This document shows positions 1 through 64,000 of a stretch of DNA of 64,000 nt, piece by piece. The stretch spans positions 139,839 to 203,838 of the forward strand of contig JBBADJ010000002.1 in NCBI GenBank assembly GCA_041656495.1, written 5' to 3'. A program made the position numbers and the translations under genes. The DNA comes from Candidatus Ratteibacteria bacterium (GTDB lineage Bacteria > Ratteibacteria > UBA8468 > B48-G9 > DTJG01). Numbering within the stretch: position 1 is the first letter of the stretch; each line of letters opens with the position of its first letter. The notes under the pieces are model-generated. The model was not told the DNA's origin. It ran no database searches and saw nothing but the letters and a program-made list of their open reading frames with translations.

Positions 1-70
1 AAAAGATGCCTGCCATTATAAGCACCAAAAATATCAGTTCACGACGAAATTTCCAAAGCATAGAAAGGGC

Positions 71-1096
71 TTATTCTTCGGGGTACTCTCTTAAATATTT
101 TATCTCTTCAAGCATTTTTCCCGCACCATTCACCACTGCGTGAAGAGGATTATCCGCAATACAAACAGGGAGTTTGGTTTCTTGAGCGATAAGGCGATCA
201 ATATTCTTAAGAAGCGCGCCTCCGCCCGCGATATAAAGCCCTCTATCCACAAGATCGCTTGAAAGTTCTGGCGGTGTTTCTTCTAAAAGATCTCTAACCG
301 CCTCCACAATGGCTGATAAAGGATCTTTAAGCGCTTCCCGAACCTCCTCGGAACGAACACGCACCATTTTCGGCAATCCCTCCACAAGATCCCTGCCATG
401 GACTTCCATAATCAATTCTTCATCAAGAGGATGGGCGGAACCAACTGTTATTTTAATCTTTTCAGCGGTCTTTTCGCCAATCAGAAGGTTATACTTTTTT
501 TTCATATAATCCACAATAGACTCATCCATCTCATTCCCCGCCACCCGAAGACTCTTGGTAAGAACAATACCTCCAAGAGAGATAACCGCCATCTCAGTTG
601 TGCCTCCACCAATATCAAGAATAAAACTTCCATATGGTTCTGCAACCGCAAGGCCCGCTCCAATCGCTGCCGCCATTGGTTCTTCAACAAGCCGCGCGGT
701 CCGTGCCCCGGCCTTAAGTGCAGTTTCCCGAACAGCTCTTCGTTCAACACCGGTAATTCCCGAAGGAACGGAAATAATCATCTTGGGAGGCATCACGAAA
801 CGATGTTTGGGTAGTTTTACCTTATGAATAAAGTGGCGCAACATTGCCTCGCATGCGTCAAAATCGGCAATAACTCCATCTTTCATAGGTTTCATCGCGA
901 TAATGTTCGTGGGTGTTTTACCAAGCATTTCCTTCGCCTCTGTCCCTACGGAAAGCACCTGTTTTGAGTTTCTGTTGATAGATACAATAGATGGTTCCAT
1001 AAGAACAACGCCTTTGCCCCGTACATAGACCGCTGTATTGGCGGTTCCAAGATCTATTCCAAGATCATTGGAAAAAAATTGAAAAAACTTTCTCAT
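71..1096 (-). CDS. mreB: Rod shape-determining protein MreB (actin-like ATPase)
   Basis: N-terminus DLGIDLGTANTAVYV and full-length actin-fold motifs typical of MreB; 341 aa. Confidence 0.93.
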   Translation of the reverse strand: MRKFFQFFSNDLGIDLGTANTAVYVRGKGVVLMEPSIVSINRNSKQVLSVGTEAKEMLGKTPTNIIAMKPMKDGVIADFDACEAMLRHFIHKVKLPKHRFVMPPKMIISVPSGITGVERRAVRETALKAGARTARLVEEPMAAAIGAGLAVAEPYGSFILDIGGGTTEMAVISLGGIVLTKSLRVAGNEMDESIVDYMKKKYNLLIGEKTAEKIKITVGSAHPLDEELIMEVHGRDLVEGLPKMVRVRSEEVREALKDPLSAIVEAVRDLLEETPPELSSDLVDRGLYIAGGGALLKNIDRLIAQETKLPVCIADNPLHAVVNGAGKMLEEIKYLREYPEE

Positions 1097-1115
1097 GACT
1101 TCTCCTATGGGTACT

Positions 1116-2519
1116 TTAAGAATAATCAGAATCTGTGGACTCTTTCAATATAGAGGCGAATACCCGCACTATTTTAGGATCAAATTGTCTTCCCGCATGT
1201 GCTTGCAACTCCCTTAAGGCTTCTTCCTGAGACATCTTTTTCTTGCGATAAGGCCGTTCGGAAGTCATTGCGCTGAATGCATCGGCAACAGAAAGAATCT
1301 TTGCCATAACAGGGATCTCCTTATCTTTCAATCCCTCGGGATACCCTGTTCCATCCAGTTGTTCATGGTGGTACAAACAGGCATCCAGCTCTTCTTTCTT
1401 CATCTTCAATGGTTGAAGAATATTCATAGTAATACGGGGATGTTCTTTAATGATTTCATATTCATCCGAAGAAAGTGGCCCTTCCTTCAGAATAATATCG
1501 TCTTTAATGCCAAGTTTTCCTAAATCATGAAGATAAGCGGCATTGCGCACATTTTCAAGTTTATCTTCAGAAAAACCTAATGTTCTGGCAATACGTATGG
1601 CATAAAATGCCACCTGTTCCGAATGTCCCTTTGTATAAGCGTCTTTTGCCTCAAGAGAGTTGATAAGGGTACAGATCGTCGCAAAATAGGATTGACGCGC
1701 CTCGTCAAGTAGTCTGGTATTTTCAAAAGCAATGGAAATTTGCGCGCCAAGCACTGAAAGAAATTTCCGTTCATTGAAAGAGATCTTCCTTCCGCCAAAA
1801 CTAAAACGGAACAATCCAATCGTATGCTGTTTCCCTTGCAAAGGAAGCAGAACAATACCGTTATCGCAGTGAATCACCTCTTCTCCCGTAAGATCCGAAG
1901 AATACTGTGAAGAGAGATCCGAGAAGGAAATTGTATGCGGCTCATTGGAATCTACCCTTCCTTCGGAACCACGAAGAAAAAAGAATGAAGAACGGTCATC
2001 GTAAGAATAAAAGATCACTGAGACAGGAGAAAGTGTAGTCATAAGAAGAGCAAGAATGTTTTCAACAAGTTCCTCAAATGCCGTAAGAGAAATAATAATC
2101 TTATTCAACTGAAAAATTGAAGTAATCATTCTCAGTTGCGAAAGTTCCTGAGAAAGAGTTTCAAAGGTTGTGTTGCGCTCTACCACAGAAAGAAGTGTCT
2201 GTACATTAAAGGGTTTGGCGATAAAATCATTAGCGCCCTTCTTAATCGCCTGCACTGCTTGCTCCATAGAACCATAGCCTGTCGCTACCACCACCGGAAC
2301 CATATTTCCTTCGCGATCCCGAAAGACCGCAATGGCCTCGTCTCTTCGATCTAAAAGATGTAAATCAAGAAGAAAAAGGGAATATTGATCCTGTTTAAGA
2401 AGGATCTGCGCCTCATCCATTCCCGCCGCCTCTACAACCTTATATCCGTGAGGCTCAAGAATTGCGCGATACAAACCGCGAACCGATTCGTCTCCTTCTG
2501 CAATAAGTATCCTACTCAT
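1116..2519 (-). CDS. Response regulator with receiver, GAF-like middle region and HD-GYP phosphodiesterase domain (RpfG-like c-di-GMP phosphodiesterase)
   Basis: N-terminal REC (ILIAEGDE...LLDLHLLD); C-terminal HD motif (YLHDLGK) and HHEQLDGTGYPEGL = HD-GYP signature. Confidence 0.8.
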   Translation of the reverse strand: MSRILIAEGDESVRGLYRAILEPHGYKVVEAAGMDEAQILLKQDQYSLFLLDLHLLDRRDEAIAVFRDREGNMVPVVVATGYGSMEQAVQAIKKGANDFIAKPFNVQTLLSVVERNTTFETLSQELSQLRMITSIFQLNKIIISLTAFEELVENILALLMTTLSPVSVIFYSYDDRSSFFFLRGSEGRVDSNEPHTISFSDLSSQYSSDLTGEEVIHCDNGIVLLPLQGKQHTIGLFRFSFGGRKISFNERKFLSVLGAQISIAFENTRLLDEARQSYFATICTLINSLEAKDAYTKGHSEQVAFYAIRIARTLGFSEDKLENVRNAAYLHDLGKLGIKDDIILKEGPLSSDEYEIIKEHPRITMNILQPLKMKKEELDACLYHHEQLDGTGYPEGLKDKEIPVMAKILSVADAFSAMTSERPYRKKKMSQEEALRELQAHAGRQFDPKIVRVFASILKESTDSDYS

Positions 2520-2642
2520 CAGAATTATATACCATTTTTTCGCCTCTAAGGCAAAAGAAGATAAGGGAAAATACTCTCTTTTTTTCTGTTTGCCCGCAAA
2601 TATATTCTATGGTAGGATAGAAAAAATCTCTTTCTATCAACC

Positions 2643-3881
2643 TTGTCGCAGAATAAACGCGCGTATATGAAACCCGACATTGGAAGAACTCTCCAGCAAA
2701 AAGTCTTTCTTGCTCCTTCACAGCGACTCTTTCTTTCTCTTCTTGCATATCCCTCTCAAAAACTTCACCTCTACCTTAATCAAAAAGTAAATAACAATCC
2801 TTTTCTTATTGAAAACGAAGGATCTTTTCATCCATTAACCTATGATATTCCCGCTAAAAAAAATCCACACGATTTTCTTCTTCTACAACTTCAATGCTTA
2901 ATCCAGAACCCTACCATTCTTCTTCTTGCACGAAAAATGCTCGGAATGATTGATAAAGACGGATATCTCCGACATTCCGACGAAGAATTATCTTCTCGCT
3001 TGAAAGAAAAGATCAGCTGGATTCAATCTGCGCGAAAAGCCCTACAATCAATAGATCCTCCCGGGCTTGGATCACGCAATCTTCAGGAATCTCTCCTTTA
3101 CCAGATAAAACGCATTCATCCGAAAGAAGATCTTGCTTATACGATTCTCTCTCAATACTGGGATCTTCTTATCAAAAAAAAATATGCGGTGATTGCAAAA
3201 AAAAGCAAAACCTCTCTCTTCCGTGTCTCAAAAGCAATCACCATCATACGCTCACTTTCTCCTAAACCCTCGGATCCTCTTGAAATCATCACGCTTCCTA
3301 GATATATAAAACCAGATCTAAGAGTGGTAAAAACTAAAGGTACTTGGAGCGTAACTCCGGAACTCCATGCTTTTCCTTCTCTTGCAGTCAATCGGGAATA
3401 TGAACGACTATACCTTTCCGCACCAAAAAAACTATTCAAACAAGAGTTGGAAACTGCCATGATGTTGATACAAATTCTTGAAGAACGCCGGAAAACCATT
3501 CTCTCTGTGGCAGAAGAAATTATCTCCCGCCAACAACCATTTTTTCATGGAAAAACTCTCTTCCCTCTCAGAGAACAAGATATTGCAGATTGTCTCAATA
3601 TAAGCGTATCTACTGTCAGTAGAGCAATACAGGGAAAATATCTTCGCTCTCCCCGAGGCACCATTCCTGTAAAACTTCTTTTTTCTCCGAAAAGTTGCGG
3701 GTCTATAAGCCGCCACGCTCTTTCATCCCTCATTGTTAAGATTCTCTCCGAAGAATCGTATCCGCTTTCTGACAGGGAAATTGCCGAAAAACTCAGATCT
3801 TTTCATATTGTTGTTTCTATCCGTACCGTCAATAAATATCGCCACAAAATGGGAATGCTTAACTCTTATCTGCGAAAGTAG
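2643..3881 (+). CDS. rpoN: RNA polymerase sigma-54 factor RpoN
   Basis: Sigma-54 core-binding and DNA-binding regions; HTH (QDIADCLNISVSTVSRAI) and RpoN-box-like SIRTVNKYR near C-terminus. Confidence 0.85.
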   Translation: MSQNKRAYMKPDIGRTLQQKVFLAPSQRLFLSLLAYPSQKLHLYLNQKVNNNPFLIENEGSFHPLTYDIPAKKNPHDFLLLQLQCLIQNPTILLLARKMLGMIDKDGYLRHSDEELSSRLKEKISWIQSARKALQSIDPPGLGSRNLQESLLYQIKRIHPKEDLAYTILSQYWDLLIKKKYAVIAKKSKTSLFRVSKAITIIRSLSPKPSDPLEIITLPRYIKPDLRVVKTKGTWSVTPELHAFPSLAVNREYERLYLSAPKKLFKQELETAMMLIQILEERRKTILSVAEEIISRQQPFFHGKTLFPLREQDIADCLNISVSTVSRAIQGKYLRSPRGTIPVKLLFSPKSCGSISRHALSSLIVKILSEESYPLSDREIAEKLRSFHIVVSIRTVNKYRHKMGMLNSYLRK

Positions 3882-3915
3882 GAAAAGCCTTCCCGCTTCC
3901 GCTCTCTCATAAGAA

Positions 3916-5148
3916 TCATTCCTTTTTTTTCTCGTCGCAAGCAGGAAACTTTATAATAAAAATGGTTTTTCCTGACTTTTGAGCGCCGGAAATGCTTCCT
4001 TTGTGCATTTCTACAATCTTCTTAACAACAGAAAGACCAGTAACCGCGCGAGTACCTGTAAACGCCAGATTAGATGAAAAAAGAGAGGAAAAATCCGCAT
4101 CAGAAAAGCAATCTCCCGTATCCGCGCATTCCACTTCTATCTTTCCCTCTACTTTTCTGACACCTATTGAAATGGTGCCTATGCCATGGGTTGCTTGCAC
4201 CGCATTCAACAAAATTGTGGTAAAAACCTGATGAAGAAGGTCGGGATCTCCCTGTACAATCAAAAAATCCTGTTCAATCTCTTCTATAAATTTAATACGT
4301 CCGGCAATATCCGAGGCAGAGAGAAAAATAATACTTTTTCTAAGTAATAAAGGAATATCCACTTTCTGAAAAACTCGGCGGGGATGCGAAAAATGTACGA
4401 TGTTCTCTATGAACTTCTGGCATCGCTCAATCTCCTCTTCTATTAATTGAAAATAGCGAAGTTGAGCCCCCTGTTCCTTCTTTCCGTATCCGGAAAGTTC
4501 TTCTTTCAAAAGGTCTGTATATCCCTGAATAACCGTAAGGGGATTGCTGATTTCATCTATAAGATCTGCAGACAACTGGCCAACAGCCGCAAGGTTTTCA
4601 AGATGTTCCACCCGATCGTGCAACATTCTGTTCAAACAAGAAACCTTTTCGTTCAGACGGCGAAGGTTCTTTTCCTTTTTATGACGAGAGATAGCCGACA
4701 ACACAAGGGCCCGCATTTCTTCCACATCAAACGGTTTGCTTAGAAATTCCATGGCGCCAAGATGCATTGCGGCACGTGCAGTATCAATCGTTCCATATCC
4801 GGAAAGAATAAATACCGGTAATTCAGTATCTATGCTCCGTATCATTTTTAGTGTTTCAATACCATCGGCATCCGGCATTTTCAAATCAAGTATCACTATA
4901 TCAACCGTATGGTTTCTCAAAATATCCGATCCTTCCTGTCCTGACGCCGCAAGAAGAACTTTATGGGTATCTTTGAACATCATTCGCAAAGATTCCCGAG
5001 GACCGATTTCATCGTCTATTACCAAAATTGTATCTTCATTCCTATTCAATGAACCCTCCTGTAAGAAAAAAAATCTACCAGCGGTATCCAAAAGAAAGAA
5101 AGGTACCTCGCGAGGAGTACGAGCCATCATACGGCAGTCCCGACGCAA
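3916..5148 (-). CDS. Hybrid two-component protein: N-terminal receiver followed by HisKA and HATPase_c (REC-HK order)
   Basis: REC (ILVIDDEIGPRE...DLKMPDADG), HisKA (SADLIDEISNPLTVIQGYTDLL), ATP-binding lid (TGLSVVKKIVEMHKGSI). Start may be an internal Met around 5130. Confidence 0.8.
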   Translation of the reverse strand: MRRDCRMMARTPREVPFFLLDTAGRFFFLQEGSLNRNEDTILVIDDEIGPRESLRMMFKDTHKVLLAASGQEGSDILRNHTVDIVILDLKMPDADGIETLKMIRSIDTELPVFILSGYGTIDTARAAMHLGAMEFLSKPFDVEEMRALVLSAISRHKKEKNLRRLNEKVSCLNRMLHDRVEHLENLAAVGQLSADLIDEISNPLTVIQGYTDLLKEELSGYGKKEQGAQLRYFQLIEEEIERCQKFIENIVHFSHPRRVFQKVDIPLLLRKSIIFLSASDIAGRIKFIEEIEQDFLIVQGDPDLLHQVFTTILLNAVQATHGIGTISIGVRKVEGKIEVECADTGDCFSDADFSSLFSSNLAFTGTRAVTGLSVVKKIVEMHKGSISGAQKSGKTIFIIKFPACDEKKKE

Positions 5149-6301
5149 TCCTCCGCGTACCGTAAAAAATCATTGAAAGACTCCATTCACAACTGCCATG
5201 ACGGGTATGAAAAAGGTTCCCGACCGAAAGTATAGTCCTGTCAAGATCAGCAATAGTAGGCTCAAAGAATGCATTGGGAACAGGGCTCTTAATATGCGCA
5301 ATACCAGCCCGCCATATCTTCTCGGAAGAGGGCTTATATTCAAAACCAAGAGAAAAAGTAGCGCTATCTTTCCAGTTTCTCGGCTGATCCATTACTGTTA
5401 CTCCTTGCATACGTACAGGAACACTTTTCAAAGAAGAATATCCTGCCCATTCATAATCAAATTCTATCTTAAGAGCATCAATTGGATAGAATGCAATACC
5501 AGCGCCAGCTATCGCTGGAAATTTCATAGAGGTCCCTGCCGGCACTCCCGCCATCTGTTCAATCGTAAAATCTCCACTATACTCCATACTTGTTTCACAT
5601 CTATACCGCGCTCCTACGCGCCATGAAGACGCACGATAAAGCATCCCCGCCACAGGCGCTATCCCCCAATCATCTGCCTTTAATATTCCCGATGTTTCAA
5701 AGGAAAAGGGAGGCGATGGAATATCTACAAGAACACGCTGACTAATCTTTACCTTACTGTAATAGGTTTCAATGCCAAGACCTATTGAAAGAGCATCTGT
5801 TACCTGAAAAGCCGCCACTGCCGCAAGATTCGCAGTCTCCATTTCAGCGCCATAGGGTAAAGAGGTGCTTATTGCACCGGAACCAAATGGCAAAGGAGGA
5901 GAAAAACCCCAAGCGCGCACTGTCTCCACTGGCCATTTACTTCCCTGACCATAGGGAGAAGTTATTCCAAAACCAAGACGAATAGGAAATGATCCGGGAT
6001 CTGGAGAAAAATAGAAGGAAGGAAGAAGTGTTACTGTTCCTTCAGTAGAAGAAGAGAAAAAAGCGCCGTCATAGAATGTTTTTGCAGATACCATGGTAGC
6101 GCCAAACTCAAATGCAGTACCTTGCAACTGTATAAGACCTGCCGGGTTATGCGTTACCGCCGAAGGATCATCAGCCTGCGCGATAAATGCGCCAGCCTGA
6201 GCCATTGCTGAAGATCCTTCCGGCGGATTGCGATATCCCTGTGCAAAGAGAAGTCCCGCAAAAAAAAGAATGATACCCAACAAAGTTCCTACCTTCTTCA
6301 T
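5075..6301 (-). CDS. Outer membrane transport protein, FadL/OmpP1/TodX family (hydrophobic compound porin)
   Basis: Signal peptide MKKVGTLLGIILFFAGLLFAQG, then FadL-family N-terminal motif YRNPPEG...AQAGAFIAQADDPSAVTHNPAGL; C-terminal aromatic residue (…FGYRW). Start trimmed to MKKVGT. Confidence 0.7.
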   Translation of the reverse strand: MKKVGTLLGIILFFAGLLFAQGYRNPPEGSSAMAQAGAFIAQADDPSAVTHNPAGLIQLQGTAFEFGATMVSAKTFYDGAFFSSSTEGTVTLLPSFYFSPDPGSFPIRLGFGITSPYGQGSKWPVETVRAWGFSPPLPFGSGAISTSLPYGAEMETANLAAVAAFQVTDALSIGLGIETYYSKVKISQRVLVDIPSPPFSFETSGILKADDWGIAPVAGMLYRASSWRVGARYRCETSMEYSGDFTIEQMAGVPAGTSMKFPAIAGAGIAFYPIDALKIEFDYEWAGYSSLKSVPVRMQGVTVMDQPRNWKDSATFSLGFEYKPSSEKIWRAGIAHIKSPVPNAFFEPTIADLDRTILSVGNLFHTRHGSCEWSLSMIFYGTRRIASGLPYDGSYSSRGTFLSFGYRW

Positions 6302-6501
6302 GCTTCTCCCTTGTAAGAAATATATATATATATAATTTTTCACTCTTATTTTCATAGGAGTATATTCTTTTTTTCCTTCTTTGAAAAAAATTTCCTTCAA
6401 TTAACTCTTCTGCTTTCTTCTTTACTCTCTATATTTATAGTATGCAAAAAGTGTGCCAAGTAAGAAAAAAAAGAAATATTGTACATTTTTGATCAGAAAA
6501 A

Positions 6502-6530
6502 TTGACAGAATAAGGATAGCGGGATATTAT
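6502..6530 (+). promoter_or_regulatory. Sigma-70-like promoter (TTGACA-N17-TATTAT) ending about 9 nt before the radical-SAM gene's ATG (near-leaderless)
   Basis: Consensus -35, 17-nt spacer, AT-rich -10; lies in an AT-rich divergent region that also contains a (TA)7 tract. Confidence 0.35.
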
Positions 6531-6539
6531 CCGAATATT

Positions 6540-8174
6540 ATGGGAAGCAACTTCTTACTTGTTTCAATCGCAGGAAGACCGAAAAATCTCTCAGATTTTA
6601 TTCCTGACAATGGCCTCGCTTCTCTTGCCGCCACGCTTTCTGAAGAGAAAAACAGGGTTGTAATTCTTGATCTCAACAGCCCCTCCCTCTTCTCTCTTCT
6701 CTTTTCTCCCGCTATTGAAGCTAATCTTGAACAGATTGCGAAAAAAATCTTTCTCAATAAAGAAAAACCCTCTCTTATGGACATTTTTGTCCTAAAAAAA
6801 ATTGATCTTGCAATTGCAAAACGTATTCCCCATCTCTGCGCAGATCTTGAAGAGAAGATTGCGAAAGTCATAGAAACAGAAGATATTGATGTGATAGGCT
6901 TTAAATTATGGGCAGGAGAAGGGTTTTCATGGCTTTCTCAAATAGGGACAAATCTTAAAAAACGCTTCCCGGCACTCCTCTTTTTCGGAGGAGGCCCTCA
7001 AGTGGACATTTTTGAACATCTTATCTTCCGCAATCTTCCTTTTCTTGATGGACTATGCTATGGAGAAGGAGAAGAGACAATTCGGGAACTGGCCAAATAT
7101 GTACAGAATGGAAGAGATCCTTCCTCTATTCCCAATATGATATGGAAGGAGGGCACCAGTTATAAAAAAAATGAAAAGAAGATCATTTCGTCTCTTGATT
7201 CCCTTCCTTTCCCTCTCTATGATCCGGAGATATATAGAAATATTGAGAGTAAGATAAAAATGGTGGTAATAGATGAAAGCAGGGGATGCCCAAACCATTG
7301 CTTCTTCTGTATTCATCCGGTAAAGAGCGGGAAACGAAAAGAAAAAAGTCCTGAAAGAGTCGTAAAAGAAATGATGCAATCTAAAGAACGCCACAATATC
7401 CGGCTCTTTCGGTATGCGGGATCCAGCACCCCTCCGAACCTCCTTGAAAAGATCGCAATCCGCCTTATTGAAGAAAAAGCAGATCTACGTTATGCCTGTT
7501 TTGGAAGCGTGAAAGAATTTGCGGGAAAAGAGATCTTTCCCCTTCTGAAAAGATCAGGATGCGAAGCGCTCTTTTTTGGAATAGAAAGTGCCAGCGAAGA
7601 AATTCTAAAAAAAGCGATGAATAGAACTATCTCTGTTTCTGCCATGGAATCTGTCCTTGCTTCTTGTAAAAAAGCAGGCATATTTACCGTTGCAAGTATT
7701 ATTTATCCCGCACCCTTTGAGACCGAATCAACCCGCGAAAAAACCCTTGATTTTCTTACGAGAACACGACCAGATTCCGCTCTGATTCAATTTCCGGGAG
7801 TATACCCGAATACAAGGTGGTTTCATACACCAGAAGAGTTTGGCTTTTCTTTAAATAAAAAAAAGTATCCTCTTCAGGTAATGAACTATCAGTTCAAAGC
7901 CCTCTTCCCTCCGCGATACTGGAAAGCCCTCCCTTACAGAGTCAATGGAATGCCTTTTAAGAAGTATGCCGCGGAGACTGAGGCTTTTCAGCATGATGTT
8001 CACAATCTTGGAATACTCACCTCAGTATCGGACGAAACATACCTTCTCTACCGGCATAGCGGCGAAGCTTCTCTTAATACCTTTCTTGATAAGAATCGGT
8101 ACGCCTTCTATGCGGGTCAACGAGAACTCCTTGAAGAAGAGATTTGTACCATTAATGCCGCGAAAACTCCATGA
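6540..8174 (+). CDS. B12-binding-domain radical SAM protein (class B rSAM), function unknown
   Basis: N-terminal cobalamin-binding-like Rossmann region (LVSIAGRPKN...GLASLAATLSEEKNRVVILDLN; FFGGGPQV), then radical SAM Cx3Cx2C (SRGCPNHCFFC); long C-terminal domain of unknown function. Start at Met 6540 chosen because the upstream part of the ORF covers a promoter-like element. Confidence 0.75.
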   Translation: MGSNFLLVSIAGRPKNLSDFIPDNGLASLAATLSEEKNRVVILDLNSPSLFSLLFSPAIEANLEQIAKKIFLNKEKPSLMDIFVLKKIDLAIAKRIPHLCADLEEKIAKVIETEDIDVIGFKLWAGEGFSWLSQIGTNLKKRFPALLFFGGGPQVDIFEHLIFRNLPFLDGLCYGEGEETIRELAKYVQNGRDPSSIPNMIWKEGTSYKKNEKKIISSLDSLPFPLYDPEIYRNIESKIKMVVIDESRGCPNHCFFCIHPVKSGKRKEKSPERVVKEMMQSKERHNIRLFRYAGSSTPPNLLEKIAIRLIEEKADLRYACFGSVKEFAGKEIFPLLKRSGCEALFFGIESASEEILKKAMNRTISVSAMESVLASCKKAGIFTVASIIYPAPFETESTREKTLDFLTRTRPDSALIQFPGVYPNTRWFHTPEEFGFSLNKKKYPLQVMNYQFKALFPPRYWKALPYRVNGMPFKKYAAETEAFQHDVHNLGILTSVSDETYLLYRHSGEASLNTFLDKNRYAFYAGQRELLEEEICTINAAKTP

Positions 8175-9400
8175 AAAAATATCGTACCGCAATCACTGGA
8201 ATCGGGGTCATTGCCCCAAATGGTACGGGTATTCACCAATACTGGGAAGCGTTAAAAGCAGGAGAAAGCGGTATTACAAGGATAACTGCATTCAATCCAG
8301 ATCCTTTTCCTTCTCAAATTGCAGGTGAAATAAAAGGATTCCAACCTGATGATTTTATGGATAAAAAAAGCTGTCGGCGTATGTCCCGCACCTCGCAATT
8401 TGCAGTCGCATGCGCCCGCATGGCATTGGATAACGCACAACTTGCTCCACAAGATATTTCAGAAGATCATGGACAGATCATATTAGGAGTTAGCACCAGT
8501 GCCATGGAGTTGATAGAACGCCAACATACTGTGCTTGCCTCCAAAGGTCCTTCCAAAATTCTTCCTTTTGGAATCCTTGCCGCAACTCCACACAGCACCA
8601 CCGGTGAAGTTATTGCGGCACTCGGGTTGAACGTGCCGGCTACCACGCTTGCAACCGGATGTGCCTCGGGTCTTGATGCCATTGGAACAGGATGGAAAAA
8701 AATCTCTACCGGCGAAGCAGAAATTGTTCTTTGCGGTGGTGCTGACGCTCCTATTACTCCACTTATTCTTGCAGGACTCTGCGCAGCCAATATAGTGTCC
8801 CGGCATAACAATCCGCCAGAAGAAGCAAGCCGGCCTTTTGACCTTACCCGAGATGGCGGAGTTCTCGCGGAAGGAGGAGGAATCCTTATTCTTGAAGCTA
8901 TGGACCGCGCTCGTATGCGAGGAGCGCCTATCTATGCAGAATTGGTTGGATACGGACAATATGGAGACGGAAAGGAAAAAAAAACTGGAAACGGTCTCCG
9001 GCACACTATGCGTCAAGCACTCTACACCGCGGGACTTTCAACAGGTGCTATCGGCCATATCTCTGCTCACGCTCCTTCTGATCCTCTTCTTGATTCCGTA
9101 GAAACAGAGGCAATCAAGGAGATCTTTGGACCACGCGCCTATCGTATTCCTCTCACTTCAATCAAATCAATGATTGGGAATCCCTTTGGCTCTATTGGAG
9201 TCTTTCAAACTGCGGCCGCGGCTATGTCCCTACAAGAAGGAGTTATTCCTCCTACCATCAATTATCATCATCCCGACCCTAACTGCGATCTTGATTATAC
9301 TCCGCTCTTCGCGCGCCGTTTCAACGCAGAGTACGCTCTTATCAACTCGCATGGCTTTGGAGGAAGCAATGCAAGTCTTCTTATAAAAAAAGCGCCATGA
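8171..9400 (+). CDS. Beta-ketoacyl-ACP synthase (FabF/KAS II-like condensing enzyme) with variant catalytic triad
   Basis: Full-length thiolase-fold KAS homolog (ITGIGVIAPNG..., active-site Cys in TGCASGLDAIG, first His in SAHAPSDP, C-terminal NSHGFGGSNASLLIKK). The second catalytic His of FabF (…TGHLLGAAG…) reads IGNPFGSIG. Overlaps the upstream gene by ATGA. Confidence 0.85.
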   Translation: MKKYRTAITGIGVIAPNGTGIHQYWEALKAGESGITRITAFNPDPFPSQIAGEIKGFQPDDFMDKKSCRRMSRTSQFAVACARMALDNAQLAPQDISEDHGQIILGVSTSAMELIERQHTVLASKGPSKILPFGILAATPHSTTGEVIAALGLNVPATTLATGCASGLDAIGTGWKKISTGEAEIVLCGGADAPITPLILAGLCAANIVSRHNNPPEEASRPFDLTRDGGVLAEGGGILILEAMDRARMRGAPIYAELVGYGQYGDGKEKKTGNGLRHTMRQALYTAGLSTGAIGHISAHAPSDPLLDSVETEAIKEIFGPRAYRIPLTSIKSMIGNPFGSIGVFQTAAAAMSLQEGVIPPTINYHHPDPNCDLDYTPLFARRFNAEYALINSHGFGGSNASLLIKKAP

Positions 9401-11883
9401 TATCCTATCAGGTTTCACTCCTTCTTACCGCGGGAATCAATATCCTTTTTGCAATTTCTGTCTATGTAAAAAATCAACACCGCCTTTCCAACAGAGTCTT
9501 TCCTCTTTCTTCTCTTAATCTCGCGTTATGGTGTTTTTCAACATTTGCGATTGTATCGTCCCATTCCACCACACAAGCAGAAATAGCCATACGGATTGCC
9601 TGCTCTATAGGAGCTTTTCTTCCGGCGAACTTCCGTTTTTTCGTTGATACCCTAGGACGTCCCCAAGAGCCCTTTTCTCTCCGCCAAAAAAGAGTTCTCA
9701 CGCTCTTTTATCTTTTGGGTATCTGTCTTGCCGCCATAACATGGCTCCCCAATTTTATCCGTTCGGTTGAGTTTTCTCCTCCTGGTGTTTTTGTCGATCT
9801 TCCAGGACCAGAAGCACAATATGACGGACCACTTTTTTTCCTTTATTCCTTTGGAACTCTTCTTCTGATGGCAGAAGCATTGTTCCGCCTCTTTCAAAAA
9901 ACACATACCTCGCACGGAATCTTTCGCCTTGAAGTACAATATGTCTTTATCGCTATCCTCTCGGGAACGATCTTTGTCGCGGGAACCTCTCTCTTTCCCG
10001 CACTTTTAGGAAGCACACTCTTAAGTAGGTTCGCGCCATTCTCTTCTGTCATCATGACAGGGATTATTTCGTATGCTATCGCCCGGTACCATATATTGGA
10101 TATTTCTATTGTCTTTGAAATGACAACCCTTGCGATCCTTGTAACAGGAGTGCTTCTTCTCTTCTATCTCGCCAGTACCCTGCTTCTCACAAAAATTCAA
10201 TATATATTTCTCCTTTCTCCTTCCTATAGTTCCATCCCTATACTCTTTAGTGCCTTCGCAGTCGCACTTCTATATACTCCTGTAAAAAAATTCATTCAGA
10301 ACCTCGCACTTCACCGGATTTTCCCTCCCAAAATAGATACTGGAGAGATCTCCAAAGAACTTACGGCAACACTCTTTTCACATATAGAATTCTTTGGCTT
10401 TTTCAATGATATTTCCCGTCTTCTCAGTAGTAAACTTCACATTCCCGAAACCATGGGACTCATTCTTCCCCCTTCCACTCCTCAAGAACCCTCCATTCAA
10501 ACTCTTCCCGCCACATGGTCTCTTGAACATTCCTCTGATTCTTCTATCCTTGCCTCGTTCCAAAAAGAGAAAAAAGCTCTTATCAGAGAAGAGTTAGAAC
10601 GATTTCCCCATATTGAAAGCAACCTCAAAATCATCCAGGAGTTTAAGAAGAACGGCTTTGATCTTGCGGTTCCGATTCTCCAAAGAGAAACAGTCTTCGG
10701 CGCAATCCTTTTTCGTAATAAACATTCACAAACACTCTTCACAAGACAAGAACTTCTTCTTCTTGAGAATATCGGACTACAACTCGGCATTGCAATAGAA
10801 AACCTTGCTCTTTACAGAAGACTCTCTAGACTTCATCTTTATCAGGACAGTCTTCTTGAAAACTCACCGAGCGGAGTAATTGGAATAGATGCGGATAACC
10901 GAGTAATTATCTTCAACAGAGAAGCAGAGCGCCTTACCGGGTATCAACGCTCCTCAATGCTTGGGAAAGAGTATAATGCCCTTCCTGAAGAGTTAAAAGA
11001 GATCGTCTTTTCTGTAAGAGAATCACAGCAAAATATCAGGGGCGTTGAAAGAACGGTTCTGAATAGAGAAAAAAATATTCCTCTTCAGGTACTTATGCAT
11101 ACCTCTGCCTTTTATGACAGCCATAAAAAGTTTCTTGGAATCCAGTTGATCTTTTCCGATATCACGCCGATGAAAAATCTTAAAGAGAATATCGCTCGCA
11201 CAGAACGGCTCGCTTCCATTGGAATCCTTGCGGCGGGGCTTGCGCATGAAATTAAAAATCCCCTTGTTTCAATACGAACCTTTGCGCAACTTCTTCCTCA
11301 AAAATTTGAAGACGCGGAGTTCCGAGAAGTCTTCTCAAAACTTGCCATCCAAGAAGTAAATAAAATTAATAGCTTAGTAGAAGCAATCCTTGCCTTTGCA
11401 AAACAAAAACCTCCTGAATTCCGAGAAGTATCCCTCGGAGATATTATCCGCGACACTCTTCTTCTGATAGGAATTCAGAAAAATAATATTCAGGTCTCTT
11501 TTACAGAACTGGATGGAAAAAAAACCGCTCTGTTAGATGCAGATGCGGAAAAATTAAAACAGGTCTTTCTAAACCTTATTCTCAACAGCCGTGACGCAAT
11601 GCCCAAGGGAGGAGATCTTTCCATTACCATTACCGAGGAGAACAATCACCTCAAAACAGTACTGTCAGATACAGGATCCGGAATAGAAGAAGCCCTTATT
11701 GAAAAAATATTTGACCCCTTCTTTACTACAAGAGAAAAAGGAACAGGACTCGGTCTTTCTATTGTTGCCACCATTATCCATGAACATCATGGTACAATCT
11801 CTATAACAAGCTTGCCTTCAACAGGCACTACGGTCTCTATTGAACTTCCAAAACATCAGTCGGAAGAAGGACAGCCTCTATGA
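9397..11883 (+). CDS. Membrane sensor histidine kinase (multi-TM N-terminal domain, GAF/PAS, HisKA, HATPase_c)
   Basis: About 280 aa polytopic N-terminus (7TM-type HK sensor); PAS region; HisKA H-box LAHEIKNPLVSIRTF; G-boxes DTGSGI and GTGLGLSIV. Confidence 0.85.
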   Translation: MISYQVSLLLTAGINILFAISVYVKNQHRLSNRVFPLSSLNLALWCFSTFAIVSSHSTTQAEIAIRIACSIGAFLPANFRFFVDTLGRPQEPFSLRQKRVLTLFYLLGICLAAITWLPNFIRSVEFSPPGVFVDLPGPEAQYDGPLFFLYSFGTLLLMAEALFRLFQKTHTSHGIFRLEVQYVFIAILSGTIFVAGTSLFPALLGSTLLSRFAPFSSVIMTGIISYAIARYHILDISIVFEMTTLAILVTGVLLLFYLASTLLLTKIQYIFLLSPSYSSIPILFSAFAVALLYTPVKKFIQNLALHRIFPPKIDTGEISKELTATLFSHIEFFGFFNDISRLLSSKLHIPETMGLILPPSTPQEPSIQTLPATWSLEHSSDSSILASFQKEKKALIREELERFPHIESNLKIIQEFKKNGFDLAVPILQRETVFGAILFRNKHSQTLFTRQELLLLENIGLQLGIAIENLALYRRLSRLHLYQDSLLENSPSGVIGIDADNRVIIFNREAERLTGYQRSSMLGKEYNALPEELKEIVFSVRESQQNIRGVERTVLNREKNIPLQVLMHTSAFYDSHKKFLGIQLIFSDITPMKNLKENIARTERLASIGILAAGLAHEIKNPLVSIRTFAQLLPQKFEDAEFREVFSKLAIQEVNKINSLVEAILAFAKQKPPEFREVSLGDIIRDTLLLIGIQKNNIQVSFTELDGKKTALLDADAEKLKQVFLNLILNSRDAMPKGGDLSITITEENNHLKTVLSDTGSGIEEALIEKIFDPFFTTREKGTGLGLSIVATIIHEHHGTISITSLPSTGTTVSIELPKHQSEEGQPL

Positions 11884-13814
11884 ATTATGTGATTGTTTCC
11901 ACAAATGAAAAAGCAATAAGCCATGCAATACGTATTGTATTAAAAGAGAAGTATGTGGTGGAGGAAGTTCCTTACACTCTTCTCTGTGAAACAATCGTGG
12001 CCCGCAGACCAGGGGCTGTCATCTTTGATGCAGACGATCATGGAGAGCTTACTCCTGAACGATTACTATCTCTTTTTTCTATTGATCCCTCCCTTACCGT
12101 TATTCTTTTAGCAGATCGGCTGAATAACACTATGGAAAAAGCCCTTGAAACAGGAGCCTTTGAGATTATTGAAAAACCTTTTCAATCTCTTCGCATTCTC
12201 CATACTGTAAAACGGGCGATTGTGCACGATACCTTCTCCCGGCAGAAGGATTCTCCGCATTCCACACCTTTTTCCGAAACCTCGCTCTCAATAACCTCCC
12301 GCGATACAACAACTTTTTTTGAAGAACTCTCTCAAACAATCGCCTCTTGTATGGATAGCCCGGAACATCTTCTTTCTGAAACATTTCTTCTTCTCCGAAA
12401 ATATCGCCATACAGCAAAAACCGCTTTTTTCCTCCGAAAAAACAGCCAATTTATTCCCATTGCATCTCTTGGAATAGATGACAAATTTCTCTCTGAAATT
12501 CTTGTACCATCTACACACCCTCTCATAGAATGGTTTTCCAGAAAAACCTGTATGGTAGCGGTGGAAAATCCTGACATGAACCCTGCTATCCGTTCCTTGC
12601 TTGAAATGTGCAATGTGCAATGTGCCTTCCCCTGTATCTCCTTTAATGGAACCCTTATTGGATTCCTTCTTACTGGAGGACCTGTCACGGGAAGAGCGTT
12701 GGTAGAGCAGGATATCTCTTTTTTTACAAGTTTCTCTGATTTTTTAACTACCGCCATTGAAAATATAGGGTTACAACAGGAAATTATTGCCCAAAAAAAC
12801 TATCAGGAAGCCATTGTAACCAATGTTCCCAGCGGTATTATCGGAGTAAATGAAGAAGGTAAAATCATTGTATGCAATGAAAGCGCCCATACTATTTTCG
12901 GCATTGACCAATCCGAAGGAATAGGCTCTCCGATAGAACGGCTTGGCGCTCCTGTTGCCGATGTTATCCGTCAAACCCTTGATTCTCAAGAACCTATTGT
13001 ACGGAAGGAACTTCTTCTCTCTCCAGAAAAAATCATTATCGGAATAAGCACCAACCCCATTGTTTCAGAAGGTACACTTCAGGGAGCGGTGGCAATATTT
13101 CAAGATCTCAGCGCTATCAAAGTGTTGGAGGCAAAAGAACGCGAGGTAGAACGCAACGGGTATCTGAACTCTTTAGCATCCCGGCTTTCTCATGAACTGA
13201 AAAATCCCTTAGTCGCTATTAAAACCTTTTCTCAGTTACTTCCTGAAAAATTTGACGATCAGGAATTTCGTACCTCCTTTGCAAAGATTGTACAAGACGA
13301 AATCACAACAATCAATATGATTATAGAAAATATCAGTAAACTTGCGGAGACCCGTTCATTTCATACAAGCGAATTTGATCTTGTTGATTTTTTACATACC
13401 CTCCGCGGCACCTATGAAACAGATAGGCGTACTCCAAATGTTTCGTTTCAAATTGAAAAACAGAGTTCTTTCCCTATTGCCGGAGATCCGCTCCGTATCA
13501 ATGAAGCCATCGGCCATCTTATCTCATTTTTTCAAGAGGAAGAAAACAATGCTTTCGTCACAATCAAGGCAGATACAGAGGACTCTTCCTTCCTTCTTGA
13601 GGTATCTGGAAACTGCCACAAGAACCGGACGAACGACAATCTCCTCTCTTCTTTCGCGCCTGAATTAAAACAGATCGCTTCTATTGGAGTGATTCTTGCT
13701 AAAAAAATATTTGAAGCCCACCACGCTGATTTTTCTGTAACACAGAATCAGAACAAAACCTCTTTTCTTACCCGTATTCCCCGTTCTTCTCATGGCAAAA
13801 ATATTAATCGTTGA
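11880..13814 (+). CDS. Histidine-kinase paralog with N-terminal receiver-like domain, GAF/PAS, HisKA and a degenerate ATP-binding domain (possible pseudokinase or phosphotransfer protein)
   Basis: H-box LSHELKNPLVAIKTF is paralogous to the upstream HK; the C-terminal domain lacks canonical DxGxG and GxGLGL G-boxes (EVSGNCHK; ASIGVILAKKIFEAHH); receiver-like N-terminus lacks the acidic DD pair (VIVSTNE). Confidence 0.7.
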   Translation: MNYVIVSTNEKAISHAIRIVLKEKYVVEEVPYTLLCETIVARRPGAVIFDADDHGELTPERLLSLFSIDPSLTVILLADRLNNTMEKALETGAFEIIEKPFQSLRILHTVKRAIVHDTFSRQKDSPHSTPFSETSLSITSRDTTTFFEELSQTIASCMDSPEHLLSETFLLLRKYRHTAKTAFFLRKNSQFIPIASLGIDDKFLSEILVPSTHPLIEWFSRKTCMVAVENPDMNPAIRSLLEMCNVQCAFPCISFNGTLIGFLLTGGPVTGRALVEQDISFFTSFSDFLTTAIENIGLQQEIIAQKNYQEAIVTNVPSGIIGVNEEGKIIVCNESAHTIFGIDQSEGIGSPIERLGAPVADVIRQTLDSQEPIVRKELLLSPEKIIIGISTNPIVSEGTLQGAVAIFQDLSAIKVLEAKEREVERNGYLNSLASRLSHELKNPLVAIKTFSQLLPEKFDDQEFRTSFAKIVQDEITTINMIIENISKLAETRSFHTSEFDLVDFLHTLRGTYETDRRTPNVSFQIEKQSSFPIAGDPLRINEAIGHLISFFQEEENNAFVTIKADTEDSSFLLEVSGNCHKNRTNDNLLSSFAPELKQIASIGVILAKKIFEAHHADFSVTQNQNKTSFLTRIPRSSHGKNINR

Positions 13815-15153
13815 CGATGAAACAAATGTACGGGAATCTCTAAGATTCGCCTTAAAAGATCAGCATACGATCCGGTTTGCGGATTCAGGAGACAAGGCAT
13901 TGAAAGAGATTGCCTATAATCAGCCAGATCTTGTGATTCTTGATATTATGATGCCTGGAAAAAGTGGAATTGATACGCTTCGTGAAATCAAAAGGGATTA
14001 CGCGCATATCTCGGTAATCATGCTAACTGCCGCTGCCGACCTCTCCACAGCTATCAACGCCATGAAACTCGGCGCCAGCGATTATATTACCAAACCGTAC
14101 GATGTGGAGGAGCTTCTCTTTCAAATAGAAAAGATTATAGAACAAAGAAAACTTCATCAGAAAATCGGGTTGCTTCAAGAAGAAGTTGAAAGAGAATATC
14201 CGGTTGCTTCTTTCATCTTCCAAAGCAAAAAGATGAAGGAAGTTCTTGATATCGCAAAAAAAGCCGCTCCAACGGAAAGCTCCATTATTCTTACTGGACC
14301 CACTGGTGTCGGAAAAGAACTTGTAGCCCGTTTTATCCATACCAATAGCACGCGAGAAAAAGAGCCCTTTATCGCAATACATTGCGCCGCAATTCCAGAT
14401 ACACTCTTTGAAAGCGAACTCTTTGGCTACGAACGAGGCGCCTTTACTAATGCATTCAAAAGAAAACCCGGAAAGATAGAGATGGCCGCAGAAGGAACCA
14501 TCTTTCTTGATGAAGTCAATGAAATTCCTTCTCTTCTACAGGTAAAGCTTCTTCGGTTTCTTCAAGAAAAAAAATTCTCCCGCCTCGGAAGCAATGAACT
14601 TCTTTCAAGTAATGCCCGCATTCTTTCCGCCTCCTCGCAATCCATTACACCGCCCCATAAGACTTTTCGCGAGGATCTTTACTACCGACTTAGCGTGGTG
14701 CCGATAGCAATTCCGTCCCTTACAGAACGGAAAGAAGATATTGTTCCTATCGCAGAATATTATATTGAACAGTTTGCGAAAAAATATAAAAGCCGCGCTA
14801 AAACCCTTTCATTTGAAGCAGAAAAGGCCTTTCTCGCCTATCCATGGCCAGGAAATGTACGAGAATTAAAGAATGTTATTGAACGCTCCCTTGTTCTCCG
14901 TCGCGACGCGGAAAAGATTGACATAGAAACTCTTCCTTCTGAAATTTCTGAAAACTCTCTTCTTCCTTATAAAGAACTCTCTCTTGAAGAAGAGGTCCGT
15001 CAACTTGAAACCACACGGATACTTCATGCGCTTACACAAGAAAAAGGGAATCAGGTAAAGACTGCGAAACGACTCGGAATCACCAGACGAATTCTTCGGT
15101 ATAAGATGGAAAAATTACAGATTGCCTGCGAACAACAAGACCCTAACGCATAA
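13792..15153 (+). CDS. Sigma-54-dependent response regulator (NtrC family: REC, AAA+ sigma-54 activator, Fis-type HTH)
   Basis: REC (KILIVDDE...LDIMMPGKSG), Walker A GPTGVGKE, GAFTGA-like motif reading GAFTNA, arginine finger region, C-terminal HTH (QVKTAKRLGITRRILRYKM). Confidence 0.88.
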   Translation: MAKILIVDDETNVRESLRFALKDQHTIRFADSGDKALKEIAYNQPDLVILDIMMPGKSGIDTLREIKRDYAHISVIMLTAAADLSTAINAMKLGASDYITKPYDVEELLFQIEKIIEQRKLHQKIGLLQEEVEREYPVASFIFQSKKMKEVLDIAKKAAPTESSIILTGPTGVGKELVARFIHTNSTREKEPFIAIHCAAIPDTLFESELFGYERGAFTNAFKRKPGKIEMAAEGTIFLDEVNEIPSLLQVKLLRFLQEKKFSRLGSNELLSSNARILSASSQSITPPHKTFREDLYYRLSVVPIAIPSLTERKEDIVPIAEYYIEQFAKKYKSRAKTLSFEAEKAFLAYPWPGNVRELKNVIERSLVLRRDAEKIDIETLPSEISENSLLPYKELSLEEEVRQLETTRILHALTQEKGNQVKTAKRLGITRRILRYKMEKLQIACEQQDPNA

Positions 15154-15173
15154 GAAAGAATTCTTCTGATTGT

Positions 15174-15197
15174 AGAGAGAGTTCTCTTTTTTTTTCA
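15174..15197 (+). terminator. Weak intrinsic terminator after the sigma-54 response-regulator gene
   Basis: AGAGA-gagt-TCTCT short hairpin followed by T9; also adjacent to the convergent gene's stop. Confidence 0.25.
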
Positions 15198-16595
15198 CCG
15201 CGAAAGATCGGCAAAGAGTTTCTTAACTCCCTCTATTACTATCCCTTCTGCCCGTTCGTCTACCACACATCCCAAATAGGACGTTTCATAACTGGCATCA
15301 ATACCAATCGCCTCATCAAGCGGAGTGGCATGAAACTCTTCTTCCCGAACAGAAAGGTTGAATGTCCTCTCCTTAAAAGCTTTTGCCGTAGGAATATATC
15401 CAAGGACCGCATTGCAATTTTCTACGATCATTGTCTCCTCAAAAGAGCTATCTTCCCGAAACGCAAAACCTGTTTCTGTAAAGATCTCGCCAGAGGTACA
15501 GAGAAATGCGCACTTTTTATCAAGACCTACCAGAAACAAAGAGTGTTCAAGGGGACTCTTCTCTTCCATCTGCATAAAAAGCGCCTTCGCGACAAGTGCC
15601 CGCAATGTTCCCGGAAATGCCTCTATATTGATTTTGGCAGATTCAATTTCTTTATCAGTAAAAGTTCTACGAGGAATTGAAAGTGTCTTCTCCGCAAGAA
15701 AGAGAGAATTTACCGGCGAAAGGGTCTGCAAAGAAGTAAGAATACCGGAAGCGCTCCGGCCTAATGCCTCAGCTATCTTTTCACCAATATCTGAAGAACG
15801 GGTTTCACTATCAAAAGGATCCAAGAACGCAATATCTCCGCAAGCATCGTTAAAGAGTATTACAGGAACTCCATACTCTTCTGAAAGAAGGTCTCGGGTC
15901 ATTGAAGGCCAATCACCTGAAATTTCTGTACCGCCCAAAGTATCTGGATGATTGCCATAATTCAACGCGATCGCCTTTAGAAAACCTGTATCATCGGCGA
16001 TTTTTAAGAGGCTGAGTTTGGAAGAGACCGGACCCGCGGGACCAATAATTTCTTGGGGTTGCGTGGGATTTGTTACCACCCTCCCATCTCGCAAACGATA
16101 CCGTCTGTTGAATGAAAATCCATCCACATCAACAGAACCACACCCTATCGTTGCCGGAAACCTACTATCATACGCTTCCCTCATCGCATCAACAATCTGC
16201 GTTCTAAGGTATCCGGGATACTCGTCGGAAATCGTAAAGTTTTCTGTGTAAACCGCCTTATAAGAATGATCGGGAAGTGGACCGGTATGGGTATGGGTCG
16301 CATGAAGTGTAATATGAAGAGAGGAGGAAGGGATCTTTTTTCGGGCAATCTGTTTCACATCGCGCCAAAGGCATTCGCCGGCCCAGATCAAGTCTAACGC
16401 CACTATAAATGCTGTGGTGGTTCCATCATCAAAACAGAGTGCGATCGCCTTCAAATCATCGCGTATCCCAGAAGCAGGTCTTGGAGAAAAATAACCCACC
16501 AAAGAAGAACCTAAAGGAGGAGTGATAATCCGTTCAGCAATACCTATCCGTACCATTTGATAACTCCCGTATAAGAGAGAAAAGCGCTTCTTCAA
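15195..16595 (-). CDS. Neutral/alkaline ceramidase N-terminal-domain-like hydrolase (uncharacterized)
   Basis: N-terminal pattern RIGIAERIITPPLGSSLVGY...GIRDDLKAIALCFDDG...IVALDL resembles the conserved N-terminal block of non-lysosomal ceramidase-family proteins (GxA..DITPP.G..L.GY...G..D.L.A.AL..DDG...V..DL); assigned from memory of the family, not searched. Confidence 0.4.
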   Translation of the reverse strand: MKKRFSLLYGSYQMVRIGIAERIITPPLGSSLVGYFSPRPASGIRDDLKAIALCFDDGTTTAFIVALDLIWAGECLWRDVKQIARKKIPSSSLHITLHATHTHTGPLPDHSYKAVYTENFTISDEYPGYLRTQIVDAMREAYDSRFPATIGCGSVDVDGFSFNRRYRLRDGRVVTNPTQPQEIIGPAGPVSSKLSLLKIADDTGFLKAIALNYGNHPDTLGGTEISGDWPSMTRDLLSEEYGVPVILFNDACGDIAFLDPFDSETRSSDIGEKIAEALGRSASGILTSLQTLSPVNSLFLAEKTLSIPRRTFTDKEIESAKINIEAFPGTLRALVAKALFMQMEEKSPLEHSLFLVGLDKKCAFLCTSGEIFTETGFAFREDSSFEETMIVENCNAVLGYIPTAKAFKERTFNLSVREEEFHATPLDEAIGIDASYETSYLGCVVDERAEGIVIEGVKKLFADLSR

Positions 16596-17613
16596 TCAAA
16601 TCCTCAGAATACGATCCCTTCACTCTTCCTTTACAGAATAGAAGCCATTCTCCAACTCCTCCCGCAATCCCGACATCTGCTTCTTTTGCCTCTCCGGGTC
16701 CGTTTACACTGCAACCCATAACCGCAATCTTCAATGTATTTATTTTAGGAAAAATCCGCGCTTCTTTCTGCAAACGTTTTTCTACCCCTTTCCTTACCTT
16801 CATAAGATTTACCCGACAACGGCCGCAGGTAGGGCAAGAAATGAGTTCTGGTTCAAACCTTCGCAACCCGAGCGACTGTAGCGTTGCTCGGGTCCACCTG
16901 ACCTCCTCCTCCGGACTTTCTGTAAGAGAAATCCGAACAGTATCTCCAATACCTTCCGAAAGAAGAATCCCGAGTCCCAACACACTTTTTGTTACTCCGG
17001 CATACCCTGCTCCGGCTTCAGTAATGCCTATATGAAAAGGATATTCGCACTGAGGAGCAAGGGCTCTATAAACTGCAACCGTATCATCCACCGAAGGAGT
17101 TTTCATTGAAATCACAAGATCAAAACAGTCCTGATCCTCGCAAAATCTAATGCTATCCTTCGCAAAGGAAAGCATATCCCGAACTAAGTGAGAACTCTTT
17201 CTCGGAAGAGAGCCTGAATTAAATCCAAGCCGTACCGGAATCTTCTCTTCTTTGGCTTTCTGGAGAACTTTTATAAGATTGCTTCTTTTCATATTTCCCG
17301 GATTCACACGGATTTTGTCAAAGCCCGCCTGAACCGCAAGAACTCCAAGACGCCAGTCATAATGGATATCCGCACATCCAGGAAGACCTGAAGCATGTAT
17401 GGCACGAATCGCGGGAGAAATATCATTACGAGAAAGAATGGAAGTTCGGATTAGTTCTGCTCCCGCAGAGGCCAAACGCGCGCATGCCCGCTTTATAACA
17501 GGATAATCCGAGCTCGCCACCTTTGTCATAGATTGTACAGAAACCCGCGCGTCTCCTCCTATCTTTAGAGATCCCGCCATAACCATCCGAGTTTTTCGTT
17601 TCTTTATTTTCAT
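16534..17613 (-). CDS. ispG: 4-hydroxy-3-methylbut-2-enyl diphosphate synthase IspG (GcpE)
   Basis: SLKIGGDARVSVQSMT N-terminus; C-terminal Fe-S cluster motif CPTCGRC...GCSVNGPGE. Confidence 0.92.
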   Translation of the reverse strand: MKIKKRKTRMVMAGSLKIGGDARVSVQSMTKVASSDYPVIKRACARLASAGAELIRTSILSRNDISPAIRAIHASGLPGCADIHYDWRLGVLAVQAGFDKIRVNPGNMKRSNLIKVLQKAKEEKIPVRLGFNSGSLPRKSSHLVRDMLSFAKDSIRFCEDQDCFDLVISMKTPSVDDTVAVYRALAPQCEYPFHIGITEAGAGYAGVTKSVLGLGILLSEGIGDTVRISLTESPEEEVRWTRATLQSLGLRRFEPELISCPTCGRCRVNLMKVRKGVEKRLQKEARIFPKINTLKIAVMGCSVNGPGEAKEADVGIAGGVGEWLLFCKGRVKGSYSEDLIEEALFSLIRELSNGTDRYC

Positions 17614-18677
17614 CGCCGTAGCTTCTCTTCTATAATCTTGAAAATATCGTTATAGGTTACATAAAGCGCAAGCGCGATAATCAAAAATGCGCCCGCTGTA
17701 TTTACTATTTCAAGGAATCGCCGGCTAGGTTTTTTCCTCCGAAGCTTCTCAAAGAAAAGACCGACAAGATGGCCCCCATCAAGGACAAAAAAGGGCATAA
17801 GATTCAAAACCCCGAGATTCACATTCAAAAAAGCAATAAAATAGAGATAACGAGAAATGCCGAGTTTCATTACCTCCATAGAAAATTTTGCGATACCAAT
17901 AGGACCCGCAAGCTGTTTAATAGAGGCCTTTCCGGTAATCAGATACTTGAAGGCAATAAAGACTCCCTTAATCATTTTTCCAGTCTCTTTTCCGCTTTCA
18001 AGAAAAGAACGGAAAAAACCGTACCTGGCGATCTTTTCCTTGGGTTCTATGCCGATAAGATACCTCTTATATCCGTCAAAAACCTTCACTCCATCCTCTT
18101 GAAGGTGTGGAAGAACAGAAAATCGGAGAGGAGTTCCTTCGCGAGAAACTTCAATCTGAAGAGGAGTATCCGGATGACGGTTTGACTCAACTGTAATACG
18201 TTGCAAAACATCAAACCATTCTCTTGTCCGTTTTCCATTCACAGAAAGAATCTCGTCGCCAACCACTATTCCCGCACTCTTTGCAGGAAGTTGTTCTACC
18301 ACTCCTCCCACACGCGTACCATCATAAGCCGGCACTCCAAGCATAAGGGCCGGAAGAAGAAAAACCCATGCCACCACAATATTATGGATCCCTCCCGCAA
18401 CAACCACTAATGCCCGAATTCCCGGTGGTTTCGCGGCAAACTCGTCGGGCGCTTCGGCATTTACACTGTCCTGTCCCGCCAGTTTCACATAACCGCCAAA
18501 AAGAATCGGACAGATCCAATATTCGGTCTCTCCGCGTTTCCATGAAATAAGTTTAGGGCCCATCCCGAAAGAGAAGCGTTCCACCCTGATCCCTACCCGT
18601 TTTGCAACCCAGAAATGTCCTAATTCATGAAAAAAAATGGCTATTCCGAATACAATCAATACCCCAAGCAATCCCAT
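17610..18677 (-). CDS. rseP: RIP metalloprotease RseP (M50 site-2 protease with PDZ domain)
   Basis: HELGHF zinc motif in TM1, PDZ region, LDGG motif near C-terminus. Confidence 0.9.
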   Translation of the reverse strand: MGLLGVLIVFGIAIFFHELGHFWVAKRVGIRVERFSFGMGPKLISWKRGETEYWICPILFGGYVKLAGQDSVNAEAPDEFAAKPPGIRALVVVAGGIHNIVVAWVFLLPALMLGVPAYDGTRVGGVVEQLPAKSAGIVVGDEILSVNGKRTREWFDVLQRITVESNRHPDTPLQIEVSREGTPLRFSVLPHLQEDGVKVFDGYKRYLIGIEPKEKIARYGFFRSFLESGKETGKMIKGVFIAFKYLITGKASIKQLAGPIGIAKFSMEVMKLGISRYLYFIAFLNVNLGVLNLMPFFVLDGGHLVGLFFEKLRRKKPSRRFLEIVNTAGAFLIIALALYVTYNDIFKIIEEKLRR

Positions 18678-19805
18678 TTATCCTCCCAGCAAAAACCGTA
18701 CTGATTCCCTTGCCTTCGCATCTGCTTCCATCACATCTTCCACAGAAGTAATATGGCCGGGAATATGACGTTCAAGGGCTTTTTCAATTAAGACCGGTAT
18801 ATGTGAAAATGTAATTTTGTTTTCAAGAAAAAGCGTAACAGCAACTTCATTGGCGGCATTGAGAACCGTGGGAAACGACATCCCTTTTTCAAGAGCTTGA
18901 CGCGCAATATGAGGAGAAGGAAACCGTTCTGTATCCACAGGAGAAAAGGTAAGGGAACGAGATCTCTGAAAATCTAAAGGAAGAAGTCCATCGCAAGATG
19001 CCGCGCGAAGAGGCCAAGAAAGACAGTATGCAAGGGAATATTTCATATCGGGCAGAGAAAAAACCCCATGCATAAATCCATCTGAAAAAAAGACCATACC
19101 ATGTACAAGCGCCTGAGGATGAAGAAGAATGTCTATCTTCTCTGAAGAAAGATCAAACAGGTACGCGGCTTCTATCATCTCAATCCCTTTATTCATCAAT
19201 GTAGCGGAATCTACCGTGATTTTTTTTCCCATCTTCCATACAGGATGATCTAAAACCTGCTCTATGGTTACAGAATCCATATTTCCGGTATAATTGTAAA
19301 GAGCGCCACCAGAAGCGGTAATTGTAATGCGTTCCGCGGAAGTTCGTTCTCTAGCGAGAATCTGAAAGATTGCATTGTGTTCACTGTCTGCAGGAAGAAT
19401 TTGTGCACGCCACGGAAGCAAAAGAGGCCAGGCAGAGATAATAATTTCCTTAGTGGCCATGACCACAATTTTACCCTCGGAGAGCGCACGAAGTGTTGCG
19501 GAAAGTCCCGTAAGACCCGGAATCGCCATCACCACCACATCCGGATTACTCTCCTCCACCACCTTTTCTAAAGCATCAGAACCTGAAAAAAAACGCGTTT
19601 GAGAAAATTCTCTTTCTAAAGATTCATCATTTACAGGAAGCGCCGCGCATAAAGGAGAAAACTCTCTTATCTGTTCCCCAAAACCTTGATATCGGTATCC
19701 TGCCGCAAGCCCGCATACAGTAAATTCCGATGCCATCATACGGACCACCTCAAGCGTAGTACAGCCAATACTTCCCGTAGACCCAAATATCGCCACCTTC
19801 TTCAT
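18678..19805 (-). CDS. dxr: 1-deoxy-D-xylulose 5-phosphate reductoisomerase
   Basis: MKKVAIFGSTGSIGCTTLEVV NADPH-binding N-terminus and full-length Dxr similarity. Confidence 0.92.
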   Translation of the reverse strand: MKKVAIFGSTGSIGCTTLEVVRMMASEFTVCGLAAGYRYQGFGEQIREFSPLCAALPVNDESLEREFSQTRFFSGSDALEKVVEESNPDVVVMAIPGLTGLSATLRALSEGKIVVMATKEIIISAWPLLLPWRAQILPADSEHNAIFQILARERTSAERITITASGGALYNYTGNMDSVTIEQVLDHPVWKMGKKITVDSATLMNKGIEMIEAAYLFDLSSEKIDILLHPQALVHGMVFFSDGFMHGVFSLPDMKYSLAYCLSWPLRAASCDGLLPLDFQRSRSLTFSPVDTERFPSPHIARQALEKGMSFPTVLNAANEVAVTLFLENKITFSHIPVLIEKALERHIPGHITSVEDVMEADAKARESVRFLLGG

Positions 19806-20479
19806 CCCAACCCTCCGAACCGTCTCTTCCTTCGGCTATACTCTCTACAAGCCTCTTCAAGAGAGTTCTCGTTAAAATCAGGCCATAAAACTTTGGTAAA
19901 ATAGAACTCCGCATAAGCAGAATGCCACAGAAGAAAGTTGCTGATACGTTCTTCTCCCGCAGTCCTTATAATTAAATCTACTTCAGGAAGATCCGGCATA
20001 TACATATAATCTTCTAACCGAAAATCTTCGCGGGGATTCTTCGCCATAAGGTTTCGTATGGCATCAAGGATCTCCTTTCTACCACCATAGTTAATTGCAA
20101 AAACAAGAGTAATACCCTTATTCTCCGCGGTCCTCTCAACAATAGCGCTGGCAGTCTTTTGAAAGCGTTCGGGAATACCTTCGCGGCTTCCCAAAATACG
20201 TACTCGCACCTGTTCCCTCTGAAGATGCTCTTCTTCCTTCACAAGAGCCTCCTCCATCAGGGAAAAAAGAAATCTTACCTCGGCAAGAGGTCGTTTCCAA
20301 TTCTCTGTTGAAAAGGAATAGAGTGTAAGCCACTGAATTCCAAGGTCTTTTGCTTTCGTAAGAACCTTTTTAACCGCACCAATACCTTGCTTGTGCCCCT
20401 CAAACCTTGGCAGGCCTTTGGCGACTGCCCAACGGCCATTTCCATCCATAATAATTCCCACATGTGCTGGTCCGTTCAC
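19802..20479 (-). CDS. uppS: Undecaprenyl diphosphate synthase (cis-prenyltransferase)
   Basis: HVGIIMDGNGRWA signature, 225 aa. Confidence 0.92.
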   Translation of the reverse strand: MNGPAHVGIIMDGNGRWAVAKGLPRFEGHKQGIGAVKKVLTKAKDLGIQWLTLYSFSTENWKRPLAEVRFLFSLMEEALVKEEEHLQREQVRVRILGSREGIPERFQKTASAIVERTAENKGITLVFAINYGGRKEILDAIRNLMAKNPREDFRLEDYMYMPDLPEVDLIIRTAGEERISNFLLWHSAYAEFYFTKVLWPDFNENSLEEACREYSRRKRRFGGLG

Positions 20480-21189
20480 AATGTAAAATCCTCCCCGAAA
20501 TAGACCTGTCTTCCCTCTCTATTTTTCAATAATTCTTCCGGAGAACCCTGCGCTATAATCGTTCCCCGATAGATAAGGTATGCCCGATCCATAATACTCA
20601 AAGCATCGCGAACATTATGGTCGGTAATAAGAACTCCGGCTCCACGGTCCCTTAACTGACGGACCATCTTCTTGATCTCCGAGACTGTCTTCGGATCAAT
20701 CCCTGAAAACGGTTCGTCAAGAAGGAAATATTTTGGATTGTTGATAAGGCCCCTCGCAATTTCAAGGCGTCGTTTTTCGCCTCCGGAAAGATGAGCCGCC
20801 ATCGTATTTTGAAGCTCTAAAAGTCCCATTGTTTCAAGAAGAGCAAGAGCGGTTCTTTCCTGTTCCGTAGGAGAAGGAAAAAAACTTTCAAGAATAATAA
20901 GAAGATTTTCAAGTACGGAAAGACGGAGAAAAAGAGCGGGTTCTTGAAATAGATAGCTTACTCCCATACGTGCCCTCATATAAACAGGAAGACGGGTAAG
21001 ATCTTTTCCATTCACTCGCACCATACCCTGATCCGGAGAAACAAAACCCATAAGAATATTAAAACTGGTCGTTTTTCCTGCGCCATTAGGTCCAAGAAGT
21101 CCCACTACCTCGCCGGGTTCAAGAGAAAGGGAGAGATCTTCAACCACCCTCCTTCCGCCAAAGGTCTTTGCAATATGCACCGCTTCAAG
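20476..21189 (-). CDS. lptB: LPS export ABC transporter ATP-binding protein LptB
   Basis: Near-colinear match to LptB ([30 protein letters not shown] ... [13 protein letters not shown] ... YFGEDFTL); start trimmed to MLEAVH, abutting the ruvB stop. Confidence 0.85.
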
Positions 21190-22225
21190 CATTGGTGAAA
21201 AGGCCCTCTGACCCGGGTGTAATCTTAAGGTGTTCATATGCAAGACGTGTGGCGATCCTTCCCTGCGGCGTTTTATCAAGGAACCCTTCCTGCACAAGAT
21301 AGGATTCATAGACCTCTTCAATAGTATCGGATTCTTCTCCCACCGCGATAGAAAGACTTTTTAACCCCACAGGACCTCCATTAAACTTAAGAATAATGGT
21401 TTCCAATATCCGTTTATCCATTTCATCAAGACCACACGAATCAACCGACATCTTATCCAACGCAAAACAGGCAATCTCTTTGGTAATGGTTCCTTCTCCC
21501 TTAACCAGCGCATAATCGCGTACTCTACGAAGTAAACGGTTTGCTATTCTCGGCGTAGCACGAGAACGCCGCGCAATTTCAAGCGCTCCGTCATCATTCG
21601 TTACCACACCAAGAATTCCCGCGGAACGAAGAATAATGGAAGAGAGTTCTTCTACGCTGTAATAATCTAGTCTGCTCACAATACCAAACCTGTTTCTTAA
21701 TGGAGAAGTAAGCAAACCTATACGTGTTGTCGCACCAATAAGGGTAAATGGCTTCAGGGGAATTTTCAAAGATTTTGCTTTGGGTCCCTCTCCCAACATA
21801 ATATCTATTGAATAATCTTCCATTGCACTGTACAGATATTCTTCTACCTGACGCGGAAGACGATGAATTTCATCAATAAAGAGAATATCGCCCTTTTCAA
21901 GATTGGTAAGCATCCCGGCAAGATCCCTTCCCTTTTCAATGACCGGACCCGAACTTGATCGGATATTAACCTCTAAAGCATGAGAAATAATATAGGCAAG
22001 CGTTGTTTTTCCAAGACCCGGCGGACCATATAACAAAACATGGTCTAACACGTCCTTTCTCATTTTTGCGGATTCAATAAAAATAGAGAATGTCTCTTTT
22101 AATCGGTCCTGTCCCACAAACTCCTCAAAACTTCCAGGCCTAAGGGTGTTTTCAAAGACAATTTCATCCGGACCTAATAACGATGAACTAACCTCTTCAT
22201 TCTCAATAATCTGATCTTCTTCCAT
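21185..22225 (-). CDS. ruvB: Holliday junction branch migration helicase RuvB
   Basis: AAA+ Walker [10 protein letters not shown], RuvB sensor and winged-helix regions. Confidence 0.95.
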
Positions 22226-22226
22226 A

Positions 22227-22808
22227 TTACATCCTCTTTAAAACCTCCCGAAGGAACTGTTCAAGAGGTATTTCTTTTTCAGAAAGAGTCTGAAAAACTT
22301 TTGAGGCAACCTTCGTTGCCTCGGATTTTCTGTATCCAAGAACCACAAGGGCTTCTACCGCATCACGAAGAAATCCTCCTGGCTTATCCATATTTGACAA
22401 TTCTATTTTCTCAATACGATCCTTTAACTCCACCACGATTCTCTCTGCGCTTTTTTTCCCCACACCAGGAGTTTTTCGAAGATACTCCACATCCTCCGCC
22501 ACAACTGCACTGCAAAGTTCCTGCGGTGTAAGGTTTGAAAGAATTCTCAATGCGATGCGGGGACCAATTCCAGGAAGAGTAATCAGCATATCAAAAATGG
22601 CTCTCTCTTCCTCTGTTGCAAATCCAAAGAGTTCCTGAGCATCGTTTCTAACAATATGGCGGGTATAAATAGTCAGACGCGCGCCTTCCGCGGGAAGTTG
22701 TTTTGAGGAAGAAAGAGAAATGTTCACACGGTATCCCACTCCCGCTACTTCTACACATACTTCCATAGGAGATTTTTTTACCAATATACCAGAAAGAAAG
22801 GATATCAT
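22227..22808 (-). CDS. ruvA: Holliday junction DNA helicase RuvA
   Basis: OB-fold N-terminus, HhH motifs ([11 protein letters not shown]; [10 protein letters not shown]), 193 aa. Confidence 0.92.
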
Positions 22809-23293
22809 CGCAGACCGATCCTTTCATAAAAATCTCTATTCATATAATATCCAATCGCCGCGGCAAGCGCATCCGAGGCATCCCATGGCAAGGATTCCTT
22901 AATACCAAGAAGTGTCTGTACCATAAACCCAATCTGATCTTTTGTGGCAGAACCACTACCAGAAACCAATTTTTTAATCTCTCCCGGCGCTAAAAACGCG
23001 ATGGTTGCGCCACGCGCGAGTACTGTACCCGCCATAACCCCTGTCGCGATTCCAATATTCAATGCTATCTGGGTATTCTTTGCGAGATAAATCTTTTCTA
23101 TGGCAACCGCCTCAGGTTGATGGCATTCAAAAATCTCTTCAAATTTTTTTGCAATAACCGCAATCTTCTCTTCAAAGGAAAACTTTGCGTTGATAAGAAT
23201 TTCACCCCATGCCTTCGCCCGAAGAGAAGGGACAGATTCAATGACTCCGAACCCAAAATGGTTCAATCCAGGATCAATACCGAGAATTACCAA
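22805..23293 (-). CDS. ruvC: Crossover junction endodeoxyribonuclease RuvC
   Basis: ILGIDPGLNHFGFGVIE RNase H-fold start; 162 aa. Confidence 0.92.
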   Translation of the reverse strand: MVILGIDPGLNHFGFGVIESVPSLRAKAWGEILINAKFSFEEKIAVIAKKFEEIFECHQPEAVAIEKIYLAKNTQIALNIGIATGVMAGTVLARGATIAFLAPGEIKKLVSGSGSATKDQIGFMVQTLLGIKESLPWDASDALAAAIGYYMNRDFYERIGLR

Positions 23294-23295
23294 TG

Positions 23296-24045
23296 TTATT
23301 GAGAGACCTGTTCAATCAGTTCGTCTGGAATATCAAAGTTAGAATAAACATTCTGGACATCATCATGTTCTTCCAGTTCATCAAGCAGTTTAAGAAGTTG
23401 TTCCGCCTCTTTTCCCTCCACCCTTACATAATTTTTGGGAATAAGAGTTACCATCGCACTTTCAATCTGAAGCGCATTCTCTTCTAAGGCTTTTTTTACT
23501 GTCTCAAGAGATTCCGGAGCGCATAACACTTCATACTCATCCTCTTCAGTCTGAAGATCATCCGCGCCAGCATCAAGAACAATACCCATAAGAGTTTCTT
23601 CATCGGTAACAGATTTTTTAAGAATGATCTGTCCTTTTCTGTCAAAAAGATAAGCCACACACCCGGACTCTCCTAAATTTCCATTGTGCCGACTGAAAAA
23701 AGAACGAATTTCAGCGGCGGTTCTCCGTTTATTATCAGTTAAAATATCCATAAGAACCGCTACTCCGCCGGGACCATATCCTTCATAACTGGTATGTTCC
23801 AAAATAAGGGCGCCGTCTTCACCGGTACCTTTTTTAATAGCACGCGTAATATTATCGTTCGGCATATTAATTGCCTTTGCGCGGTCAATCGCCACCGCAA
23901 GACGGGGATTATTTTCAACATTACCTCCACCGGTCTTCGCCGCCATCATAATTTCACGAATAAGTTTGGTAAAGGCTTTGCCTCGTTTTGCATCTGTAGC
24001 CGCCTTTTTATGCTTGATACTTGCCCACTTAGAATGACCGGACAT
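23296..24045 (-). CDS. yebC: YebC/PmpR family DNA-binding transcriptional regulator
   Basis: MSGHSKWASIKHKKAATDAKRGKAFTKL signature N-terminus. Confidence 0.93.
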   Translation of the reverse strand: MSGHSKWASIKHKKAATDAKRGKAFTKLIREIMMAAKTGGGNVENNPRLAVAIDRAKAINMPNDNITRAIKKGTGEDGALILEHTSYEGYGPGGVAVLMDILTDNKRRTAAEIRSFFSRHNGNLGESGCVAYLFDRKGQIILKKSVTDEETLMGIVLDAGADDLQTEEDEYEVLCAPESLETVKKALEENALQIESAMVTLIPKNYVRVEGKEAEQLLKLLDELEEHDDVQNVYSNFDIPDELIEQVSQ

Positions 24046-24060
24046 ATTTACCTCCTGTTA

Positions 24061-24588
24061 TTATTTCCGCTTTAATTCCTTCCAAAACTCCTTCGCACTC
24101 AACTGTGCGAGACGCCGCTTAAATGCGTTTGCCTCGGCTTTGCCAATAGGCTGTTCAAAAGTGTCCGTAAAGAATAATTCTCCTTCTTCTATGGAAATCC
24201 TATCAGGCGAAACAAGAAGTTTTTTTGCGACATAAAGCGGCGCTCCTGCGTACAAAGCAATTGCAATACCATCGCTGGGACGGCAATCTATGCGCAATTC
24301 AGGATTGTTCCCTTGTTGAAGAAGAAGACTGGCAAAATAGATGCCTTTACGAAGGGAATGTATCTCAAGACGAAGAATACGCGCACGCAATGCCCGTACA
24401 AGGGTATGGGTGAGTTCATAGGGAAAAGGACGAACGCTCTTTTCTTTTTGCAGAACCATATAAATGGAATGAGTTTCAAAAACTCCTATTACGATAGGAA
24501 GAACATACCCACGCTCGTCCTTCAAGATCACTATTGAAGCACTCGTTTGCAGGTTCAGAACAACTCCTTCTACCTCTACTTTCATCAT
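24061..24588 (-). CDS. Bifunctional nuclease (BFN/DUF151) family protein with short UVR-like C-terminal tail
   Basis: VLPIVIGVFETHSIYMVLQ...RPFPYELTHTLV...DCRPSDGIAIAL pattern of BFN domain. Confidence 0.6.
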   Translation of the reverse strand: MMKVEVEGVVLNLQTSASIVILKDERGYVLPIVIGVFETHSIYMVLQKEKSVRPFPYELTHTLVRALRARILRLEIHSLRKGIYFASLLLQQGNNPELRIDCRPSDGIAIALYAGAPLYVAKKLLVSPDRISIEEGELFFTDTFEQPIGKAEANAFKRRLAQLSAKEFWKELKRK

Positions 24589-24590
24589 AT

Positions 24591-26606
24591 TCAGCTCTTT
24601 TCTGCCTCCTTCTCAGCTTTCCGTGCGCTCAAAACCTTTTCAGCAAGATGGTTGGGAACCTCCTCATAATGCGCAAGCTGAAGCGAATATGCGCCGCGTC
24701 CACTGGTAAGGGAGCGAAGTTCTGTAGCATAATTTGAAATTTCAGAAAGCGGTATCTGCGCCTTGACTATCTGAGATGCACCATGTGCAACCATATCAAG
24801 AACTCTTCCGCGTTTTGCGTTTACCGTGCCAATAATATCACCAGTAAACTCTTGAGGGACAGTAACCTCTACATTCATAATAGGTTCAAGAAGAACAGGA
24901 TTGCCCGCTGATACCGCCTTCTGTAGCGCCATAGCTCCGGCAACCTGAAAGGCGATATCCGAAGAATCCACCGGATGGTAAGAACCATCGGTCAACCTAA
25001 CCCGAATATCTACCACCGGATATCCCGCGAGAACGCCTTTTGACATAGCATCTTTAACACCTTTTTCTACAGAAGGAATATATTGACGGGGAATCGCACC
25101 TCCCACAACCTCGTCGGAAAATTCAAAACCCGAACCCCTCGGCAAGGGTTCAATAATAATCACCGCATGCCCATACTGACCATGCCCACCAGTTTGTCGC
25201 TTGAACTTTGTATCTGCATCCGCCCGTTTTGTGATGGTTTCTTTATAGGCAATCCGAGGAATTCCTTTCACTACCTCCACTCCGAATTTTTCCTTGAACT
25301 TGTTCAGGGTTACATCAAGATGTACATCTCCCATACCGGCAATAATCGTTTCTCCGGTATCATTATCTCTAAAGACCTTTACTGTACAGTCTTCTTCTGA
25401 TATTTTCGCTATTGCGTTTCCAAGTTTATCTTCGGTTCCTTTCACCTTCGGAGAAAGAGAAAAAGAGAGTGCGGCTTCTGGTACAGAGGGTAAAGAATAA
25501 AGAAGAACCTGCGAAGGATCGCAAAAGGTTTCAAATGTATTAAACCCACTCAATTTCGCCACTCCCACAATCTCGCCAGGACCCGCTTCCGTAGCAGGTT
25601 CCTGTTTCTTTCCTTTAAATCTGAAAAGTTGCCCGATCCTCTCTTTTGTCCCTTGAGAAGCATTCATACAGGAAAAGTTTGCGGTAAGTTTTCCTGTCAA
25701 GACCTTCAAATAAGAAATACGTCCCATAAATGGATCAAAATGTGTCTTAAAGACTATCCCTGAACAAGGCCCAGTTTCCTCGCGAACAACCTCTATATCT
25801 TCTCCCTTTGAATCTTTCGCTCCCATAGGAGACATTTCAATAGCCGAAGGGAAATATTCAACCATACAATCCAAAAGTTCCGAAACTCCCAAAGAAGAAA
25901 TTCCAGAACCGCAAAGAACAGGAACAATCGCTCCCTCCACAATCCCCTTCTTAAAAGCAACAACTTTCTCTTCCCGAGTAAGAGGCTCTCCTTCAAGATA
26001 CTTCTCCATCAAAGAGTCGTCTACCTCGGCAATAGAGTCAAGAAGATGGCTCACATACTTTCCAACCAAAGGATCAGAAGGATCTGCGTCAAACAGGTTA
26101 AGAATCTTCTCTATCTTTCCATCCTTCTTTTCTGGAAAAGTAAAGAGAACCGGCTTATTCCCAAGCCATTCGCATACATTTCCCCAGATCTTCTCAAAAT
26201 CGTGATCCGTATCGCATTTGTTCAGAAAAATCGCAAATGGAATTTTTCTATCTAACAATTGCGTATATGCCTTTTCTGTTCCCACCTCCACTCCATTATC
26301 CGCGGCAATATTAAGAACCGCGCAATCCACTGCGACCGAAGCGGAAATTTGTTCACCGACAAAATCCATATATCCCGGAACATCTACCAAACAACAGGAA
26401 AATTTATTCCATGTAAAGGAACTTATAGCAAGATTTACACTCATTAACCTTCGCTTTTCTTCATCCTCATAATCAAATGTGGTATTTCCCTGATTAATAT
26501 CTCCCATTCTGTCTATAGTGCCTGACTTCAAAAGAATTGATTCACTCAAAATGGTCTTTCCCGACTTACTGTGTCCAAACAATCCAAAGGTATGTATTGA
26601 TGACAT
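24591..26606 (-). CDS. Elongation factor G paralog (EF-G-like translational GTPase)
   Basis: Five-domain EF-G architecture, 671 aa. G1 motif GHSKSGKT, G3 DVPGYMDF and G4 NKCD are all shifted from the canonical fusA sequences (AHIDAGKT / DTPGH / NKMD). SD AGGAGG and a TATAAT element lie upstream. Confidence 0.8.
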   Translation of the reverse strand: MSSIHTFGLFGHSKSGKTILSESILLKSGTIDRMGDINQGNTTFDYEDEEKRRLMSVNLAISSFTWNKFSCCLVDVPGYMDFVGEQISASVAVDCAVLNIAADNGVEVGTEKAYTQLLDRKIPFAIFLNKCDTDHDFEKIWGNVCEWLGNKPVLFTFPEKKDGKIEKILNLFDADPSDPLVGKYVSHLLDSIAEVDDSLMEKYLEGEPLTREEKVVAFKKGIVEGAIVPVLCGSGISSLGVSELLDCMVEYFPSAIEMSPMGAKDSKGEDIEVVREETGPCSGIVFKTHFDPFMGRISYLKVLTGKLTANFSCMNASQGTKERIGQLFRFKGKKQEPATEAGPGEIVGVAKLSGFNTFETFCDPSQVLLYSLPSVPEAALSFSLSPKVKGTEDKLGNAIAKISEEDCTVKVFRDNDTGETIIAGMGDVHLDVTLNKFKEKFGVEVVKGIPRIAYKETITKRADADTKFKRQTGGHGQYGHAVIIIEPLPRGSGFEFSDEVVGGAIPRQYIPSVEKGVKDAMSKGVLAGYPVVDIRVRLTDGSYHPVDSSDIAFQVAGAMALQKAVSAGNPVLLEPIMNVEVTVPQEFTGDIIGTVNAKRGRVLDMVAHGASQIVKAQIPLSEISNYATELRSLTSGRGAYSLQLAHYEEVPNHLAEKVLSARKAEKEAEKS

Positions 26607-26611
26607 GTATG

Positions 26612-26631
26612 CCTCCTAAAAATGTATTATA
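26612..26631 (-). promoter_or_regulatory. Shine-Dalgarno (AGGAGG) and -10-like TATAAT upstream of the EF-G paralog
   Basis: Minus-strand reading gives ...TATAAT acatttttAGGAGGcatacATG. Confidence 0.4.
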
Positions 26632-26706
26632 CCACTGAAAGATGAAAGAAAAAAGTAGAAAAAAGCGCAGACACTCACTGCAAGAACATAAAGAAAGAAT
26701 AAAAAA

Positions 26707-26830
26707 TGCCCCTGGCAACACCTACTCTCCCGTTCACTCTCGTAAACAGTACCATCGGCGCTGGAGGGCTTAACGACCGTGTTCGGGATGGGAACGGGTG
26801 TGGCCCCTCCGCCATGATTGCCAGAGGCAA
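26707..26830 (-). rRNA. rrf: 5S ribosomal RNA
   Basis: The reverse complement contains the conserved 5S loop and helix blocks CCCGTTCCCATCCCGAACACGG…GTTAAGCCC…AGCGCCGATGGTACTG…GGGAGAGTAGGT, and closes a 12-bp helix I between its 5' UGCCUCUGGCAA and 3' UUGCCAGGGGCA ends. About 123 nt. No 16S or 23S gene is adjacent. Confidence 0.9.
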
Positions 26831-26978
26831 TAATAGTTTATATATATTTTTTTTTTTGTCAAATACCGAAAAAAAAACTCTCTTCTTATATGGCAAAAAG
26901 ATGAATGTTACCGGGTTCCGATGAAAGGTTCTTTCTCTCTTCATCGCTTATCTCCCGCGAGAAATTACCATTTGAATA

Positions 26979-27587
26979 TTATATAAAAAGAATAATCGCC
27001 GCCACTCCCGCGCCAAATGCGCCCACTCCAATACAAAACCCTTCAACACAGTGGCGAATCGTATGTCTTCCCCGATAAATTCTTGCCCATGCGGTTGCAA
27101 GCGCAAAAGCTAATACGGGAAAAAACCAGGAAGGGAAAAAAAATGCGCACGCCATACAAAGCCCGCCAAACATCGTACAATGAAGACTTACTTTTACAAA
27201 ACGACTCCTGTAGGCTACTAACAACAAGGCAATGATATAACTCAATAAAAGAATAAGAAGAGAAACTGATTCGCCCATCTTAAGGATAATCATAAACGCG
27301 ATAAGAGCAAAAACAGAAGAAAGAAGAAGAAAACGTGGGCGTTCTAATTTGTCACGCATGTGAAGATCACTGATAAAACCAAGCTTTTTCATGCCAATAG
27401 CCGCAAGAATCGGCAAAAGAGTTCCGCATACAAAAAGAATAAGAAGAATAAAGGGAATATTCTCTTTCTGCGAAGTAAAACGTATTCCTAAAGGAAGAGA
27501 AAAAGCAAGACTTGCAAGAAAGGGTGAAAAAAGAAAAGAAAGAATTGCCGCGAGAGAGTTCTTGAAAGATTTTAATGGTATATTCAT
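26979..27587 (-). CDS. Polytopic membrane protein, PAP2 (acid phosphatase / lipid phosphatase)-like
   Basis: Six predicted TM segments. Degenerate PAP2 motifs (HMRDKLERP resembling KxxxxxxRP with K to H; VSLH; ARIYRGRHTIRH resembling SRxxxxxHxxxD). Low-confidence family call. Confidence 0.35.
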   Translation of the reverse strand: MNIPLKSFKNSLAAILSFLFSPFLASLAFSLPLGIRFTSQKENIPFILLILFVCGTLLPILAAIGMKKLGFISDLHMRDKLERPRFLLLSSVFALIAFMIILKMGESVSLLILLLSYIIALLLVAYRSRFVKVSLHCTMFGGLCMACAFFFPSWFFPVLAFALATAWARIYRGRHTIRHCVEGFCIGVGAFGAGVAAIILFI

Positions 27588-27627
27588 TCAGGTTCCTGTA
27601 TACAACGATCCAGAAAGAAGTTTGTAC

Positions 27628-27689
27628 AAAAAAAATCCCTCTCCAGAATATCTTCAAAAACCAGAAGTTTCCCGGAGAGGAATTTTTTG
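27628..27689. terminator. Bidirectional intrinsic-terminator-like hairpin flanked by A-run and T-run
   Basis: CCTCTCC (27638-27644) pairs with GGAGAGG (27674-27680); preceded by A8 (a U-run on the minus strand, downstream of the small lipoprotein gene) and followed by TTTTTT on the plus strand. Confidence 0.4.
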
Positions 27690-27695
27690 AAAAAT

Positions 27696-27860
27696 TTACT
27701 GAGCCTCGGCTTCCGGCGCCTCTTCTGCCGGTACCTCCTCAGGCATTGTCTCAACACTTTCATCTTGCATCATTTCAGGTGCGGGTGCGGGTTTTTTGCA
27801 TCCGGATACCATCAATACAAATATCATCGCTCCAAGAACAATCCCTAACAGCTTCTTCAT
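27696..27860 (-). CDS. Small acidic, proline-rich lipoprotein (54 aa precursor)
   Basis: Strong SD (AAGGAGGTG) 7 nt before the MKKLLGIVLGAMIFVLMVSGC lipoprotein signal peptide with lipobox; mature part is KKPAPAPE...EEAPEAEAQ. Confidence 0.55.
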   Translation of the reverse strand: MKKLLGIVLGAMIFVLMVSGCKKPAPAPEMMQDESVETMPEEVPAEEAPEAEAQ

Positions 27861-28210
27861 CTCATTCACCTCCTTCTCTCTTTTCAGCAAAGCATTGAAT
27901 AGATAGTACAGTAAAGATCTACGATAATTGTTGTGATCCTTCAGGTATCGTATGCGATTAGTATAAAAACCGTTTAGAATCAGATTGCATTGTATCCTGA
28001 AAGAACTCTGACGTCAAGAAGTAAAATCACATCATGCGAAATCTCTATCTACAATATCCATTATTACTCATCTTTTTGATTCGTCTTCTATTTTATGAAA
28101 CAATATCAGTAATGAATATAGTGGTTAGCTGAATCAAACTTTTTCCCGCATCAACAGAAATAATAGAAAAAATATTCTTACAAACTCTTCTTTTATCACA
28201 GGAGGAAAGA

Positions 28211-30265
28211 ATGAAGAAGAGAATGATAAGTATTGCCGCGCTATTACTCTTTGCGATGGGAAAAATAGTTTCAGCGGGGAGCCTTACGTTAGTAGAAAGC
28301 GGAGATCCCAAATCTGTCATTATCATCTCTTCAAAAGCAGAAAAACAATCTCCGGAAATGCAGGCGGCAATAGTTCTTGCAGATCATATTCAGATGATTT
28401 CCGGAGCAAAACTCCACATAAAAAAGGAAAATGAATTAGGTGCATTTGCTTTGCGCCAAGGAATCCTTTCTTTTCCTTCTGGAAAACTTCCTCCTAATAT
28501 CACAGGATTCATCCTTGTAGGCAAGAGCACCATTACCACTGCACTTGGAATAGAGGATACCGGCCTGTCGCCAGGCGGAATATCTCTGAAAAGATCCGGC
28601 AATACATTAACGCTTTTGGGCTCTTCAGCCCCATCAGATAAGTTTAGCGCCCGACATGCGGTCGTAGAATTTCTCTCTTCTTTGGGTATCCGATACCTAT
28701 GGCCAGGAAAAACCGGACAGGTTATCCCTCGGAACAAAACTATTTCTATCGCTCAACTTGACTATACCTTTTCTCCAATAATCGGACAGCGCCAAATCCG
28801 CAGAGGAGGATGGATTAATGAGCGTTCTAAAGAAGGTCTTCCGCGGCTTCAGATTACCGAAGAGGAGTGGAGAGAATCACGAAAAAAAAGATTTCTACCC
28901 GGAATAGACGATGACAACTGGATAGTATGGCAACGATTAGGTGGACATCTGGGCATTTCTGGGGGGCATGCGGGAGCAGGCCTCAGCGGTGGCTGGAAAG
29001 AACATGGAGAAAAACATCCTGAATGGTTTGCGTTACAAGCAGACGGAACTCGGGATCAAAGTAATGCAAAAGGAAGATGGCGGCTCTGTAAATCAAACCC
29101 TGAACTTATTGAATATATTGCAACCAGTATCATTGAACGCGTGAAGAACAATCCCTCGCTGACATGTATTTCTCTTAGTCCCAATGATGGAGGATATTCT
29201 TCTTTTTGTATGTGCGAGAACTGTAAAAAACTTGATCCGCCCGAAGGAACAAAAATTAGATTTAGGGTATATGAAGAGGTCGGAAAATCCAAGCGCCATG
29301 AGGTAGAGTATGTTTCTCTTACCGACCGGATGGTATGGTACTGGAATCAGATTGTTCAGCGTGTTACTACAGAATATCCCTCTCTCTTATTTCTTGGAGA
29401 AGCATACAGTTACTGGCAGAACCCTCCGGTGCGGGAGAAACTTCACCCCAACCTGGTGATCCGTTATGTTCCTGAAACCACTGATGGATGGGAAGGGTGG
29501 CGAAATGCGGGATGCCAGCGCATCTACTGGCGACCGAACATTCTTCTTGCAGGAGGCCGCGACGGAAAGTTTAATCTTCTTTCAAACCGTCTCGTAAAAG
29601 CCATGAACTATATGGCTAACAAGGGCATTCTTGCCACAGATATCAGCTCAATCTATGATAATTGGTCTATAACCGGATTTAACTATTATGCCGCTGCTCG
29701 CTTAAACTGGAATCCTCTCCTTAGTGAAACAGAGATTCTTAAGGAATACTGTAGCCCTGGATTTGGAAAGGCCGCAAAGAAAATAGAAGACTATATTCTT
29801 ATGATTCAGGAAGCATCCGAAGATCAGAAGAATCGGTTTACTCCGGAATTCTTCGCATCTCTTAGAAAAAGATTGAATGAAGCAGAAGAAATCGCAAGCA
29901 TTGATAAAGAGATCTGTGATAGGATCGCATTTTTACGGATGGGTTTGAATTTTACCGATCTTCAATGTGTCATTGATCGTATGGCAGAACAGGCTTCTAA
30001 AAAAGATCCCTCTTTTGACAAGAAGCGCGCAGATCAGCTGTTAGAATTGAATTATATGGTCCTACGAGATCTTGCCTTAAACCACTATGGAGTGGTAAAC
30101 ACTCCTTATTTAATGTGGGGAAGTGCGGATTATGCCCGCTGGGCTCCTCTTCGGGGACGTTCGTACCGTCCGGCAGAAGAACGTATAGCGCGAGCAAAAA
30201 CCCAAAGCCTTACCGGAAAAGAAAATAGTATAGAGGAGATGATTGTATCTCTCGGACTTGACTAA
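28211..30265 (+). CDS. Secreted 684-aa protein of unknown function (possibly a glycoside-hydrolase-like DUF4838-type fold)
   Basis: Signal peptide MKKRMISIAALLLFAMGKIVSA. N-terminus SLTLVESGDPKSVIIIS resembles the starts of Bacteroidetes DUF4838 proteins. Contains a CMCENC (CxCxxC) motif. No confident family assignment. Confidence 0.4.
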   Translation: MKKRMISIAALLLFAMGKIVSAGSLTLVESGDPKSVIIISSKAEKQSPEMQAAIVLADHIQMISGAKLHIKKENELGAFALRQGILSFPSGKLPPNITGFILVGKSTITTALGIEDTGLSPGGISLKRSGNTLTLLGSSAPSDKFSARHAVVEFLSSLGIRYLWPGKTGQVIPRNKTISIAQLDYTFSPIIGQRQIRRGGWINERSKEGLPRLQITEEEWRESRKKRFLPGIDDDNWIVWQRLGGHLGISGGHAGAGLSGGWKEHGEKHPEWFALQADGTRDQSNAKGRWRLCKSNPELIEYIATSIIERVKNNPSLTCISLSPNDGGYSSFCMCENCKKLDPPEGTKIRFRVYEEVGKSKRHEVEYVSLTDRMVWYWNQIVQRVTTEYPSLLFLGEAYSYWQNPPVREKLHPNLVIRYVPETTDGWEGWRNAGCQRIYWRPNILLAGGRDGKFNLLSNRLVKAMNYMANKGILATDISSIYDNWSITGFNYYAAARLNWNPLLSETEILKEYCSPGFGKAAKKIEDYILMIQEASEDQKNRFTPEFFASLRKRLNEAEEIASIDKEICDRIAFLRMGLNFTDLQCVIDRMAEQASKKDPSFDKKRADQLLELNYMVLRDLALNHYGVVNTPYLMWGSADYARWAPLRGRSYRPAEERIARAKTQSLTGKENSIEEMIVSLGLD

Positions 30266-30306
30266 TCTATCGTGATCTTTTTACTCTTTCAGATAGTAAA
30301 AGAGCA

Positions 30307-31383
30307 TTATAAAAGAAGGGATTCGCGAGAAAAGATCCCTTCTTCAGTAATAAAGGCAGTAATAAAATCACCTGGAGTTATATCAAAAGCAGGGTTCCAT
30401 ACTGGTGCGTTCTTCGGCGCGATTATTTGATTTCCAATGTAAAGAAGCTCGTTGCGAGAACGTTCTTCAATAGGAATAAGGGATCCGTCGGAAAGAGAGC
30501 TATCCAACGTAGAACGAGGCGCCGCAATATAAAAGGGGATTTTATGAGCTCTGGCAAGAACCGCTAAAGCATAGGTTCCGATTTTATTCGCAGTATCTCC
30601 ATTGGCACAGATTCTGTCTGCACCGGTAATCACCATATCCACGAGATTCTTCTGCATAAGAAAACCCGCCATATTATCGCAAATAAGCGTATAAGGAATA
30701 CCGACACGACTCAATTCCCATGCGGTCAACCGCGATCCTTGCAATACTGGTCTAGTTTCATCCACATAAACATGAATTTTTTTTCCGGTCCGTGCCGCGT
30801 AAAAAAGTGGACTAAGTGCGGTTCCCTCTCCACTAGTTGCAAGGCCGCCGGCATTGCAATGGGTAAGAATATTCATACCAGAACAGATAAGGGTATCTCC
30901 ATACTCCCCAATCTTTCTACAGGCAGAAAGGTCTTCCTCAAAAATCATCATCGCTTCCTCTTCCATAGCAAAAAGAATATCAGATATCCGAGATTCCTTC
31001 ATAGAGAAAGCGCGGTCATATACACGATCTACGCCATACCTGAGATTTACTGCGGTTGGCCGGCACTTTTTTATATAAATAGCCGCCTCTTTCATCGCAG
31101 AAAAAAAATCTTCTAAAGAAAATTCCTTCTTTGTGTGTGCAGTAAGCACCATGCCAAATGCTCCTGCAATACCAATAGCGGGAGCGCCGCGAACCTTAAG
31201 GGTATGGATCGCATCCCATACTTCTTCTATACTATACAGATGAAGAAACGTAAAGCGTTCAGGAAGAAGAGATTGATCAATAATTTCCAGAAAGGTTCCT
31301 TTCCAAGTTACCGTGGGAAAGGTGCGGGAAAAGAGATCAAATGACTTTGATTTCATTGATCTCTTTCCGCTGTTCAAGTGCAA
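30307..31383 (-). CDS. mtnA: S-methyl-5-thioribose-1-phosphate isomerase (eIF-2B alpha/beta/delta family)
   Basis: GAPAIGIAGAFGMVL and the remainder of the eIF2B-related fold; 358 aa. Start may be the internal Met MKSKSF. Confidence 0.8.
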   Translation of the reverse strand: MHLNSGKRSMKSKSFDLFSRTFPTVTWKGTFLEIIDQSLLPERFTFLHLYSIEEVWDAIHTLKVRGAPAIGIAGAFGMVLTAHTKKEFSLEDFFSAMKEAAIYIKKCRPTAVNLRYGVDRVYDRAFSMKESRISDILFAMEEEAMMIFEEDLSACRKIGEYGDTLICSGMNILTHCNAGGLATSGEGTALSPLFYAARTGKKIHVYVDETRPVLQGSRLTAWELSRVGIPYTLICDNMAGFLMQKNLVDMVITGADRICANGDTANKIGTYALAVLARAHKIPFYIAAPRSTLDSSLSDGSLIPIEERSRNELLYIGNQIIAPKNAPVWNPAFDITPGDFITAFITEEGIFSRESLLL

Positions 31384-34300
31384 AAAGAAGTTCAGGATGG
31401 ATAGAAACCGGATAACGGGGCAATACCACTCTTACAGAGCCAGCCTGCTCCCTTCGGAGAAGGAAAAGAATCATACAGTTGCCGCGATATTTCACAAAAA
31501 GGTCGCGTAACTCTTTCATCAAATCCTCGCTAAAAGAAGAAGTATTAAGATCCAATTGAAGTTTTCTGTTGTTCTTTTCTGAAATAGTATTAAGTGTTGC
31601 AACTTCCGATGCGATAAGCTTAACTTTTTCTTCACGACGGTCAATGCGTCCCCTGATAAAAAGGATCTCGCCGGTCTTAAGAAGGTTAGAACAGAGTTCA
31701 TACACCTTTGGGAAAAAAATTGTTTCAATACGTCCCATTGGATCTTCAAAAAGCGCAACTCCCATCTTTCCGCCTTTCCGGGTGCTCTTTCTCTCTATCT
31801 GTTCAAGAAACCCGCCAAACCAGTATTCCTCTCCTTCAGAGAGATCATCTGCCTGATTAGTCGTCGCAGTAACATAATAAGAAAGAAGTTCTCTAGAATT
31901 TTCAAGGGGATGGCCGCTTCGGTATACGCCAATCATTTCTCTTTCATAGGCAAGAAGTTTTGTATCCGGCCATTCTGGAAGAGAAGCAATAGCCTCTTCA
32001 TCCGCAGAAATTCCAGTATGCTCAACTTTAGAAAAGATAGAAAGCTGACCGTCTTCATGAAGTTTTTGAAGTTTAGAAGCCTGATCCATCGCCTCATCCA
32101 TTGCGGCATACAGTTGAGATCTCGGACGTTCAAAACAATCAAACGCACCGGATTTAATAAGACTTTCAATCATTTTCTTATTCACTACATGAAGATCTAC
32201 TCTCCGGCAAAAATCAAAGAGATTCTCAAAAGGCCCTTCCTTTCTTACCTCAAGAATATTCTGAATCGCGCCTGTACCCACATTCTTAATGGCCGCAAGA
32301 CCAAAGAGAATATCATTGCCCACCACACTCATTTCCGCCCGGCTTTCATGAATGTCAGGAGGAAGAACCCAAATATTCATCCGTTCCGCTTCCTCAATAT
32401 ATTCAGCCATTTTTACACTATCGCCAATTTCACCATTTAAAAGGGATGTCATAAATTCAAGCGGATGATTCGCCTTTAACCAGGCGGTGCGGTAAGTAAT
32501 TACCGCATATCCAGCGCTATGAGACTTATTAAAACCATAGGACCCAAACTTTGCCATATTGGAAAAGATGCTGTTGGCGAGCTTTGAAGAAATAGCATGA
32601 TGTTTCGCGCCTGCGACAAACTTTTCCCGTTGTTGTTCAAGAAGTTCCGGATCCTTTTTTCCCATCGCCTTGCGAAGAATGTCTGCCTGTCCCATCGTAA
32701 ACCCTCCCACTTCATTCGCTATCTGCATCACCTGCTCCTGATAGAGAATAGCGCCATAGGTAGGTTTAAGGATAGGTTCTAATAATGGATGATCATATAC
32801 AATCCGCGTAGAATCTTTTCTAGAGGATAAAAATTGCTGTATCATACCGGTCGTGCGGGGACCCGGGCGATAAAGCGCGAGAATCGCGATAAGGTCATCA
32901 AAACAAGAAGGTTTCATCTGAAGAAGTAAATCCTGCATTCCTTGGCTTTCAAGCTGAAACAATCCCTTTGATCTTCCTTCTCCGAGCATCTGATAGGTTG
33001 CGGAATCATCCGAGGGAAACTCTGTCAACACAATACCTTTTCTTTCACGCAAAAGAGCAATGGTTTCATCAATCACTGATAATGTCTGCAATCCAAGGAT
33101 ATCAATCTTCAGAAGACCTATTTTCTCTACACTCTTCATTTCAAACTGAGTAACATTCCCCTGGGGACCCTTAAAAAGAGGCACAATGGTTGTCAAAGGT
33201 TCATCGCTAATAACCATCCCAGCTGCATGGGTTCCGACCTGTCGTGAAAGTCCTTCAAGAATTTGAGCAATATGAAAAAGTTGACGTACTCTCTCATCAG
33301 ATGAGATAAGTTGCCGGATCTCTTTATTATTCTCCGCTTCATAGGAAAGTTTTATATCAAGATCGCGAGAAAGTAAATTTATAATCTTTCCTCTTTCAGA
33401 AAAACCCATATTCATCACTCTTCCCACATCATGAAGCGCTGAACGGGCGCTAAGCGTACCAAATGTTACTATCTGCGCTACATGATCCTCGCCATATTTT
33501 TCGCGGATATAGGCGGTTACTTCCTCTCTGCGCTGATCTGCAAAATCTAAATCTATATCAGGCATAGAGATCCGTTCCGGATTCAGGAAACGTTCAAAAA
33601 TTAACTGGTAATCCAAAGGGTTGATTTCTGTGATTCCCAACAGATAAGCAATCATACTTCCTGCCGCGGACCCTCTTCCAGGACCCACAGAAATAGCGCG
33701 GCGTTTCGCCTCGGCAACAATATCCTGAATAATAAGAAAATATCCCGAAAAATTCATACTCTTTATTACTTCCAATTCTTTTCGGGTTCTCTCTGTCGCG
33801 GCTATATCTCGGCTTTCTGAAAGGGAAGAACCATATTTTTCCTGGAATCCTTTTTCTACCATTTCCTCTAAATACTCTTCCGCAGAGATATTTCGGGGAA
33901 TCTTAAAAACAGGAATACGGTAAGAACCAAAAGAAAAGGTTACATTACATTTTTCAGAGATCTCAACCGTGGAAGAAAGGGAATCAGGAACTTCTCTAAA
34001 CAAAGATTCCATCTCTTCGGGAGATCTAAAGTAAAATTGATCGGTAGGAAGACGAAGACGATGAGGATCTTCTATAGTAGATTTGGTCTGTATACATAAA
34101 AGAATGTCATGCGCATAGGAATCTTCCTGCTTCAGATAATGACAATCATTGGTCGCAACAGAAGAAAGATCATACTTTTTGGCAAGAGAAAGAAGTTTCG
34201 TATTCACCTCTTTCTGAAGGGGAATACCATTATCCATCAGTTCTAAATAAAAATCGTCCTTCCCTAAAATATCAATATATGTTTTTAGAGATTTCTCCGC

Positions 34301-34765
34301 CTTCTCCTCTTCGCCCCGGCCTAAAAGCCATGAGATCTCTCCTTTAAGGCATCCACTCAGTACCACAAGCCCTTTTGCATAACGCGCAAGAAGTTCCTTA
34401 TCAATACGGGGCTTATAGTAAAAACCCTCCAGCCAGGAAAGAGTAGAAAGCATAACAAGGTTCTGGTATCCTTCCTGATCTTTTGCTAGTATCGTAAGAT
34501 GAAAAAAATTCTCTTCGCCGGATTTAGAGCGAGTTTCTTTCCTATTTCCGGGAGCAAGGTACATTTCGCTTCCGATGATAGGTTTAACTCCATGTTTCCA
34601 GGCCGCCTCGTAGAAAGGCACCACACCATGAAGGTTTCCGTGATCTGTGATGGCAACTGCCGGCATCTTCATCCGACGCGTTGATTCTGCAATCTCCTCA
34701 GCCCTGCACATTCCATCAAGAAAACTATACTCAGAATGAAGATGAAGGTGAACAAAATCCTTCAT
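31337..34765 (-). CDS. dnaE: DNA polymerase III alpha subunit
   Basis: PHP domain start FVHLHLHSEYSFLDG, 1142 aa with polymerase core and OB-fold. Confidence 0.95.
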   Translation of the reverse strand: MKDFVHLHLHSEYSFLDGMCRAEEIAESTRRMKMPAVAITDHGNLHGVVPFYEAAWKHGVKPIIGSEMYLAPGNRKETRSKSGEENFFHLTILAKDQEGYQNLVMLSTLSWLEGFYYKPRIDKELLARYAKGLVVLSGCLKGEISWLLGRGEEEKAEKSLKTYIDILGKDDFYLELMDNGIPLQKEVNTKLLSLAKKYDLSSVATNDCHYLKQEDSYAHDILLCIQTKSTIEDPHRLRLPTDQFYFRSPEEMESLFREVPDSLSSTVEISEKCNVTFSFGSYRIPVFKIPRNISAEEYLEEMVEKGFQEKYGSSLSESRDIAATERTRKELEVIKSMNFSGYFLIIQDIVAEAKRRAISVGPGRGSAAGSMIAYLLGITEINPLDYQLIFERFLNPERISMPDIDLDFADQRREEVTAYIREKYGEDHVAQIVTFGTLSARSALHDVGRVMNMGFSERGKIINLLSRDLDIKLSYEAENNKEIRQLISSDERVRQLFHIAQILEGLSRQVGTHAAGMVISDEPLTTIVPLFKGPQGNVTQFEMKSVEKIGLLKIDILGLQTLSVIDETIALLRERKGIVLTEFPSDDSATYQMLGEGRSKGLFQLESQGMQDLLLQMKPSCFDDLIAILALYRPGPRTTGMIQQFLSSRKDSTRIVYDHPLLEPILKPTYGAILYQEQVMQIANEVGGFTMGQADILRKAMGKKDPELLEQQREKFVAGAKHHAISSKLANSIFSNMAKFGSYGFNKSHSAGYAVITYRTAWLKANHPLEFMTSLLNGEIGDSVKMAEYIEEAERMNIWVLPPDIHESRAEMSVVGNDILFGLAAIKNVGTGAIQNILEVRKEGPFENLFDFCRRVDLHVVNKKMIESLIKSGAFDCFERPRSQLYAAMDEAMDQASKLQKLHEDGQLSIFSKVEHTGISADEEAIASLPEWPDTKLLAYEREMIGVYRSGHPLENSRELLSYYVTATTNQADDLSEGEEYWFGGFLEQIERKSTRKGGKMGVALFEDPMGRIETIFFPKVYELCSNLLKTGEILFIRGRIDRREEKVKLIASEVATLNTISEKNNRKLQLDLNTSSFSEDLMKELRDLFVKYRGNCMILFLLRREQAGSVRVVLPRYPVSIHPELLFALEQRKEINEIKVI

Positions 34766-35943
34766 TGCCTCCTTCCTGACTGTGATTCAGAGAGAGCCGA
34801 CTTTTTTGCCGCCTGATAGATTTTTCCTTCGGTTTTAATGGAAGGCGCAATGGCAATCTCCACAAGATGCATATCCCGGACTGTTTTCACACCTAAGCTT
34901 CCCATAGAAAGTTTAAGTGCGGCAATAAGGTTTTGCGACCCGTCATCGGTCCGAGAAGGACCAAAAAGTATCTCTTTCAACGTACCGCTAGTTCCTAAAG
35001 AAATACGAGTGCCTCTAGGTAGGTTCTCATCCGAGGTAGCCATGCCCCAATGAAAGCCTTTTCCGGGAGACTCTTTCGCTCGTCCAAACGCGGAACCTAC
35101 CATAACTCCATCGGCTCCCGCGGCAAACGCCTTGCAAATATCACCGCTTCCTATCATTCCTCCATCGGTAATAATAGGAACATACCTGCCTGTTCTGGTA
35201 TAGTAAAAATCTCTCGCTGCCGCACAATCTGCTGTCGCGGTTACCTGCGGAACTCCAAGTCCAAGTACTTCGCGAGAAGTACATGCCGCTCCCGGACCAA
35301 TTCCCACCAGAAGACCGGCAATACCTACCTCCATTAAGTCAACCGCAACCTGAAAGGTAACGCAATTCCCCACCATAACAGGAATAGGCATTGAAGCACA
35401 GAACTTCCGAAGATCAAGGGGTTGATAAACACTTGAAATATGCTGTACACTTACTACCGTGGATTGAACTACAAAAACATCAGCTCCAGCCTCTGCGGCA
35501 ATCATGCCATACTCTTCCGCACAGTTCGGAATGGAACTTACCGCGCACAAAGATCCCCCTTCTTTAATCTCCCGAACTCTGGCCATAATCAATTCCTTGC
35601 GCACAGGCTGTTTATAAACATCCTGTATAAAAGAAGTCGCTTTTTCTGCGGGACAGGAAATAATGGAATCTATAATTTTGTAAGGATCCTCGTATCTGGT
35701 ATAAATCCCCATAAGATTAAGGACCGCGAGTCCGCCCAATTTACCGAATGCAATCGCAAACGTGGGATCCACCACACCATCCATCGCCGCGGCAAGAATA
35801 GGAATCTTCAAAGTATGGCCGGCAATAGAGGTGGAAAGATCCACATCTTGGGGATTTATAGTACAATTGCCTGGGACCAATGAAATATCATCAAATCCAT
35901 AACAGACCCTGGCTTTTCTTCCCCTTCCTATCCACATTCCCAT
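34762..35943 (-). CDS. IMP dehydrogenase / GMP reductase family protein (no CBS pair)
   Basis: TIM-barrel IMPDH motifs incl. catalytic Cys loop GIGPGAACTSR; 393 aa lacks the CBS subdomain. Confidence 0.75.
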   Translation of the reverse strand: MGMWIGRGRKARVCYGFDDISLVPGNCTINPQDVDLSTSIAGHTLKIPILAAAMDGVVDPTFAIAFGKLGGLAVLNLMGIYTRYEDPYKIIDSIISCPAEKATSFIQDVYKQPVRKELIMARVREIKEGGSLCAVSSIPNCAEEYGMIAAEAGADVFVVQSTVVSVQHISSVYQPLDLRKFCASMPIPVMVGNCVTFQVAVDLMEVGIAGLLVGIGPGAACTSREVLGLGVPQVTATADCAAARDFYYTRTGRYVPIITDGGMIGSGDICKAFAAGADGVMVGSAFGRAKESPGKGFHWGMATSDENLPRGTRISLGTSGTLKEILFGPSRTDDGSQNLIAALKLSMGSLGVKTVRDMHLVEIAIAPSIKTEGKIYQAAKKSALSESQSGRRQ

Positions 35944-35985
35944 TCGCTTCCTCCTCGGTAGACACTATGTTGTACAATCCTTCCA

Positions 35986-37278
35986 TTACAGTGATGTATA
36001 CTCTTTTGTCTGATTTTTCAATCCGAGCAACAGTTCAATGTTTGATTTTGTAGAACGCAATTTTTGGCTCAACAACTCCATGGCTTCCACAGGATTAAGA
36101 GAAGCTAAAATCCTCCGTAACAGCCACATCAACTGAAGTTCATCTGCGTTGACAAGAAGTTCTTCGCGACGGGTTCCGGATCGGTTAATATCTATCGCAG
36201 GAAATGTCCGACGATCCGCAAGTTTCCGTTCAAGGTTGATTTCCATATTACCAGTACCCTTAAACTCCTCAAAAATCACATCATCCATTTTACTACCGGT
36301 ATCAATAAGCGCGGTACCAAGAATAGTAAGGCTTCCTCCCTCTTCAATGTTCCGCGCCGAACCAAAAAAGCGTTTCGGTTTATCAAGCGCATTAGATTCA
36401 AGTCCGCCTGTCATAATCTTTCCGCTGTGAGGAACAAGAACATTGTGGGCCCTCGCAAGACGGGTAATACTGTCAAGAAGAATTACCACATCTTTTTTAT
36501 GTTCCACCATTCTCTTTGCTTTCTCAATGGCAAGCTCCGCTACCTGCACATGACGTTCTGGTGGTTCGTCAAAAGTTGCGCTTATCACATCTCCCTTCAC
36601 AAAACGCCTCATCTCCGTAACCTCTTCCGGCCGTTCTCCCACCAGAAGAACAATCAACATCACCTCAGGCGCATTGGTAGCGATAGCATTGGCAAGTTTC
36701 TGAAGAATAATTGTCTTTCCTGCCCTCGGAGGAGAAACAATCAGCCCCCGTTGTCCCTTTCCAATAGGACATACAAGATCTATAAGTCGGGTGGTAATCT
36801 CCTCGGAAACCGTCTCAAGAAGAAAACGTTCATCCGGATGAATGGGCGTAAGTTCTTCAAAAGGAATCCTATCCTGCAGTTTTTCAGGACTCTCATTATT
36901 CACCATTTCTACCTTTAATAAGGCAAAATATTTCTCGTTTTCTTTAGGAGAACGGATCTGCCCTGAAACAGAATCTCCTGTCCTTAATCCAAATTTCTTG
37001 ATCTGCGAAGGAGAAACATAAATATCGTCCGGACCAGGAAGGTAATTATGGTTTAATGAACGAAGAAACCCAAATCCGTCTGGAAGAATTTCAAGAGTTC
37101 CTTCGCCAAAAAGAATTCCATTTTTCTCTGCCTGCACCTGCATAATTTTATAGATCAATTCTTCTTTTGTAAGACCACTAATACCATTGCCCGCCATCTC
37201 CCTCGCTATTTTCTGTAATTTGGGCATAGCAGTCTTTTTTAGCGCTGCCACATTAATCTGTTTCGTTTCTTCTGCCAT
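35986..37278 (-). CDS. rho: Transcription termination factor Rho
   Basis: N-terminal RNA-binding domain, Walker A (PPRAGKT), Q- and R-loops; 430 aa. Confidence 0.95.
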
Positions 37279-37855
37279 GAATCAACCCCCTGACGATTGT
37301 CTGCACCTGTGTGCGGGTATGTAAGCGTGATATGCCATTATCTATGATAAAATCAGAAAAAGGCGTTTTTTCATCTAAAGGTATCTGCGCCTGCCACCGA
37401 CGCGTGATGTCATCTTCGGAAAATTTACTGGAAAGCCTTCTTTTAATGATCTCAAGGGGAGCCGTAACAGTGATAATGATATCAAACAGATGCTCACTAC
37501 GAGTTTCAAAAAGAAGGGGTATTTCAACCACCACTATTTTATCCGTATCAGAAAAGTTGTCAAGCGCTTGCCGCAATAGCTCAAAAACCCGCGGGTGAAC
37601 AATCTCGTTCAATCTTTGAGTTGCATGAGGATTCGCAAACGAAATGCGGGCGAGCTGACTTCGGTCAACTCTGCCATTTGAAAAAAATATCTCTGATCCA
37701 AACTCTTTCCGTAAGGATTCTTTCACCGGCTCTTCTATTAAGACAGCGCGAGCTATTTTATCGCAGGAAACAACCGGAATACCGAGTCCTTTGAAGATCT
37801 TCGCAACCGAAGATTTTCCGGAACCAAAAATTCCCGTAAGTCCAATGGTACGCAT
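37253..37855 (-). CDS. coaE: Dephospho-CoA kinase
   Basis: [19 protein letters not shown]-loop; 200 aa. Confidence 0.9.
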
Positions 37856-37858
37856 TTC

Positions 37859-39100
37859 CTAAAGATTCCATGATCGGAGATACTGTTTCTGCCGTCCTGT
37901 AAGGCTATCTATTGAAACACCGAGACTTCTTAACTTCAACATCGCGATATTCCGATCTATTGTTTCTGGAACCCTGTAAAAACCAGGCGTCATTCTATCT
38001 TCTTCTGAAAGAAGTTTTGCACAAAAGAATTGATTGGCAAAACTCATATCCATTACTGCAGACGGATGTCCCTCTGCACACGCAAGATTAACAAGACGAC
38101 CTTCTGCAAGAAGATAGATCTTTTTTCCTTTCTTCATGGTATATTCCATTAACAATGGACGGATCTCTTCTTTTTTTTCTGCATGCGTTTCAAGCCACAC
38201 TGTATCTATTTCTACATTAAAATGGCCGGCATTCGCAAGGATAGCGCCATCTTTCATCTTTAAAAAGATTCCCGCTCCCACCACGCCGGCATTCCCTGTA
38301 ACTGTTACGATAAGATCCGCGAACGGAGCCGCTTCACGCAACGGCATTACCTCAAACCCGTCCATCACTGCTTCCAATGCCCTGATTTCGTCAACCTCGG
38401 TAACAATAACATGAGCGCCTAAGCCTTTCATATTCTTTGCAACTCCGCGGCCACACCATCCATATCCACATACCGCCACTTTTTTTCCTGCGATAAGAAT
38501 ATTGGTCCCTCGCAAAATTCCATCCACTGTTGACTGTCCCGTTCCATAGCGATTGTCAAATAAATGCTTTGTCATCGCCTCATTCACTCCAATAACAGGA
38601 AAAGAAAGTTTTCCTGCCTTTTCAAGATTTTTAATGCGGGTAATCCCTGTTGTCGTCTCCTCGGTCGCTCCCCGCACATTTACCGCAAGTGTCGGCTCAT
38701 TATGCAGAAGCGCTATCAGGTCAGCTCCGTCATCCACCACAATATCAGGAAGAACCGAAGCAGCCGACCGAAGGTTCTCGTAATACTGGGTGGAACTTTC
38801 GCCCTTTATCCCAAAGACAGGAATAGAATGTTCCTTTACAAGAAATGCGGCGACATCATCCTGTGTACTCAACGGATTTGAAGCCGCAAGTACAACTTTG
38901 GCGCCGCAAGATTTCAACGCAATCGCAAGATTTGCGGTCTCGGAAGTAATATGAAGACAGGCCACGATTTTCTTCCCTTGAAAAAAAGATCCGCCAGTTT
39001 CACGAGAAGCAATAGAAAGTACTTTCATCTCTTTCGCGGCCCATGCCACCCTTTTTCCTCCTTCGGGAGCAAGGCGAATATTCCTAATATGATAATCCAT
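37859..39100 (-). CDS. ahcY: Adenosylhomocysteinase
   Basis: Full-length SAH hydrolase similarity incl. NAD-binding GYGWCGRG. Confidence 0.93.
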   Translation of the reverse strand: MDYHIRNIRLAPEGGKRVAWAAKEMKVLSIASRETGGSFFQGKKIVACLHITSETANLAIALKSCGAKVVLAASNPLSTQDDVAAFLVKEHSIPVFGIKGESSTQYYENLRSAASVLPDIVVDDGADLIALLHNEPTLAVNVRGATEETTTGITRIKNLEKAGKLSFPVIGVNEAMTKHLFDNRYGTGQSTVDGILRGTNILIAGKKVAVCGYGWCGRGVAKNMKGLGAHVIVTEVDEIRALEAVMDGFEVMPLREAAPFADLIVTVTGNAGVVGAGIFLKMKDGAILANAGHFNVEIDTVWLETHAEKKEEIRPLLMEYTMKKGKKIYLLAEGRLVNLACAEGHPSAVMDMSFANQFFCAKLLSEEDRMTPGFYRVPETIDRNIAMLKLRSLGVSIDSLTGRQKQYLRSWNL

Positions 39101-39105
39101 AATAA

Positions 39106-40242
39106 CTATACTCCTTTGAAAAGAGAGACAAGATCCGTCCGTTCCCAGGTAAACTCTGGTTCGGTCCTTCCAAAATGGCCGTACGTTGCGGTCTTTCGAT
39201 AAATAGGACGTCTAAGATCCAACTTTGTAATGATCCCTTCCGGAGTAAGATCAAGGTTTTTTCTGATTATGCGTATAATGGAATCTTCCGGTACACGCGC
39301 GGTTCCGTAGCAATTTACCGAAAGAGATACTGGTTCGGTCTCGCCAATAATATAGGCAAGCTGTATATCACAACGGTCTGCAATTTCCGAGGCAACAATA
39401 TTTTTCGCAATATAGCGGGCAAAGTAAGAGGCGGAACGATCTACCTTACTCGGATCTTTTCCTGAAAAACAACCTCCTCCATGGCGCCCCACTCCACCAT
39501 AAGTATCCACAATAATCTTCCTGCCTGTTACACCAGTGTCGGCCTGGGGTCCTCCAATGGTAAAAGAACCTGTAGGATTCACATACACGGTCATCTTCTT
39601 TGCCATTAGTTCCTGTGGAATGGTTGTTTCAATGACCGCTTCAATCAGATCTTTTCGGATCTTTCCCTGATCAATATTTTCGTCGTGTTGCGCCGATAAA
39701 ACCACGGAAACGATCTCAACAGGAGTATCGTCCACATACCGAACCGTCACCTGACTTTTTCCATCGGGACGAAGATAAGGTATTTCTCTCTTTTTTCTCA
39801 CCTCGTCAAGCTTTTTAACTAATGCATGCGCCTGCATAAGAGGCATCGGCATATATTCTTCGGTTTCCCGAACCGCATACCCGAACATCATTCCCTGATC
39901 TCCCGCGCCCCCTTTATCCACACCCAACGCAATATCGCTTGACTGTTCTTGAATAGCAGTGATTACCGCGCTTGAATCAAAGTTAAACCCATACGATGAA
40001 TTTGCATATCCTACCTCGCGGATTACATTGCGAACAAGACCAGGAATATCCACATACGCCTTTGTAGAAATTTCTCCCGCGACAAAAACCAAACCCCGCG
40101 TTGTCAAAGATTCGCAAGCAACTCTTCCATACAGATCTTTTTCCAGGACCGCATCAAGAATCTCGTCAGAAATCTGATCGCACATCTTGTCAGGATGACC
40201 TTCTGTTACAGATTCTGAAGTAAAAAGATACTCCCTTCCCAT
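39106..40242 (-). CDS. metK: S-adenosylmethionine synthetase
   Basis: [20 protein letters not shown] signature; start trimmed to MGREY. Confidence 0.95.
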
Positions 40243-40397
40243 TTTTGCCTCCTTCAACAAAATAGGTTCAGCTCTTTTTTTTTCTAAAAAAAAATAAGAA
40301 CTATTTCTTGACGTACGCATACTTAATAAGAAAAGTCTTTTATACAATTCTACAAGTATACGATGAAATGACAGAAGTAAAAAGAAATGCGGGGCCC

Positions 40398-41444
40398 TTA
40401 CTCTTTTTTTGAAAGTTCTTCTTTAAGAAAAGTGATTTCGGAAATCTCGGTCGGGTCCACGTCATTTAGCAATGCAAGATAAAAACTAAGCCAATCCCCC
40501 AGCACCGCCGCAAGAAAAAGGCGTGTACGAAGATCTCCTGAAAACGGGCCGATCCGACGCACTAAAACTCCTTTCTTTTTAAGGATTGTTTCGGTAAGTT
40601 CCATCCTAAGAGATACCCGCGGATGATCAGCAGGATCGTATAAAAAAAGAGCGGCGGAATTTGCAACAAGAAATTCCGGGTAACGCCATGCCATTATCTC
40701 ATTGTGATTCATTTCAGGAAATTCGTTACATCCAGCGAATGCTTTGCTATTTTCCGCAATCTGTGTTTTCCATCGCAATGCGGCAGGTGCGAGCAATCTT
40801 CCTGAATAGATAAGAATATTTCTATTGAAACAATCACGTGCAAGAATTTTCGCAGGGTTCTTTTCTATTACATCAGGAGCGCATTCACGGATCTTCGCCT
40901 TTACAAAGTCATCAAAGTCCGTATCACAGAATGCGTCAATATAACCAAGTCTCTGAAAAAGAGAGAAAAGCGGAAAAAAAAGCCATCCCACACTACATCG
41001 TGGAGGATTTCCAGAAGGAATCCTTACATAGGGAGCCCCCTCTTTTTTTGCAAAGGTCTCCAGAGCGCCTCCACTGGAAAGGGTCCAAAGATCCGCCTTT
41101 CTGTAAACCGCTTCCCGGCAAGCGCTTAATGTTTCTTCCGTATTTCCCGAATAACTTAATGCCACAACAAGACTTCCTTCTCTGATAAAAGAAGGAAGCC
41201 CGTAATCCCGATGCACAATACAAGGCACCCTACATTCGGTCCTTATCAACCCTCGGATAAAATCGCCCGCGATCGCAGATCCGCCCATCCCTACAATACA
41301 AAGAGAAGAATAGTCGGTTTTAGAAGGAAGAGGTATCTTAATCTGTCGCGCGCCGATACACTGTTCATCAAAGGTTTCAAGAAGTTCTTTCATATTTGAA
41401 CTATCAATACGGGAGATCTCGTCTCTATCATTAAGTATTGGCAT
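40398..41444 (-). CDS. Bifunctional phosphoglucose/phosphomannose isomerase (SIS-domain)
   Basis: SIS motif [13 protein letters not shown] and PGI/PMI family length and architecture. Confidence 0.75.
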
Positions 41445-43170
41445 GTTTCCCCTTTAGAACATTGTGAAGAAAACGGAAAGCTGTTCCATGGGTTGGAAAG
41501 GTTATCGCTTCTTGAGCAGCGGCACGCGCCTTCTCAAAGAAGATACTTCTTACTATCTGTTTTACCTCGGGAATCATTGAAGAAGTCATACTGAACCGAG
41601 TAAGACCAAGACCCACTAAGAAAAGAACCATCTCAGGAATTGAGGCACTCTCTCCGCAAATACTCACTTCAATACCAGCTTGCAACGCCTGCTCTACCGT
41701 ATTTTTCAATAAAAGCAAAATCGCAGGATGAAACGGCTGGTACAGGTAAGATATTTTTTCATTTACTCGATCCACAGCCATCGTATATTGGATAAGATCA
41801 TTAGTGCCTATACTGAAAAAATCTGTTTCTTTTGCAAATGATTCTGCCAGAAGCGCCGCGGAAGGTACCTCAATCATAATACCAACCGGAAGCTCAGAGA
41901 AGGATTTCTTTTTCTTTGAAAGATCTTTCACCACTCCGGAAATAATCTCCTTTGTTCTCCACACTTCGTCAAGGGTGGAAATCATCGGAAGAAGAATTTT
42001 CATATTTCCTGCGGCTCCCGCGCGAAGAATAGCGCGGATCTGAGTTCGGAATATCTCTGGATTTCCAAGACAAAACCGTACGGCACGAAGTCCCATTAAT
42101 GGATTCAATTCACGAGGTTTTTCAAAATGAGAAACAAATTTATCTCCGCCAATATCAAGGGTTCGTATAATAACAGGTTTTTTCTTCATCGCCTGTACAA
42201 CCTTTTGATACGAATGGTACTGCTCCTCTTCTCCGGGCACATCTTCTCTGTTCATAAAAAGATATTCTGTGCGGTACAGCCCCACACCCTGCGCTCCATA
42301 TTTCAATGCAGTGTTCGCCTCTTCGGGAAGTGCAATATTTGCTAAAAGAGATATGGAAACACCATCTTTTGTCTGAGATGCAACCCGTTTCATTAGAAAA
42401 AAAGATTTCTTTTTTTTCAGGAATTCTGTCTGCCGGGCTTTACTTTTCTTAATAACAGAAGGAGTGGGATCCATAATCACCTTCCCTCCGAACCCGTCAA
42501 GAACCACGGTCTGCTCCTCTTTCAAGAGTTCTGTCAACTCTCCGCACCCTACCACCGCGGGAATCTCAAGCGCCTTTGCCATAATCGCGGTATGAGAGGT
42601 TTCACTTCCTATTTCTGTAGCAATACCAATAATACGACGAGGATCAAGGTTAGCGGTCTGAGAAGGAGAAAGATCATGAGCGGCTATAATTACCTCATAA
42701 TCGTAGGAGGTCTTCTCTCCGCTATTGGCAAGATAAGAAAAGACCCGATCCGCCACATCAAGAATATCTCGTTTCCGCTCTTCAAAAAGTTCTTCTCCGG
42801 GACGGCCAAAAAGGTTTAAAACATTCTGAAGGGAAAGATGAAAAGCATACTTTGCATTCATCCGTTCTTTACGGATATATTTCACCGTGGACTCATGCAA
42901 ACGGTGATCTTTCAGTAACAATAAATGTACTGAAAAGATCTCGCCATACTTCTTTCCAACCGTGCTTGTAACAGAATCTCGGGTTTCAAGGATCTTTTTC
43001 TCCGCCCGTTGCAACGCTCCGCTGAACTTCTCAATTTCCTTCTCCACACGAGAGGCAGGAATCCGACGCAACGGAGGAAGAATCAGATCATTTTTCCAGA
43101 CCGTTACCTTACCAACCGCAATACCCGGAGAAACAGGAATACCCTCAATCGTACGCATCTCTTCATCCAA
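41431..43170 (-). CDS. ptsI: Phosphoenolpyruvate-protein phosphotransferase (Enzyme I)
   Basis: N-terminal EI domain (GIPVSPGIAVGKV), phosphohistidine and PEP-utilizing domains; 579 aa. Confidence 0.9.
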   Translation of the reverse strand: MDEEMRTIEGIPVSPGIAVGKVTVWKNDLILPPLRRIPASRVEKEIEKFSGALQRAEKKILETRDSVTSTVGKKYGEIFSVHLLLLKDHRLHESTVKYIRKERMNAKYAFHLSLQNVLNLFGRPGEELFEERKRDILDVADRVFSYLANSGEKTSYDYEVIIAAHDLSPSQTANLDPRRIIGIATEIGSETSHTAIMAKALEIPAVVGCGELTELLKEEQTVVLDGFGGKVIMDPTPSVIKKSKARQTEFLKKKKSFFLMKRVASQTKDGVSISLLANIALPEEANTALKYGAQGVGLYRTEYLFMNREDVPGEEEQYHSYQKVVQAMKKKPVIIRTLDIGGDKFVSHFEKPRELNPLMGLRAVRFCLGNPEIFRTQIRAILRAGAAGNMKILLPMISTLDEVWRTKEIISGVVKDLSKKKKSFSELPVGIMIEVPSAALLAESFAKETDFFSIGTNDLIQYTMAVDRVNEKISYLYQPFHPAILLLLKNTVEQALQAGIEVSICGESASIPEMVLFLVGLGLTRFSMTSSMIPEVKQIVRSIFFEKARAAAQEAITFPTHGTAFRFLHNVLKGKHANT

Positions 43171-43636
43171 GACTGTTTAATCGCTCCTCGTCCTCTTGGA
43201 TAATCTGAAAGACTTCAGCGGAAGTCTTGGAAGCGCGAAGAGAATTTTTAAAGACCCTATCTTTCAAAAGGCGGGCGATTTTTGCAAGAGCTTTCAAATG
43301 AAGTCCGGTAGCACCTACAGGTGCCAATACCAGGAAAACAATATACACGTTTTCCCCATCAAGAGAGTCAAAATTGATTCCTTTCTGAGAAATACCAAGA
43401 CAGCATACCAAACGAGAAACTTGATCGCTTTTTGCGTGGGGAACCGCTATTCCATGGCCTATTCCGGTTGAACCGAGCTTCTCCCGTTCAAGTAGGATTT
43501 CAAGAACCTTCTCCTTGTTCTCAACGCTTCCAGAAGCCTCTAATATATCAAGAAGTTCAAGAAGAGATTCTGATTTCCCCGTTGCCTTCATATCAAGAAG
43601 GATCTCTTTTTCACTAATATATTCAGTAATCTTCAT
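43163..43636 (-). CDS. ptsN: PTS EIIA(Ntr)-type protein PtsN
   Basis: EIIA fructose/nitrogen family, GIGHGIAVPHAKSD active-site His motif. Confidence 0.85.
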   Translation of the reverse strand: MKITEYISEKEILLDMKATGKSESLLELLDILEASGSVENKEKVLEILLEREKLGSTGIGHGIAVPHAKSDQVSRLVCCLGISQKGINFDSLDGENVYIVFLVLAPVGATGLHLKALAKIARLLKDRVFKNSLRASKTSAEVFQIIQEDEERLNSLG

Positions 43637-43677
43637 GCAACACTCCTTATGTGGGGAAAAACGGGATTATTGTCCTG

Positions 43678-43974
43678 TTATTTATGAGACATGTCAACTT
43701 TTTTATCATGAGTTTTAATGGCTTGGTTTTTCAATTTCTTCACAAGCCGTTCCACACTCTCGTTCAAATCGTTTCCTTCTTCCTTTACAAAAATTGTACC
43801 ATTCTTACTTTTGGCATTCGCAACCACCACATACAAATCTCCCTCCATCTTTACCGTAAGAGTAATAGAAGGTTCATTAAAAAAGAACTTTTCGCATCGT
43901 GCAAATTTTTTCTCTGCAAACTCTTCAAAATTCCTATCTACCTTTACACGAATTGTCTGTAACTGAAATTTCAT
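43678..43974 (-). CDS. hpf: Ribosome hibernation promoting factor (sigma-54 modulation protein family, short form)
   Basis: 98-aa RaiA/HPF fold (MKFQLQTIRVKVDRNFEEFAEKKF...); translationally coupled (ATGA) to the upstream gene. Confidence 0.85.
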   Translation of the reverse strand: MKFQLQTIRVKVDRNFEEFAEKKFARCEKFFFNEPSITLTVKMEGDLYVVVANAKSKNGTIFVKEEGNDLNESVERLVKKLKNQAIKTHDKKVDMSHK

Positions 43975-44972
43975 TCTGCCTCCCTGTAAAGAGAAAGCAT
44001 TGGAAAATAGTGTTGAAGAATTTCTTGATATAACGCCCCTTCCTCCGCCATCTTTTTAGCTCCCCACTGACAAAGTCCCACACCATGACCATACCCTGTT
44101 CCTTTAAAAAGAAAACCCTTTGCAGTGGAGGAAACCTCAAACCTTGTGCTTGGAATCACTCTCGGCGCGGTAAATATTCCCGGAAAAGAAAGACGTAGAT
44201 CTTTCCCCTGAATACGTTTTCTTCCTGTAGAAGATCTTGCCTCCACCATAACAGCTCTTCCCGCCGAATCGCGGCTTGTTACCGAAACTGTTTCTACTCC
44301 TATACCCAAAACCTTGCTCAACGACGAGGAAGGAATCGTTTTGCTCCACGCATAATAAGAACTTCCCTCACAATAGGGATCCCTTACTCCCACTAAACAT
44401 ACAAAGGGAGATTTCCATACCTCTGCCGCAGAACTTGTATACCCGCCGCAACAAGAATGAAAAAAAGCCGGAACTAAAGTTTCGCCATTGACTAAATATT
44501 CGCCGGCGGTCGCATCCACAGCTTCAATCACACGATCGCTTTCTCCCGCAATGCCTGCGTACACCTGATGTAAAACTCCATCACTTACATCCCAAGGAAG
44601 CCCTTTTTCCAAGGATGATCTAATATGGAACAAGGCCATTGTTCTTGAACAGACCGCCTGTGCCTTAAGGGCTTCAAGGGGCCAGTTCTTTTCCATCTCT
44701 TTTGCAAGAACGCCATATAAATAATCTTCAAGATCAAGGGTATTCACAATATAACAAGACCGACCAACCCGTTCTACCGCAAGGGTTCCCCGATATTTTC
44801 CACGGTACCGCGAAAGATCTGAAGGTATATACGTTCCCTTCCATATACAGACCCGTACAAGAGAGGACCACACCGGAGCCGGAAGACTAAAGAACAAGAC
44901 GCTAATCAGCGCGGCGGTCCGAAAGATCCGTAACTTGTACCCTAACATTCCCTTCAAAGGCAAGTTTTCCAC
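43971..44972 (-). CDS. SpoIID/LytB domain protein (cell-wall amidase enhancer / lytic glycosylase-like)
   Basis: Signal peptide; SpoIID motifs VYAGIAGESDRVIEAVDATAGEYL...FFHSCCGGYTSSAAEVW. Confidence 0.8.
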   Translation of the reverse strand: MENLPLKGMLGYKLRIFRTAALISVLFFSLPAPVWSSLVRVCIWKGTYIPSDLSRYRGKYRGTLAVERVGRSCYIVNTLDLEDYLYGVLAKEMEKNWPLEALKAQAVCSRTMALFHIRSSLEKGLPWDVSDGVLHQVYAGIAGESDRVIEAVDATAGEYLVNGETLVPAFFHSCCGGYTSSAAEVWKSPFVCLVGVRDPYCEGSSYYAWSKTIPSSSLSKVLGIGVETVSVTSRDSAGRAVMVEARSSTGRKRIQGKDLRLSFPGIFTAPRVIPSTRFEVSSTAKGFLFKGTGYGHGVGLCQWGAKKMAEEGALYQEILQHYFPMLSLYREAE

Positions 44973-45474
44973 TCCTCATGTCATAAACAATACGATCAGC
45001 TCTATACCGATTTCCAGTCTGTACAATTTCTGGAGAACCTTCCATAATAAGAGTCTCCTTATTTTGCCGGTAGATCAATTTTGTACAGGTTGCGGTAAAA
45101 GAGGGAGGCGCTCCTTCTGCGGGTTTCTGGGTAATACGGATCGTTCCTTCTAAAAGAATATCGGATATTTTTCTCGTGGAAGGATCAAGAAGAAGTTCTC
45201 CTTTTCCTGTCTTATCGGTCGTAATATCTATAAGACTGTTCTTGGAAGAAATCTTCAGATCCGGCTTCTTCACCACGGTTTTCGTTCCCGCATTCTCCTG
45301 CTCCGCAGATTCTCCGGTTACAACTAAAGCAACCTTTCCCGCAAGGCTCTCAATCCGAAATTTTTCAAGCATCGCGGATGACTCCTCAAGATGCGGCGCC
45401 TCTTTCTTTGCGCATCCGACCGCAAGACAAAGTAAGACTATGATATACCGTATTGCGCGACTGTTTTTTCCCAT
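44902..45474 (-). CDS. lptC: LptC/LptA-family (OstA-like) periplasmic LPS-transport protein, predicted lipoprotein
   Basis: Lipobox LLCLAVGC; beta-jellyroll OstA-like C-terminal pattern GNRYRADRIVYDMRSGKLAFEGNVRVQV; sits directly downstream of kdsC as in the E. coli kdsC-lptC-lptA order. Confidence 0.6.
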   Translation of the reverse strand: MGKNSRAIRYIIVLLCLAVGCAKKEAPHLEESSAMLEKFRIESLAGKVALVVTGESAEQENAGTKTVVKKPDLKISSKNSLIDITTDKTGKGELLLDPSTRKISDILLEGTIRITQKPAEGAPPSFTATCTKLIYRQNKETLIMEGSPEIVQTGNRYRADRIVYDMRSGKLAFEGNVRVQVTDLSDRRAD

Positions 45475-45947
45475 TTTCCTTGTCCTTTCAGAAGAAACTC
45501 CGCTACCTCTCTGGCAACACCGCATCCTCCCGGCGCTACAGTTACCACCACAGCCGCCTGGCGCGCCTGCTCAACGCCATCGGCAGGAGCCACTCCTATC
45601 CCCACCTGTTGAATCACCGCCACATCAGGAAGATCGTCTCCGCAATAACAGATTTCTCTAAACTCAAATCCTTCCCTGTCGCATAGATCGCGAAGCGCAG
45701 ACAATTTATCCTGAACCCCTTCCAGAAGAAAATCCACCTGAAGTTCTTTCATTCTTGAAGAAGAACTTTTTCTTCCGGAAAGTATCATGGTTTTGAATCC
45801 CGCGGCTTTCAACAAATGAAAAGCAAGACCGTCGCGCACAGAAAATCTCTTTGATTCAACCCCTTCTCCGCATGCGATCGTGCCATCAGTCAAAACACCA
45901 TCCACATCAAACGCCACAAGACGTATCTGTTCTATACCCACGATCAT
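45438..45947 (-). CDS. kdsC: 3-deoxy-D-manno-octulosonate 8-phosphate phosphatase
   Basis: HAD motif I (IRLVAFDVDGVLTDG); 169 aa. Confidence 0.9.
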   Translation of the reverse strand: MIVGIEQIRLVAFDVDGVLTDGTIACGEGVESKRFSVRDGLAFHLLKAAGFKTMILSGRKSSSSRMKELQVDFLLEGVQDKLSALRDLCDREGFEFREICYCGDDLPDVAVIQQVGIGVAPADGVEQARQAAVVVTVAPGGCGVAREVAEFLLKGQGKWEKTVAQYGIS

Positions 45948-46951
45948 TCTACACTAAACTCCTGTTTTCCAAGAAGATCGTGTAAATGGACAATCCCTTT
46001 CACCTTTCCAGTATTGTCCCGTATCACCAAACAAGTAATTTCAAACTGTTCCATCACCGAAAGAGCCTGGACCGCAAGTTTTTCTTCGCCAATACTTTGA
46101 GGTTCCGGACTCATACAATCTATCACCATCGCGCCTGTAAGATCAAAACGGTTCACAAGGAACCTTCTAAGGTCGCCATCAGTAAGAATTCCGCAAAGCT
46201 GTTCTCCCTCTTCCATCACTAAAGTAAATCCGAGGTTCTTCTGGTTTATCTCTTCTATCGCCTCTGAAAGCGTGGCGCTTTTCTCTACTATAGGAATCGC
46301 GTCTCCTGTCTGCATCACATCCTTTACCTTCAGCATCAACCGATGACCAAGATTCCCGCCAGGATGAAAAAAAGCAAAATCCTCTTTCTGGAAATTCTTC
46401 ATCCGCATAAGAGTACAGGCAATCGCGTCTCCCAAGACCAAAGCAACAGTCGTACTAGAAGAAGGAATAAGTCCGAATGGATCCGCTTCAAAGATCGGGC
46501 CGGTATTGATCGTTGCATCACTTTGCATCGCAAGGGAACTGGATACATTTGACGTTACCGCGACAATGCGCGCTCCGATCTTCTTCAAAAAAGGAAGAAT
46601 CCTCAAGATCTCCTCGGTCTCTCCGCTGTTGGAGATAGCAAGAACCACATCATTCTCACATACCATCCCAAGGTCTCCATGAATAGCCTCTCCCGGATGA
46701 AGAGAAATAGAAGGAGTTCCTGTACTCGCAAGGGTAGCCACAATCTTTTTTCCGATAATTCCGCTCTTTCCCATTCCAGTAACCACCACCCTTCCCTTGC
46801 ATTCCGCAATCTCCTCCACTGCCGCGGAAAAGGTCTCATCCAACACTCTGGCAAGTTCTTCAAGATTGCGCGCTTCAAGCAGAATCACTTCCCGGCCATA
46901 CTCAAGGATCTCACTCTTCTTCATACCTGCGACTCTCCTTATGGATTCCAA
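45944..46951 (-). CDS. kdsD: Arabinose-5-phosphate isomerase (KpsF/GutQ family: SIS + tandem CBS)
   Basis: SIS motif VVVTGMGKSGIIGKK, C-terminal CBS pair. Confidence 0.9.
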   Translation of the reverse strand: MESIRRVAGMKKSEILEYGREVILLEARNLEELARVLDETFSAAVEEIAECKGRVVVTGMGKSGIIGKKIVATLASTGTPSISLHPGEAIHGDLGMVCENDVVLAISNSGETEEILRILPFLKKIGARIVAVTSNVSSSLAMQSDATINTGPIFEADPFGLIPSSSTTVALVLGDAIACTLMRMKNFQKEDFAFFHPGGNLGHRLMLKVKDVMQTGDAIPIVEKSATLSEAIEEINQKNLGFTLVMEEGEQLCGILTDGDLRRFLVNRFDLTGAMVIDCMSPEPQSIGEEKLAVQALSVMEQFEITCLVIRDNTGKVKGIVHLHDLLGKQEFSVE

Positions 46952-47741
46952 TAAATGATTTCAAAAGCGACTCAAGTTCTCCTAAAGGCACCATATTCGG
47001 ACCATCAGACAAAGCATTATCAGGATCTGGATGAACCTCAAGAAAAAGGCCATCGCATCCTACCGCAACCGCGGCCCTGCATAGAGCAGGAACAAATTCT
47101 CGCTGTCCGCCGGAACGTTCTCCTAATTTTCCCGGCTGTTGAACACTATGCGTTCCATCAAATATAAGAGGAATTCCTCTTCCCCTTATAATAGGTAGCG
47201 ACCGAAAATCCACCACTAAATTGTTATACCCAAAGCTAGTACCGCGTTCAGTTACCATTACCTTTTGATTTCCGGTTGACCGGACCTTCTCCACCGCATT
47301 TTCTATTTCCCAAGGCGACATAAACTGGCCTTTTTTAATATTTATCGGTCTTCTGCTTCTTCCTGCCGCAAGAAGAAGGTCTGTCTGTCTGCAAAGAAAG
47401 GCGGGAATCTGAAGAATATCCACTAATTCCGCCGCATAAGAGACCTGATCTTCAGAATGAATATCGGTCAGAACAGGAATGCCAAAAGTTTCCTTTACTT
47501 TCTTCAACATCTGAAGACCAGATTGTATCCCAGGTCCGCGATAGGTAGTTCCCGACGATCTATTCGCCTTATCAAAGGAACTTTTGAAAATAAAGGAGAT
47601 TCCAAGACGAAGCGCAATAGCAGAGATTGATTCCGCGGTACGTAAGAGCATCTTTTCGTTCTCTATGACGCACGGACCGGCAATAAGGACTAAATGTCCT
47701 TTTTCACCAATGCGAATATCTCCAACGGCGACAGTATTCAT
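46911..47741 (-). CDS. kdsA: 2-dehydro-3-deoxyphosphooctonate aldolase (KDO-8-P synthase)
   Basis: LVLIAGPCVIE...TDIHSEDQ motifs; 276 aa. Confidence 0.9.
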   Translation of the reverse strand: MNTVAVGDIRIGEKGHLVLIAGPCVIENEKMLLRTAESISAIALRLGISFIFKSSFDKANRSSGTTYRGPGIQSGLQMLKKVKETFGIPVLTDIHSEDQVSYAAELVDILQIPAFLCRQTDLLLAAGRSRRPINIKKGQFMSPWEIENAVEKVRSTGNQKVMVTERGTSFGYNNLVVDFRSLPIIRGRGIPLIFDGTHSVQQPGKLGERSGGQREFVPALCRAAVAVGCDGLFLEVHPDPDNALSDGPNMVPLGELESLLKSFIGIHKESRRYEEE

Positions 47742-47745
47742 CCGA

Positions 47746-48087
47746 TTACCCTGGGGGCCACCTCATGGCCCTTCCTCCAAGAAGATGAAGATGAAGATGA
47801 TCAACTGTCTGACCTGCCTGAGTTCCTGTATTCAAGACAATCCGATAGCCGCTTTCTGCAATCATCAACCGATAGGCAAGTTCTTTTGCTACCAGAAGCA
47901 TCCTTCCAAAAAGAGCCGCATCAGACTTCTCGGCTTCTCTAAGAGATCCAATATGTTTTTTTGGAATAATCAATATATGAATCGGCGCTTCTGGATTAAT
48001 ATCCTCAAAAGCGACAATTTCAGAGTCTTCATAGAGTTTCTTGGAAGGGATCTCTCCAGATGCGATAGAACAGAAGATACAACTCAT
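47746..48087 (-). CDS. HIT-family (histidine triad) nucleotide hydrolase
   Basis: CIFCSIASGEIPS N-terminus and HLHLHLLGG histidine-triad motif. Confidence 0.9.
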   Translation of the reverse strand: MSCIFCSIASGEIPSKKLYEDSEIVAFEDINPEAPIHILIIPKKHIGSLREAEKSDAALFGRMLLVAKELAYRLMIAESGYRIVLNTGTQAGQTVDHLHLHLLGGRAMRWPPG

Positions 48088-50006
48088 TTTGCTTCACTCT
48101 CTGGAACCATAAGATAAGATTGTATGACATCTCCTTCCTGTATATCGCGAAAATCAACTAAAGAAATTCCACACTCGGTATTCTGTGCAACTTCCTTCAC
48201 AGAGTTCTTAAAACGCCGTAGACTTCTGATTCTGCCCTCATACACGACCGAACCATCCCGTATAAGGCGCGCCTTTGATTCCCGCAGAATCTTACCGTCC
48301 ACCACAAGACATCCGGCAATAACATCTTTTCTATCTATAGTAAAGAGTTTTTTCACCTGGGCCTGACCAAAAAGTTTCTCTACTTCTTTCTCTTTGACTT
48401 GTCCTTCCACAACTGCTTTAATGTGATCTACTAAATCATAGATAAGACGAAAAGATCTAATGCTAATAGCATGCTGACGGGCAAGTTTTTCTGTTTTTGC
48501 ATCCGCAAAAACATTAAACCCGAAAACTAGGGCCTCTGAAACCCTTGCCAAAAGAATATCCGACTCATTGACCGCTCCTACCGCACTATGCATAATAGAT
48601 ACTCGCGGTCTTCCTGGTTTCGGCGAAGCAATCAACTTCTCTATAGAACCACGAATAGCCTCCAGAGAACCGCTTAAATCTGCTTTCAGGATAATTTTTA
48701 CCTCGCCGGGATCCTCTTCCGAAGAGGAGAGTTTTTGAAGATCTTCCAATGAAAGTTTTCTTATTGGAGCTACCTCGGAGACAGAAGAGGCATCCTTCGC
48801 GATCTGAGCCCGTCTGCGCGCGTCTTCCTCTGAAAGAACCGCAACAAACCGTTCTCCGGGATCAACGGTCATATTTGATCCCAAAAGTTCCAGTGGCGTT
48901 GAAGGACCCGCTTCTTCTAATTTTTTTCCGAATTCATCAAACATTGCCCGCACCTTTCCCCATGCGGCACCCGCAACAAAATAGTCTCCTATCCGCAATG
49001 TACCGTTTTGCACAAGAAGATCAAGAAGAGGTCCTTTTTGTTTATGGATATTTGATTCAATCACTGTAGCTTCCGCGGGTCTGTCGGGATTCGCTTTCAG
49101 TTCAAGCATTTCTCCCATTAACAACAGAATTTCAAGAAGTTCCTTAATCCCTTCTCCGGTAAGACCGGAAAGGTTCACAAATACATTCTCCCCTCCCCAA
49201 TCCTCTGCCAAGATTCCATGCGCAGAAAGCCCTTTCTTTACCGCCTCTGGATTGGCGCCGGGTCTGTCTATCTTATTTACCGCCACCACAACCGGAACCT
49301 CTGCCGCCTTACAATGGTTAATTGCCTCAACTGTCTGTACCTTCACTCCTTCATCTGCCGCCACCACTAACACGACAATATCTGTAAGAGCCGCTCCCCT
49401 GGCTCTAATCGCACTAAACGCTTCGTGCCCGGGAGTGTCAATAAATACAAGGTCGCCTTCAGGAAGATGTACTTTATACGCACCTATCTGTTGAGTAATA
49501 TCTCCAAACTCTCTTCCTGCCACATTGGTCTTTCGTATCGCGTCAAGAATCGTGGTTTTCCCATGATCCACATGTCCCATTACTGTTACCACCGCCGCGC
49601 GTTTTTTCAGTTCTTCTCCGCTTTCCTGATAATCCTCTGTAAAATAGAGCTCCTTGGTTTTCTGTAGTTCACAGGAAAACCCCAACTCCTCGCAAAGAGC
49701 AACCGTATGCTCAATACCTGGACGCTGGTTCATGGTAACAATAACTTTCTTCTTCTTTAACGACTTTATTAATTTCGCGACAGGAGTCTCCATTTTTGAA
49801 GCAAGCTCTCCCAGTGTTTCTGTACCAGAAAGAACTATCTGTTTTGAACTCCGCTTTTCTGTGGAAAGATAGGCTTCAATCTTTGCAATCTCTTCCTCGT
49901 TCAATCCACTTACATAGGTCTTTCCCGGAACACCCGCCTTCCCACATATCTCCACGAGCTGCTTTGAGGACAGTCCCATATTTTTTGCCGCCTGATACAA
50001 TCTCAT
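48084..50006 (-). CDS. infB: Translation initiation factor IF-2
   Basis: G-domain (GHVDHGKTT, DTPGH, NKID), C-terminal beta-barrels; 640 aa short form. Confidence 0.95.
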   Translation of the reverse strand: MRLYQAAKNMGLSSKQLVEICGKAGVPGKTYVSGLNEEEIAKIEAYLSTEKRSSKQIVLSGTETLGELASKMETPVAKLIKSLKKKKVIVTMNQRPGIEHTVALCEELGFSCELQKTKELYFTEDYQESGEELKKRAAVVTVMGHVDHGKTTILDAIRKTNVAGREFGDITQQIGAYKVHLPEGDLVFIDTPGHEAFSAIRARGAALTDIVVLVVAADEGVKVQTVEAINHCKAAEVPVVVAVNKIDRPGANPEAVKKGLSAHGILAEDWGGENVFVNLSGLTGEGIKELLEILLLMGEMLELKANPDRPAEATVIESNIHKQKGPLLDLLVQNGTLRIGDYFVAGAAWGKVRAMFDEFGKKLEEAGPSTPLELLGSNMTVDPGERFVAVLSEEDARRRAQIAKDASSVSEVAPIRKLSLEDLQKLSSSEEDPGEVKIILKADLSGSLEAIRGSIEKLIASPKPGRPRVSIMHSAVGAVNESDILLARVSEALVFGFNVFADAKTEKLARQHAISIRSFRLIYDLVDHIKAVVEGQVKEKEVEKLFGQAQVKKLFTIDRKDVIAGCLVVDGKILRESKARLIRDGSVVYEGRIRSLRRFKNSVKEVAQNTECGISLVDFRDIQEGDVIQSYLMVPESEAK

Positions 50007-51166
50007 CTTTCCGCCTCCTCAGTGGGGTCGCCAGCTGGCTGTTCAAGAAGTTGGCGCGCTTTTTTCATCATAGCGACCACCCCCTCTTCATCCATCTCCG
50101 CGATCTCCTGAAGCACCGATGGTTCTTCTTCAATCACAGATTTCAGCGTTTCGTAGCCGCGTTTTTGAAATTTCTCCACAACCTCCGCGGAAAGACCAAG
50201 CAGAGACAAAACCGGTTCTTCCCGCTCTTCCAAGCGGTTCACAATAATATTCCATCCTGTTAGTTTACATGCGAGGCGTACATTTTGACCCTTCTTGCCA
50301 ATCGCGAGAAAAAGCTGTTCTTTCTCTACCCATGCTACTGCCTCGTTCCGTTCCGGAGAATAGCGAACCTTCTGTATCGTTGCGGGTGCAAGCGCGGATG
50401 CCGTAAAAATTTCCGGATCAGGGCTCCATTTCATAACTTCAATCTTTTCTCCAGAAAGCTCCTTGATAATCGTCTTTATCCGTCCTGCGCGGTCTCCGAT
50501 ACAAGTACCAATCGGATCTATCTTGGGATCATCGGTATGTACCGCCACTTTGGAAAGGTCTCCGGGAAATCGTGCAATCGCTTTTATCTCTACAAGTCCC
50601 CGTTTAATCTCTGAAATCTCTTGTATCAATAGCTTTCTTAAAAATTCGGTTGAGGTCCTGGACACCACCAACGGAAAATTGCCATGACTCGGTTTACGCA
50701 CCTCTAATAAACATCCCTTTACCTGAGAACCTACGGGATACCGATCCGCAGGAAGCATATGCTTTCTTGGAAGAATACCCTCAACCTTGCCTATCATCAG
50801 AATAAGATTTCCCTCTTTGATCCGTTCCACACGTCCGGATACTATCTCGTTTTCAAGACCCTTGAACTCTTCAAAAACCGCATTCTGTTCTGCTTCACGG
50901 ATCTTCTGAAGAAGACTTTGTTTTACAGACTGCGCCACACTCCGTTCACCCCGAAGTTCAGGCAGAGGGATAGAATTTCCCTCTTCATCTGTAAGGAGAA
51001 TTTCTCCTGTCTCGGGGTCTACTTTCACATCAAAAACCCCTTCTATTCCGCCCTTTTTCTGATAGACCGAATGAAGAACATTTTCAAAGGATTCAATAAG
51101 ATATTCCTTCTCAATTCCCCGTTCTTTCGACCAAAAATCCAACAAAACCTTCAAATCCTGTTTCAT
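50003..51166 (-). CDS. nusA: Transcription termination/antitermination factor NusA
   Basis: N-terminal domain, S1 and KH domains; 387 aa. Confidence 0.93.
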   Translation of the reverse strand: MKQDLKVLLDFWSKERGIEKEYLIESFENVLHSVYQKKGGIEGVFDVKVDPETGEILLTDEEGNSIPLPELRGERSVAQSVKQSLLQKIREAEQNAVFEEFKGLENEIVSGRVERIKEGNLILMIGKVEGILPRKHMLPADRYPVGSQVKGCLLEVRKPSHGNFPLVVSRTSTEFLRKLLIQEISEIKRGLVEIKAIARFPGDLSKVAVHTDDPKIDPIGTCIGDRAGRIKTIIKELSGEKIEVMKWSPDPEIFTASALAPATIQKVRYSPERNEAVAWVEKEQLFLAIGKKGQNVRLACKLTGWNIIVNRLEEREEPVLSLLGLSAEVVEKFQKRGYETLKSVIEEEPSVLQEIAEMDEEGVVAMMKKARQLLEQPAGDPTEEAER

Positions 51167-51318
51167 TCTCTCTCTCCATCTACTGTATCTAACATTTCAT
51201 TGTAAGCCTTTCAGAAAGGCGTGTCAAATGGAGAAATGCGGTTTTTCAGGGAAAAGAAGGAAAAAAAAATCCTTGAAAAAACTCTCTTTGCGAGACTATA
51301 CAAAACCCGGCAGACCCT

Positions 51319-52635
51319 CTATGCGGAAAAGGAATCTTCTGAAACTACATTGGCAAAAAGTCGGTAAGGAAATGACTTCGTCACCTTCGCCGAAAGAAAA
51401 GTTCCGGGAAGATGAACTCCCTGAAGCGTAACAACGCAATCTATCTCAGGCGCGTCAAATTCGCTCCTTGCTGTTGAGGTACGGATCCCTTTTTTCTCTA
51501 CCAATACCTGCAAACGTCTTCCAATCAAAGAAGCCATATATCGCGCGGAAATCTCTTTTTGCGCCGCCATAATCTTTTCTGCCCGTACTTTTCGTACCTT
51601 CACAGGTACCTGAGAAGAGAGAGTAAAAGCAGGAGTGCCTTCTTCCCGATAGTAGGGAAAAACTCCGAGCCGTTCAAACAAAGCTTCCTGAACAAAGTTC
51701 AGAAGAAAAGCAAAATGCGCCTCTGTCTCTCCTGGAAAACCTGTAATCAAAGTAGTTCTAAGCGCGATACCCGGAACCGCCTTCCGAATTCTGGAGATAA
51801 GAATCTTATAGTCTAAGGCGGGTCGCCCCATCGCACGCAATATATCGGGATGAACATGCTGAATCGGAAGGTCAAGATACCGACAAACACCAGAGGTATT
51901 CGCCATAACATCCAACAAACGATCTGTAATCCGCGCCGGATGCGCATACATTACCCGAATCCATTGAAACCCAAAAGAAGAGAGTTTTTTTAAAAGTTCT
52001 GCCAACCCCTCTTTCTTGCCTAAATCTATTCCATAGGCAGTGCTGTCCTGACCCGCAATAATCAATTCCTCTACTCCCGCGGACGCAAGTTCTTCGGCTT
52101 CTTGCAAAAGATCTTTTTCCGGAACACTCTGCAAAGGACCCCGAATCATGGGAAGAGTACAGTAAGAACAATGGTTATCGCAACCCTCGTTCACCTTTAG
52201 TACCGCTGAAGGCAAAGAAAGCAGAAGCCGCGGTTGGGGTCTAAGATCAAAACAGACCTTTTTTCGCACAGAAAAAGAACGGTTCCCTCGTTCTGTTTCA
52301 GCAATAATCTCCACAAGACGATCCATCATATCCGGACCAACCACCGCATCTATCTCTTCTTCAAGAAAGAGCTGATCCGGTATCCGCTGGCTTAAACATC
52401 CGCATACAATAAGTTTAGCTCCTGTTCTACGCTTTATTTCAGCCAATTCCGCAATAACCTCATACGACTCCTTTACTGCAGGCGCAATAAATCCGCAGGT
52501 ATTCACCAACAAATAATCGGCTTCATAGGGGTCAGAGGAAATGATATAGCCATGGCTTCCCAAAAGCGCTAACATCCGTTCGGAATCAACAAAATTTCTT
52601 GGACATCCAAGGCTTATCAATGCAATGCTTTTCAT
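51319..52635 (-). CDS. rimO: Ribosomal protein S12 methylthiotransferase RimO (radical SAM MTTase)
   Basis: MKSIALISLGCPRNFVDSE N-terminal MTTase motif, radical SAM CDNHCSYC, C-terminal TRAM. Confidence 0.85.
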   Translation of the reverse strand: MKSIALISLGCPRNFVDSERMLALLGSHGYIISSDPYEADYLLVNTCGFIAPAVKESYEVIAELAEIKRRTGAKLIVCGCLSQRIPDQLFLEEEIDAVVGPDMMDRLVEIIAETERGNRSFSVRKKVCFDLRPQPRLLLSLPSAVLKVNEGCDNHCSYCTLPMIRGPLQSVPEKDLLQEAEELASAGVEELIIAGQDSTAYGIDLGKKEGLAELLKKLSSFGFQWIRVMYAHPARITDRLLDVMANTSGVCRYLDLPIQHVHPDILRAMGRPALDYKILISRIRKAVPGIALRTTLITGFPGETEAHFAFLLNFVQEALFERLGVFPYYREEGTPAFTLSSQVPVKVRKVRAEKIMAAQKEISARYMASLIGRRLQVLVEKKGIRTSTARSEFDAPEIDCVVTLQGVHLPGTFLSAKVTKSFPYRLFANVVSEDSFSA

Positions 52636-52686
52636 AGATTCATCATGGTTTATCGCGATAAGAAAAGGAAAAGTTTCAGCGCTGTT

Positions 52687-53421
52687 TTATTCCTCTTTCT
52701 GTAGAGATTTTCCTTGAGAAGTGAAAAAATGCTCATCAATCCGAAGGTCCACTACCGAACCCTTTGATCCAAAAGGACCGTATTTCTCTCTCTCTGATTC
52801 AATCAGCATTCCCGCGGCATTTCCCGCCCTTATAAAAAAGCTTGTTCCAGTACACTCCTTCCTCTCTCCCTCTTCGCAAAGACCTTCATATACCACCTCT
52901 CCATCCGCGAAAAGACGTATCCACACAGGTTCAAGAGCGATAAGTGTAATAGTACGGCACTCTTTCGGCTCCTCTGTACACATTACCGACTCTATAGGAA
53001 GAGAAGTCTCTCGCGCATGAAAAACATGGAACACAACTCCAGGAAGCGTTACAAGAATCAAAGAAAAAAGAAGAAACCCAATAACAACAGGCAGAGGAAA
53101 GAAGAGCTCGTTTTCTCTCTTCTCTTCAAAGGATTCTTCAGAGAACTTCTCTTCTTCAAGATCTAAAGTATCAGAGGAAAAAGGAAACTCTTCGCCGGAA
53201 AAAACCTTCAGAAGGCCCGTATCTAATTTAAGCGCCATAAGGTAGAGTTTCAAATAACCCCGAAGATGCGTCAAAGAAGAGAATTCATTCCATCTTCCCT
53301 CCTCCATTATTACAATATAACGGGGAGGAAGGTAGACTGTCTCCGCGACCTCCTCCACAGACAAACCCTTCTGTTCCCGCGCTTCCTTAAGTATCTTCGA
53401 GAGAGTGCTCCTGGTCTCCAT
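52687..53421 (-). CDS. rodZ: RodZ-like cytoskeleton protein (XRE-type HTH, single TM, C-terminal periplasmic domain)
   Basis: N-terminal HTH (LSKILKEAREQKGLSVEEVAE...), TM segment, C-terminal beta-rich domain. Confidence 0.6.
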   Translation of the reverse strand: METRSTLSKILKEAREQKGLSVEEVAETVYLPPRYIVIMEEGRWNEFSSLTHLRGYLKLYLMALKLDTGLLKVFSGEEFPFSSDTLDLEEEKFSEESFEEKRENELFFPLPVVIGFLLFSLILVTLPGVVFHVFHARETSLPIESVMCTEEPKECRTITLIALEPVWIRLFADGEVVYEGLCEEGERKECTGTSFFIRAGNAAGMLIESEREKYGPFGSKGSVVDLRIDEHFFTSQGKSLQKEE

Positions 53422-55723
53422 GCAATCCTTTTAAAATAGTGCGGGGTTTCCCTTCCCGGTAGGCTCCCACAATACCTTCCTCCTCCATCCGTTCAACAAG
53501 ACGCGCGGATTTATTAAACCCAATCTTAAGCCGGCGCTGAAGCATTGAAATAGAGGCAATCTTTGTTTCAAGCACAAGACGGACCGCCTGATGGTACAGA
53601 TCATCCTCAGAGCCGTCCATCGTAAAAGAGACCGTATCCTGTTCTTCTTTGGTATGGGTAAGTATCTCCCGACGGTATTCAGTTTCTCCCTGGGACTTCC
53701 AAAAACCGGTAACTTCTTCAATCTCTTCATCGGAAATATAACACCCCTGAGAACGAACAGGATGGGATTTTCCCGGAGGAAGGAAGAGAAGATCCCCTCT
53801 TCCAAGAAGCTTCTCTGCTCCAACCGAATCAAGAATGGTCTGAGAATCAAACTTTGATGCAACCTGAAATGCTATCCGGCACGGCAGATTCGCCTTAATC
53901 ACTCCTGTAATAACATTAACCGACGGCCGTTGTGTTGCCAAAATAAGATGAATTCCCGCCGCGCGAGAAAGAGCCGCAAGACGAATAACAGATTGTTCTA
54001 TCTCATTTTTCGCTATCATCATCAAATCCGCAAGTTCATCAATCACTACTACAATATAAGGAAGTTTCTCTTCTACCTCAGGATGGCTGTTATAGGTCTC
54101 TATATTACGCGCCTTTACCTGCGCAAAGCTCTTATAACGCTCGCTCATCTCCCTTATAAGCCATTTTAAGGAAGTTACTGCCTCTTTAATATCTACAATA
54201 ACAGGAAGAAGAAGGTGAGGAATATCATTATAAAGAATGAGTTCCACCATCTTTGGGTCAATCATCAGAAACCTAACCTCTTCCGGAGAAGCCTTATAAA
54301 GAATGCTAGTAATAAGAGAATTAAGACATACGGTCTTTCCAGATCCAGTCGCGCCCGCAATCAAAAGGTGAGGCATCAATTTAAGATCCGAAACTACCGG
54401 CCTTCCAAGAATGTTCTCTCCTATCGCAATAGTCAATTTTGACGGAGAAGAAAGAAATTCTCTGCTTTCAAAAATTTCCCGAAGATAGACAAGAGTAATT
54501 TCCCGGTTTGGAACTTCTATGCCTATCGTGGATTTTCCGGGCAATGGCGCCACCATTCTAATAGAACTCGCCTTAAGACTCATTGAAATATTATCTGCTA
54601 TTCTTGTAATGCGCGAGATAGGAATACCCGGCGCAGGCTGAAGTTCATACAGGGTTACCCTTGGACCCTGATTAATCTGCACAATCTCACCTTCAATGCC
54701 AAAATCGCTCAGAGTCTCTTCAATAACCTGCGCGTACCGTTCAAGGTCTTCTTTGGTCTCGCGTTCTGTGCTCTTTCCACGTTTCAACATAGTAACCAGA
54801 GGAAGGCGATACTTTTTTTTACCGGAAGAAGAAAGAGAAGAGTCGGGCAATACGCTTGGTAAAGGTAAAGACGTTGCGGAAATTGATTTTGTCTCGCTCT
54901 CTACTGGTATCTGATCAGAAGAAACCATAATATTCGGCTTTTTAGCGCCACTCCTTTTAGAGATTGGCTTCTTCTGATCCAAAAAAGAGGGTTCTGCTCG
55001 GGTACCGCTCCTTCGGGAAAACTTAATCTTTGAAGGAGAATGAGACGGAACCTCTTCTTGTGGAAGAAGATCTCGTAGAAAAAAGGTTTCTCTGACCGCC
55101 TCAAAAGGAAGAAGAAAGAGACGCGATAAGGCAAAAAGAAAGCCTGCGGTTGTCAGTCCTAAAAGAAAAATACCTCCCTTGCTTCCAAAATATCCCCGCA
55201 CAAAAGAGGCTGTCAAAATACCTAAAATCCCTCCTCCGGAATATCCGGAATCGCTCCATCCCATACAGGTACGGAGAGTATCCAAAAGCCCTGTTCCCGC
55301 AATAAGGAGACCCGCCAAACTAAAGAGTTCTAAAAGAGAAAAGGTAAAAGAACTCCATATCATCGCCCAGCCCGCAAGAAAAAGGGCAAAAAAGAAGAGA
55401 TAGGCGAAATGACCGAATAAAAAGAAGGCGGCCGCGGAAAGATTAGCGCCAAAATAGCCGCCAAAATTTACAGGCTCCGCATAAACAGGCCACCCAATCT
55501 GAAAAGTTGAGAAGACAGGATCTGCTTCATGGAAAGAAATAAGAGAAAAAAAGACAAAAATCGCCGCACCGATTAACAAAAAACCAGAAACCTTTTTTCT
55601 ATGGTTGCCCATAGGTATAAAAATAGCATATAATAAAGAAAAACAGAAAAAAAGAGAGGTACCTAAAGATTCTTCCAAGGGAAGATTATATTTTTTTATA
55701 GATGTAAATCTCAACCCTGCCAT
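53387..55723 (-). CDS. ftsK: DNA translocase FtsK
   Basis: N-terminal TM domain, proline/serine linker, motor domain (GATGSGKT Walker A), gamma winged-helix. Confidence 0.92.
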   Translation of the reverse strand: MAGLRFTSIKKYNLPLEESLGTSLFFCFSLLYAIFIPMGNHRKKVSGFLLIGAAIFVFFSLISFHEADPVFSTFQIGWPVYAEPVNFGGYFGANLSAAAFFLFGHFAYLFFFALFLAGWAMIWSSFTFSLLELFSLAGLLIAGTGLLDTLRTCMGWSDSGYSGGGILGILTASFVRGYFGSKGGIFLLGLTTAGFLFALSRLFLLPFEAVRETFFLRDLLPQEEVPSHSPSKIKFSRRSGTRAEPSFLDQKKPISKRSGAKKPNIMVSSDQIPVESETKSISATSLPLPSVLPDSSLSSSGKKKYRLPLVTMLKRGKSTERETKEDLERYAQVIEETLSDFGIEGEIVQINQGPRVTLYELQPAPGIPISRITRIADNISMSLKASSIRMVAPLPGKSTIGIEVPNREITLVYLREIFESREFLSSPSKLTIAIGENILGRPVVSDLKLMPHLLIAGATGSGKTVCLNSLITSILYKASPEEVRFLMIDPKMVELILYNDIPHLLLPVIVDIKEAVTSLKWLIREMSERYKSFAQVKARNIETYNSHPEVEEKLPYIVVVIDELADLMMIAKNEIEQSVIRLAALSRAAGIHLILATQRPSVNVITGVIKANLPCRIAFQVASKFDSQTILDSVGAEKLLGRGDLLFLPPGKSHPVRSQGCYISDEEIEEVTGFWKSQGETEYRREILTHTKEEQDTVSFTMDGSEDDLYHQAVRLVLETKIASISMLQRRLKIGFNKSARLVERMEEEGIVGAYREGKPRTILKGLHGDQEHSLEDT

Positions 55724-55761
55724 AAAGAGAGTTCTTAATAGTTACCTTCTGGAGAAGATCT

Positions 55762-56121
55762 ATGAAACAGGAATTTGAACGGGAACGAAAACGGTTGCGA
55801 ATCGCAAGTGTTCTCCAAAAAGAGCTGTGGACAATCCTGCGGCACGACTTTTCAGATGAACGTCTCGCTTTTCTTACTATTACCGCGGTAAAAGTAAGCA
55901 AAGATTTCAGAAAAGCGACCATAACAGTAAGTCCAATGGGATCTTTAGAAGAAAAAGAAGCCGCCATCGCCGCACTTCAAGAATCCCGCAGACATATCCG
56001 CCAAATTTTAGCAAGCCGTATTGCCATAAGATCAATTCCTGAACTTGAATTTATCCCTGAAGACGGCTCTGCGGCACGGATTGAAGAAATTTTACGGGAG
56101 ATTCAAGATGAACGAAAATAA
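55762..56121 (+). CDS. rbfA: Ribosome-binding factor A
   Basis: KH-like RbfA fold, ...LTITAVKVSKDFRKATI...; 119 aa. Confidence 0.8.
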   Translation: MKQEFERERKRLRIASVLQKELWTILRHDFSDERLAFLTITAVKVSKDFRKATITVSPMGSLEEKEAAIAALQESRRHIRQILASRIAIRSIPELEFIPEDGSAARIEEILREIQDERK

Positions 56122-57730
56122 GATCCGGAATCTTCTCCTCTCTCTCTTACAAAAAGAAGGTATAGAAGCTCCAAAACAATTCCGGGTATTCCGCCAGGAA
56201 AAAAAAGCCTTTGGAGACTTTTCTACCAATCTTGCCTTTATGCTTGACCGAAACCGCAATAATCCACAGGCTTATGCCTCCCATATTGTTAAGGCGCTCA
56301 AAGAAGAGAACAAAAACGATCACCTCTTTGAAAAGATAGAAGAACAGGGAGGCTTTATAAACTTCTTTCTTCCGCAACGCGCTCTAAGCGAAGCTGTCGC
56401 AACCATCCTCTCTCAGGGAACTTCCTTTGGAAAAAACAGTACTAAAAAAGACGAAACCATCCTTCTTGAATTTGTAAGCGCAAATCCGACAGGACCTCTT
56501 ACCATCGCGCATGGACGCCAAGCCGCTTTTGGAGAGGCTCTCGCCCGAATCCTCACCGCCTCGGGCGCCACTGTTACAAAAGAGTATTACCTCAATGACT
56601 GCGGCCGCCAGATGAAACTTCTCGGTCTTTCCCTCAAAGCCCTTCATCTCCGCGCCACCGGTATAGAGTACAAAATTCCTGAAGATGGATACCACGGCGA
56701 TTATATGCAAGAGATCTCACAGCGTCTTCCGCATACCAACCTTCCCCTTAGCGACGAAGAGTACACAACATTCGCCCAAAAAGAGATCCTTTCCAGTATC
56801 ACGCAAGATCTTAAAGATTTCGGAGTCTTCTTTGATTCATGGAGACGAGAAAGCGAATTGCGGCGCGAAGGAAAGGTAGAAGCGAGTATTGAGGAACTTT
56901 CTAAAAAAGGATTTTCCTATGAAAGTGAAGGTGCGCTATGGTTCCGTACCACTCTTTTCGGCGATGACAAAGACCGCGTACTACGCAAACAAGATGGCTC
57001 TTACACTTACCTTGCTCCGGATATCGCCTACCATGCCGAAAAAATCGGCCGTGGATATAACAGGCTTATTACTATCCTGGGACCAGACCATCTCGGATAT
57101 ATATCCCGGCTAAAAGCCGCAGTTGAGGTATTTGGATTTTCTGCCGAGAACCTCAATATTCTTACGGTTCAACTTACCACCCTCTACAGGGGCACGGAAA
57201 AGATTGCCATGTCTACCAGAGCCGGCGACTTCCTCTCCCTTAGACAACTTATTGACGAGGTTGGAAGCAATGCGGTAAAGTTCTTCTTTCTCTTCAGAAA
57301 AGCAGATAGTCATCTTGATTTTGACCTTGAACTTGCAAAAAAAGAGAGTGATGAAAATCCTGTCTATTACCTTCAATACGCCTATGTTCGGGCGCTCCAC
57401 ATCCTTCAGCATGCGAAAGAAAAGAAGATCTCTCTTCAAACACCGCCTGACCTCTCTCTATTAAATGAAGATTCTGATATCGCCCTTATCAAAAAGCTAA
57501 CTGGATTTCCTTCTGTTATTGAATCCGCCTCTTCTGGTCTTGAAGTCTCTTTGGTAAGCAGGTATCTTCTTGATCTTGTAGGCCTCTTTCATTCCTATTA
57601 TCAAAAAAGCCGGGTAATCACCGACACAATCCCCCTTTCACAGGCGCGCCTCGCTCTTATACGCGCTTTCCTTACCGTTATTTCCAATGGCATGGATCTT
57701 CTTGGAATCACCAAACCAGCAGAGATGTAG
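56108..57730 (+). CDS. argS: Arginine--tRNA ligase
   Basis: Class I aaRS with N-terminal Arg_tRNA_synt_N domain and DALR anticodon-binding domain; start trimmed to MNENK. Confidence 0.9.
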   Translation: MNENKIRNLLLSLLQKEGIEAPKQFRVFRQEKKAFGDFSTNLAFMLDRNRNNPQAYASHIVKALKEENKNDHLFEKIEEQGGFINFFLPQRALSEAVATILSQGTSFGKNSTKKDETILLEFVSANPTGPLTIAHGRQAAFGEALARILTASGATVTKEYYLNDCGRQMKLLGLSLKALHLRATGIEYKIPEDGYHGDYMQEISQRLPHTNLPLSDEEYTTFAQKEILSSITQDLKDFGVFFDSWRRESELRREGKVEASIEELSKKGFSYESEGALWFRTTLFGDDKDRVLRKQDGSYTYLAPDIAYHAEKIGRGYNRLITILGPDHLGYISRLKAAVEVFGFSAENLNILTVQLTTLYRGTEKIAMSTRAGDFLSLRQLIDEVGSNAVKFFFLFRKADSHLDFDLELAKKESDENPVYYLQYAYVRALHILQHAKEKKISLQTPPDLSLLNEDSDIALIKKLTGFPSVIESASSGLEVSLVSRYLLDLVGLFHSYYQKSRVITDTIPLSQARLALIRAFLTVISNGMDLLGITKPAEM

Positions 57731-57776
57731 AGATCGCATCCATGCCTCTTTTTCTGCCAAAACATCTTCCACTACG

Positions 57777-57805
57777 TTGACATATCAACAGGGATACGAT
57801 ATAGT
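57777..57805 (+). promoter_or_regulatory. Sigma-70-like promoter (TTGACA-N17-TATAGT) immediately upstream of the pilB ATG; implies a leaderless transcript
   Basis: Consensus -35 hexamer, 17-nt spacer, -10 TATAGT ending 6 nt before the ATG at 57812. Confidence 0.4.
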
Positions 57806-57811
57806 CTTTGC

Positions 57812-59521
57812 ATGCCGACAAAACGAGAAATTACAACGATTATCCAAAATATGGGGCTCTGGGACAAGAGAACTCTTGACAGAGCGCTTGAAGATCTTGA
57901 AAGTTCCGGTCGCCCGCTAAAAGAGATATTTCAAAGTATGGGCCTTCTTCCTATCGGCGAAATATCTCCCACCCTCTTCTTCCAACTCGGCATTGTTCAA
58001 CAAGAGCTTCCTGCACGAGAAATACCCAAAAACGTTCTCACTACTATTTCTTCTTCCTTTGTAAAAAAACATCGGATCATTCCATGGGAAATCCGAGAAG
58101 ATGGAAAACTTATTGTCGCTTCTGACGATCCCCTTAATATTCTTGCAACAGATTACTTCAAAAAAGCAGTAGACTGGGAGAGCGAAATAGAGGTATTTAT
58201 CACCTTCCCAAATGAAATAGATCAACTTCTTGAAAAATATTATGAACAGCAAGATATAGAGGACCTCTCATCCCTTCTTCAGGAAGCGGGAAGCTCTTCT
58301 GTGGAGGCCGTTGAAGAAGAGGAAGAAATTATTTCCGATGAAGATGAAGAGGCGCTTGCGCTTCAAGCGCCTGTAGTAAAGATCGTCAATCTTATCTTTG
58401 TAGAAGCTCTTCGCCGACGGGCAAGCGATATCCATCTTGAACCTCTTGAAAAACGCTTTCGGGTCCGATTCCGCATTGACGGAGTCCTCTACGAAGTCGT
58501 AAGTCCTCCTAAACGCATTGAACGAGCAACCATTGCCCGTATCAAACTAATGGCAAAGATGAATCTTGCGGAAAAACGAGTCCCGCAAGACGGCCGCATT
58601 AACTTAGATCTTAGCGGCAGACCTATTGACTTCCGCGTTTCCGCACTTCCCGGAGTTTATGGCGAAAGCGTTGTCATGAGAATCCTTGATAAAACCACCA
58701 GTCTTAAAGACCTTGAACAACTCGGATTTGTAGGAAACGATTTAGTAGTATGGGAAACTCTGATGAAATATTCAGGAGGAATTGTTCTGGTAACAGGACC
58801 GACCGGAAGCGGGAAAACTACTACCCTGTACGCCTCTCTGAAAAAACTCAATACCATTGATAAAAAATTAATGACGGTTGAAGAACCAGTAGAGTATCAG
58901 ATCGCGGGGATCAACCAGACCCCGGTTCTTTCAGAGATAGGACGTACCTTCTCCGCTATTCTCAGAGCATTCCTTCGCCAATCACCCGATATTATTCTTG
59001 TAGGAGAAATACGAGACGTTGAAACCGCAGATATCGCTCTTCGCGCCGCCCTTACCGGACACCTTGTCTTCTCAACACTCCATACCAATGACGCGCCAAG
59101 CGCAATTACCCGTCTTATTGACCTCGGCATTCCGCCATTTTTGGTGGCATCCGCTGTACAAGGCGTTATGGCACAGCGGCTTGTGCGGGTTCTCTGCAAA
59201 TACTGCAAGGAACCTTATCAACCCACACCAGAAGAGGAACGCATTTTAGACAGAAAAGAGGGAGAACCCTATGAACTCTTCCAGCCCAAAGGATGCGCGG
59301 AATGCAACTTTACCGGCTTCAGCGGACGACTCGGTGTCTTTGAGATCTTTCAGATGACTGACAAAATGCGAGAACTGACTCTCCAACGGGTTTCTGCCAG
59401 CGAACTACGAAAAGCCGCGATTCAACATGGAATGAAATCCATGCGAGACGACGGTATCGCAAAAACAAAACAAGGTATTACAACCCTTCAAGAAATCTTT
59501 GATGTAGCAGGAGAAGAGTAA
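57812..59521 (+). CDS. pilB: Type IV pilus / T2SS assembly ATPase (GspE/PilB family)
   Basis: T2SSE_N domain, acidic linker, Walker A GPTGSGKTT, Asp and His boxes, tetracysteine zinc motif (CKYC…CAEC). Confidence 0.88.
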   Translation: MPTKREITTIIQNMGLWDKRTLDRALEDLESSGRPLKEIFQSMGLLPIGEISPTLFFQLGIVQQELPAREIPKNVLTTISSSFVKKHRIIPWEIREDGKLIVASDDPLNILATDYFKKAVDWESEIEVFITFPNEIDQLLEKYYEQQDIEDLSSLLQEAGSSSVEAVEEEEEIISDEDEEALALQAPVVKIVNLIFVEALRRRASDIHLEPLEKRFRVRFRIDGVLYEVVSPPKRIERATIARIKLMAKMNLAEKRVPQDGRINLDLSGRPIDFRVSALPGVYGESVVMRILDKTTSLKDLEQLGFVGNDLVVWETLMKYSGGIVLVTGPTGSGKTTTLYASLKKLNTIDKKLMTVEEPVEYQIAGINQTPVLSEIGRTFSAILRAFLRQSPDIILVGEIRDVETADIALRAALTGHLVFSTLHTNDAPSAITRLIDLGIPPFLVASAVQGVMAQRLVRVLCKYCKEPYQPTPEEERILDRKEGEPYELFQPKGCAECNFTGFSGRLGVFEIFQMTDKMRELTLQRVSASELRKAAIQHGMKSMRDDGIAKTKQGITTLQEIFDVAGEE

Positions 59522-60696
59522 TGGCAAAACGGATTGAAGAACTCTTAGAAACCATTGTGCGAGAAGATGCCGCAGACCTCCATATCAACGTGGGACTTCC
59601 GCCAATTATGCGCGCCCATGGCGGATTAATGAAGATGGATAAGGAAGATCTCACGCCTGACGACACTGTTGCTTATATGAAAGCCATCACCTCACGGGAA
59701 CATCAGGAAGAAATTCAACGCGTGGGAGGAACCGATTTCGGCTTTGCCTTCAGAGATCTTGCACGATTCAGAGTAAGTGTCTTCAAAGAACGGGGCAACC
59801 TTGCAATGGCGCTCCGGCTTATTCCTCATCGGTTTCTCACCTTTGAACAGATAGGACTTGACCCAAAAACAATGAGGTATCTTCTTACTCGTCCCCGGGG
59901 ACTCATTCTTGTTACCGGACCGACCGGAAGCGGGAAAACAACTACCCTCGCCTCCATGATAGATTATATCAATTCCCACATGGAACGACATATCATTACC
60001 GTAGAAGATCCTATTGAATATTTCCATTCCCATAAACGCTCCATTATAACCCAAAGAGAGCTCGGCGTAGACGTACCGACCTTTCCGGAAGCATTGCGCC
60101 GCGGTTTGCGCCAAGATCCCGATGTATTTCTGGTGGGAGAACTTCGCGACCTTGAAACCATTGAAGCGGCTATTACCGCGGCTGAAACAGGACACCTTGT
60201 CTTTGGAACACTCCATACCACGGGAGCCACACGGACTATTGACCGAATCGTCAATGTCTTTCCCGTCGCTCAGCAAGAACAGATCCGGGTAATGCTTTCT
60301 GTCTCTATCCTCGGCATCCTCTCGCAGATTCTTCTAAAAAGAAGAGATAAACCTGGACGGGTTGCAGGATTTGAACTTCTGATAGCGACGCCATCTGTAC
60401 AGAACCTTATCCGGGAAAGAAAGACCTACCGGCTTCTCTCTGATATTCAAACAGGAATGAAATGGGGAATGGTTGCCCTTGACGCCCACCTGATGAACTC
60501 ATTCAAACAGGGGAAAATTTCCTTTGAAGATCTTATGGTCTATAGCTATGACCCCGAACAGGTCAGACTCCAATTAGTAGCAGAAGGAGTCATTGACGAA
60601 GCGCTCGCCGCCACTGCTGGAAAACAGGACGGTATTACCGACGTAGTTCTTGACGACGAACAAAATAACGCCCCACCCGCGATTTCCAATGGCTGA
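59521..60696 (+). CDS. pilT: Twitching-motility retraction ATPase PilT (with about 45-aa C-terminal extension)
   Basis: PilT-specific N-terminus (LHINVGLPPIMRAHG), Walker A GPTGSGKTT, no zinc motif; 391 aa. Confidence 0.88.
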   Translation: MAKRIEELLETIVREDAADLHINVGLPPIMRAHGGLMKMDKEDLTPDDTVAYMKAITSREHQEEIQRVGGTDFGFAFRDLARFRVSVFKERGNLAMALRLIPHRFLTFEQIGLDPKTMRYLLTRPRGLILVTGPTGSGKTTTLASMIDYINSHMERHIITVEDPIEYFHSHKRSIITQRELGVDVPTFPEALRRGLRQDPDVFLVGELRDLETIEAAITAAETGHLVFGTLHTTGATRTIDRIVNVFPVAQQEQIRVMLSVSILGILSQILLKRRDKPGRVAGFELLIATPSVQNLIRERKTYRLLSDIQTGMKWGMVALDAHLMNSFKQGKISFEDLMVYSYDPEQVRLQLVAEGVIDEALAATAGKQDGITDVVLDDEQNNAPPAISNG

Positions 60697-62413
60697 AAAA
60701 AAACTTCTCGGACAACTTCTTATTGAGTTGGGAATGATTACCGAACAAGACCTGGAATCTGCATTGAAACAGCAGATTAAAGCAAAAAAATTTCTTGGTC
60801 GTATTCTTGTGGAACAGGGATTCTTAGAAGAAAAAGAATTAAAGAAAGCCCTTAGTATTCAAGCGGGAATTGAAATTATTGATCTAAAGATGATCAATGT
60901 GGATAAGCGCGCGGTAGAATCTTTTCCTTCTGCCCTTGCCAAAAGTTACAATGTCCTTCCTATCGCCTTAGAAAGAAATATCATCACCATCGCAGTAGGA
61001 GATACGCTGAGCCTCAACATTCAAGACGACGTATCATTTATTCTTGGATTCAAGGTAAAGATGGTCATGGCGGACGAGGATGAAATCAAGGAACTTATCA
61101 ACGTTCATTACGGCTCTGAACTTGAAACCATAGACGACCTTATCAAATGGCTTTCACAGGATATTGCCGAAATGGACGAGTTGGAAACACTCGCATCCTC
61201 CCGCGGAGAGTATGCCACTATCACCAGTCTTGAAGAGATCGCGTCCCTTCCTCCTGTCATCAAACTCTTTGACCTTATCCTTCTTCAAACAGTCCGGGAC
61301 AATGCCTCCGACGTACATCTTGAACCCTTTGAAAATGATTTTCGTGTACGGTACCGCGTAGATGGCGTACTCTACGATATGGTGCACCCACCCAAAGGTC
61401 TTTCCTTTGCCCTTTTCTGCAGGTTCAAAATCATGGCAGGAATGGATATCGCAGAACGGCGCCTTCCTCAAGACGGACGTATTGAACTCTCTGTTATGGG
61501 ACGACCCGTGGATCTACGAGTCTCCACAGTTCCCACTGTCTTTGGAGAATGTCTTGCGGTCCGTGTTCTTGACCGCGGAAAAACCATCTTTGACCTTGAC
61601 GCCCTTGGACTCCTTGAAGAAGATAAAGAACAACTTGAACGCTTCATCAAAAAACCTCATGGAATTATCCTTGCCACAGGACCGACAGGATGCGGAAAAA
61701 CCACAACACTGTATGCCCTGATAAGAAAAGTCAATACTCCGGAAGTAAAGGTTATTACCACAGAAGATCCTGTTGAATATATGCTTGATGGAGCCATCCA
61801 AGTTGCGGTAAAAGAATCTATCGGCCTTACTTTTGCCTCCTGCATCCGGAGTATTCTTCGTCAAGACCCTGATATTATTCTTGTAGGAGAGATTCGCGAT
61901 TTTGAAACCAGCCAAATGGCAATACAATCCGCACTTACCGGACACCTTGTATTAAGCAGTCTTCATACCAACGACGCTCCTACCACCATTATGAGAATGG
62001 TAGATATGAAGGTAGAACCCTTTTTGCTTTCTTCAACCATTGAAGGCGTTATCGCACAACGATTGGTACGGATTCTCTGCCCGCGTTGCCGGGAAGAGTA
62101 CCGGCCTTCAAAACAGGAGATTCTTGAACTAAACCTCTCTGAAGAAAGAGCGAAAGATATGCTTTTTTACAAACCAAAAGGCTGTCCCTTCTGCCGGGCC
62201 GGATATAAAGGAAGAACCCCTATCTTTGAGGTTCTCGTTCCCACTGAAAAATTCTGGAACGCAGTCTTTGAAAACCGTCCGCTCGGAGAAATACGGGAAA
62301 TCGCAGTAAACGATTGCGGTATGAGAACCTTAGTAGAAGATGGATACAAGAAGATTCATCTTGGAATAACCTCCATTGAAGAGGTCGCCAAAGAAGTACA
62401 TGGTTACGGATAG
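60689..62413 (+). CDS. Second PilB/GspE-family ATPase with N-terminal MshEN-type (c-di-GMP-binding) domain, MshE-like
   Basis: Two tandem 24-aa motifs separated by a 5-aa spacer (LLGQLLIELGMITEQDLESALKQQ - IKAKK - FLGRILVEQGFLEEKELKKALSIQ), then T2SSE_N, Walker A GPTGCGKTT, Zn motif CPRC…CPFC. Confidence 0.85.
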   Translation: MAEKKLLGQLLIELGMITEQDLESALKQQIKAKKFLGRILVEQGFLEEKELKKALSIQAGIEIIDLKMINVDKRAVESFPSALAKSYNVLPIALERNIITIAVGDTLSLNIQDDVSFILGFKVKMVMADEDEIKELINVHYGSELETIDDLIKWLSQDIAEMDELETLASSRGEYATITSLEEIASLPPVIKLFDLILLQTVRDNASDVHLEPFENDFRVRYRVDGVLYDMVHPPKGLSFALFCRFKIMAGMDIAERRLPQDGRIELSVMGRPVDLRVSTVPTVFGECLAVRVLDRGKTIFDLDALGLLEEDKEQLERFIKKPHGIILATGPTGCGKTTTLYALIRKVNTPEVKVITTEDPVEYMLDGAIQVAVKESIGLTFASCIRSILRQDPDIILVGEIRDFETSQMAIQSALTGHLVLSSLHTNDAPTTIMRMVDMKVEPFLLSSTIEGVIAQRLVRILCPRCREEYRPSKQEILELNLSEERAKDMLFYKPKGCPFCRAGYKGRTPIFEVLVPTEKFWNAVFENRPLGEIREIAVNDCGMRTLVEDGYKKIHLGITSIEEVAKEVHGYG

Positions 62414-62460
62414 ATCCTTTTAGGGTATAATAAAGAAAGAAACGTAAGGAGTGAAACCCT

Positions 62461-63759
62461 ATGGCAACATTTCAATACAATGCACTTGATGCCGGAGGGA
62501 AAACAGTTACCGGAACCCTCGAAGCAGGAAGCGTGCCTGAGGCAATCACAAAGTTAAAGGGAATGGGATACTTTGTGACCAGTGTAGGTCAGGCAAGAGG
62601 CGGGAAAAAAGCTTCCGGAGAAAAACCAGGAGAAAAAGCAAAACCCGCCGCACAAAAAAAGAAAAAAGCAGGGGGCGGAGGTGGACTTTCTTTCTCATTC
62701 GGCGCCGCCAAGATCAAGCCAAAAGAGATGACCATCATTACCCGTCAGCTTGCTACCCTCATCGGCTCAGGTCTTCCTCTGTTACGCGCCCTTAAGGTTC
62801 TTGAACAACAAAGAAAAGGCGCGGCGGCAACCGTGCTTGCCAGAGTTTCCCAAGAAATAGAACAGGGTGCGCTCTTTTCTGAGGCGCTTGCAAAATTTTC
62901 AGGAAGTTTTCCTCGTATCTATATAGCCATGGTTCGCGCGGGAGAAGCCGGCGGCGCCCTTGAAACTGTTTTAAGCCGACTCGCTACCTTTATGGAAAAC
63001 GAGGCAAAATTAAAAGCGAAAATTAAATCCGCAATGGCATACCCGGTACTTGTTATCTGTGCAGCAGTCGGTATTCTTCTATTCATTATGCTCAAAATCG
63101 TTCCTACCTTTGCAAAGATCTTTGAAGATATGGAAGCAGGAGAGCTTCCCGGCCCTACCCTTCTGTTAATGAAGATCTCCAATCTTCTTCTTACCAAGTT
63201 CTATCTTATTATTATCGCGGTTGTGGTACTTGTTATCGCCTATAAAATTGCCGTAAAAATCAAAACAACTCGGTACCTCATTGACGCACTGAAACTAAAA
63301 ATATTCCTCTTTGGTCCGGTTATCTTAAAAACCATTATCGCGCGCTTTTCCAGAACCTTTGCAACCCTCATCACCAGTGGTGTTCCTATCCTCCAATCTC
63401 TACAAATTGTACGGGACACCGTAGGAAACGATGTCTTTGCTAAAGCCTTGAACGAGGTTCGCAACAGAGTCAGGGAAGGAGAAGGCCTCTCTGGAGTTAT
63501 GCTTCGCACAAGTGTATTCCCTCCCATGGTTACCAATATGATCGCTGTCGGCGAAGAAACCGGCGCTATGGACGCTATGTTAGAAAAAGTCGCTGATGCT
63601 TACGATGCAGAGGTAGATGCCGCGGTCTCGGCGATGACCTCCATGATTGAACCTATCCTTATTATCGGTCTAGGCGGCATTGTCGGATTTATTGTTATCT
63701 CTCTCTTTATGCCGCTTATCAAACTCGCAATGAGTCTTTCAGGAGGTGAAGGAGGCTGA
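62461..63759 (+). CDS. pilC: Type IV pilus / T2SS platform protein PilC/GspF with lysine/glycine-rich N-terminal insert
   Basis: Two T2SSF repeats, three TM segments; low-complexity insert [29 protein letters not shown] after the first about 45 aa. Confidence 0.88.
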
Positions 63760-63797
63760 TACAAAAAAGCCTATCCTACAAGAAGGAGCGTACGACT

Positions 63798-64000
63798 ATG
63801 GAACAGAATCAAAAAAAAATAGGTTTCACATTAATTGAACTGCTTATTGTTATTGCCATTATAGGAATGCTCGCGGCCATTATCCTGCCGGCTCTCTCAG
63901 AGGCGCGAGAACGAGCAAGAATAACAACCTGTATGAATAATATTCGCCAGATCGGAGCCGCATTTGAGATGTATGCGGGAGATTACTACGAACGATTTCC
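63798..64000 (+). CDS. Prepilin-type N-terminal cleavage/methylation domain protein (GspG-like pseudopilin / pilin), 5' partial at window end
   Basis: Class III signal KKIG|[32 protein letters not shown], followed by C.NNIRQIG pattern typical of PulG-like pseudopilins. Confidence 0.8.

Follow-up and report, generated by a model that had tools for sequence, protein, structure and literature searches.

A conserved ketosynthase–kinase module of uncultivated bacteria with a possible role in lipid-linked signalling

In the window (the whole stretch of 64,000 nucleotides analyzed here), five overlapping genes join a radical SAM enzyme (rSAM) and a ketosynthase (KAS) to three regulatory proteins, which raises the question of what these enzymes do in the company of their own sensors. 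The ORF check confirmed that the region 6540-15153 holds five co-directional genes, arranged head-to-tail on one strand as a preliminary description had proposed, with exactly the following coordinates:

6540-8174, plus strand, rSAM, gene 1 of the operon
8171-9400, plus strand, KAS, gene 2
9397-11883, plus strand, 7TM kinase, gene 3
11880-13814, plus strand, second kinase, gene 4
13792-15153, plus strand, NtrC-type activator, gene 5

The overlaps that had been described are real, but they were miscounted, since five genes form four junctions rather than "the first four" and a last one: 3 are ATGA overlaps (at 8171, 9397, and 11880), and the second kinase and NtrC-type activator share a 23-nt overlap (13792-13814). 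Inside the operon, neither terminator-like matches (13 versus a shuffled expectation of 13.1) nor promoter-like matches (22 versus 21.5) that might separate the genes were found in excess. Because the genes overlap and a terminator signal is absent, co-transcription and translational coupling of all five are plausible. The best consensus match to a promoter within 3500-16800 precedes the rSAM gene:

6502-6530, plus strand, sigma-70-like promoter TTGACA-17-TATTAT (11/12 consensus positions)

By consensus match only, this is a candidate promoter of the operon, whose transcription is predicted to be of a non-sigma-54 type. Because its end and the rSAM ATG are 9 nt apart, the mRNA would be near-leaderless.

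The radical SAM enzyme and the ketosynthase

The assignment of gene 1 as a B12-binding rSAM was borne out by its Pfam domains (B12-binding and Radical_SAM, with the CxxxCxxC motif at C250/C254/C257) and by the class-B fold matches of its AF2 model (pLDDT 93.9), the best Foldseek matches being TsrM, MgmA, OxsB, CysS, AprD4, and TokK. Judging from their PDB titles, TokK and CysS were crystallized with pantetheine-linked substrates. No curated family cutoff of NCBIfam was reached by the rSAM: the best match was the PhpK family (123 versus a cutoff of 600), and TIGR04072 (74 versus 360), HpnJ (83 versus 578), and HpnR (47 versus 650) were also below cutoff. According to the model, the rSAM is a class-B (cobalamin-domain) enzyme of an uncurated family. 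Among the candidates scored, 898 homologs were found at E <= 1e-10. In place of the KAS, a FeeM-type N-acyl amino acid synthase is the partner of the rSAM in Brocadiia/Phycisphaerae-type loci, which points to an acyl chain as the substrate of the rSAM; no kinase is present within 10 kb of these FeeM-coupled homologs.

The description of the KAS as FabF-like holds for its fold (ketoacyl-synt N- and C-terminal domains), but not as an assignment of orthology. Its score against TIGR03150 was 399 bits (cutoff 494), the catalytic triad in the window is Cys164-His300-Asn337, and in the alignment to B. subtilis FabF, GH is changed to GN. Within a family of 50 sequences, all of which are rSAM-linked, the catalytic Cys (Cys164), His303, Asp311, and Lys335 were each found in 50/50, whereas His340 is replaced by Asn (36), Gln (7), or Ser (6); the family signature is CHPDKNPH, compared to CHTTKHLL in true FabF. 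FabF orthology was ruled out based on this exchange of the second catalytic His and the Cys-His-Asn signature, and by sequence the KAS represents a distinct, neofunctionalised subfamily of FabF-like ketosynthases. The preliminary description had also considered that both enzymes might belong to well-characterised, unrelated pathways. With all NCBIfam equivalogs far under cutoff, these scores place neither in a characterised pathway. Together with the KAS signature, the class-B fold of the rSAM, and the genomic context described below (KAS-to-7TM-kinase adjacency, lineage-dependent tailoring enzymes, and coupling of the rSAM to FeeM-type synthases), they mark both as dedicated rather than housekeeping enzymes.

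Regulatory proteins and the extent of the module

The 7TM kinase combines HisKA_7TM, GAF, PAS, HisKA, and HATPase_c domains, with at least 7 hydrophobic segments in residues 1-300. The second kinase is soluble (REC-like-(GAF)-PAS-HisKA) and shares 27% identity with it (E = 3e-32). The domain search detected no HATPase_c in the second kinase, whose N, G1, and G2 boxes are lost, while it retains the H-box His and its REC-like domain has a conserved acceptor Asp. This agrees with its earlier description as a degenerate paralog and marks it as a pseudokinase in this window; the loss is limited to this Omnitrophota-type clade, and loci with other labels, among them Verrucomicrobiota and Chlamydiota, have kept the boxes intact. 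The NtrC-type activator (REC, Sigma54_activat, and HTH_8 domains) scored below the cutoffs of AtoC (394 versus 714) and PrsR (370 versus 503), and its sigma-54 contact loop is GAFTNA, with GAFTGA, GAFTDA, and GAFTSA as further variants in the activator family. Upstream of the operon, the window encodes:

1116-2519, minus strand, REC-DUF3369-HD-GYP response regulator of the c-di-GMP phosphodiesterase type (Pfam HD_5, 128 bits)
2670-3881, plus strand, rpoN, sigma-54 (Pfam Sigma54_AID, CBD, and DBD; TIGR02395, 277.8 versus a cutoff of 277.35)
3916-5130, minus strand, soluble REC-HisKA-HATPase_c hybrid kinase ('RRHK', here REC-kinase; Pfam)
5075-6301, minus strand, FadL/TodX-family outer-membrane channel for hydrophobic molecules (Toluene_X, 127 bits versus a cutoff of 29.7)

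As the preliminary description had noted, FadL is divergent from the five-gene operon and rpoN lies in the same window. The N-terminus of FadL resembles a signal peptide, no TM segment was found in the REC-kinase, and rpoN, which is convergent with the REC-kinase gene, bounds the module on the left in this lineage.

The comparison of loci delimits a unit of 7 to 8 genes, from rpoN to NtrC, rather than the 5 originally proposed, with rpoN, the REC-kinase, and FadL as additional members. Dozens of independent loci show linkage of these genes, and the gene set recurs in rearranged order in loci whose labels span at least 8 phyla (Omnitrophota, Ratteibacteria, Chlamydiota, Verrucomicrobiota, Kiritimatiellia, Lentisphaerae, Zipacnadia, and Armatimonadota), all carriers being uncultivated. 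Anchoring the search on the KAS in place of the rSAM recovered the module again. By this comparison, the arrangement is far beyond chance, and because linkage is so strongly conserved, the tests named in the preliminary description, including a lack of co-localisation elsewhere, failed to refute the association. In the window, the rpoN-to-NtrC block is inverted as a single piece relative to its relatives, which parts the REC-HD-GYP regulator from NtrC and the second kinase; in relatives, it lies directly 3' of one or the other.

The invariant core consists of the KAS, the 7TM kinase, the second kinase, and the REC-kinase. The KAS lies immediately 5' of the 7TM kinase in 39/42 loci, both the 7TM kinase and the REC-kinase are kept in every variant, and the latter is located 3' of the FadL homolog (full-length in 45 loci) on the same strand wherever FadL occurs. 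rpoN adjoins the REC-kinase in about 20 Omnitrophota-type loci; at this position, the NtrC-less loci L012 and L024 have no rpoN. Tailoring enzymes vary by lineage: L085 and L072 carry a further B12-rSAM, and the variant devoid of rSAM has a LanB-N-like protein. That variant also lacks FadL and NtrC, and the first catalytic His of its KAS is replaced by Tyr (Cys-Tyr-Asn); FadL is also absent from Zipacnadia/Armatimonadota-type loci. The module lacks any release step such as a thioesterase, ACP, or exporter. The downstream gene described as a ceramidase-like hydrolase is a weak call (N-terminal part of Ceramidase_alk only, 22.5 bits versus a cutoff of 32.1; no NCBIfam match) and was rejected as a member, as it travels with ispG and belongs to the flank.

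The sigma-54 promoter and its operator

Between the divergent FadL and rSAM genes, and within the latter, the following sites were identified:

6443-6458, minus strand, sigma-54 promoter TGGCACACTTTTTGCA (-24 GG / -12 GC), oriented toward FadL, the only perfect match in the 64 kb
6480-6495, unstranded, predicted operator/UAS for the HTH_8 regulator, TGTACATTTTTGATCA, TGT-N10-ACA type (PWM 20.3 bits, rank 2 in the window)
6778-6793, 7003-7018, and 7090-7105, unstranded, three operator-like sites within the rSAM coding region (PWM ranks 3, 1, and 5 in the window)

A sigma-54 promoter upstream of FadL was found in 38/46 loci (0.044 expected per 450 nt) and in the independent locus L084. It co-varies with NtrC (18/18 versus 0/4; Fisher p = 1.4e-4), and NtrC, promoter, operator, and neighbouring rpoN are jointly present or jointly absent across loci. 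In loci with scannable regions, the scan revealed no such promoter ahead of a module-linked rSAM or of any KAS. By this distribution, the sigma-54 promoter drives the operon formed by FadL (gene 1) and the REC-kinase (gene 2), not that of the rSAM and KAS, which argues that the enzymes are expressed along with the sensors rather than being what the system regulates. Of the proposed autoregulation through sigma-54, the involvement of sigma-54, with its syntenic rpoN, is upheld, but the target is the FadL/REC-kinase operon. The only rSAM with an upstream sigma-54 site is a stand-alone copy (L055).

The TGT-N10-ACA motif occurs in 33/38 sigma-54-type FadL upstream regions, which are of the same kind as those from which the PWM was derived; this is mitigated by building the PWM from other loci only, leaving out the window, and by two further loci, as the motif gave the top two matches in L084 and the top match upstream of the KAS in L085, a locus whose second kinase carries the HTH_8 domain as a fusion. 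With about 22 nt between it and the -24 element, the nearest predicted operator in the window is closer than is usual for an activator that acts by looping. The sites inside the rSAM (codon positions +238, +463, and +550) score >= 15 bits in 14/14 relatives of this clade classed as NtrC-type or undetermined and in 1/7 NtrC-less relatives. They are possibly distal enhancer sites; however, they overlap conserved 'DIF' codons, so that protein-level constraint is an alternative explanation.

Possible functions of the module

We tentatively read the module, at somewhat less than an even chance, as a self-contained lipid-linked signalling circuit for a DSF/CAI-1-like lipid signal or cue. The KAS would convert acyl-ACP to an acyl-derived hydrophobic small molecule, which the rSAM would tailor; C-methylation of an unactivated carbon, or a comparable reaction there, is the most likely modification. 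Sensing of this product in the membrane would fall to the co-translated 7TM kinase, possibly with a contribution of the PAS/GAF kinase, and phosphoryl groups would flow to NtrC and, in relatives, also to the REC-HD-GYP c-di-GMP phosphodiesterase. Phosphorylated NtrC, bound to the operator, would then activate sigma-54 transcription of FadL, the putative outer-membrane passage for the hydrophobic ligand, and of the REC-kinase, which could extend or damp the relay. This logic resembles the fatty-acid-type cell-cell signalling of DSF/Rpf and CAI-1/CqsS-LuxO, although the enzymes differ: the DSF system comprises a multi-TM kinase (RpfC), a soluble PAS kinase (RpfS), and a REC-HD-GYP regulator (RpfG), and its synthase physically interacts with the sensor (PMC4504480). 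In rhizobia, FadL homologs are reported to modulate long-chain AHL signalling (PMC9938287). Since the synthase genes lack a sigma-54 promoter, classical positive feedback on signal synthesis would be absent. This lack of feedback, the missing release step, the rSAM-less Cys-Tyr-Asn variant, the FeeM-coupled rSAMs without a kinase, and the closeness of the operator to the -24 element speak against a signal circuit.

An unlikely but appreciable alternative is that the KAS-like protein makes no signal. It would instead bind acyl-ACP or an imported fatty acid, or accept an acyl group from either, and inform the 7TM kinase of the fatty-acid status of the cell, with the relay tuning FadL uptake of exogenous fatty acids and the rSAM being accessory. 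The KAS-to-7TM-kinase adjacency with its ATGA coupling is the most invariant feature of the module, the regulated output is an uptake-type channel, and in Xylella signal transduction persists with an RpfF that is catalytically dead (PMC4504480); the rSAM-less Cys-Tyr-Asn variant would be no harder to explain by such a non-catalytic co-sensor than by a synthase. However, the invariant catalytic residues, including His303 in all 50 rSAM-linked sequences, suggest that catalysis is retained, a co-sensor needs neither a conserved class-B rSAM nor lineage-specific tailoring enzymes, and the other partner of the rSAM is a biosynthetic N-acyl synthase.

Rather improbable is the model of the preliminary description, in which an unusual envelope lipid is the joint product of rSAM and KAS, and the kinases sense the membrane and auto-regulate its remodelling via sigma-54. 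Pairs of class-B rSAM and KAS are known from lipid clusters (NCBIfam TIGR04072, a weak match here), the 7TM sensor is membrane-embedded, and sigma-54 and NtrC are present, but enzymes that are not under sigma-54 control fit poorly with such a remodelling effector, the output being FadL and a kinase. Glycerolipid, ACP, Fab, and flippase genes are unlinked in every variant, the enzymes are almost always beside kinases and never beside lipid genes, TIGR04072, HpnJ, and HpnR stay below cutoff, and the tetraether synthase fold is not among the top 50 PDB matches (Foldseek) of the rSAM. Nothing tested points specifically to envelope lipids, and the anatomy is closer to DSF/CAI-1 lipid-signal circuits. 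Catabolic operons under sigma-54 control encode the FadL-type channels XylN and TbuX, a precedent for the sensing of an exogenous hydrophobic substrate (hydrocarbon, sterol, or long-chain fatty acid) that induces FadL-type uptake as in sigma-54-controlled aromatic-hydrocarbon operons, with KAS and rSAM processing the import. The FadL-family channel is indeed under a sigma-54/bEBP promoter; yet we consider this very improbable, as catabolic genes (beta-oxidation, oxygenases, and glycyl-radical enzymes) are unlinked in every variant, condensing enzymes are biosynthetic, and KAS and kinases persist where FadL is absent.

The curated libraries and papers that were searched contained no description of this module, which is conserved across many uncultivated bacterial phyla and may serve lipid-linked signalling.

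Gene content and extent of the module

The preliminary description had reported a five-gene operon (6540-15153), and all five open reading frames sit where it placed them, with predicted domains as claimed (Pfam, NCBIfam). Its account of the junctions was right in kind and off by one in number: the ATGA overlaps (at 8171, 9397 and 11880) and the 23-nt overlap (13792-13814) are real, but five genes have four junctions, three of them ATGA. FadL is indeed transcribed divergently from the operon, a sigma-54 factor is encoded in the same window, and the proposed check for an internal promoter or terminator returned terminator-like and sigma-70-like matches within the operon at the shuffled expectation, without excess. 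All module proteins are predicted to be soluble, save the 7TM kinase and FadL. The latter passed the Pfam cutoff (127.1 vs 29.7) and fell below that of the equivalog model for E. coli FadL (57.6 vs 585).

Table. Genes and predicted promoters and sites of the module (window coordinates)
1116-2519, minus strand: gene for a REC-HD-GYP regulator, in relatives part of the operon
2670-3881, plus strand: rpoN, sigma-54 gene
5075-6301, minus strand: FadL, Toluene_X-type outer-membrane channel (PF03349)
6443-6458, minus strand: predicted sigma-54 promoter TGGCACACTTTTTGCA, in the FadL-rSAM spacer, facing FadL
6480-6495: predicted operator (TGT-N10-ACA)
6502-6530, plus strand: sigma-70-like promoter TTGACA-17-TATTAT, strongest such site in 3500-16800
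6540-8174, plus strand: rSAM, radical SAM enzyme with B12-binding and Radical_SAM domains (Pfam)
6778-6793, 7003-7018 and 7090-7105: intragenic operator-like sites in the rSAM coding sequence
8171-9400, plus strand: KAS, FabF-like ketosynthase with ketoacyl synthase N- and C-domains
9397-11883, plus strand: 7TM kinase, HisKA_7TM-GAF-PAS-HisKA-HATPase_c
11880-13814, plus strand: HK2, the second kinase, PAS-HisKA, in which an ATPase domain was not detected
13792-15153, plus strand: NtrC, REC-Sigma54_activat-HTH_8

The near-consensus sigma-70-like promoter ends 9 nt 5' of the rSAM ATG, and Shine-Dalgarno sequences are absent before the rSAM, KAS, 7TM kinase and NtrC starts; a partial AAGGA precedes the HK2 start and GGGAG precedes FadL. 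The promoter distance together with the absence of Shine-Dalgarno sequences suggests that the first gene of the operon is leaderless and that coupling is of the reinitiation type. A GTG at 6453 was rejected as the rSAM start, since the reading frame would then cross both promoter and operator, and homologues begin at the equivalent of 6540. An Rfam search over the whole window revealed no riboswitch or leader near the operon. Its sole match was a lone 5S rRNA gene elsewhere (26710-26825, minus strand, 99.5 bits), which is apparently unlinked; no 16S, 23S or tRNA gene was found within the 64 kb.

Among the scored candidates, 898 are homologues of the rSAM at E <= 1e-10, and almost all of these come from metagenome-assembled genomes (MAGs). 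A scan with one genome per species yielded 150 loci; the 80 best were retrieved and compared with the window proteins by tblastn, revealing three arrangements.

Table. Gene arrangements in related loci (angle brackets point in the direction of transcription; Cer-like, ceramidase-like gene; 7TM-HK, 7TM kinase)
Omnitrophota-type loci, also labelled Ratteibacteria, TA06 and Elusimicrobia, left part: Dxr RseP IspG Cer-like, then RpoN> <REC-kinase <FadL
The same loci, right part: rSAM> KAS> 7TM-HK> HK2> NtrC>, then REC-HD-GYP> MreB>
Loci labelled Verrucomicrobiota, Kiritimatiellia, Lentisphaerae and Victivallales: rSAM> <REC-kinase <FadL KAS> 7TM-HK> HK2> NtrC>
Zipacnadia/Armatimonadota-type loci: rSAM> <REC-kinase <HK2 <7TM-HK <KAS, without FadL and NtrC

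Relative to the order in L017, L067, L084 and other loci, the stretch from rpoN to NtrC (2670-15153) is inverted en bloc in the window against its flanks (71-2519 and 15195-19805), which carry MreB and the REC-HD-GYP regulator on the left and the ceramidase-like gene and IspG on the right. Since this block was inverted as one piece, rpoN to NtrC is the unit, and the ceramidase-like gene belongs to the ispG flank. The latter gene was rejected as a module member, as it adjoins ispG whether ispG sits to the left or to the right of the module. Its description as a ceramidase-like hydrolase (15195-16556) is weak: it scored 22.5 bits against a PF04734 cutoff of 32.1, over the N-terminal 150 residues, and had no NCBIfam match. 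Inverted repeats were not found at the borders of the inversion.

A second, independent search was anchored on KAS instead of rSAM (loci L082-L087). It recovered the full module in L084, while L085 has no NtrC; there, HK2 (12752-14998) is a REC-GAF-PAS-HisKA-HATPase-HTH_8 fusion, followed on the same strand by the REC-HD-GYP regulator and FadL. The remaining four loci (L082, L083, L086 and L087) encode KAS, 7TM kinase, HK2 and REC-kinase without rSAM, FadL and NtrC, and their KAS has a Tyr at the first catalytic His. Owing to these variants, the invariant core is defined as the KAS-like protein, the 7TM kinase, the second kinase and the REC-kinase.

Several further observations were made in these loci. 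In the four rSAM-less loci, a ~740-aa protein with a weak match to the LanB N-terminal domain and a ParA-like ATPase follow the REC-kinase. MAG ELA529 has two module copies on separate contigs (L060, L061), and the rSAM of L050 is split over two reading frames by a frameshift or an assembly error. Large secreted DUF4838 proteins are encoded in the window (28211-30265, plus strand) and right beside the module in L084 (1-2800).

Promoter and operator architecture

Predicted sigma-54 promoters were defined by TGGCAC-N5-TTGCW, with GG-N10-GC, upstream of a gene, in the presence of an activator and rpoN. The candidate promoter facing FadL has all these features and is the sole perfect sigma-54 consensus in the 64-kb window. 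Of 46 loci with a FadL homologue, 38 have a sigma-54 motif within 450 nt 5' of it, compared to 0.044 expected. In L022 and L023, the -12 element is a TTGA variant. With up to 1 mismatch allowed, no such motif was found upstream of a module-linked rSAM or any KAS; the sole rSAM with an upstream sigma-54 motif stands alone, outside the module (L055). Counting only loci whose contig permits a decision, the promoter is present in 18/18 loci with a full NtrC and 0/4 NtrC-less loci (Fisher p = 1.4e-4). The NtrC-less subclade has no rpoN beside the REC-kinase and a short spacer devoid of promoter and operator elements.

By its domain set, NtrC is an NtrC-family bacterial enhancer-binding protein, as predicted from scores above all Pfam cutoffs (REC 103, sigma-54 AAA+ 200, HTH_8 40 bits). 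Its sigma-54 contact loop reads GAFTNA in the window (residues ~216-221), and within the family GAFTGA (9), GAFTNA (9), GAFTDA (2), GSFTGA (1) and GAFTSA (1) occur; sigma-54 promoters are kept in the GAFTNA loci.

Furthermore, a palindromic motif, TGTACAAAATTGTACA (TGT-N10-ACA), is conserved upstream of the sigma-54 promoters in 33/38 regions, most often at a distance of 100-130 nt from the -24 element, with a median score of 18.4 bits vs 6.6 for the 95th percentile of controls. When the window was scanned with a position weight matrix built without it, 6480-6495 ranked 2nd of all window positions, and ranks 1, 3 and 5 (7003, 6778 and 7090) all fell within the rSAM coding region. In L084, the FadL-rSAM spacer contains the two top-scoring sites of 19 kb, beside a perfect sigma-54 promoter; in L085, with its HK2-HTH_8 fusion, the highest score (22.8 bits) falls immediately 5' of KAS; and in the HTH_8-less variant, no site above 10 bits was found. 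The predicted operator motif thus follows the HTH_8 domain of the module regulators.

From this architecture, we infer that NtrC~P would activate FadL and the REC-kinase. Since the predicted operator at 6480-6495 abuts the -35 element of the sigma-70-like promoter, NtrC may in addition influence the operon that encodes it. Relatives of the window's clade have the intragenic sites at identical codon positions (+238, +463 and +550), and sites of at least 15 bits are present in 14/14 loci with NtrC or with undecidable NtrC vs 1/7 NtrC-less loci. They overlap conserved Asp-Ile-Phe codons, and may represent dual-use coding DNA or a by-product of these codons.

Enzymes and kinases of the module

The rSAM passed the cutoffs of PF02310 (44.1 vs 32.1) and PF04055 (74.3 vs 29.5), has an invariant CxxxCxxC motif (C250/C254/C257) and carries its own conserved C-terminal domain of ~130 residues. 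Its sequence matches to solved structures are remote. For its AF2 model (pLDDT 93.9), the nearest structures found by Foldseek were TsrM, MgmA, OxsB, CysS, AprD4 and TokK, all of class-B type; for TsrM, MgmA, OxsB, CysS and TokK, E = 1e-15 to 1e-20, TM 0.52-0.62 and identity 15-18%. Shared with these enzymes are a Rossmann B12-type domain at the N-terminus and a radical SAM barrel. By domains and modelled fold, rSAM is thus a predicted class-B (cobalamin-type) enzyme, with cobalamin binding and methyl transfer being putative. AprD4 has the same fold, uses no cobalamin and is not a methylase; therefore, the chemistry of rSAM is not readable from its fold.

No curated NCBIfam family reached its cutoff for rSAM (score/cutoff: TIGR04072, 74/360; HpnJ, 83/578; HpnR, 47/650; PhpK, 123/600; BchE, 73/481), and roles corresponding to the hopanoid, BchE or PhpK families were rejected, as all scores are far below cutoffs. 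A synthase of tetraether or membrane-spanning lipids was likewise rejected, since no such fold is among the top 50 PDB matches. A RiPP methylase role was considered on account of weak matches to rSAM_ocin_1 and ApyD; the overlapping genes of the operon leave no space for a precursor ORF, and rSAM is partnered by acyl enzymes.

Without the module, rSAM occurs in loci labelled Brocadiia, Phycisphaerae and, in some cases, as archaeal. In six such loci (L045, L044, L039, L065, L054 and L049), a FeeM-type N-acyl amino acid synthase (PF21926, 127 bits; 11638-12225 in L045) directly follows rSAM. As its two alternative partners both use acyl-ACP, this argues that rSAM acts on an acyl chain. The FeeM-type synthase weakly resembles autoinducer synthases and the PEP-CTERM-associated acyltransferase, and the pair in L045 lies among AIPR and PD-(D/E)XK genes. 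MAGs labelled Woesearchaeota, Aenigmatarchaeota and Methanosarcinales account for the rSAM loci L027, L044, L049, L051, L054, L058, L065 and L069. The FeeM-like gene of L044 is 80% identical to that of L045, which is labelled Phycisphaerae; the archaeal-labelled contigs reflect mis-binning or recent transfer.

KAS shares ~40% identity and the fold with FabF, scoring below the cutoff of the FabF equivalog TIGR03150 (399.2 vs 493.75) and barely above that of the broad subfamily NF005589 (390.5 vs 387). Compared to B. subtilis FabF, Cys164 and His300 are kept and the second catalytic His is Asn337; the window KAS thus lacks the Cys-His-His triad of FabF / KAS II. Across 50 module KAS, Cys164, His303, Lys335 and Asp311 are invariant, while position 340 has Asn (36), Gln (7) or Ser (6) instead of His, which is kept in 1. 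Thr305 is Pro in 42, and Thr307 has given way to Asp in 32 and to His in 10. In place of the HGTST of FabF, the family has H(A/G)P(S/G)D. In a comparison of the 120 best database matches, the signature CHPDKNPH is cleanly apart from the FabF signature CHTTKHLL, and in a third type, CYPHKN, the first His is missing too. The module KAS never sits in a fab operon and nearly always adjoins a kinase, being immediately 5' of the 7TM kinase in 39 of the 42 loci with enough sequence to judge.

The 7TM kinase has at least 7 hydrophobic segments, a marginal match to PF16927 (31.9 vs 28.6) and HisKA (44 bits) and HATPase_c (90 bits) domains. HK2 is a paralogue of its cytoplasmic part (27% identity, E = 3e-32), with a REC-like N-terminus that keeps the acceptor Asp and a universal H-box His; the loss of its ATP-binding boxes is confined to the window's clade, and they are intact elsewhere. 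REC-kinase and NtrC have canonical receiver residues.

Relation to known systems and possible function

Each part of the module comes from a known superfamily, and no part scores high enough for membership of a named orthologous family (FabF, AtoS/AtoC, PrsK/PrsR, LuxO, TIGR04072, HpnJ/R and PhpK were compared). In CqsA/CqsS-LuxO of Vibrio, the CAI-1 synthase gene adjoins that of a multi-TM receptor kinase, and a sigma-54-dependent NtrC-family regulator stands at the end of the relay. Differences are that CqsA belongs to the PLP-dependent acyl-CoA transferases, that the relay passes via LuxU and that its targets are the Qrr sRNAs. Our NtrC is not a LuxO orthologue (311 bits vs a cutoff of 800). 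TIGR04072, a "lipid biosynthesis B12-binding/radical SAM protein" of the ladderane-associated cluster, likewise pairs a class-B rSAM with a FabF-like enzyme; unlike that cluster, the module has kinases instead of linked ACP/FabZ. PrsK/PrsR combine a multi-TM kinase and a sigma-54 NtrC-type regulator with an acyl-transfer enzyme, but the PEP-CTERM models all scored below cutoff (TIGR02916, 82 vs 300; TIGR02915, 370 vs 502.6; TIGR03694, 35 vs 112), and exosortase or PEP-CTERM genes were not seen. AtoS (305 vs 646) and AtoC (394 vs 714) are the best-scoring named models for the C-terminal kinase half and the activator, differing in the input domain and in the lack of ato genes here.

The closest resemblance is to Rpf/DSF of Xanthomonas, in which a gene for a fatty-acid-pathway enzyme likewise lies beside that of a multi-TM sensor kinase (RpfC), with an additional soluble PAS kinase (RpfS) and a REC-HD-GYP regulator (RpfG), and in which the DSF synthase binds to the sensor and can also play a role that needs no catalysis (PMC4504480). 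The REC-HD-GYP counterpart is at 1116-2519 here and within the operon in relatives. However, RpfF is a crotonase, compared to a Cys-His-Asn ketosynthase and a class-B rSAM in the module, RpfC is a 5-TM hybrid, compared to a HisKA_7TM input, and the NtrC/sigma-54 branch with its FadL target sets the module apart. No crotonase domain was found in any module gene, and the REC-HD-GYP type of regulator is the one part in common; the resemblance is functional, not one of membership or shown orthology. In rhizobia, FadL homologues are reported to modulate signalling by long-chain AHLs (PMC9938287). No description of the module was found in the literature searched.

Gene content, coupling, conservation and the co-varying promoter and operator architecture are established by sequence comparison, and would describe a lipid-linked two-component/sigma-54 circuit that brings with it a predicted operator and two enzyme subfamilies lacking a curated model. 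By analogy, we tentatively read the module as a lipid-signal circuit, nearest in function to DSF signalling, a reading that we put somewhat short of an even chance. KAS and rSAM would make and tailor an acyl-derived hydrophobic molecule, which the co-translated 7TM kinase would perceive; a relay via HK2, NtrC, the REC-kinase and, in relatives, the REC-HD-GYP regulator would then switch on FadL for outer-membrane passage and adjust c-di-GMP. Since all carriers are uncultivated, chemistry and ligand are put forward as hypotheses. It is possible, if doubtful, that the module represents a hitherto unrecognised family of lipid-autoinducer (quorum-sensing-type) systems in Omnitrophota, Ratteibacteria, PVC and neighbouring lineages, in which a signal made by KAS and rSAM would act through the 7TM kinase on FadL, as the signal channel, and on c-di-GMP hydrolysis by the REC-HD-GYP regulator.

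The rSAM-less variant with a Cys-Tyr-Asn KAS favours a KAS-like protein that serves as a trigger enzyme or co-sensor of acyl-ACP or fatty-acid status, a reading that we consider unlikely. Against the model of the preliminary description, envelope-lipid remodelling by rSAM and KAS, stand the facts that the two enzymes are not the sigma-54 output and that lipid-assembly genes are never linked to them, which renders this explanation improbable. Uptake of an exogenous hydrophobic nutrient is very improbable, with no catabolic genes present and FadL dispensable in some variants.

To our knowledge, next to nothing has been described of cell-cell or lipid signalling in Omnitrophota, Ratteibacteria and most uncultivated PVC lineages, for which the lipid-signal circuit proposed here provides a sequence-defined handle, consisting of an enzyme pair, a receptor kinase, a predicted TGT-N10-ACA operator and a sigma-54 promoter. 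It also adds an uncurated subfamily of FabF-like ketosynthases whose second catalytic His is exchanged for Asn, Gln or Ser, and an uncurated class-B rSAM family, whose partner is either that ketosynthase or a FeeM-like N-acyl synthase. Moreover, rpoN lies beside the module in Omnitrophota-type genomes and is gone from there in those NtrC-less loci that could be examined, which suggests that sigma-54 in Omnitrophota-type genomes may serve mainly this circuit.

Follow-up and report, generated by a model that had tools for sequence, protein, structure and literature searches.

Type IV filament systems with more than one extension ATPase

Two extension motors, PilB and TfpB, act on one machine in the type IVa pilus (T4aP) system of Acinetobacter baylyi, for which a division of labour between the two ATPases has been reported or proposed (Ellison et al. 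2021, PMC8213720), and the purpose of multiple PilB homologues is listed as an open question in a 2024 review (PMC11656802). In the canonical T4aP loci of Myxococcus xanthus and Geobacter the order is pilB-pilT-pilC, followed by the pilins, and the MshEN N-terminal domain of M. xanthus PilB was found to bind c-di-GMP, the MshEN-type motif being widespread beyond MSHA systems (PMC11656802). The type II secretion system (T2SS) has the order gspE-gspF-gspG-H-I-J-K, and the MSHA locus (Vibrio, Aeromonas; here L056) encodes the secretin MshL, MshM and MshN, and then MshE-MshG, without PilT. Within the PVC group, a T2SS-like locus that adjoins and precedes giant genes has been described in Omnitrophota (West-Roberts et al., bioRxiv 10.1101/2023.11.21.568195). 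The sections of the preprint that deal with it list gspE, gspF, gspD, rcpC, many small genes with class III signals and a conserved Rotamase_2 PPIase, propose that the locus secretes the giant proteins, and report Ratteibacteria to be without proteins of at least 5,000 aa.

The locus considered here lies at the end of a 64,000-nucleotide stretch of DNA from a Candidatus Ratteibacteria metagenome-assembled genome (the window, to which all positions refer), an affiliation also carried by a protein of 100% identity, and encodes two PilB/GspE-type ATPases, A1 and A2. By analogy, the PilB and TfpB pair of A. baylyi is their closest functional precedent, with two phylogenetically distinct PilB-type ATPases, one platform, PilT and catalytic competence of both motors, a property that for A1 and A2 is predicted from the sequence. 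The two systems differ in that tfpB lies outside the pilB-pilC operon, whereas A1 and A2 flank pilT in one operon, and in that A1 and A2 are not TfpB by the NF053534 profile, but form PVC clades of their own.

Gene order and junctions

From open reading frames and profile matches, A1, pilT, A2, pilC/gspF and a prepilin gene form a tightly packed operon on the forward strand (57812−64000), with the following features.

57777..57805, + strand: sigma-70-type promoter (TTGACA, 17-nt spacer, TATAGT)
57812..59521, + strand: A1, PilB/GspE-type extension ATPase (569 aa; MshEN and T2SSE domains)
59521..60696, + strand: PilT retraction ATPase (391 aa; TIGR01420)
60689..62413, + strand: A2, second PilB/GspE-type extension ATPase (574 aa; MshEN and T2SSE domains)
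60707..60862, + strand: tandem 24-residue MshEN-type c-di-GMP motif of A2, binding predicted (KLLGQLLIELGMITEQDLESALKQQ ... FLGRILVEQGFLEEKELKKALSIQ; NF053729)
62461..63759, + strand: PilC/GspF platform (432 aa; two T2SSF domains)
63798..64000, + strand, continuing past the window end: prepilin (N_methyl and DUF1559, from profile matches)

As read from the sequence, the A1 stop and the pilT start share one nucleotide (TAATG) and pilT and A2 overlap by 8 nt (ATGGCTGA), while A2 and pilC/gspF are separated by 47 nt that contain an AAGGAG Shine-Dalgarno sequence. The start of A2 was set at ATG 60689, and not at TTG 60650, by all orthologues and by independent gene calls. PilT was identified by TIGR01420 with 435.8 bits over residues 5−346 (cut-off, 319.1 bits), which places it among PilT/PilU proteins. 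An assembly artefact was ruled out by the finding of the window, with 0 mismatches, in contigs from several independent assemblies. Thus, the packed order of pilB, pilT, a pilB-type gene, pilC and a pseudopilin gene with its 8-nt overlap, as given in the initial annotation, is borne out, and so is the embedding of a second PilB/GspE-type ATPase in a single operon with one platform gene, both ATPases being encoded together with pilT and pilC.

With the canonical T4aP loci the operon shares the order ATPase, PilT, platform and then pilins, and the MshEN N-terminal domain found in M. xanthus PilB as in A1 and A2. It departs from them in the extra extension ATPase between pilT and pilC, in pilins that are GspG-like or of the DUF1559 type, with no pilMNOPQ seen nearby, and in the position of A1 and A2 below the PilB cut-off and outside the PilB clade.

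Family assignment of the two ATPases

On the PilB profile (TIGR02538; cut-off, 675.65 bits) A1 and A2 scored 574.8 and 568.8 bits, respectively, and their orthologues 590−648 bits, all below the cut-off. The values for the GspE profile (TIGR02533; cut-off, 630.25 bits) were 596.4 and 567.0 bits, and those for the TfpB profile (NF053534; cut-off, 850 bits) 486.1 and 438.8 bits, again below in each case. In Ratteibacteria A1 scores slightly higher as GspE than as PilB and A2 higher as PilB than as GspE; the A1 of Planctomycetota scores higher as PilB. The best sequence matches of both proteins in the PDB were Geobacter and Myxococcus PilB, a ranking that is ambiguous, with full-length PilB giving the highest total bits and EpsE the higher score per aligned residue when the core is considered. 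The curated profiles place both ATPases between PilB and GspE and under every equivalog cut-off.

When both ATPases were compared with PilB, GspE and MshE in a tree (neighbour-joining, 376 columns, deep nodes not resolved), neither fell into any of these reference clades. The PilB clade (A. baumannii, M. xanthus and G. metallireducens; bootstrap, 100) and the GspE clade (Vibrio and Providencia; bootstrap, 100) both exclude A1 and A2, and A2 is not sister to the Aeromonas MshE reference. The second ATPase had been called MshE-like in the initial annotation, a label that is not retained: the MshEN/T2SSE_N domain is generic and present in both ATPases, and A2 stands apart from Aeromonas MshE. A hybrid T4aP/MSHA-type machine, which had also been suggested, is not supported, as PilT is encoded in the locus and genes specific to MSHA are absent from it; the likeness to MSHA MshE lies in the tandem MshEN motif of A2, which scores above the NCBIfam cut-off.

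A1 and A2 are 38% identical. Both proteins retain the Walker A motif (GPTGCGKT in A2), the Asp box, the Walker B motif, the His box and a zinc site of four cysteines, and the catalytic motifs are conserved in both clades, from which A1 and A2 are predicted to be catalytically competent.

Conservation and phylogeny

The order A1-PilT-A2-PilC was found in approximately 30 species-level genomes of the Ratteibacteria group, in Planctomycetota loci (L037−L040 and L048), in L060, a closed genome of the Phycisphaerae type with 4.59 Mb, and in the more distant relatives L061 and L062, for a total of more than 35 loci in two phylum-level groups. For Rhodopirellula baltica, the published pilT (RB12773), pilB (RB12774) and pilC (RB12781) have a numbering that is consistent with the same order. 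A second PilB had been implied to be rare. The arrangement is instead the norm in Ratteibacteria and present in Planctomycetota, and tandem PilB-PilB-PilT-PilC operons occur in other phyla (L043, L045). Literature searches found no paper on a dual-ATPase PVC operon.

In the tree the upstream ATPases (A1) and the downstream ones (A2) fall into two separate clades, with bootstrap values of 90 and 65, respectively. A cross-test with an A2 HMM agrees with the tree, the Planctomycetota A2 orthologues giving the highest scores. The canonical PilB and GspE references prefer the A1 HMM over the A2 HMM as well, so that the orthology of A1 rests on tree and synteny. Given synteny across phyla and the separate orthologue clades, A1 and A2 are not chance neighbours, but an old, co-inherited pair of paralogues. 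A recent tandem duplication was ruled out by the 38% identity and by the presence of orthologues of each protein in another phylum. The A1-PilT-A2 unit would either predate the split of Ratteibacteria and Planctomycetota or have moved between them as a unit.

The c-di-GMP motif

The A2 motif scored 52.5 bits with NF053729 (cut-off, 38 bits) and is assigned to the MshEN type, with predicted binding of c-di-GMP. A1 of the window gave no NF053729 match, and its N-terminal MshEN motif is degenerate. Alignments and NF053729 indicated that the motif is kept in all A2 orthologues, with Leu or Phe replacing the canonical RLG arginine in most A2 sequences, and that in A1 it is kept in Planctomycetota and lost in Ratteibacteria and relatives. 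On the basis of these motifs, A2 of Ratteibacteria may be a c-di-GMP-gated motor and A1 a signal-independent one.

Platform, prepilins and downstream genes

The platform protein contains two T2SSF domains (PF00482; 210 bits) and is best matched by GspF (TIGR02120; 379 bits against a cut-off of 424), with 373 bits against a cut-off of 700 for PilC, both values being below threshold. The first prepilin, which is 221 aa at full length (L003, 11338−12003), combines a GspG-like N-terminus with a DUF1559 (SBP_bac_10) body. An extension-type ATPase, a platform and prepilins with class III signal peptides are present together, which assigns the locus to the type IV filament superfamily. In the window's genome, PilC is followed by a first pilin block (pln221/pln209/X599/pln179/pln239) and, after PerM, by a second one (G155-H146-I125-J208-K790); the operon ends with a SurA_N/Rotamase_2 PPIase. 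In L061 and L062 G-H-I-J-K-like pseudopilins, among them a GspK-like HHH_3 protein, come directly after the platform, and these two loci combine two ATPases with only one G-H-I-J-K set. The presence of two ATPases is therefore a property of the machine and is not tied to a second pilin set, and a scheme of one ATPase per pilin set was down-weighted on the same ground.

The genes downstream had been indicated as the place to look for pilMNOPQ or a secretin, and neither the window nor the following 10 kb yielded any, PilM, PilN and PilO included. More precisely, phmmer searches with single reference sequences (GspD of Providencia, MshL of Aeromonas and PilD of Acinetobacter), which have limited sensitivity, detected neither a secretin nor a prepilin peptidase in the 64-kb window, in its 10-kb downstream flank or in any of the Ratteibacteria and Planctomycetota loci. 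No Pfam family of GspC, GspL or GspM is listed in the precomputed gene annotations of the loci, whose coverage leaves approximately 20−24.6 kb and 46−48 kb of the window unannotated.

The locus thus resembles the T2SS in its GspF-best platform and, in L061 and L062, in the G-H-I-J-K genes after the platform. It differs in having PilT and a second ATPase, in the lack of GspC, GspD, GspL and GspM among the genes seen in it, and in the scores of A1 and A2, which are below the GspE cut-off and outside the Vibrio/Providencia clade. Features in common with the Omnitrophota locus, as far as the preprint describes it, are the PVC affiliation, gspE/gspF, class III signals and the Rotamase_2 PPIase; gspD is reported there, whereas no secretin was found in the window's locus, and two ATPases around PilT are not mentioned in those sections.

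Promoter and start of A1

A TTGACA element (57777−57782), a 17-nt spacer and a TATAGT element (57800−57805) precede the ATG of A1 (57812) by 6 nt, with no Shine-Dalgarno sequence before that ATG. The promoter had been described as a consensus sigma-70 promoter abutting the ATG. The position is confirmed, but the −10 element TATAGT makes it near-consensus, with 11 of 12 positions matched, the best-scoring site within 55600−64000. The accompanying suggestion of a leaderless first gene is compatible with this geometry, which recurs in 19 of 25 Ratteibacteria-group loci, where a promoter of the type TTGAC(A/T/G), 16−18 nt, TAAAAT-like ends 6−9 nt before the orthologous ATG, also without a Shine-Dalgarno sequence; L061 and L060 have the same promoter-to-ATG geometry as A1. 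A regional count of promoters showed no enrichment (10 sites versus 10.2 expected), and a strict promoter-plus-ATG pattern was matched twice versus 0.36 expected, at least two matches being obtained in 9 of 100 shuffles. It is the conservation across species, rather than the promoter scan, that leads to the prediction of a transcription start at the A of the A1 ATG, namely, of a leaderless message.

Proposed mechanism and alternatives

Taken together, the locus is best read as one type IV filament operon with two paralogous extension ATPases, one PilT, one platform and GspG-like/DUF1559 prepilins, in which the motors alternate and divide the labour, a reading that we place just on the probable side. 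That a single platform and pilin set may be served by alternative extension motors, as the initial annotation put it, is plausible by analogy with A. baylyi. The operon would be transcribed from the promoter that puts the start on the A1 ATG, and the downstream genes would be translated by coupling at the overlaps or from Shine-Dalgarno sites of their own. A1 and A2, each in hexameric form, would dock by turns on the shared platform and polymerise the same filament, with labour divided as for A. baylyi PilB and TfpB, and PilT would retract it.

Strict co-expression through translational coupling is, however, equally compatible with alternating motors and with an A1/A2 complex that is obligate. 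A mixed hexamer or a stacked complex of A1 and A2, with A2 as the regulatory, c-di-GMP-responsive component and A1 as the core, would then be the sole extension motor, an arrangement that we consider unlikely, if worth keeping in mind. In its favour, A1 and A2 are inherited together strictly and lie side by side across phyla, their synthesis levels should be matched by translational coupling through the overlaps, and PilB-TfpB hetero-oligomers have been raised as a possibility (PMC11656802). However, the full catalytic set is kept in both paralogues, while heteromeric AAA-type rings often have one degenerate partner, and pilT sits between the two genes, so that they are not directly coupled. 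The solved structures of PilB, GspE and PilF that were retrieved, which we take to be homo-hexamers, also count against it.

A broader proposal, to which we give a similarly low probability, is that the A1-PilT-A2-platform unit defines an ancient and distinct class of PVC type IV filaments, in which the ATPases would be an obligate pair (a hetero-oligomer or an initiation/elongation relay), with c-di-GMP sensing on one partner in Ratteibacteria, and the machine would assemble DUF1559 prepilins.

Somewhat more doubtful still is that one platform serves two outputs, one ATPase building a short, T2SS-like G-H-I-J-K pseudopilus for secretion and the other a long, retractile DUF1559-type pilus. The two pilin blocks after PilC in the window's genome and the opposite leanings of the Ratteibacteria A1 (GspE) and A2 (PilB) scores are in its favour, as is the secretion of giant proteins proposed, in the preprint sections cited above, for an Omnitrophota locus with the same Rotamase_2 PPIase (bioRxiv 10.1101/2023.11.21.568195). 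Both ATPases are nevertheless present with a single G-H-I-J-K set in L061 and L062, the Planctomycetota A1 leans towards PilB, neither ATPase falls in the GspE clade, and GspC, GspD, GspL and GspM were not seen nearby. Finally, that A1 serves as GspE in another T2SS, whose genes are elsewhere, and lies by coincidence beside a pilT-pilB-pilC operon, is very improbable and, given the order conserved in related genomes (more than 35 loci of two phylum-level groups), effectively refuted: the marginally better GspE score of the Ratteibacteria A1 (596 versus 575 bits) is set against a value below the GspE equivalog cut-off, a position outside the GspE clade, the 1-nt overlap with pilT and the fact that the only strong promoter-like match of the upstream intergenic region abuts the A1 ATG.

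Concluding remarks

The conservation of its layout across Ratteibacteria and Planctomycetota makes the locus a variant of a known machine, not one that is new in kind, and the window an ordinary member of a conserved arrangement. The PilB/TfpB pair of A. baylyi is the only worked example of multiple PilBs; here two extension-type motors are hard-wired around PilT in one operon. The presence of the c-di-GMP motif on both motors in Planctomycetota and on A2 only in Ratteibacteria provides a natural contrast, and some planctomycetes are culturable and genetically manipulable, so that the question is directly testable. PVC bacteria have a greatly expanded family of DUF1559 prepilins, and the locus nominates a machine that would handle these prepilins. 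Should the reading as a distinct filament class be true, these bacteria would offer a natural, phylum-wide system for understanding the dependence of some pili on several PilBs.

Organization of the operon

Five closely spaced genes, all on the forward strand, run from position 57812 to the end of the window, and Pfam and NCBIfam were concordant on the identity of all five products:

57812–59521 (+): A1, the upstream PilB/GspE-type extension ATPase, 569 aa, with MshEN (T2SSE_N) and T2SSE domains (Pfam, NCBIfam)
59521–60696 (+): PilT, 391 aa, TIGR01420 at 436 bits (cut-off 319)
60689–62413 (+): A2, the downstream extension ATPase, 574 aa, with MshEN (T2SSE_N) and T2SSE domains (Pfam, NCBIfam)
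62461–63759 (+): PilC/GspF platform protein, 432 aa, with two T2SSF domains
from 63798 (+), truncated at the window end: prepilin with N_methyl and DUF1559 domains

Sequence reading and domain matches bore out the gene order and junctions of the initial annotation, with overlaps of 1 nt between A1 and pilT (TAATG) and of 8 nt between pilT and A2 (ATGGCTGA), while an AAGGAG Shine-Dalgarno lies within the 47-nt spacer 5' of the platform gene. The genes upstream are ftsK (− strand), rbfA and argS, so that A1 is the first gene of the operon. The window shows 0 mismatches with contigs of several independent assemblies, and the A1 protein is 100% identical to an NCBI entry named Candidatus Ratteibacteria.

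A TTGACA-17-TATAGT promoter ends 6 nt 5' of the A1 ATG, with no Shine-Dalgarno. The promoter scan by itself was not significant (10 sites observed versus 10.2 expected). However, the same geometry is found in 19 of 25 Ratteibacteria-group loci (TTGAC[A/T/G], a spacer of 16–18 nt, a TAAAAT-like −10 and an end 6–9 nt from the orthologous ATG), and again in the more distant relative L061 and in L060, a Phycisphaerae-type genome; five relatives differ in having a leader of 12–22 nt, with a Shine-Dalgarno in some. The comparison thus gives good support to a predicted leaderless, or near-leaderless, start of A1, as initially annotated. Elsewhere in the window (6502–6542, +), a second promoter-like site, TTGACA-17-TATTAT, ends 9 nt 5' of the start codon (ATG, 6540) of a gene for a B12-binding radical SAM protein, a start also found in an independent gene call. 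In this organism, first genes that are leaderless or nearly so may be common.

An isolated 5S rRNA gene lies at 26710–26825 (−, 99.5 bits); no 23S or 16S rRNA match and no tRNA gene was found anywhere in the 64-kb window, and the 5S rRNA gene appears to be unlinked from other rRNA genes.

Relationship of A1 and A2

A1 and A2 are 38% identical. A neighbour-joining tree (376 core columns, 100 bootstraps, PilT outgroups) was built with references taken from PDB alignments and annotated records, namely PilB of G. metallireducens, M. xanthus and A. baumannii, V. cholerae EpsE, Providencia and Comamonas GspE, and Aeromonas MshE. All Ratteibacteria and Planctomycetota upstream ATPases form one clade (bootstrap 90) and all their downstream ATPases a separate one (bootstrap 65), both excluded from the reference PilB and GspE clades (bootstrap 100 each). 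Neither groups with Aeromonas MshE in this tree, the deeper nodes of which are poorly separated, and the T4aP/MSHA hybrid initially proposed was not borne out. Neither protein reaches the curated NCBIfam cut-offs for GspE (A1, 596 bits; A2, 567; cut-off, 630), PilB (575 and 569; 676) or TfpB (486 and 439; 850). By the tests run, A1 and A2 are thus placed by sequence outside the curated PilB, GspE, MshE and TfpB families.

HMMs built from the Ratteibacteria A1 and A2 were scored on the remaining sequences. The top scorers of the A2 HMM were the Planctomycetota downstream ATPases (627–655 bits), which favoured it over the A1 HMM by 21–46 bits. The A1 HMM was favoured by upstream ATPases, yet also by canonical references, which makes A2 a derived clade and A1 generic in appearance.

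The PQDGR arginine region, Walker A, Asp box, Walker B, His box and both CxxC pairs are conserved in both clades, the clear difference lying in the first ~60 residues. There, A2 carries the tandem MshEN motif predicted to bind c-di-GMP (NF053729, 52.5 bits versus a cut-off of 38; 60–71 bits in its orthologues), although the canonical RLG arginine is absent from most A2 sequences, whereas in Ratteibacteria-group A1 the motif is degenerate, with no NF053729 match. In Planctomycetota both paralogues exceed the cut-off (44–49 bits), which argues that the ancestor probably had two c-di-GMP-type motors and that the motif was lost from A1 in the Ratteibacteria lineage.

The window also encodes regulatory proteins (1116–2519, −; 2643–3881, +; 9397–15153, +): an HD_5/HD response regulator, which is of HD-GYP type and may be a c-di-GMP phosphodiesterase, RpoN (sigma-54), two PAS histidine kinases and a sigma-54-dependent response regulator. 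These proteins may be relevant to regulation of the pilus operon, whether through c-di-GMP or in a PilR-like way; visual reading of the short intergenic region 5' of the pilin gene revealed no sigma-54 promoter.

Distribution of the two-ATPase arrangement

A genome scan with A2 as the query gave 48 loci, the ORFs of which were labelled by BLAST. Every Ratteibacteria-group locus (~30 species-level MAGs) has the order A1-PilT-A2-PilC, with DUF1559 and GspG-like pilins coming next in most cases. Many of these MAGs carry the label Omnitrophota, and Ratteibacteria are frequently misnamed Omnitrophica according to one paper. The same order is present in five Planctomycetota loci (L037–L040, L048) and in L060 (closed, 4.59 Mb), and the Rhodopirellula baltica locus tags in a published account (pilT, RB12773; pilB, RB12774; pilC, RB12781) are consistent with it. 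The layout is therefore not peculiar to this genome, but common in public PVC genomes. The literature search found no text noting two ATPases around PilT.

Most non-PVC loci among the 48 have a single PilB ahead of PilT-PilC. Two, L043 (7346–10770) and L045, have a tandem PilB-PilB-PilT-PilC, so that dual PilB operons arose outside PVC also; this duplication appears independent, because their PilB copies group together in the tree. The hosts are Candidatus Subteraquimicrobium and an Actinomycetota MAG. Two contigs titled 'Elusimicrobia bacterium' (L028) and 'Vermiphilus sp.' (L031) carry operons that share 72–75% identity with that of Ratteibacteria and fall inside its clade; these MAG contigs have probably been mis-binned or mislabelled.

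Downstream pilin genes

The window's own contig (L003; window position = L003 position + 52460) extends past the window end and carries two prepilin blocks separated by a PerM-type permease gene:

L003 11338–15674 (window-equivalent 63798–68134): first prepilin block; in order, DUF1559 prepilin (221 aa), GspG-like prepilin (209 aa), a 599-aa protein whose N-terminus is PilX_N/GspK-like, and prepilins of 179 and 239 aa
L003 16849–21050 (window-equivalent 69309–73510): G-H-I-J-K-like block of 155 (T2SSG domain), 146, 125, 208 and 790 aa
L003 18678–21050: the 790-aa GspK-like protein, matching HHH_3, lamin-tail (LTD) and, weakly, 'Verru_Chthon cassette protein A'
L003 21047–21299: SurA_N/Rotamase_2 PPIase, directly after the 790-aa gene

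The HHH_3 protein of L060 is 1726 aa long. In the more distant relatives L061 and L062, G-H-I-J-K and then the same PPIase type come immediately after the platform gene, so that the G-K block is probably the original pilin set, and the DUF1559 block with PerM was probably inserted in this lineage. Searches by phmmer with single reference sequences revealed neither a secretin nor a prepilin peptidase within the 64-kb window, over the following 10 kb or at any related locus.

Proposed mechanism

The system shares PilT and a PilB-like motor with T4aP, and a GspF-like platform, GspG-K-like pilins and the lack of pilMNOPQ nearby with T2SS. A T2SS-like locus adjoining giant genes in Omnitrophota is reported to include a conserved Rotamase_2 PPIase of the type that follows the 790-aa gene here; the present operon may correspond to that locus.

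An obligate A1/A2 hetero-oligomer is a rival to two separate motors. A third possibility is a dual-output machine, forming a secretion pseudopilus and a retractile DUF1559 pilus, but L061 and L062 retain both ATPases with a single pilin set, which weakens the case for it. Coincidental adjacency of a foreign GspE is effectively excluded by the conserved synteny and gene overlap.

The initial reading of two motors on one platform is plausible and has a precedent in A. baylyi PilB and TfpB, which are both required for optimal extension and have distinct roles (PMC8213720; review, PMC11656802), an analogue of two extension motors in one machine. The best-supported interpretation is a single type IV filament machine in which two extension motors and one retraction motor serve one platform: A1 and A2 would both drive extension on the same platform, PilT would retract, and A2 would be the c-di-GMP-responsive motor in Ratteibacteria.

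Follow-up and report, generated by a model that had tools for sequence, protein, structure and literature searches.

In the 64-kb stretch of Candidatus Ratteibacteria DNA analyzed here (the window), the second of two neighboring secretion ATPases, hereafter ATPase 2, is probably a PilB/GspE-family motor of a type IV pilus-like (or T2SS-like) machine whose first ~60 residues form an MshEN-type c-di-GMP-binding bundle, a reading to which we assign a probability of roughly 70%. This reading is carried by a tandem motif, its conservation, its membership in a motif-specific HMM family, the predicted fold, and an intact ATPase core. The protein is a concrete candidate for a c-di-GMP receptor in the candidate phylum Ratteibacteria (PVC group), for which our literature search on c-di-GMP or pili returned nothing specific and no c-di-GMP receptor. 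The lineage is little studied; a c-di-GMP motif on one of two neighboring pilus ATPases is itself an ordinary, widespread arrangement, and the current understanding of MshEN domains is unchanged by this case.

ATPase 2 is a hexameric secretion ATPase of 574 amino acids encoded on the forward strand (60689-62413), with an N-terminal MshEN-type domain, as judged by motif and model, and a C-terminal T2SSE ATPase domain. Its start is likely the ATG at 60689 rather than the mechanically called TTG at 60650, because the former agrees with the N-termini of orthologues and with the public 574-aa gene call; a Candidatus Ratteibacteria MAG encodes a protein with 100% identity to ATPase 2. Residues 187-567 match Pfam T2SSE (E = 9.5e-127). 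The catalytic motifs are all present, namely, Walker A (331-339), Asp box (359-363), Walker B (393-404), His box (418-426), and a Cys4 motif (464-502); by sequence, the catalytic core is intact. Both ATPases belong to the family by Pfam T2SSE and catalytic motifs. At the equivalog level, ATPase 2 scored 568.9 bits against the NCBIfam PilB model (cutoff of 675.65) and 567.1 bits against GspE (cutoff of 630.25), i.e., below both cutoffs.

When translated from ATG 60689, the N-terminus reads MAEKK-LLGQLLIELGMITEQDLESALKQQ-IKAKK-FLGRILVEQGFLEEKELKKALSIQ. Translation and pattern search place motif I at residues 6-29 (60704-60775) and motif II at residues 35-58 (60791-60862), both on the forward strand, with the 5-residue spacer IKAKK between them (residues 30-34; 60776-60790); this is exactly the interval, 60704-60862, and the spacer given by a first-pass annotation of the window. 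MshEN is defined by two 24-residue motifs and a spacer of 5 residues, totaling 53 (PMC5013675), the layout found at residues 6-58, and its published consensus has 24 positions, RLGxx(L/V/I)(L/V/I)xxG(L/V/I)(L/V/I)xxxxLxxxLxxQ; the annotation had written it with 23. It had also described the motif as textbook, which is not quite so: position 1 is occupied by Leu and Phe rather than Arg. NCBIfam NF053729 ("c-di-GMP_motif"), a 53-position model with a cutoff of 38 bits, provided the HMM alignment that the annotation had proposed as a check, and it recognized the ATPase 2 N-terminus with 57.4 bits (E = 9e-16, residues 7-58) and the full-length protein with 52.6 bits. When all six frames of the window were translated, a relaxed single-motif pattern matched only the motif I and motif II sites, with 0.01 matches expected per shuffle; the tandem match is beyond chance. 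A 66-aa query from the same N-terminus retrieved MshE (5HTL) with an E value of 5e-7 and PilF GSPII-B with 2e-7. Pfam PF05157, named "MshEN," was set aside as a motif test because it describes the C-subdomain only and matched both ATPases equally. In ATPase 2 it spans residues 60-146 (60866-61126, forward strand), the C-terminal alpha/beta subdomain of the MshEN-type domain, where D105 (61001-61003) aligns with D266 of PilF and is at least 90% conserved among homologues; the roles of PilF D266 and MshE D108 have been described previously (PMC11731258).

We then computed column conservation of the ATPase 2 N-terminus on 59 homologues. The Gly, Leu, and Gln motif positions were the most conserved columns, and 10 of the 14 columns conserved at ≥90% within residues 1-60 were motif positions (hypergeometric p = 0.001). 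Conservation in motif I was 98% for G8, 100% for L11, 98% for L22, and 97% for both L26 and Q29; in motif II it was 95% for L40, 98% for L55, and 100% for L36, G37, and Q58. A strict tandem pattern was passed by 75 of 120 homologues, all 75 with a spacer of five residues. These columns coincide with residues of known function. The position 3 Gly, found in both motifs (G8 and G37), contacts guanine N7/O6 through its backbone amide in MshEN, where G11L and G40I abolish binding. The Leu residues of positions 2, 17, and 21 are all present (L7, L22, L26, L36, L51, and L55), and these triad positions are hydrophobic in 98 to 100% of homologues. The position 24 Gln, likewise found twice (Q29 and Q58), contacts ribose and phosphate in MshEN-type domains; in PilF, Q190E weakens c-di-GMP binding, and the Q190E/Q218E double mutation abolishes it. 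Less constant are the position 10 turn glycines, G15 (80%) and G44 (73%), which are replaced by N or H in a subclade of homologues at about 60% identity, and the spacer, in which the Gly of 88% of homologues is K33 in ATPase 2.

Position 1 is where ATPase 2 departs from the canonical motif, with L6 in motif I and F35 in motif II, neither of them Arg. L6 lies outside the original consensus (R) but inside an extended one (R/K/L), while F35, hydrophobic and aromatic, lies outside both; at motif II position 1, 64% of homologues have F and another 34% have L, i.e., 98% have one or the other. The consensus was widened to R/K/L from work on PilF, in which GSPII-B, with a native L196 at motif II position 1, binds c-di-GMP with a Kd of 6 nM and its K167L variant with a Kd of 2 nM, so that Leu at position 1 raises affinity, and a hydrophobic first residue was proposed to predict very high affinity (PMC11731258). 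By homology with this proposal, the hydrophobic L6 and F35 predict tight c-di-GMP binding by ATPase 2. The evidence on position 1 considered here came from studies of PilF, with the native K167 and L196 of GSPII-B and the engineered K167L and K167R; ATPase 2 and its relatives contribute natural MshEN motifs in which Leu or Phe takes the place of Arg.

An AlphaFold2 (AF2) model of the ATPase 2 N-terminal domain (pLDDT of 85.6) has helices at residues 7-13, 19-32, 36-42, and 48-58, and predicts a four-helix N-subdomain followed by an alpha/beta C-subdomain. The top Foldseek matches of the model were 5HTL and 8PDK/8PE0/8PFA, i.e., c-di-GMP-bound MshE (TM of 0.71 to 0.75) and PilF GSPII-B.

The first ATPase (ATPase 1; 569 aa; 57812-59521, forward strand) is a paralogue with 38% identity to ATPase 2, and it reaches neither the GspE nor the PilB equivalog cutoff of NCBIfam (596.4 bits against 630.25 and 574.8 bits against 675.65, respectively). 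The first-pass annotation held that it lacks the element. With respect to the ligand-binding residues this is so: NF053729 scored only 13.8 bits, below its cutoff of 38, and ATPase 1 has T8 and K37 instead of the essential Gly and L29 instead of Gln. The gapless 24+5+24 scaffold is nevertheless retained as EITTIIQNMGLWDKRTLDRALEDL / ESSGR / PLKEIFQSMGLLPIGEISPTLFFQ (57827-57985, forward strand; gapless alignment to ATPase 2 residues 6-58). Simple absence of the motif was rejected; the counterpart is colinear, degenerate, and conserved, with 0.84 identity to the consensus of 22 orthologues in a set of 22 to 30 sequences taken from genome loci. The signature of the N-subdomain, MPTKxExI...GLWD...PLxExFQ..GMLPFGE..FYFQ, is strongly conserved, aromatic-rich, and non-canonical, and the best structural match of its AF2 model was the non-binding GSPII-A domain of PilF (PDB 9G1W). 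We propose that ATPase 1 has kept the fold and lost the canonical c-di-GMP site. It does not follow that this motor is c-di-GMP independent, as the annotation had suggested, since PilB of Xanthomonas and Pseudomonas, which has no such motif, is nonetheless controlled by c-di-GMP via PilZ-FimX (PMC8389850).

[quoted passage not shown] The backbone amides of G8/Q9 and G37/R38 would touch the Hoogsteen edges of the guanines, and the Leu triads L22/L26/L36 and L7/L51/L55 would each stack against one face of a base; L6 and F35 would stack on the opposite face, replacing the Arg of MshE, and Q29 together with Q58 would hold the ribose-phosphate. An occupied site would tip the balance from PilT-driven retraction toward pilus extension; in the precedent of MshE, extension is promoted when c-di-GMP binds (PMC7096442).

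A consensus motif alone, judging by PilF, is insufficient for c-di-GMP binding. GSPII-A of PilF did not bind even after restoration of all six consensus residues (PMC12002112), because of its subdomain-subdomain contacts and capped helix. This observation, along with the deviating F35 and Gly-less spacer, would suit an ATPase 2 domain that works as a docking site for proteins, the role suggested for GSPII-A. We consider this improbable. Conservation peaks at the residues that would contact the ligand (G8, G37, Q29, Q58, and the Leu triads), whereas a mere scaffold need not keep them, and ATPase 1 retains the fold with other residues in their place. Nor does ATPase 2 have an Ncap motif: only M-A-E-K-K precedes motif I, with no T/S/D (Ncap) or E/Q/D (N3) to form a capping box by sequence (M1 and K4 stand at Ncap and N3), and the modeled helix begins at residue 7. 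The model is also closer to ligand-bound MshE (E = 1.9e-12) than to GSPII-A (E = 4.7e-9).

If the site does bind c-di-GMP, it may be occupied at all times, the nucleotide serving as a structural cofactor or as part of a composite docking surface and not as a switch, in which case gating would be the wrong word. The authors of the PilF study raised the same possibility (PMC11731258), and L6 and F35 resemble the tight-binding GSPII-B and K167L position 1 residues. We regard permanent occupancy as unlikely, since lowering the affinity of PilF to about 500 nM already alters twitching and adhesion, and the HD-GYP gene of the window suggests that c-di-GMP levels are regulated. Less probable still is that the ligand in vivo is another cyclic dinucleotide such as 3'3'-cGAMP. 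MshEN does bind cGAMP and the window showed no GGDEF gene, but that binding is weak (Kd of 0.33 mM, about 600-fold below its affinity for c-di-GMP), both half-sites of ATPase 2 are of the guanine type and symmetric, and no CD-NTase or DncV-like gene was found among the ORFs scanned.

The HD-GYP gene, reported by the first-pass annotation at 1116-2519, is indeed a REC-HD-GYP response regulator (467 aa; minus strand), with Pfam Response_reg at residues 4-113, HD_5 at 285-450, and intact motifs, HD at residue 331 and HHEQLDGTGYP at 384-394 (HHExxDGxGYP pattern). Judged by its sequence, this intact phosphodiesterase gene speaks for turnover of c-di-GMP in the organism. No functional or genomic link between it and the pilus genes, which the annotation had considered together, was found. 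The gene lies 58 kb from them; mreB follows it on its strand after 19 nt, and mreB/mreC are co-oriented with it. Extension of the contig leftward from mreB yielded short contigs only, with mreC the sole gene added. No GGDEF, EAL, or PilZ gene was found in the 64-kb window by Pfam on about 45 ORFs, motif patterns, and phmmer, leaving the HD-GYP gene the only match of this search. The phmmer probes for GGDEF, EAL, and PilZ were run on the window and 51 loci; as a control, the GGDEF probe found matches in two unrelated loci. Likewise, neither the 10 kb downstream nor the regions flanking 29 orthologous cassettes of the Ratteibacteria clade yielded a GGDEF gene, and this negative result for a diguanylate cyclase counts against the c-di-GMP reading. 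An Rfam scan of the window plus 10 kb downstream detected no c-di-GMP riboswitch. Because of the 58-kb distance, the mreB/mreC co-orientation, and the lack of GGDEF, EAL, PilZ, or riboswitch matches in the window, the link to the pilus genes is circumstantial.

The two ATPase genes lie on either side of one pilT, with one pilC for both, in one tightly coupled cassette. The PilT-family retraction ATPase (391 aa; 59521-60696, forward strand) scored 435.8 bits against NCBIfam TIGR01420 pilT_fam (cutoff of 319.1); its gene shares 1 nt with the end of the ATPase 1 gene and 8 nt with the beginning of the ATPase 2 gene. The PilC/GspF platform protein (432 aa; 62461-63759, forward strand), with an AAGGAG upstream of the start codon, has two Pfam T2SSF matches and falls under the cutoffs of both the GspF and PilC models of NCBIfam. 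Both ATPases may drive extension of one pilus. Of the proposal that c-di-GMP gates one extension motor, the ATPase 2 motif and fold prediction stand, while the extension role of both proteins, which miss the equivalog cutoffs, goes beyond these data. The order ATPase 1-pilT-ATPase 2-pilC may be an old arrangement, shared by Ratteibacteria, Omnitrophota-labeled genomes, and Planctomycetota, in which, in the Ratteibacteria clade, sensory roles would have been split between the extension-type ATPases and the ATPase 1 N-subdomain would have become a new ligand or partner module, with two differently addressed motors acting on one platform protein; we offer this scenario tentatively and consider it doubtful. 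The paired ATPases of one cassette provide a natural contrast for the part that the N-terminal domain plays in the choice of motor.

Among known systems, ATPase 1 resembles PilF GSPII-A and the N-terminal domain of Xanthomonas citri PilB in having an MshEN-like fold from which the c-di-GMP residues are gone. Its conserved T3-x-x-E6 and predicted helix from residue 4 recall the capped, extended helix alpha-1 of GSPII-A, although its own variant (GLWD, PLKEIFQ, GMLPFGE, and FYFQ) differs from both, and X. citri has PilZ-FimX whereas this window showed no homologue of PilZ or FimX. ATPase 2, in turn, resembles Vibrio cholerae MshEN (PDB 5HTL), which has the 24+5+24 element at the extreme N-terminus of a PilB-type ATPase, the same residues at positions 2, 3, 6, 10, 17, 21, and 24 of both motifs, and, as modeled, the same two-subdomain fold, with D105 as the equivalent of MshE D108 by way of PilF D266. 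The two differ at position 1 (Arg in both MshEN motifs, Leu and Phe in ATPase 2) and in the spacer (KNTGR versus IKAKK), and domain identity is about 32%. Thermus thermophilus PilF GSPII-B (8PDK and 8PE0) recognizes c-di-GMP without Arg, through hydrophobic stacking at position 1, as we propose by analogy for ATPase 2, whose motif I begins (LLGxxL) like the PilF K167L mutant and whose motif II (xLGRILV) begins like the native L196-LGRILV. PilF, however, has three tandem GSPII domains where ATPase 2 has one, a motif II one residue shorter with Leu and not Phe at position 1, and an R268, which pre-orients D266, at the place of L107 in ATPase 2. Clostridium perfringens, like this organism, has two assembly ATPases, and its PilB2 has been reported, in work cited in PMC6958937, to bind c-di-GMP and to control pilin polymerization with its cognate PilC2. 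In that Gram-positive bacterium, PilB1 and PilB2 belong to separate pilus loci, whereas here both ATPases sit in one cassette with one pilT and one pilC.

To define the N terminus of ATPase 2, the PilB/GspE-family ATPase under study, we compared its open reading frame as listed (60650-62413, +, TTG start) with the N termini of its orthologues and the public 574-aa gene call; because these agree on the ATG at 60689, this codon is likely the start rather than the TTG at 60650. In the sequence, the preceding gene runs 8 nt past this ATG before its stop codon is complete (ATGGCTGA). Translation from this site gave MAEKK-LLGQLLIELGMITEQDLESALKQQ-IKAKK-FLGRILVEQGFLEEKELKKALSIQ, in which the 24-residue motif I (LLGQLLIELGMITEQDLESALKQQ; 60704-60775, +) and motif II (FLGRILVEQGFLEEKELKKALSIQ; 60791-60862, +) flank the 15-nt segment encoding the spacer IKAKK (60776-60790, +), exactly where the first-pass annotation had placed two such units and a five-residue spacer. 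When the 64-kb window was translated in six frames, a relaxed single-motif pattern, with a chance expectation of 0.01 matches per shuffle, matched these two units and nowhere else. The MshEN consensus is RLGxx(L/V/I)(L/V/I)xxG(L/V/I)(L/V/I)xxxxLxxxLxxQ, present twice with a 5-residue spacer (Wang et al. 2016, PMC5013675), the string quoted earlier being one residue short. Both motifs fit this consensus at positions 2, 3, 6, 7, 10, 12, 17, 21, and 24. At position 11, motif II has F and motif I has M, the latter being a conservative change. Because position 1 is L6 in motif I and F35 in motif II instead of the expected Arg, the description of the motif as textbook was slightly overstated.

NF053729 of NCBIfam, a 53-position model of exactly this tandem motif with a cutoff of 38 bits, scored 52.6 bits against whole ATPase 2 and 57.4 bits against its N-terminal fragment (residues 7-58). 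The Pfam model PF05157 "MshEN" was discarded as a diagnostic; it covers only residues 60-146, i.e., the C-terminal subdomain, and matches both ATPases. [quoted passage not shown] For residues 1-150, AlphaFold2 with 59 aligned sequences gave a model (pLDDT 85.6) that has helices at residues 7-13, 19-32, 36-42, and 48-58 and then an alpha/beta subdomain; the best Foldseek matches of this model were c-di-GMP-bound MshE (E = 1.9e-12, TM 0.71-0.75) and PilF GSPII-B complexes.

ATPase 2 is 100% identical to a protein from a metagenome-assembled genome of Candidatus Ratteibacteria, a candidate phylum placed with the PVC group, that is annotated only as "ATPase, T2SS/T4P/T4SS family." Among its best 120 homologues, 75 passed the strict tandem pattern, always with a spacer of 5 residues; at position 1, motif I mostly carries L, and motif II carries F or L. 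In the 59-sequence alignment, L11, L36, G37, and Q58 are invariant, conservation is 95% or higher at G8, L22, L26, Q29, L40, and L55, and motif positions make up 10 of the 14 most conserved columns within the first 60 residues of ATPase 2 (hypergeometric p = 0.001). The second, or turn, Gly and the terminal Gln, whose lack of conservation was to count against the motif call, are conserved in 80%/73% and 97%/100% of sequences, respectively. The spacer IKAKK lacks the fourth-position Gly that 88% of homologues carry (xKTGx) and that is also present in the MshE spacer, KNTGR. In a subclade of about 60% identity (L026-L029; P0065-P0088), Asn or His replaces the turn Gly (position 10) in both motifs (ERNL, DLHF), with the LG and Q positions kept.

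ATPase 2 has a paralogue, ATPase 1 (57812-59521, +), with which it shares 38% identity. The two can be aligned from residue 1 over the first 60 residues with no gaps; ATPase 1 therefore shares the 24+5+24 scaffold. Its key positions are replaced by E6, T8, and L29 in unit I and by P35 and K37 in unit II, and NF053729 scored it at only 13.8 bits. L29 occurs in the copy in the window, with Q at this position in orthologues. In MshEN, side chains at the Gly positions are incompatible with binding (G11L, G40I), and even an Ala substitution carries a 10- to 30-fold penalty. The earlier statement that ATPase 1 lacks the motif holds for the ligand-contacting residues, T8 and K37 among them, but not for the scaffold. 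Among 22 orthologues, identity to consensus over the first 60 residues was 0.84 for ATPase 1 versus 0.83 for ATPase 2, whereas residues 61-150 of ATPase 1 reached only 0.60. The ATPase 1 consensus, MPTKxExIxII...GLWD...ALEEQ...PLxExFQ..GMLPFGE.SPSFYFQ, carries an aromatic-rich signature within residues 1-60 (57812-57991), comprising GLWD, PLxExFQ, GMLPFGE, and FYFQ. With such conservation, the N-subdomain appears to be a functional variant and not a product of decay. Its best match in both sequence and structure is PilF GSPII-A, a non-binder. In the AlphaFold2 model of ATPase 1, helix alpha-1 begins at residue 4, and the conserved T3-x-x-E6 that precedes it satisfies the sequence rule for a capping box; this would parallel GSPII-A, by analogy rather than demonstration. 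That ATPase 1 is c-di-GMP independent, as had been predicted, does not follow from motif loss, because the PilB proteins of Xanthomonas and Pseudomonas, also without the motif, take the c-di-GMP signal via PilZ-FimX bound to the same domain (PMC8389850).

The genes for ATPase 1, PilT, ATPase 2, and PilC/GspF are tightly packed in this order, with overlaps of 1 nt and 8 nt; PilT scored above the TIGR01420 cutoff, and both ATPases fell below the PilB and GspE equivalog cutoffs. This order is common to about 30 Ratteibacteria and Omnitrophota-labelled genomes and also occurs in Planctomycetota at 41-45% identity. Since the planctomycete ATPase 1 orthologues keep KLG.../RLG... motifs, the degeneration of the ATPase 1 motif is a trait specific to the Ratteibacteria clade. 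The planctomycete ATPase 2 orthologue reads PLGRVLIKMG... and has a variable spacer. ATPases 1 and 2 may both power a single pilus, or one may serve a pilus and the other a pseudopilus. The 10 kb downstream of pilC (L049, 11338-21299) encode five prepilin-type (N_methyl) proteins, two large uncharacterized proteins (599 and 790 aa), a transporter of the AI-2E family, and a SurA-like PPIase that carries a Rotamase_2 domain, but neither a secretin nor PilMNO within these 10 kb. This region resembles a T2SS-like locus with a Rotamase_2 PPIase reported upstream of Omnitrophota giant genes (bioRxiv 10.1101/2023.11.21.568195).

The HD-GYP response regulator cited in the first-pass annotation is a genuine REC-DUF3369-HD-GYP gene on the minus strand (1116-2519; HD at residue 331, HHEQLDGTGYP at 384-394), but nothing ties it to the pilus motor. 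It lies 19 nt upstream of mreB-mreC on the same strand, divergent from rpoN (2643-3881) and 58 kb from the pilus genes; the close same-strand spacing of these genes (71-2519, -; L052, L053) raises the possibility that a c-di-GMP phosphodiesterase is co-transcribed with cell-shape genes. The presence of the HD-GYP gene favors the view that this organism breaks down c-di-GMP. We detected neither a GGDEF, EAL, or PilZ protein nor a c-di-GMP riboswitch within the window or next to the clade's orthologous cassettes. Direct genomic linkage of a cyclase and an MshEN ATPase, absent in the window, is seen in an Acidobacteria genome, where a GGDEF-domain ORF (L043, 6884-7897, -) lies directly upstream of an ATPase 2 homologue with KLG.../RLG... 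motifs. The window also contains a dense two-component cluster (9397-15153, +, and 3916-5148, -), including a 7TM-PAS histidine kinase, a second protein, PAS-HisKA, without a HATPase_c match, a sigma-54-dependent response regulator, and, close to rpoN, a hybrid kinase of REC-HisKA-HATPase architecture. It further contains an orphan 5S rRNA gene (26710-26825, -; 99.5 bits); the whole 64 kb lack 23S rRNA, 16S rRNA, and tRNA genes.

Altogether, we predict with a probability of roughly 0.7 that ATPase 2 genuinely binds c-di-GMP. By homology, a single molecule would lie across the four-helix bundle, its Hoogsteen edges read by the amides of G8/Q9 and G37/R38. Each guanine would be stacked on one face by a Leu triad (L22/L26/L36 or L7/L51/L55) and on the other by L6 or F35, with Q29 and Q58 holding the backbone and D105 of the C-subdomain possibly adding a contact. 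A motif match alone is no proof of binding, because PilF GSPII-A fails to bind even with all six deviating residues returned to consensus (Neissner et al. 2025); a capped helix and inter-subdomain contacts prevent it. Only five residues (M-A-E-K-K) precede motif I, and the Ncap and N3 equivalents are M1 and K4, with the modeled helix beginning at residue 7; a capping box therefore cannot form. D105 aligns with PilF D266, which hydrogen-bonds the guanine amino group and is oriented by R268, whereas the R268 equivalent in ATPase 2 is L107. More than 10,000 proteins from many lineages, typically PilB/GspE ATPases, carry MshEN motifs, and ATPase 2 adds a known motif type in a poorly studied phylum; of modest interest are the natural Arg-free L/F motifs and the conserved pairing of two ATPases in one cassette, with an N-subdomain in ATPase 1 that is non-canonical yet conserved.

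For the deviation at position 1, an experimental precedent is PilF GSPII-B, which has K and L at this position of its two motifs, where ATPase 2 has L6 and F35. This domain binds c-di-GMP with a Kd of 6 nM, the K167L mutant binds with a Kd of 2 nM, and binding becomes 4- to 25-fold weaker when Arg is introduced at position 1. The authors of that study widen the consensus accordingly (R/K/L) and suggest that very high affinity can be predicted from a hydrophobic residue at the first position (PMC11731258). The LLG start of motif I is common to the K167L mutant; for Phe at position 1, we found no experiment in the literature. If ATPase 2 binds with low-nanomolar affinity, c-di-GMP may be a fixed cofactor more than a switch. 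The direction of any effect on the ATPase 2 motor can only be inferred. In MshE of V. cholerae, c-di-GMP binding promotes extension, and low c-di-GMP favors PilT-dependent retraction (PMC7096442); PilB2 of C. perfringens, as cited in PMC6958937, provides a second precedent for c-di-GMP binding.
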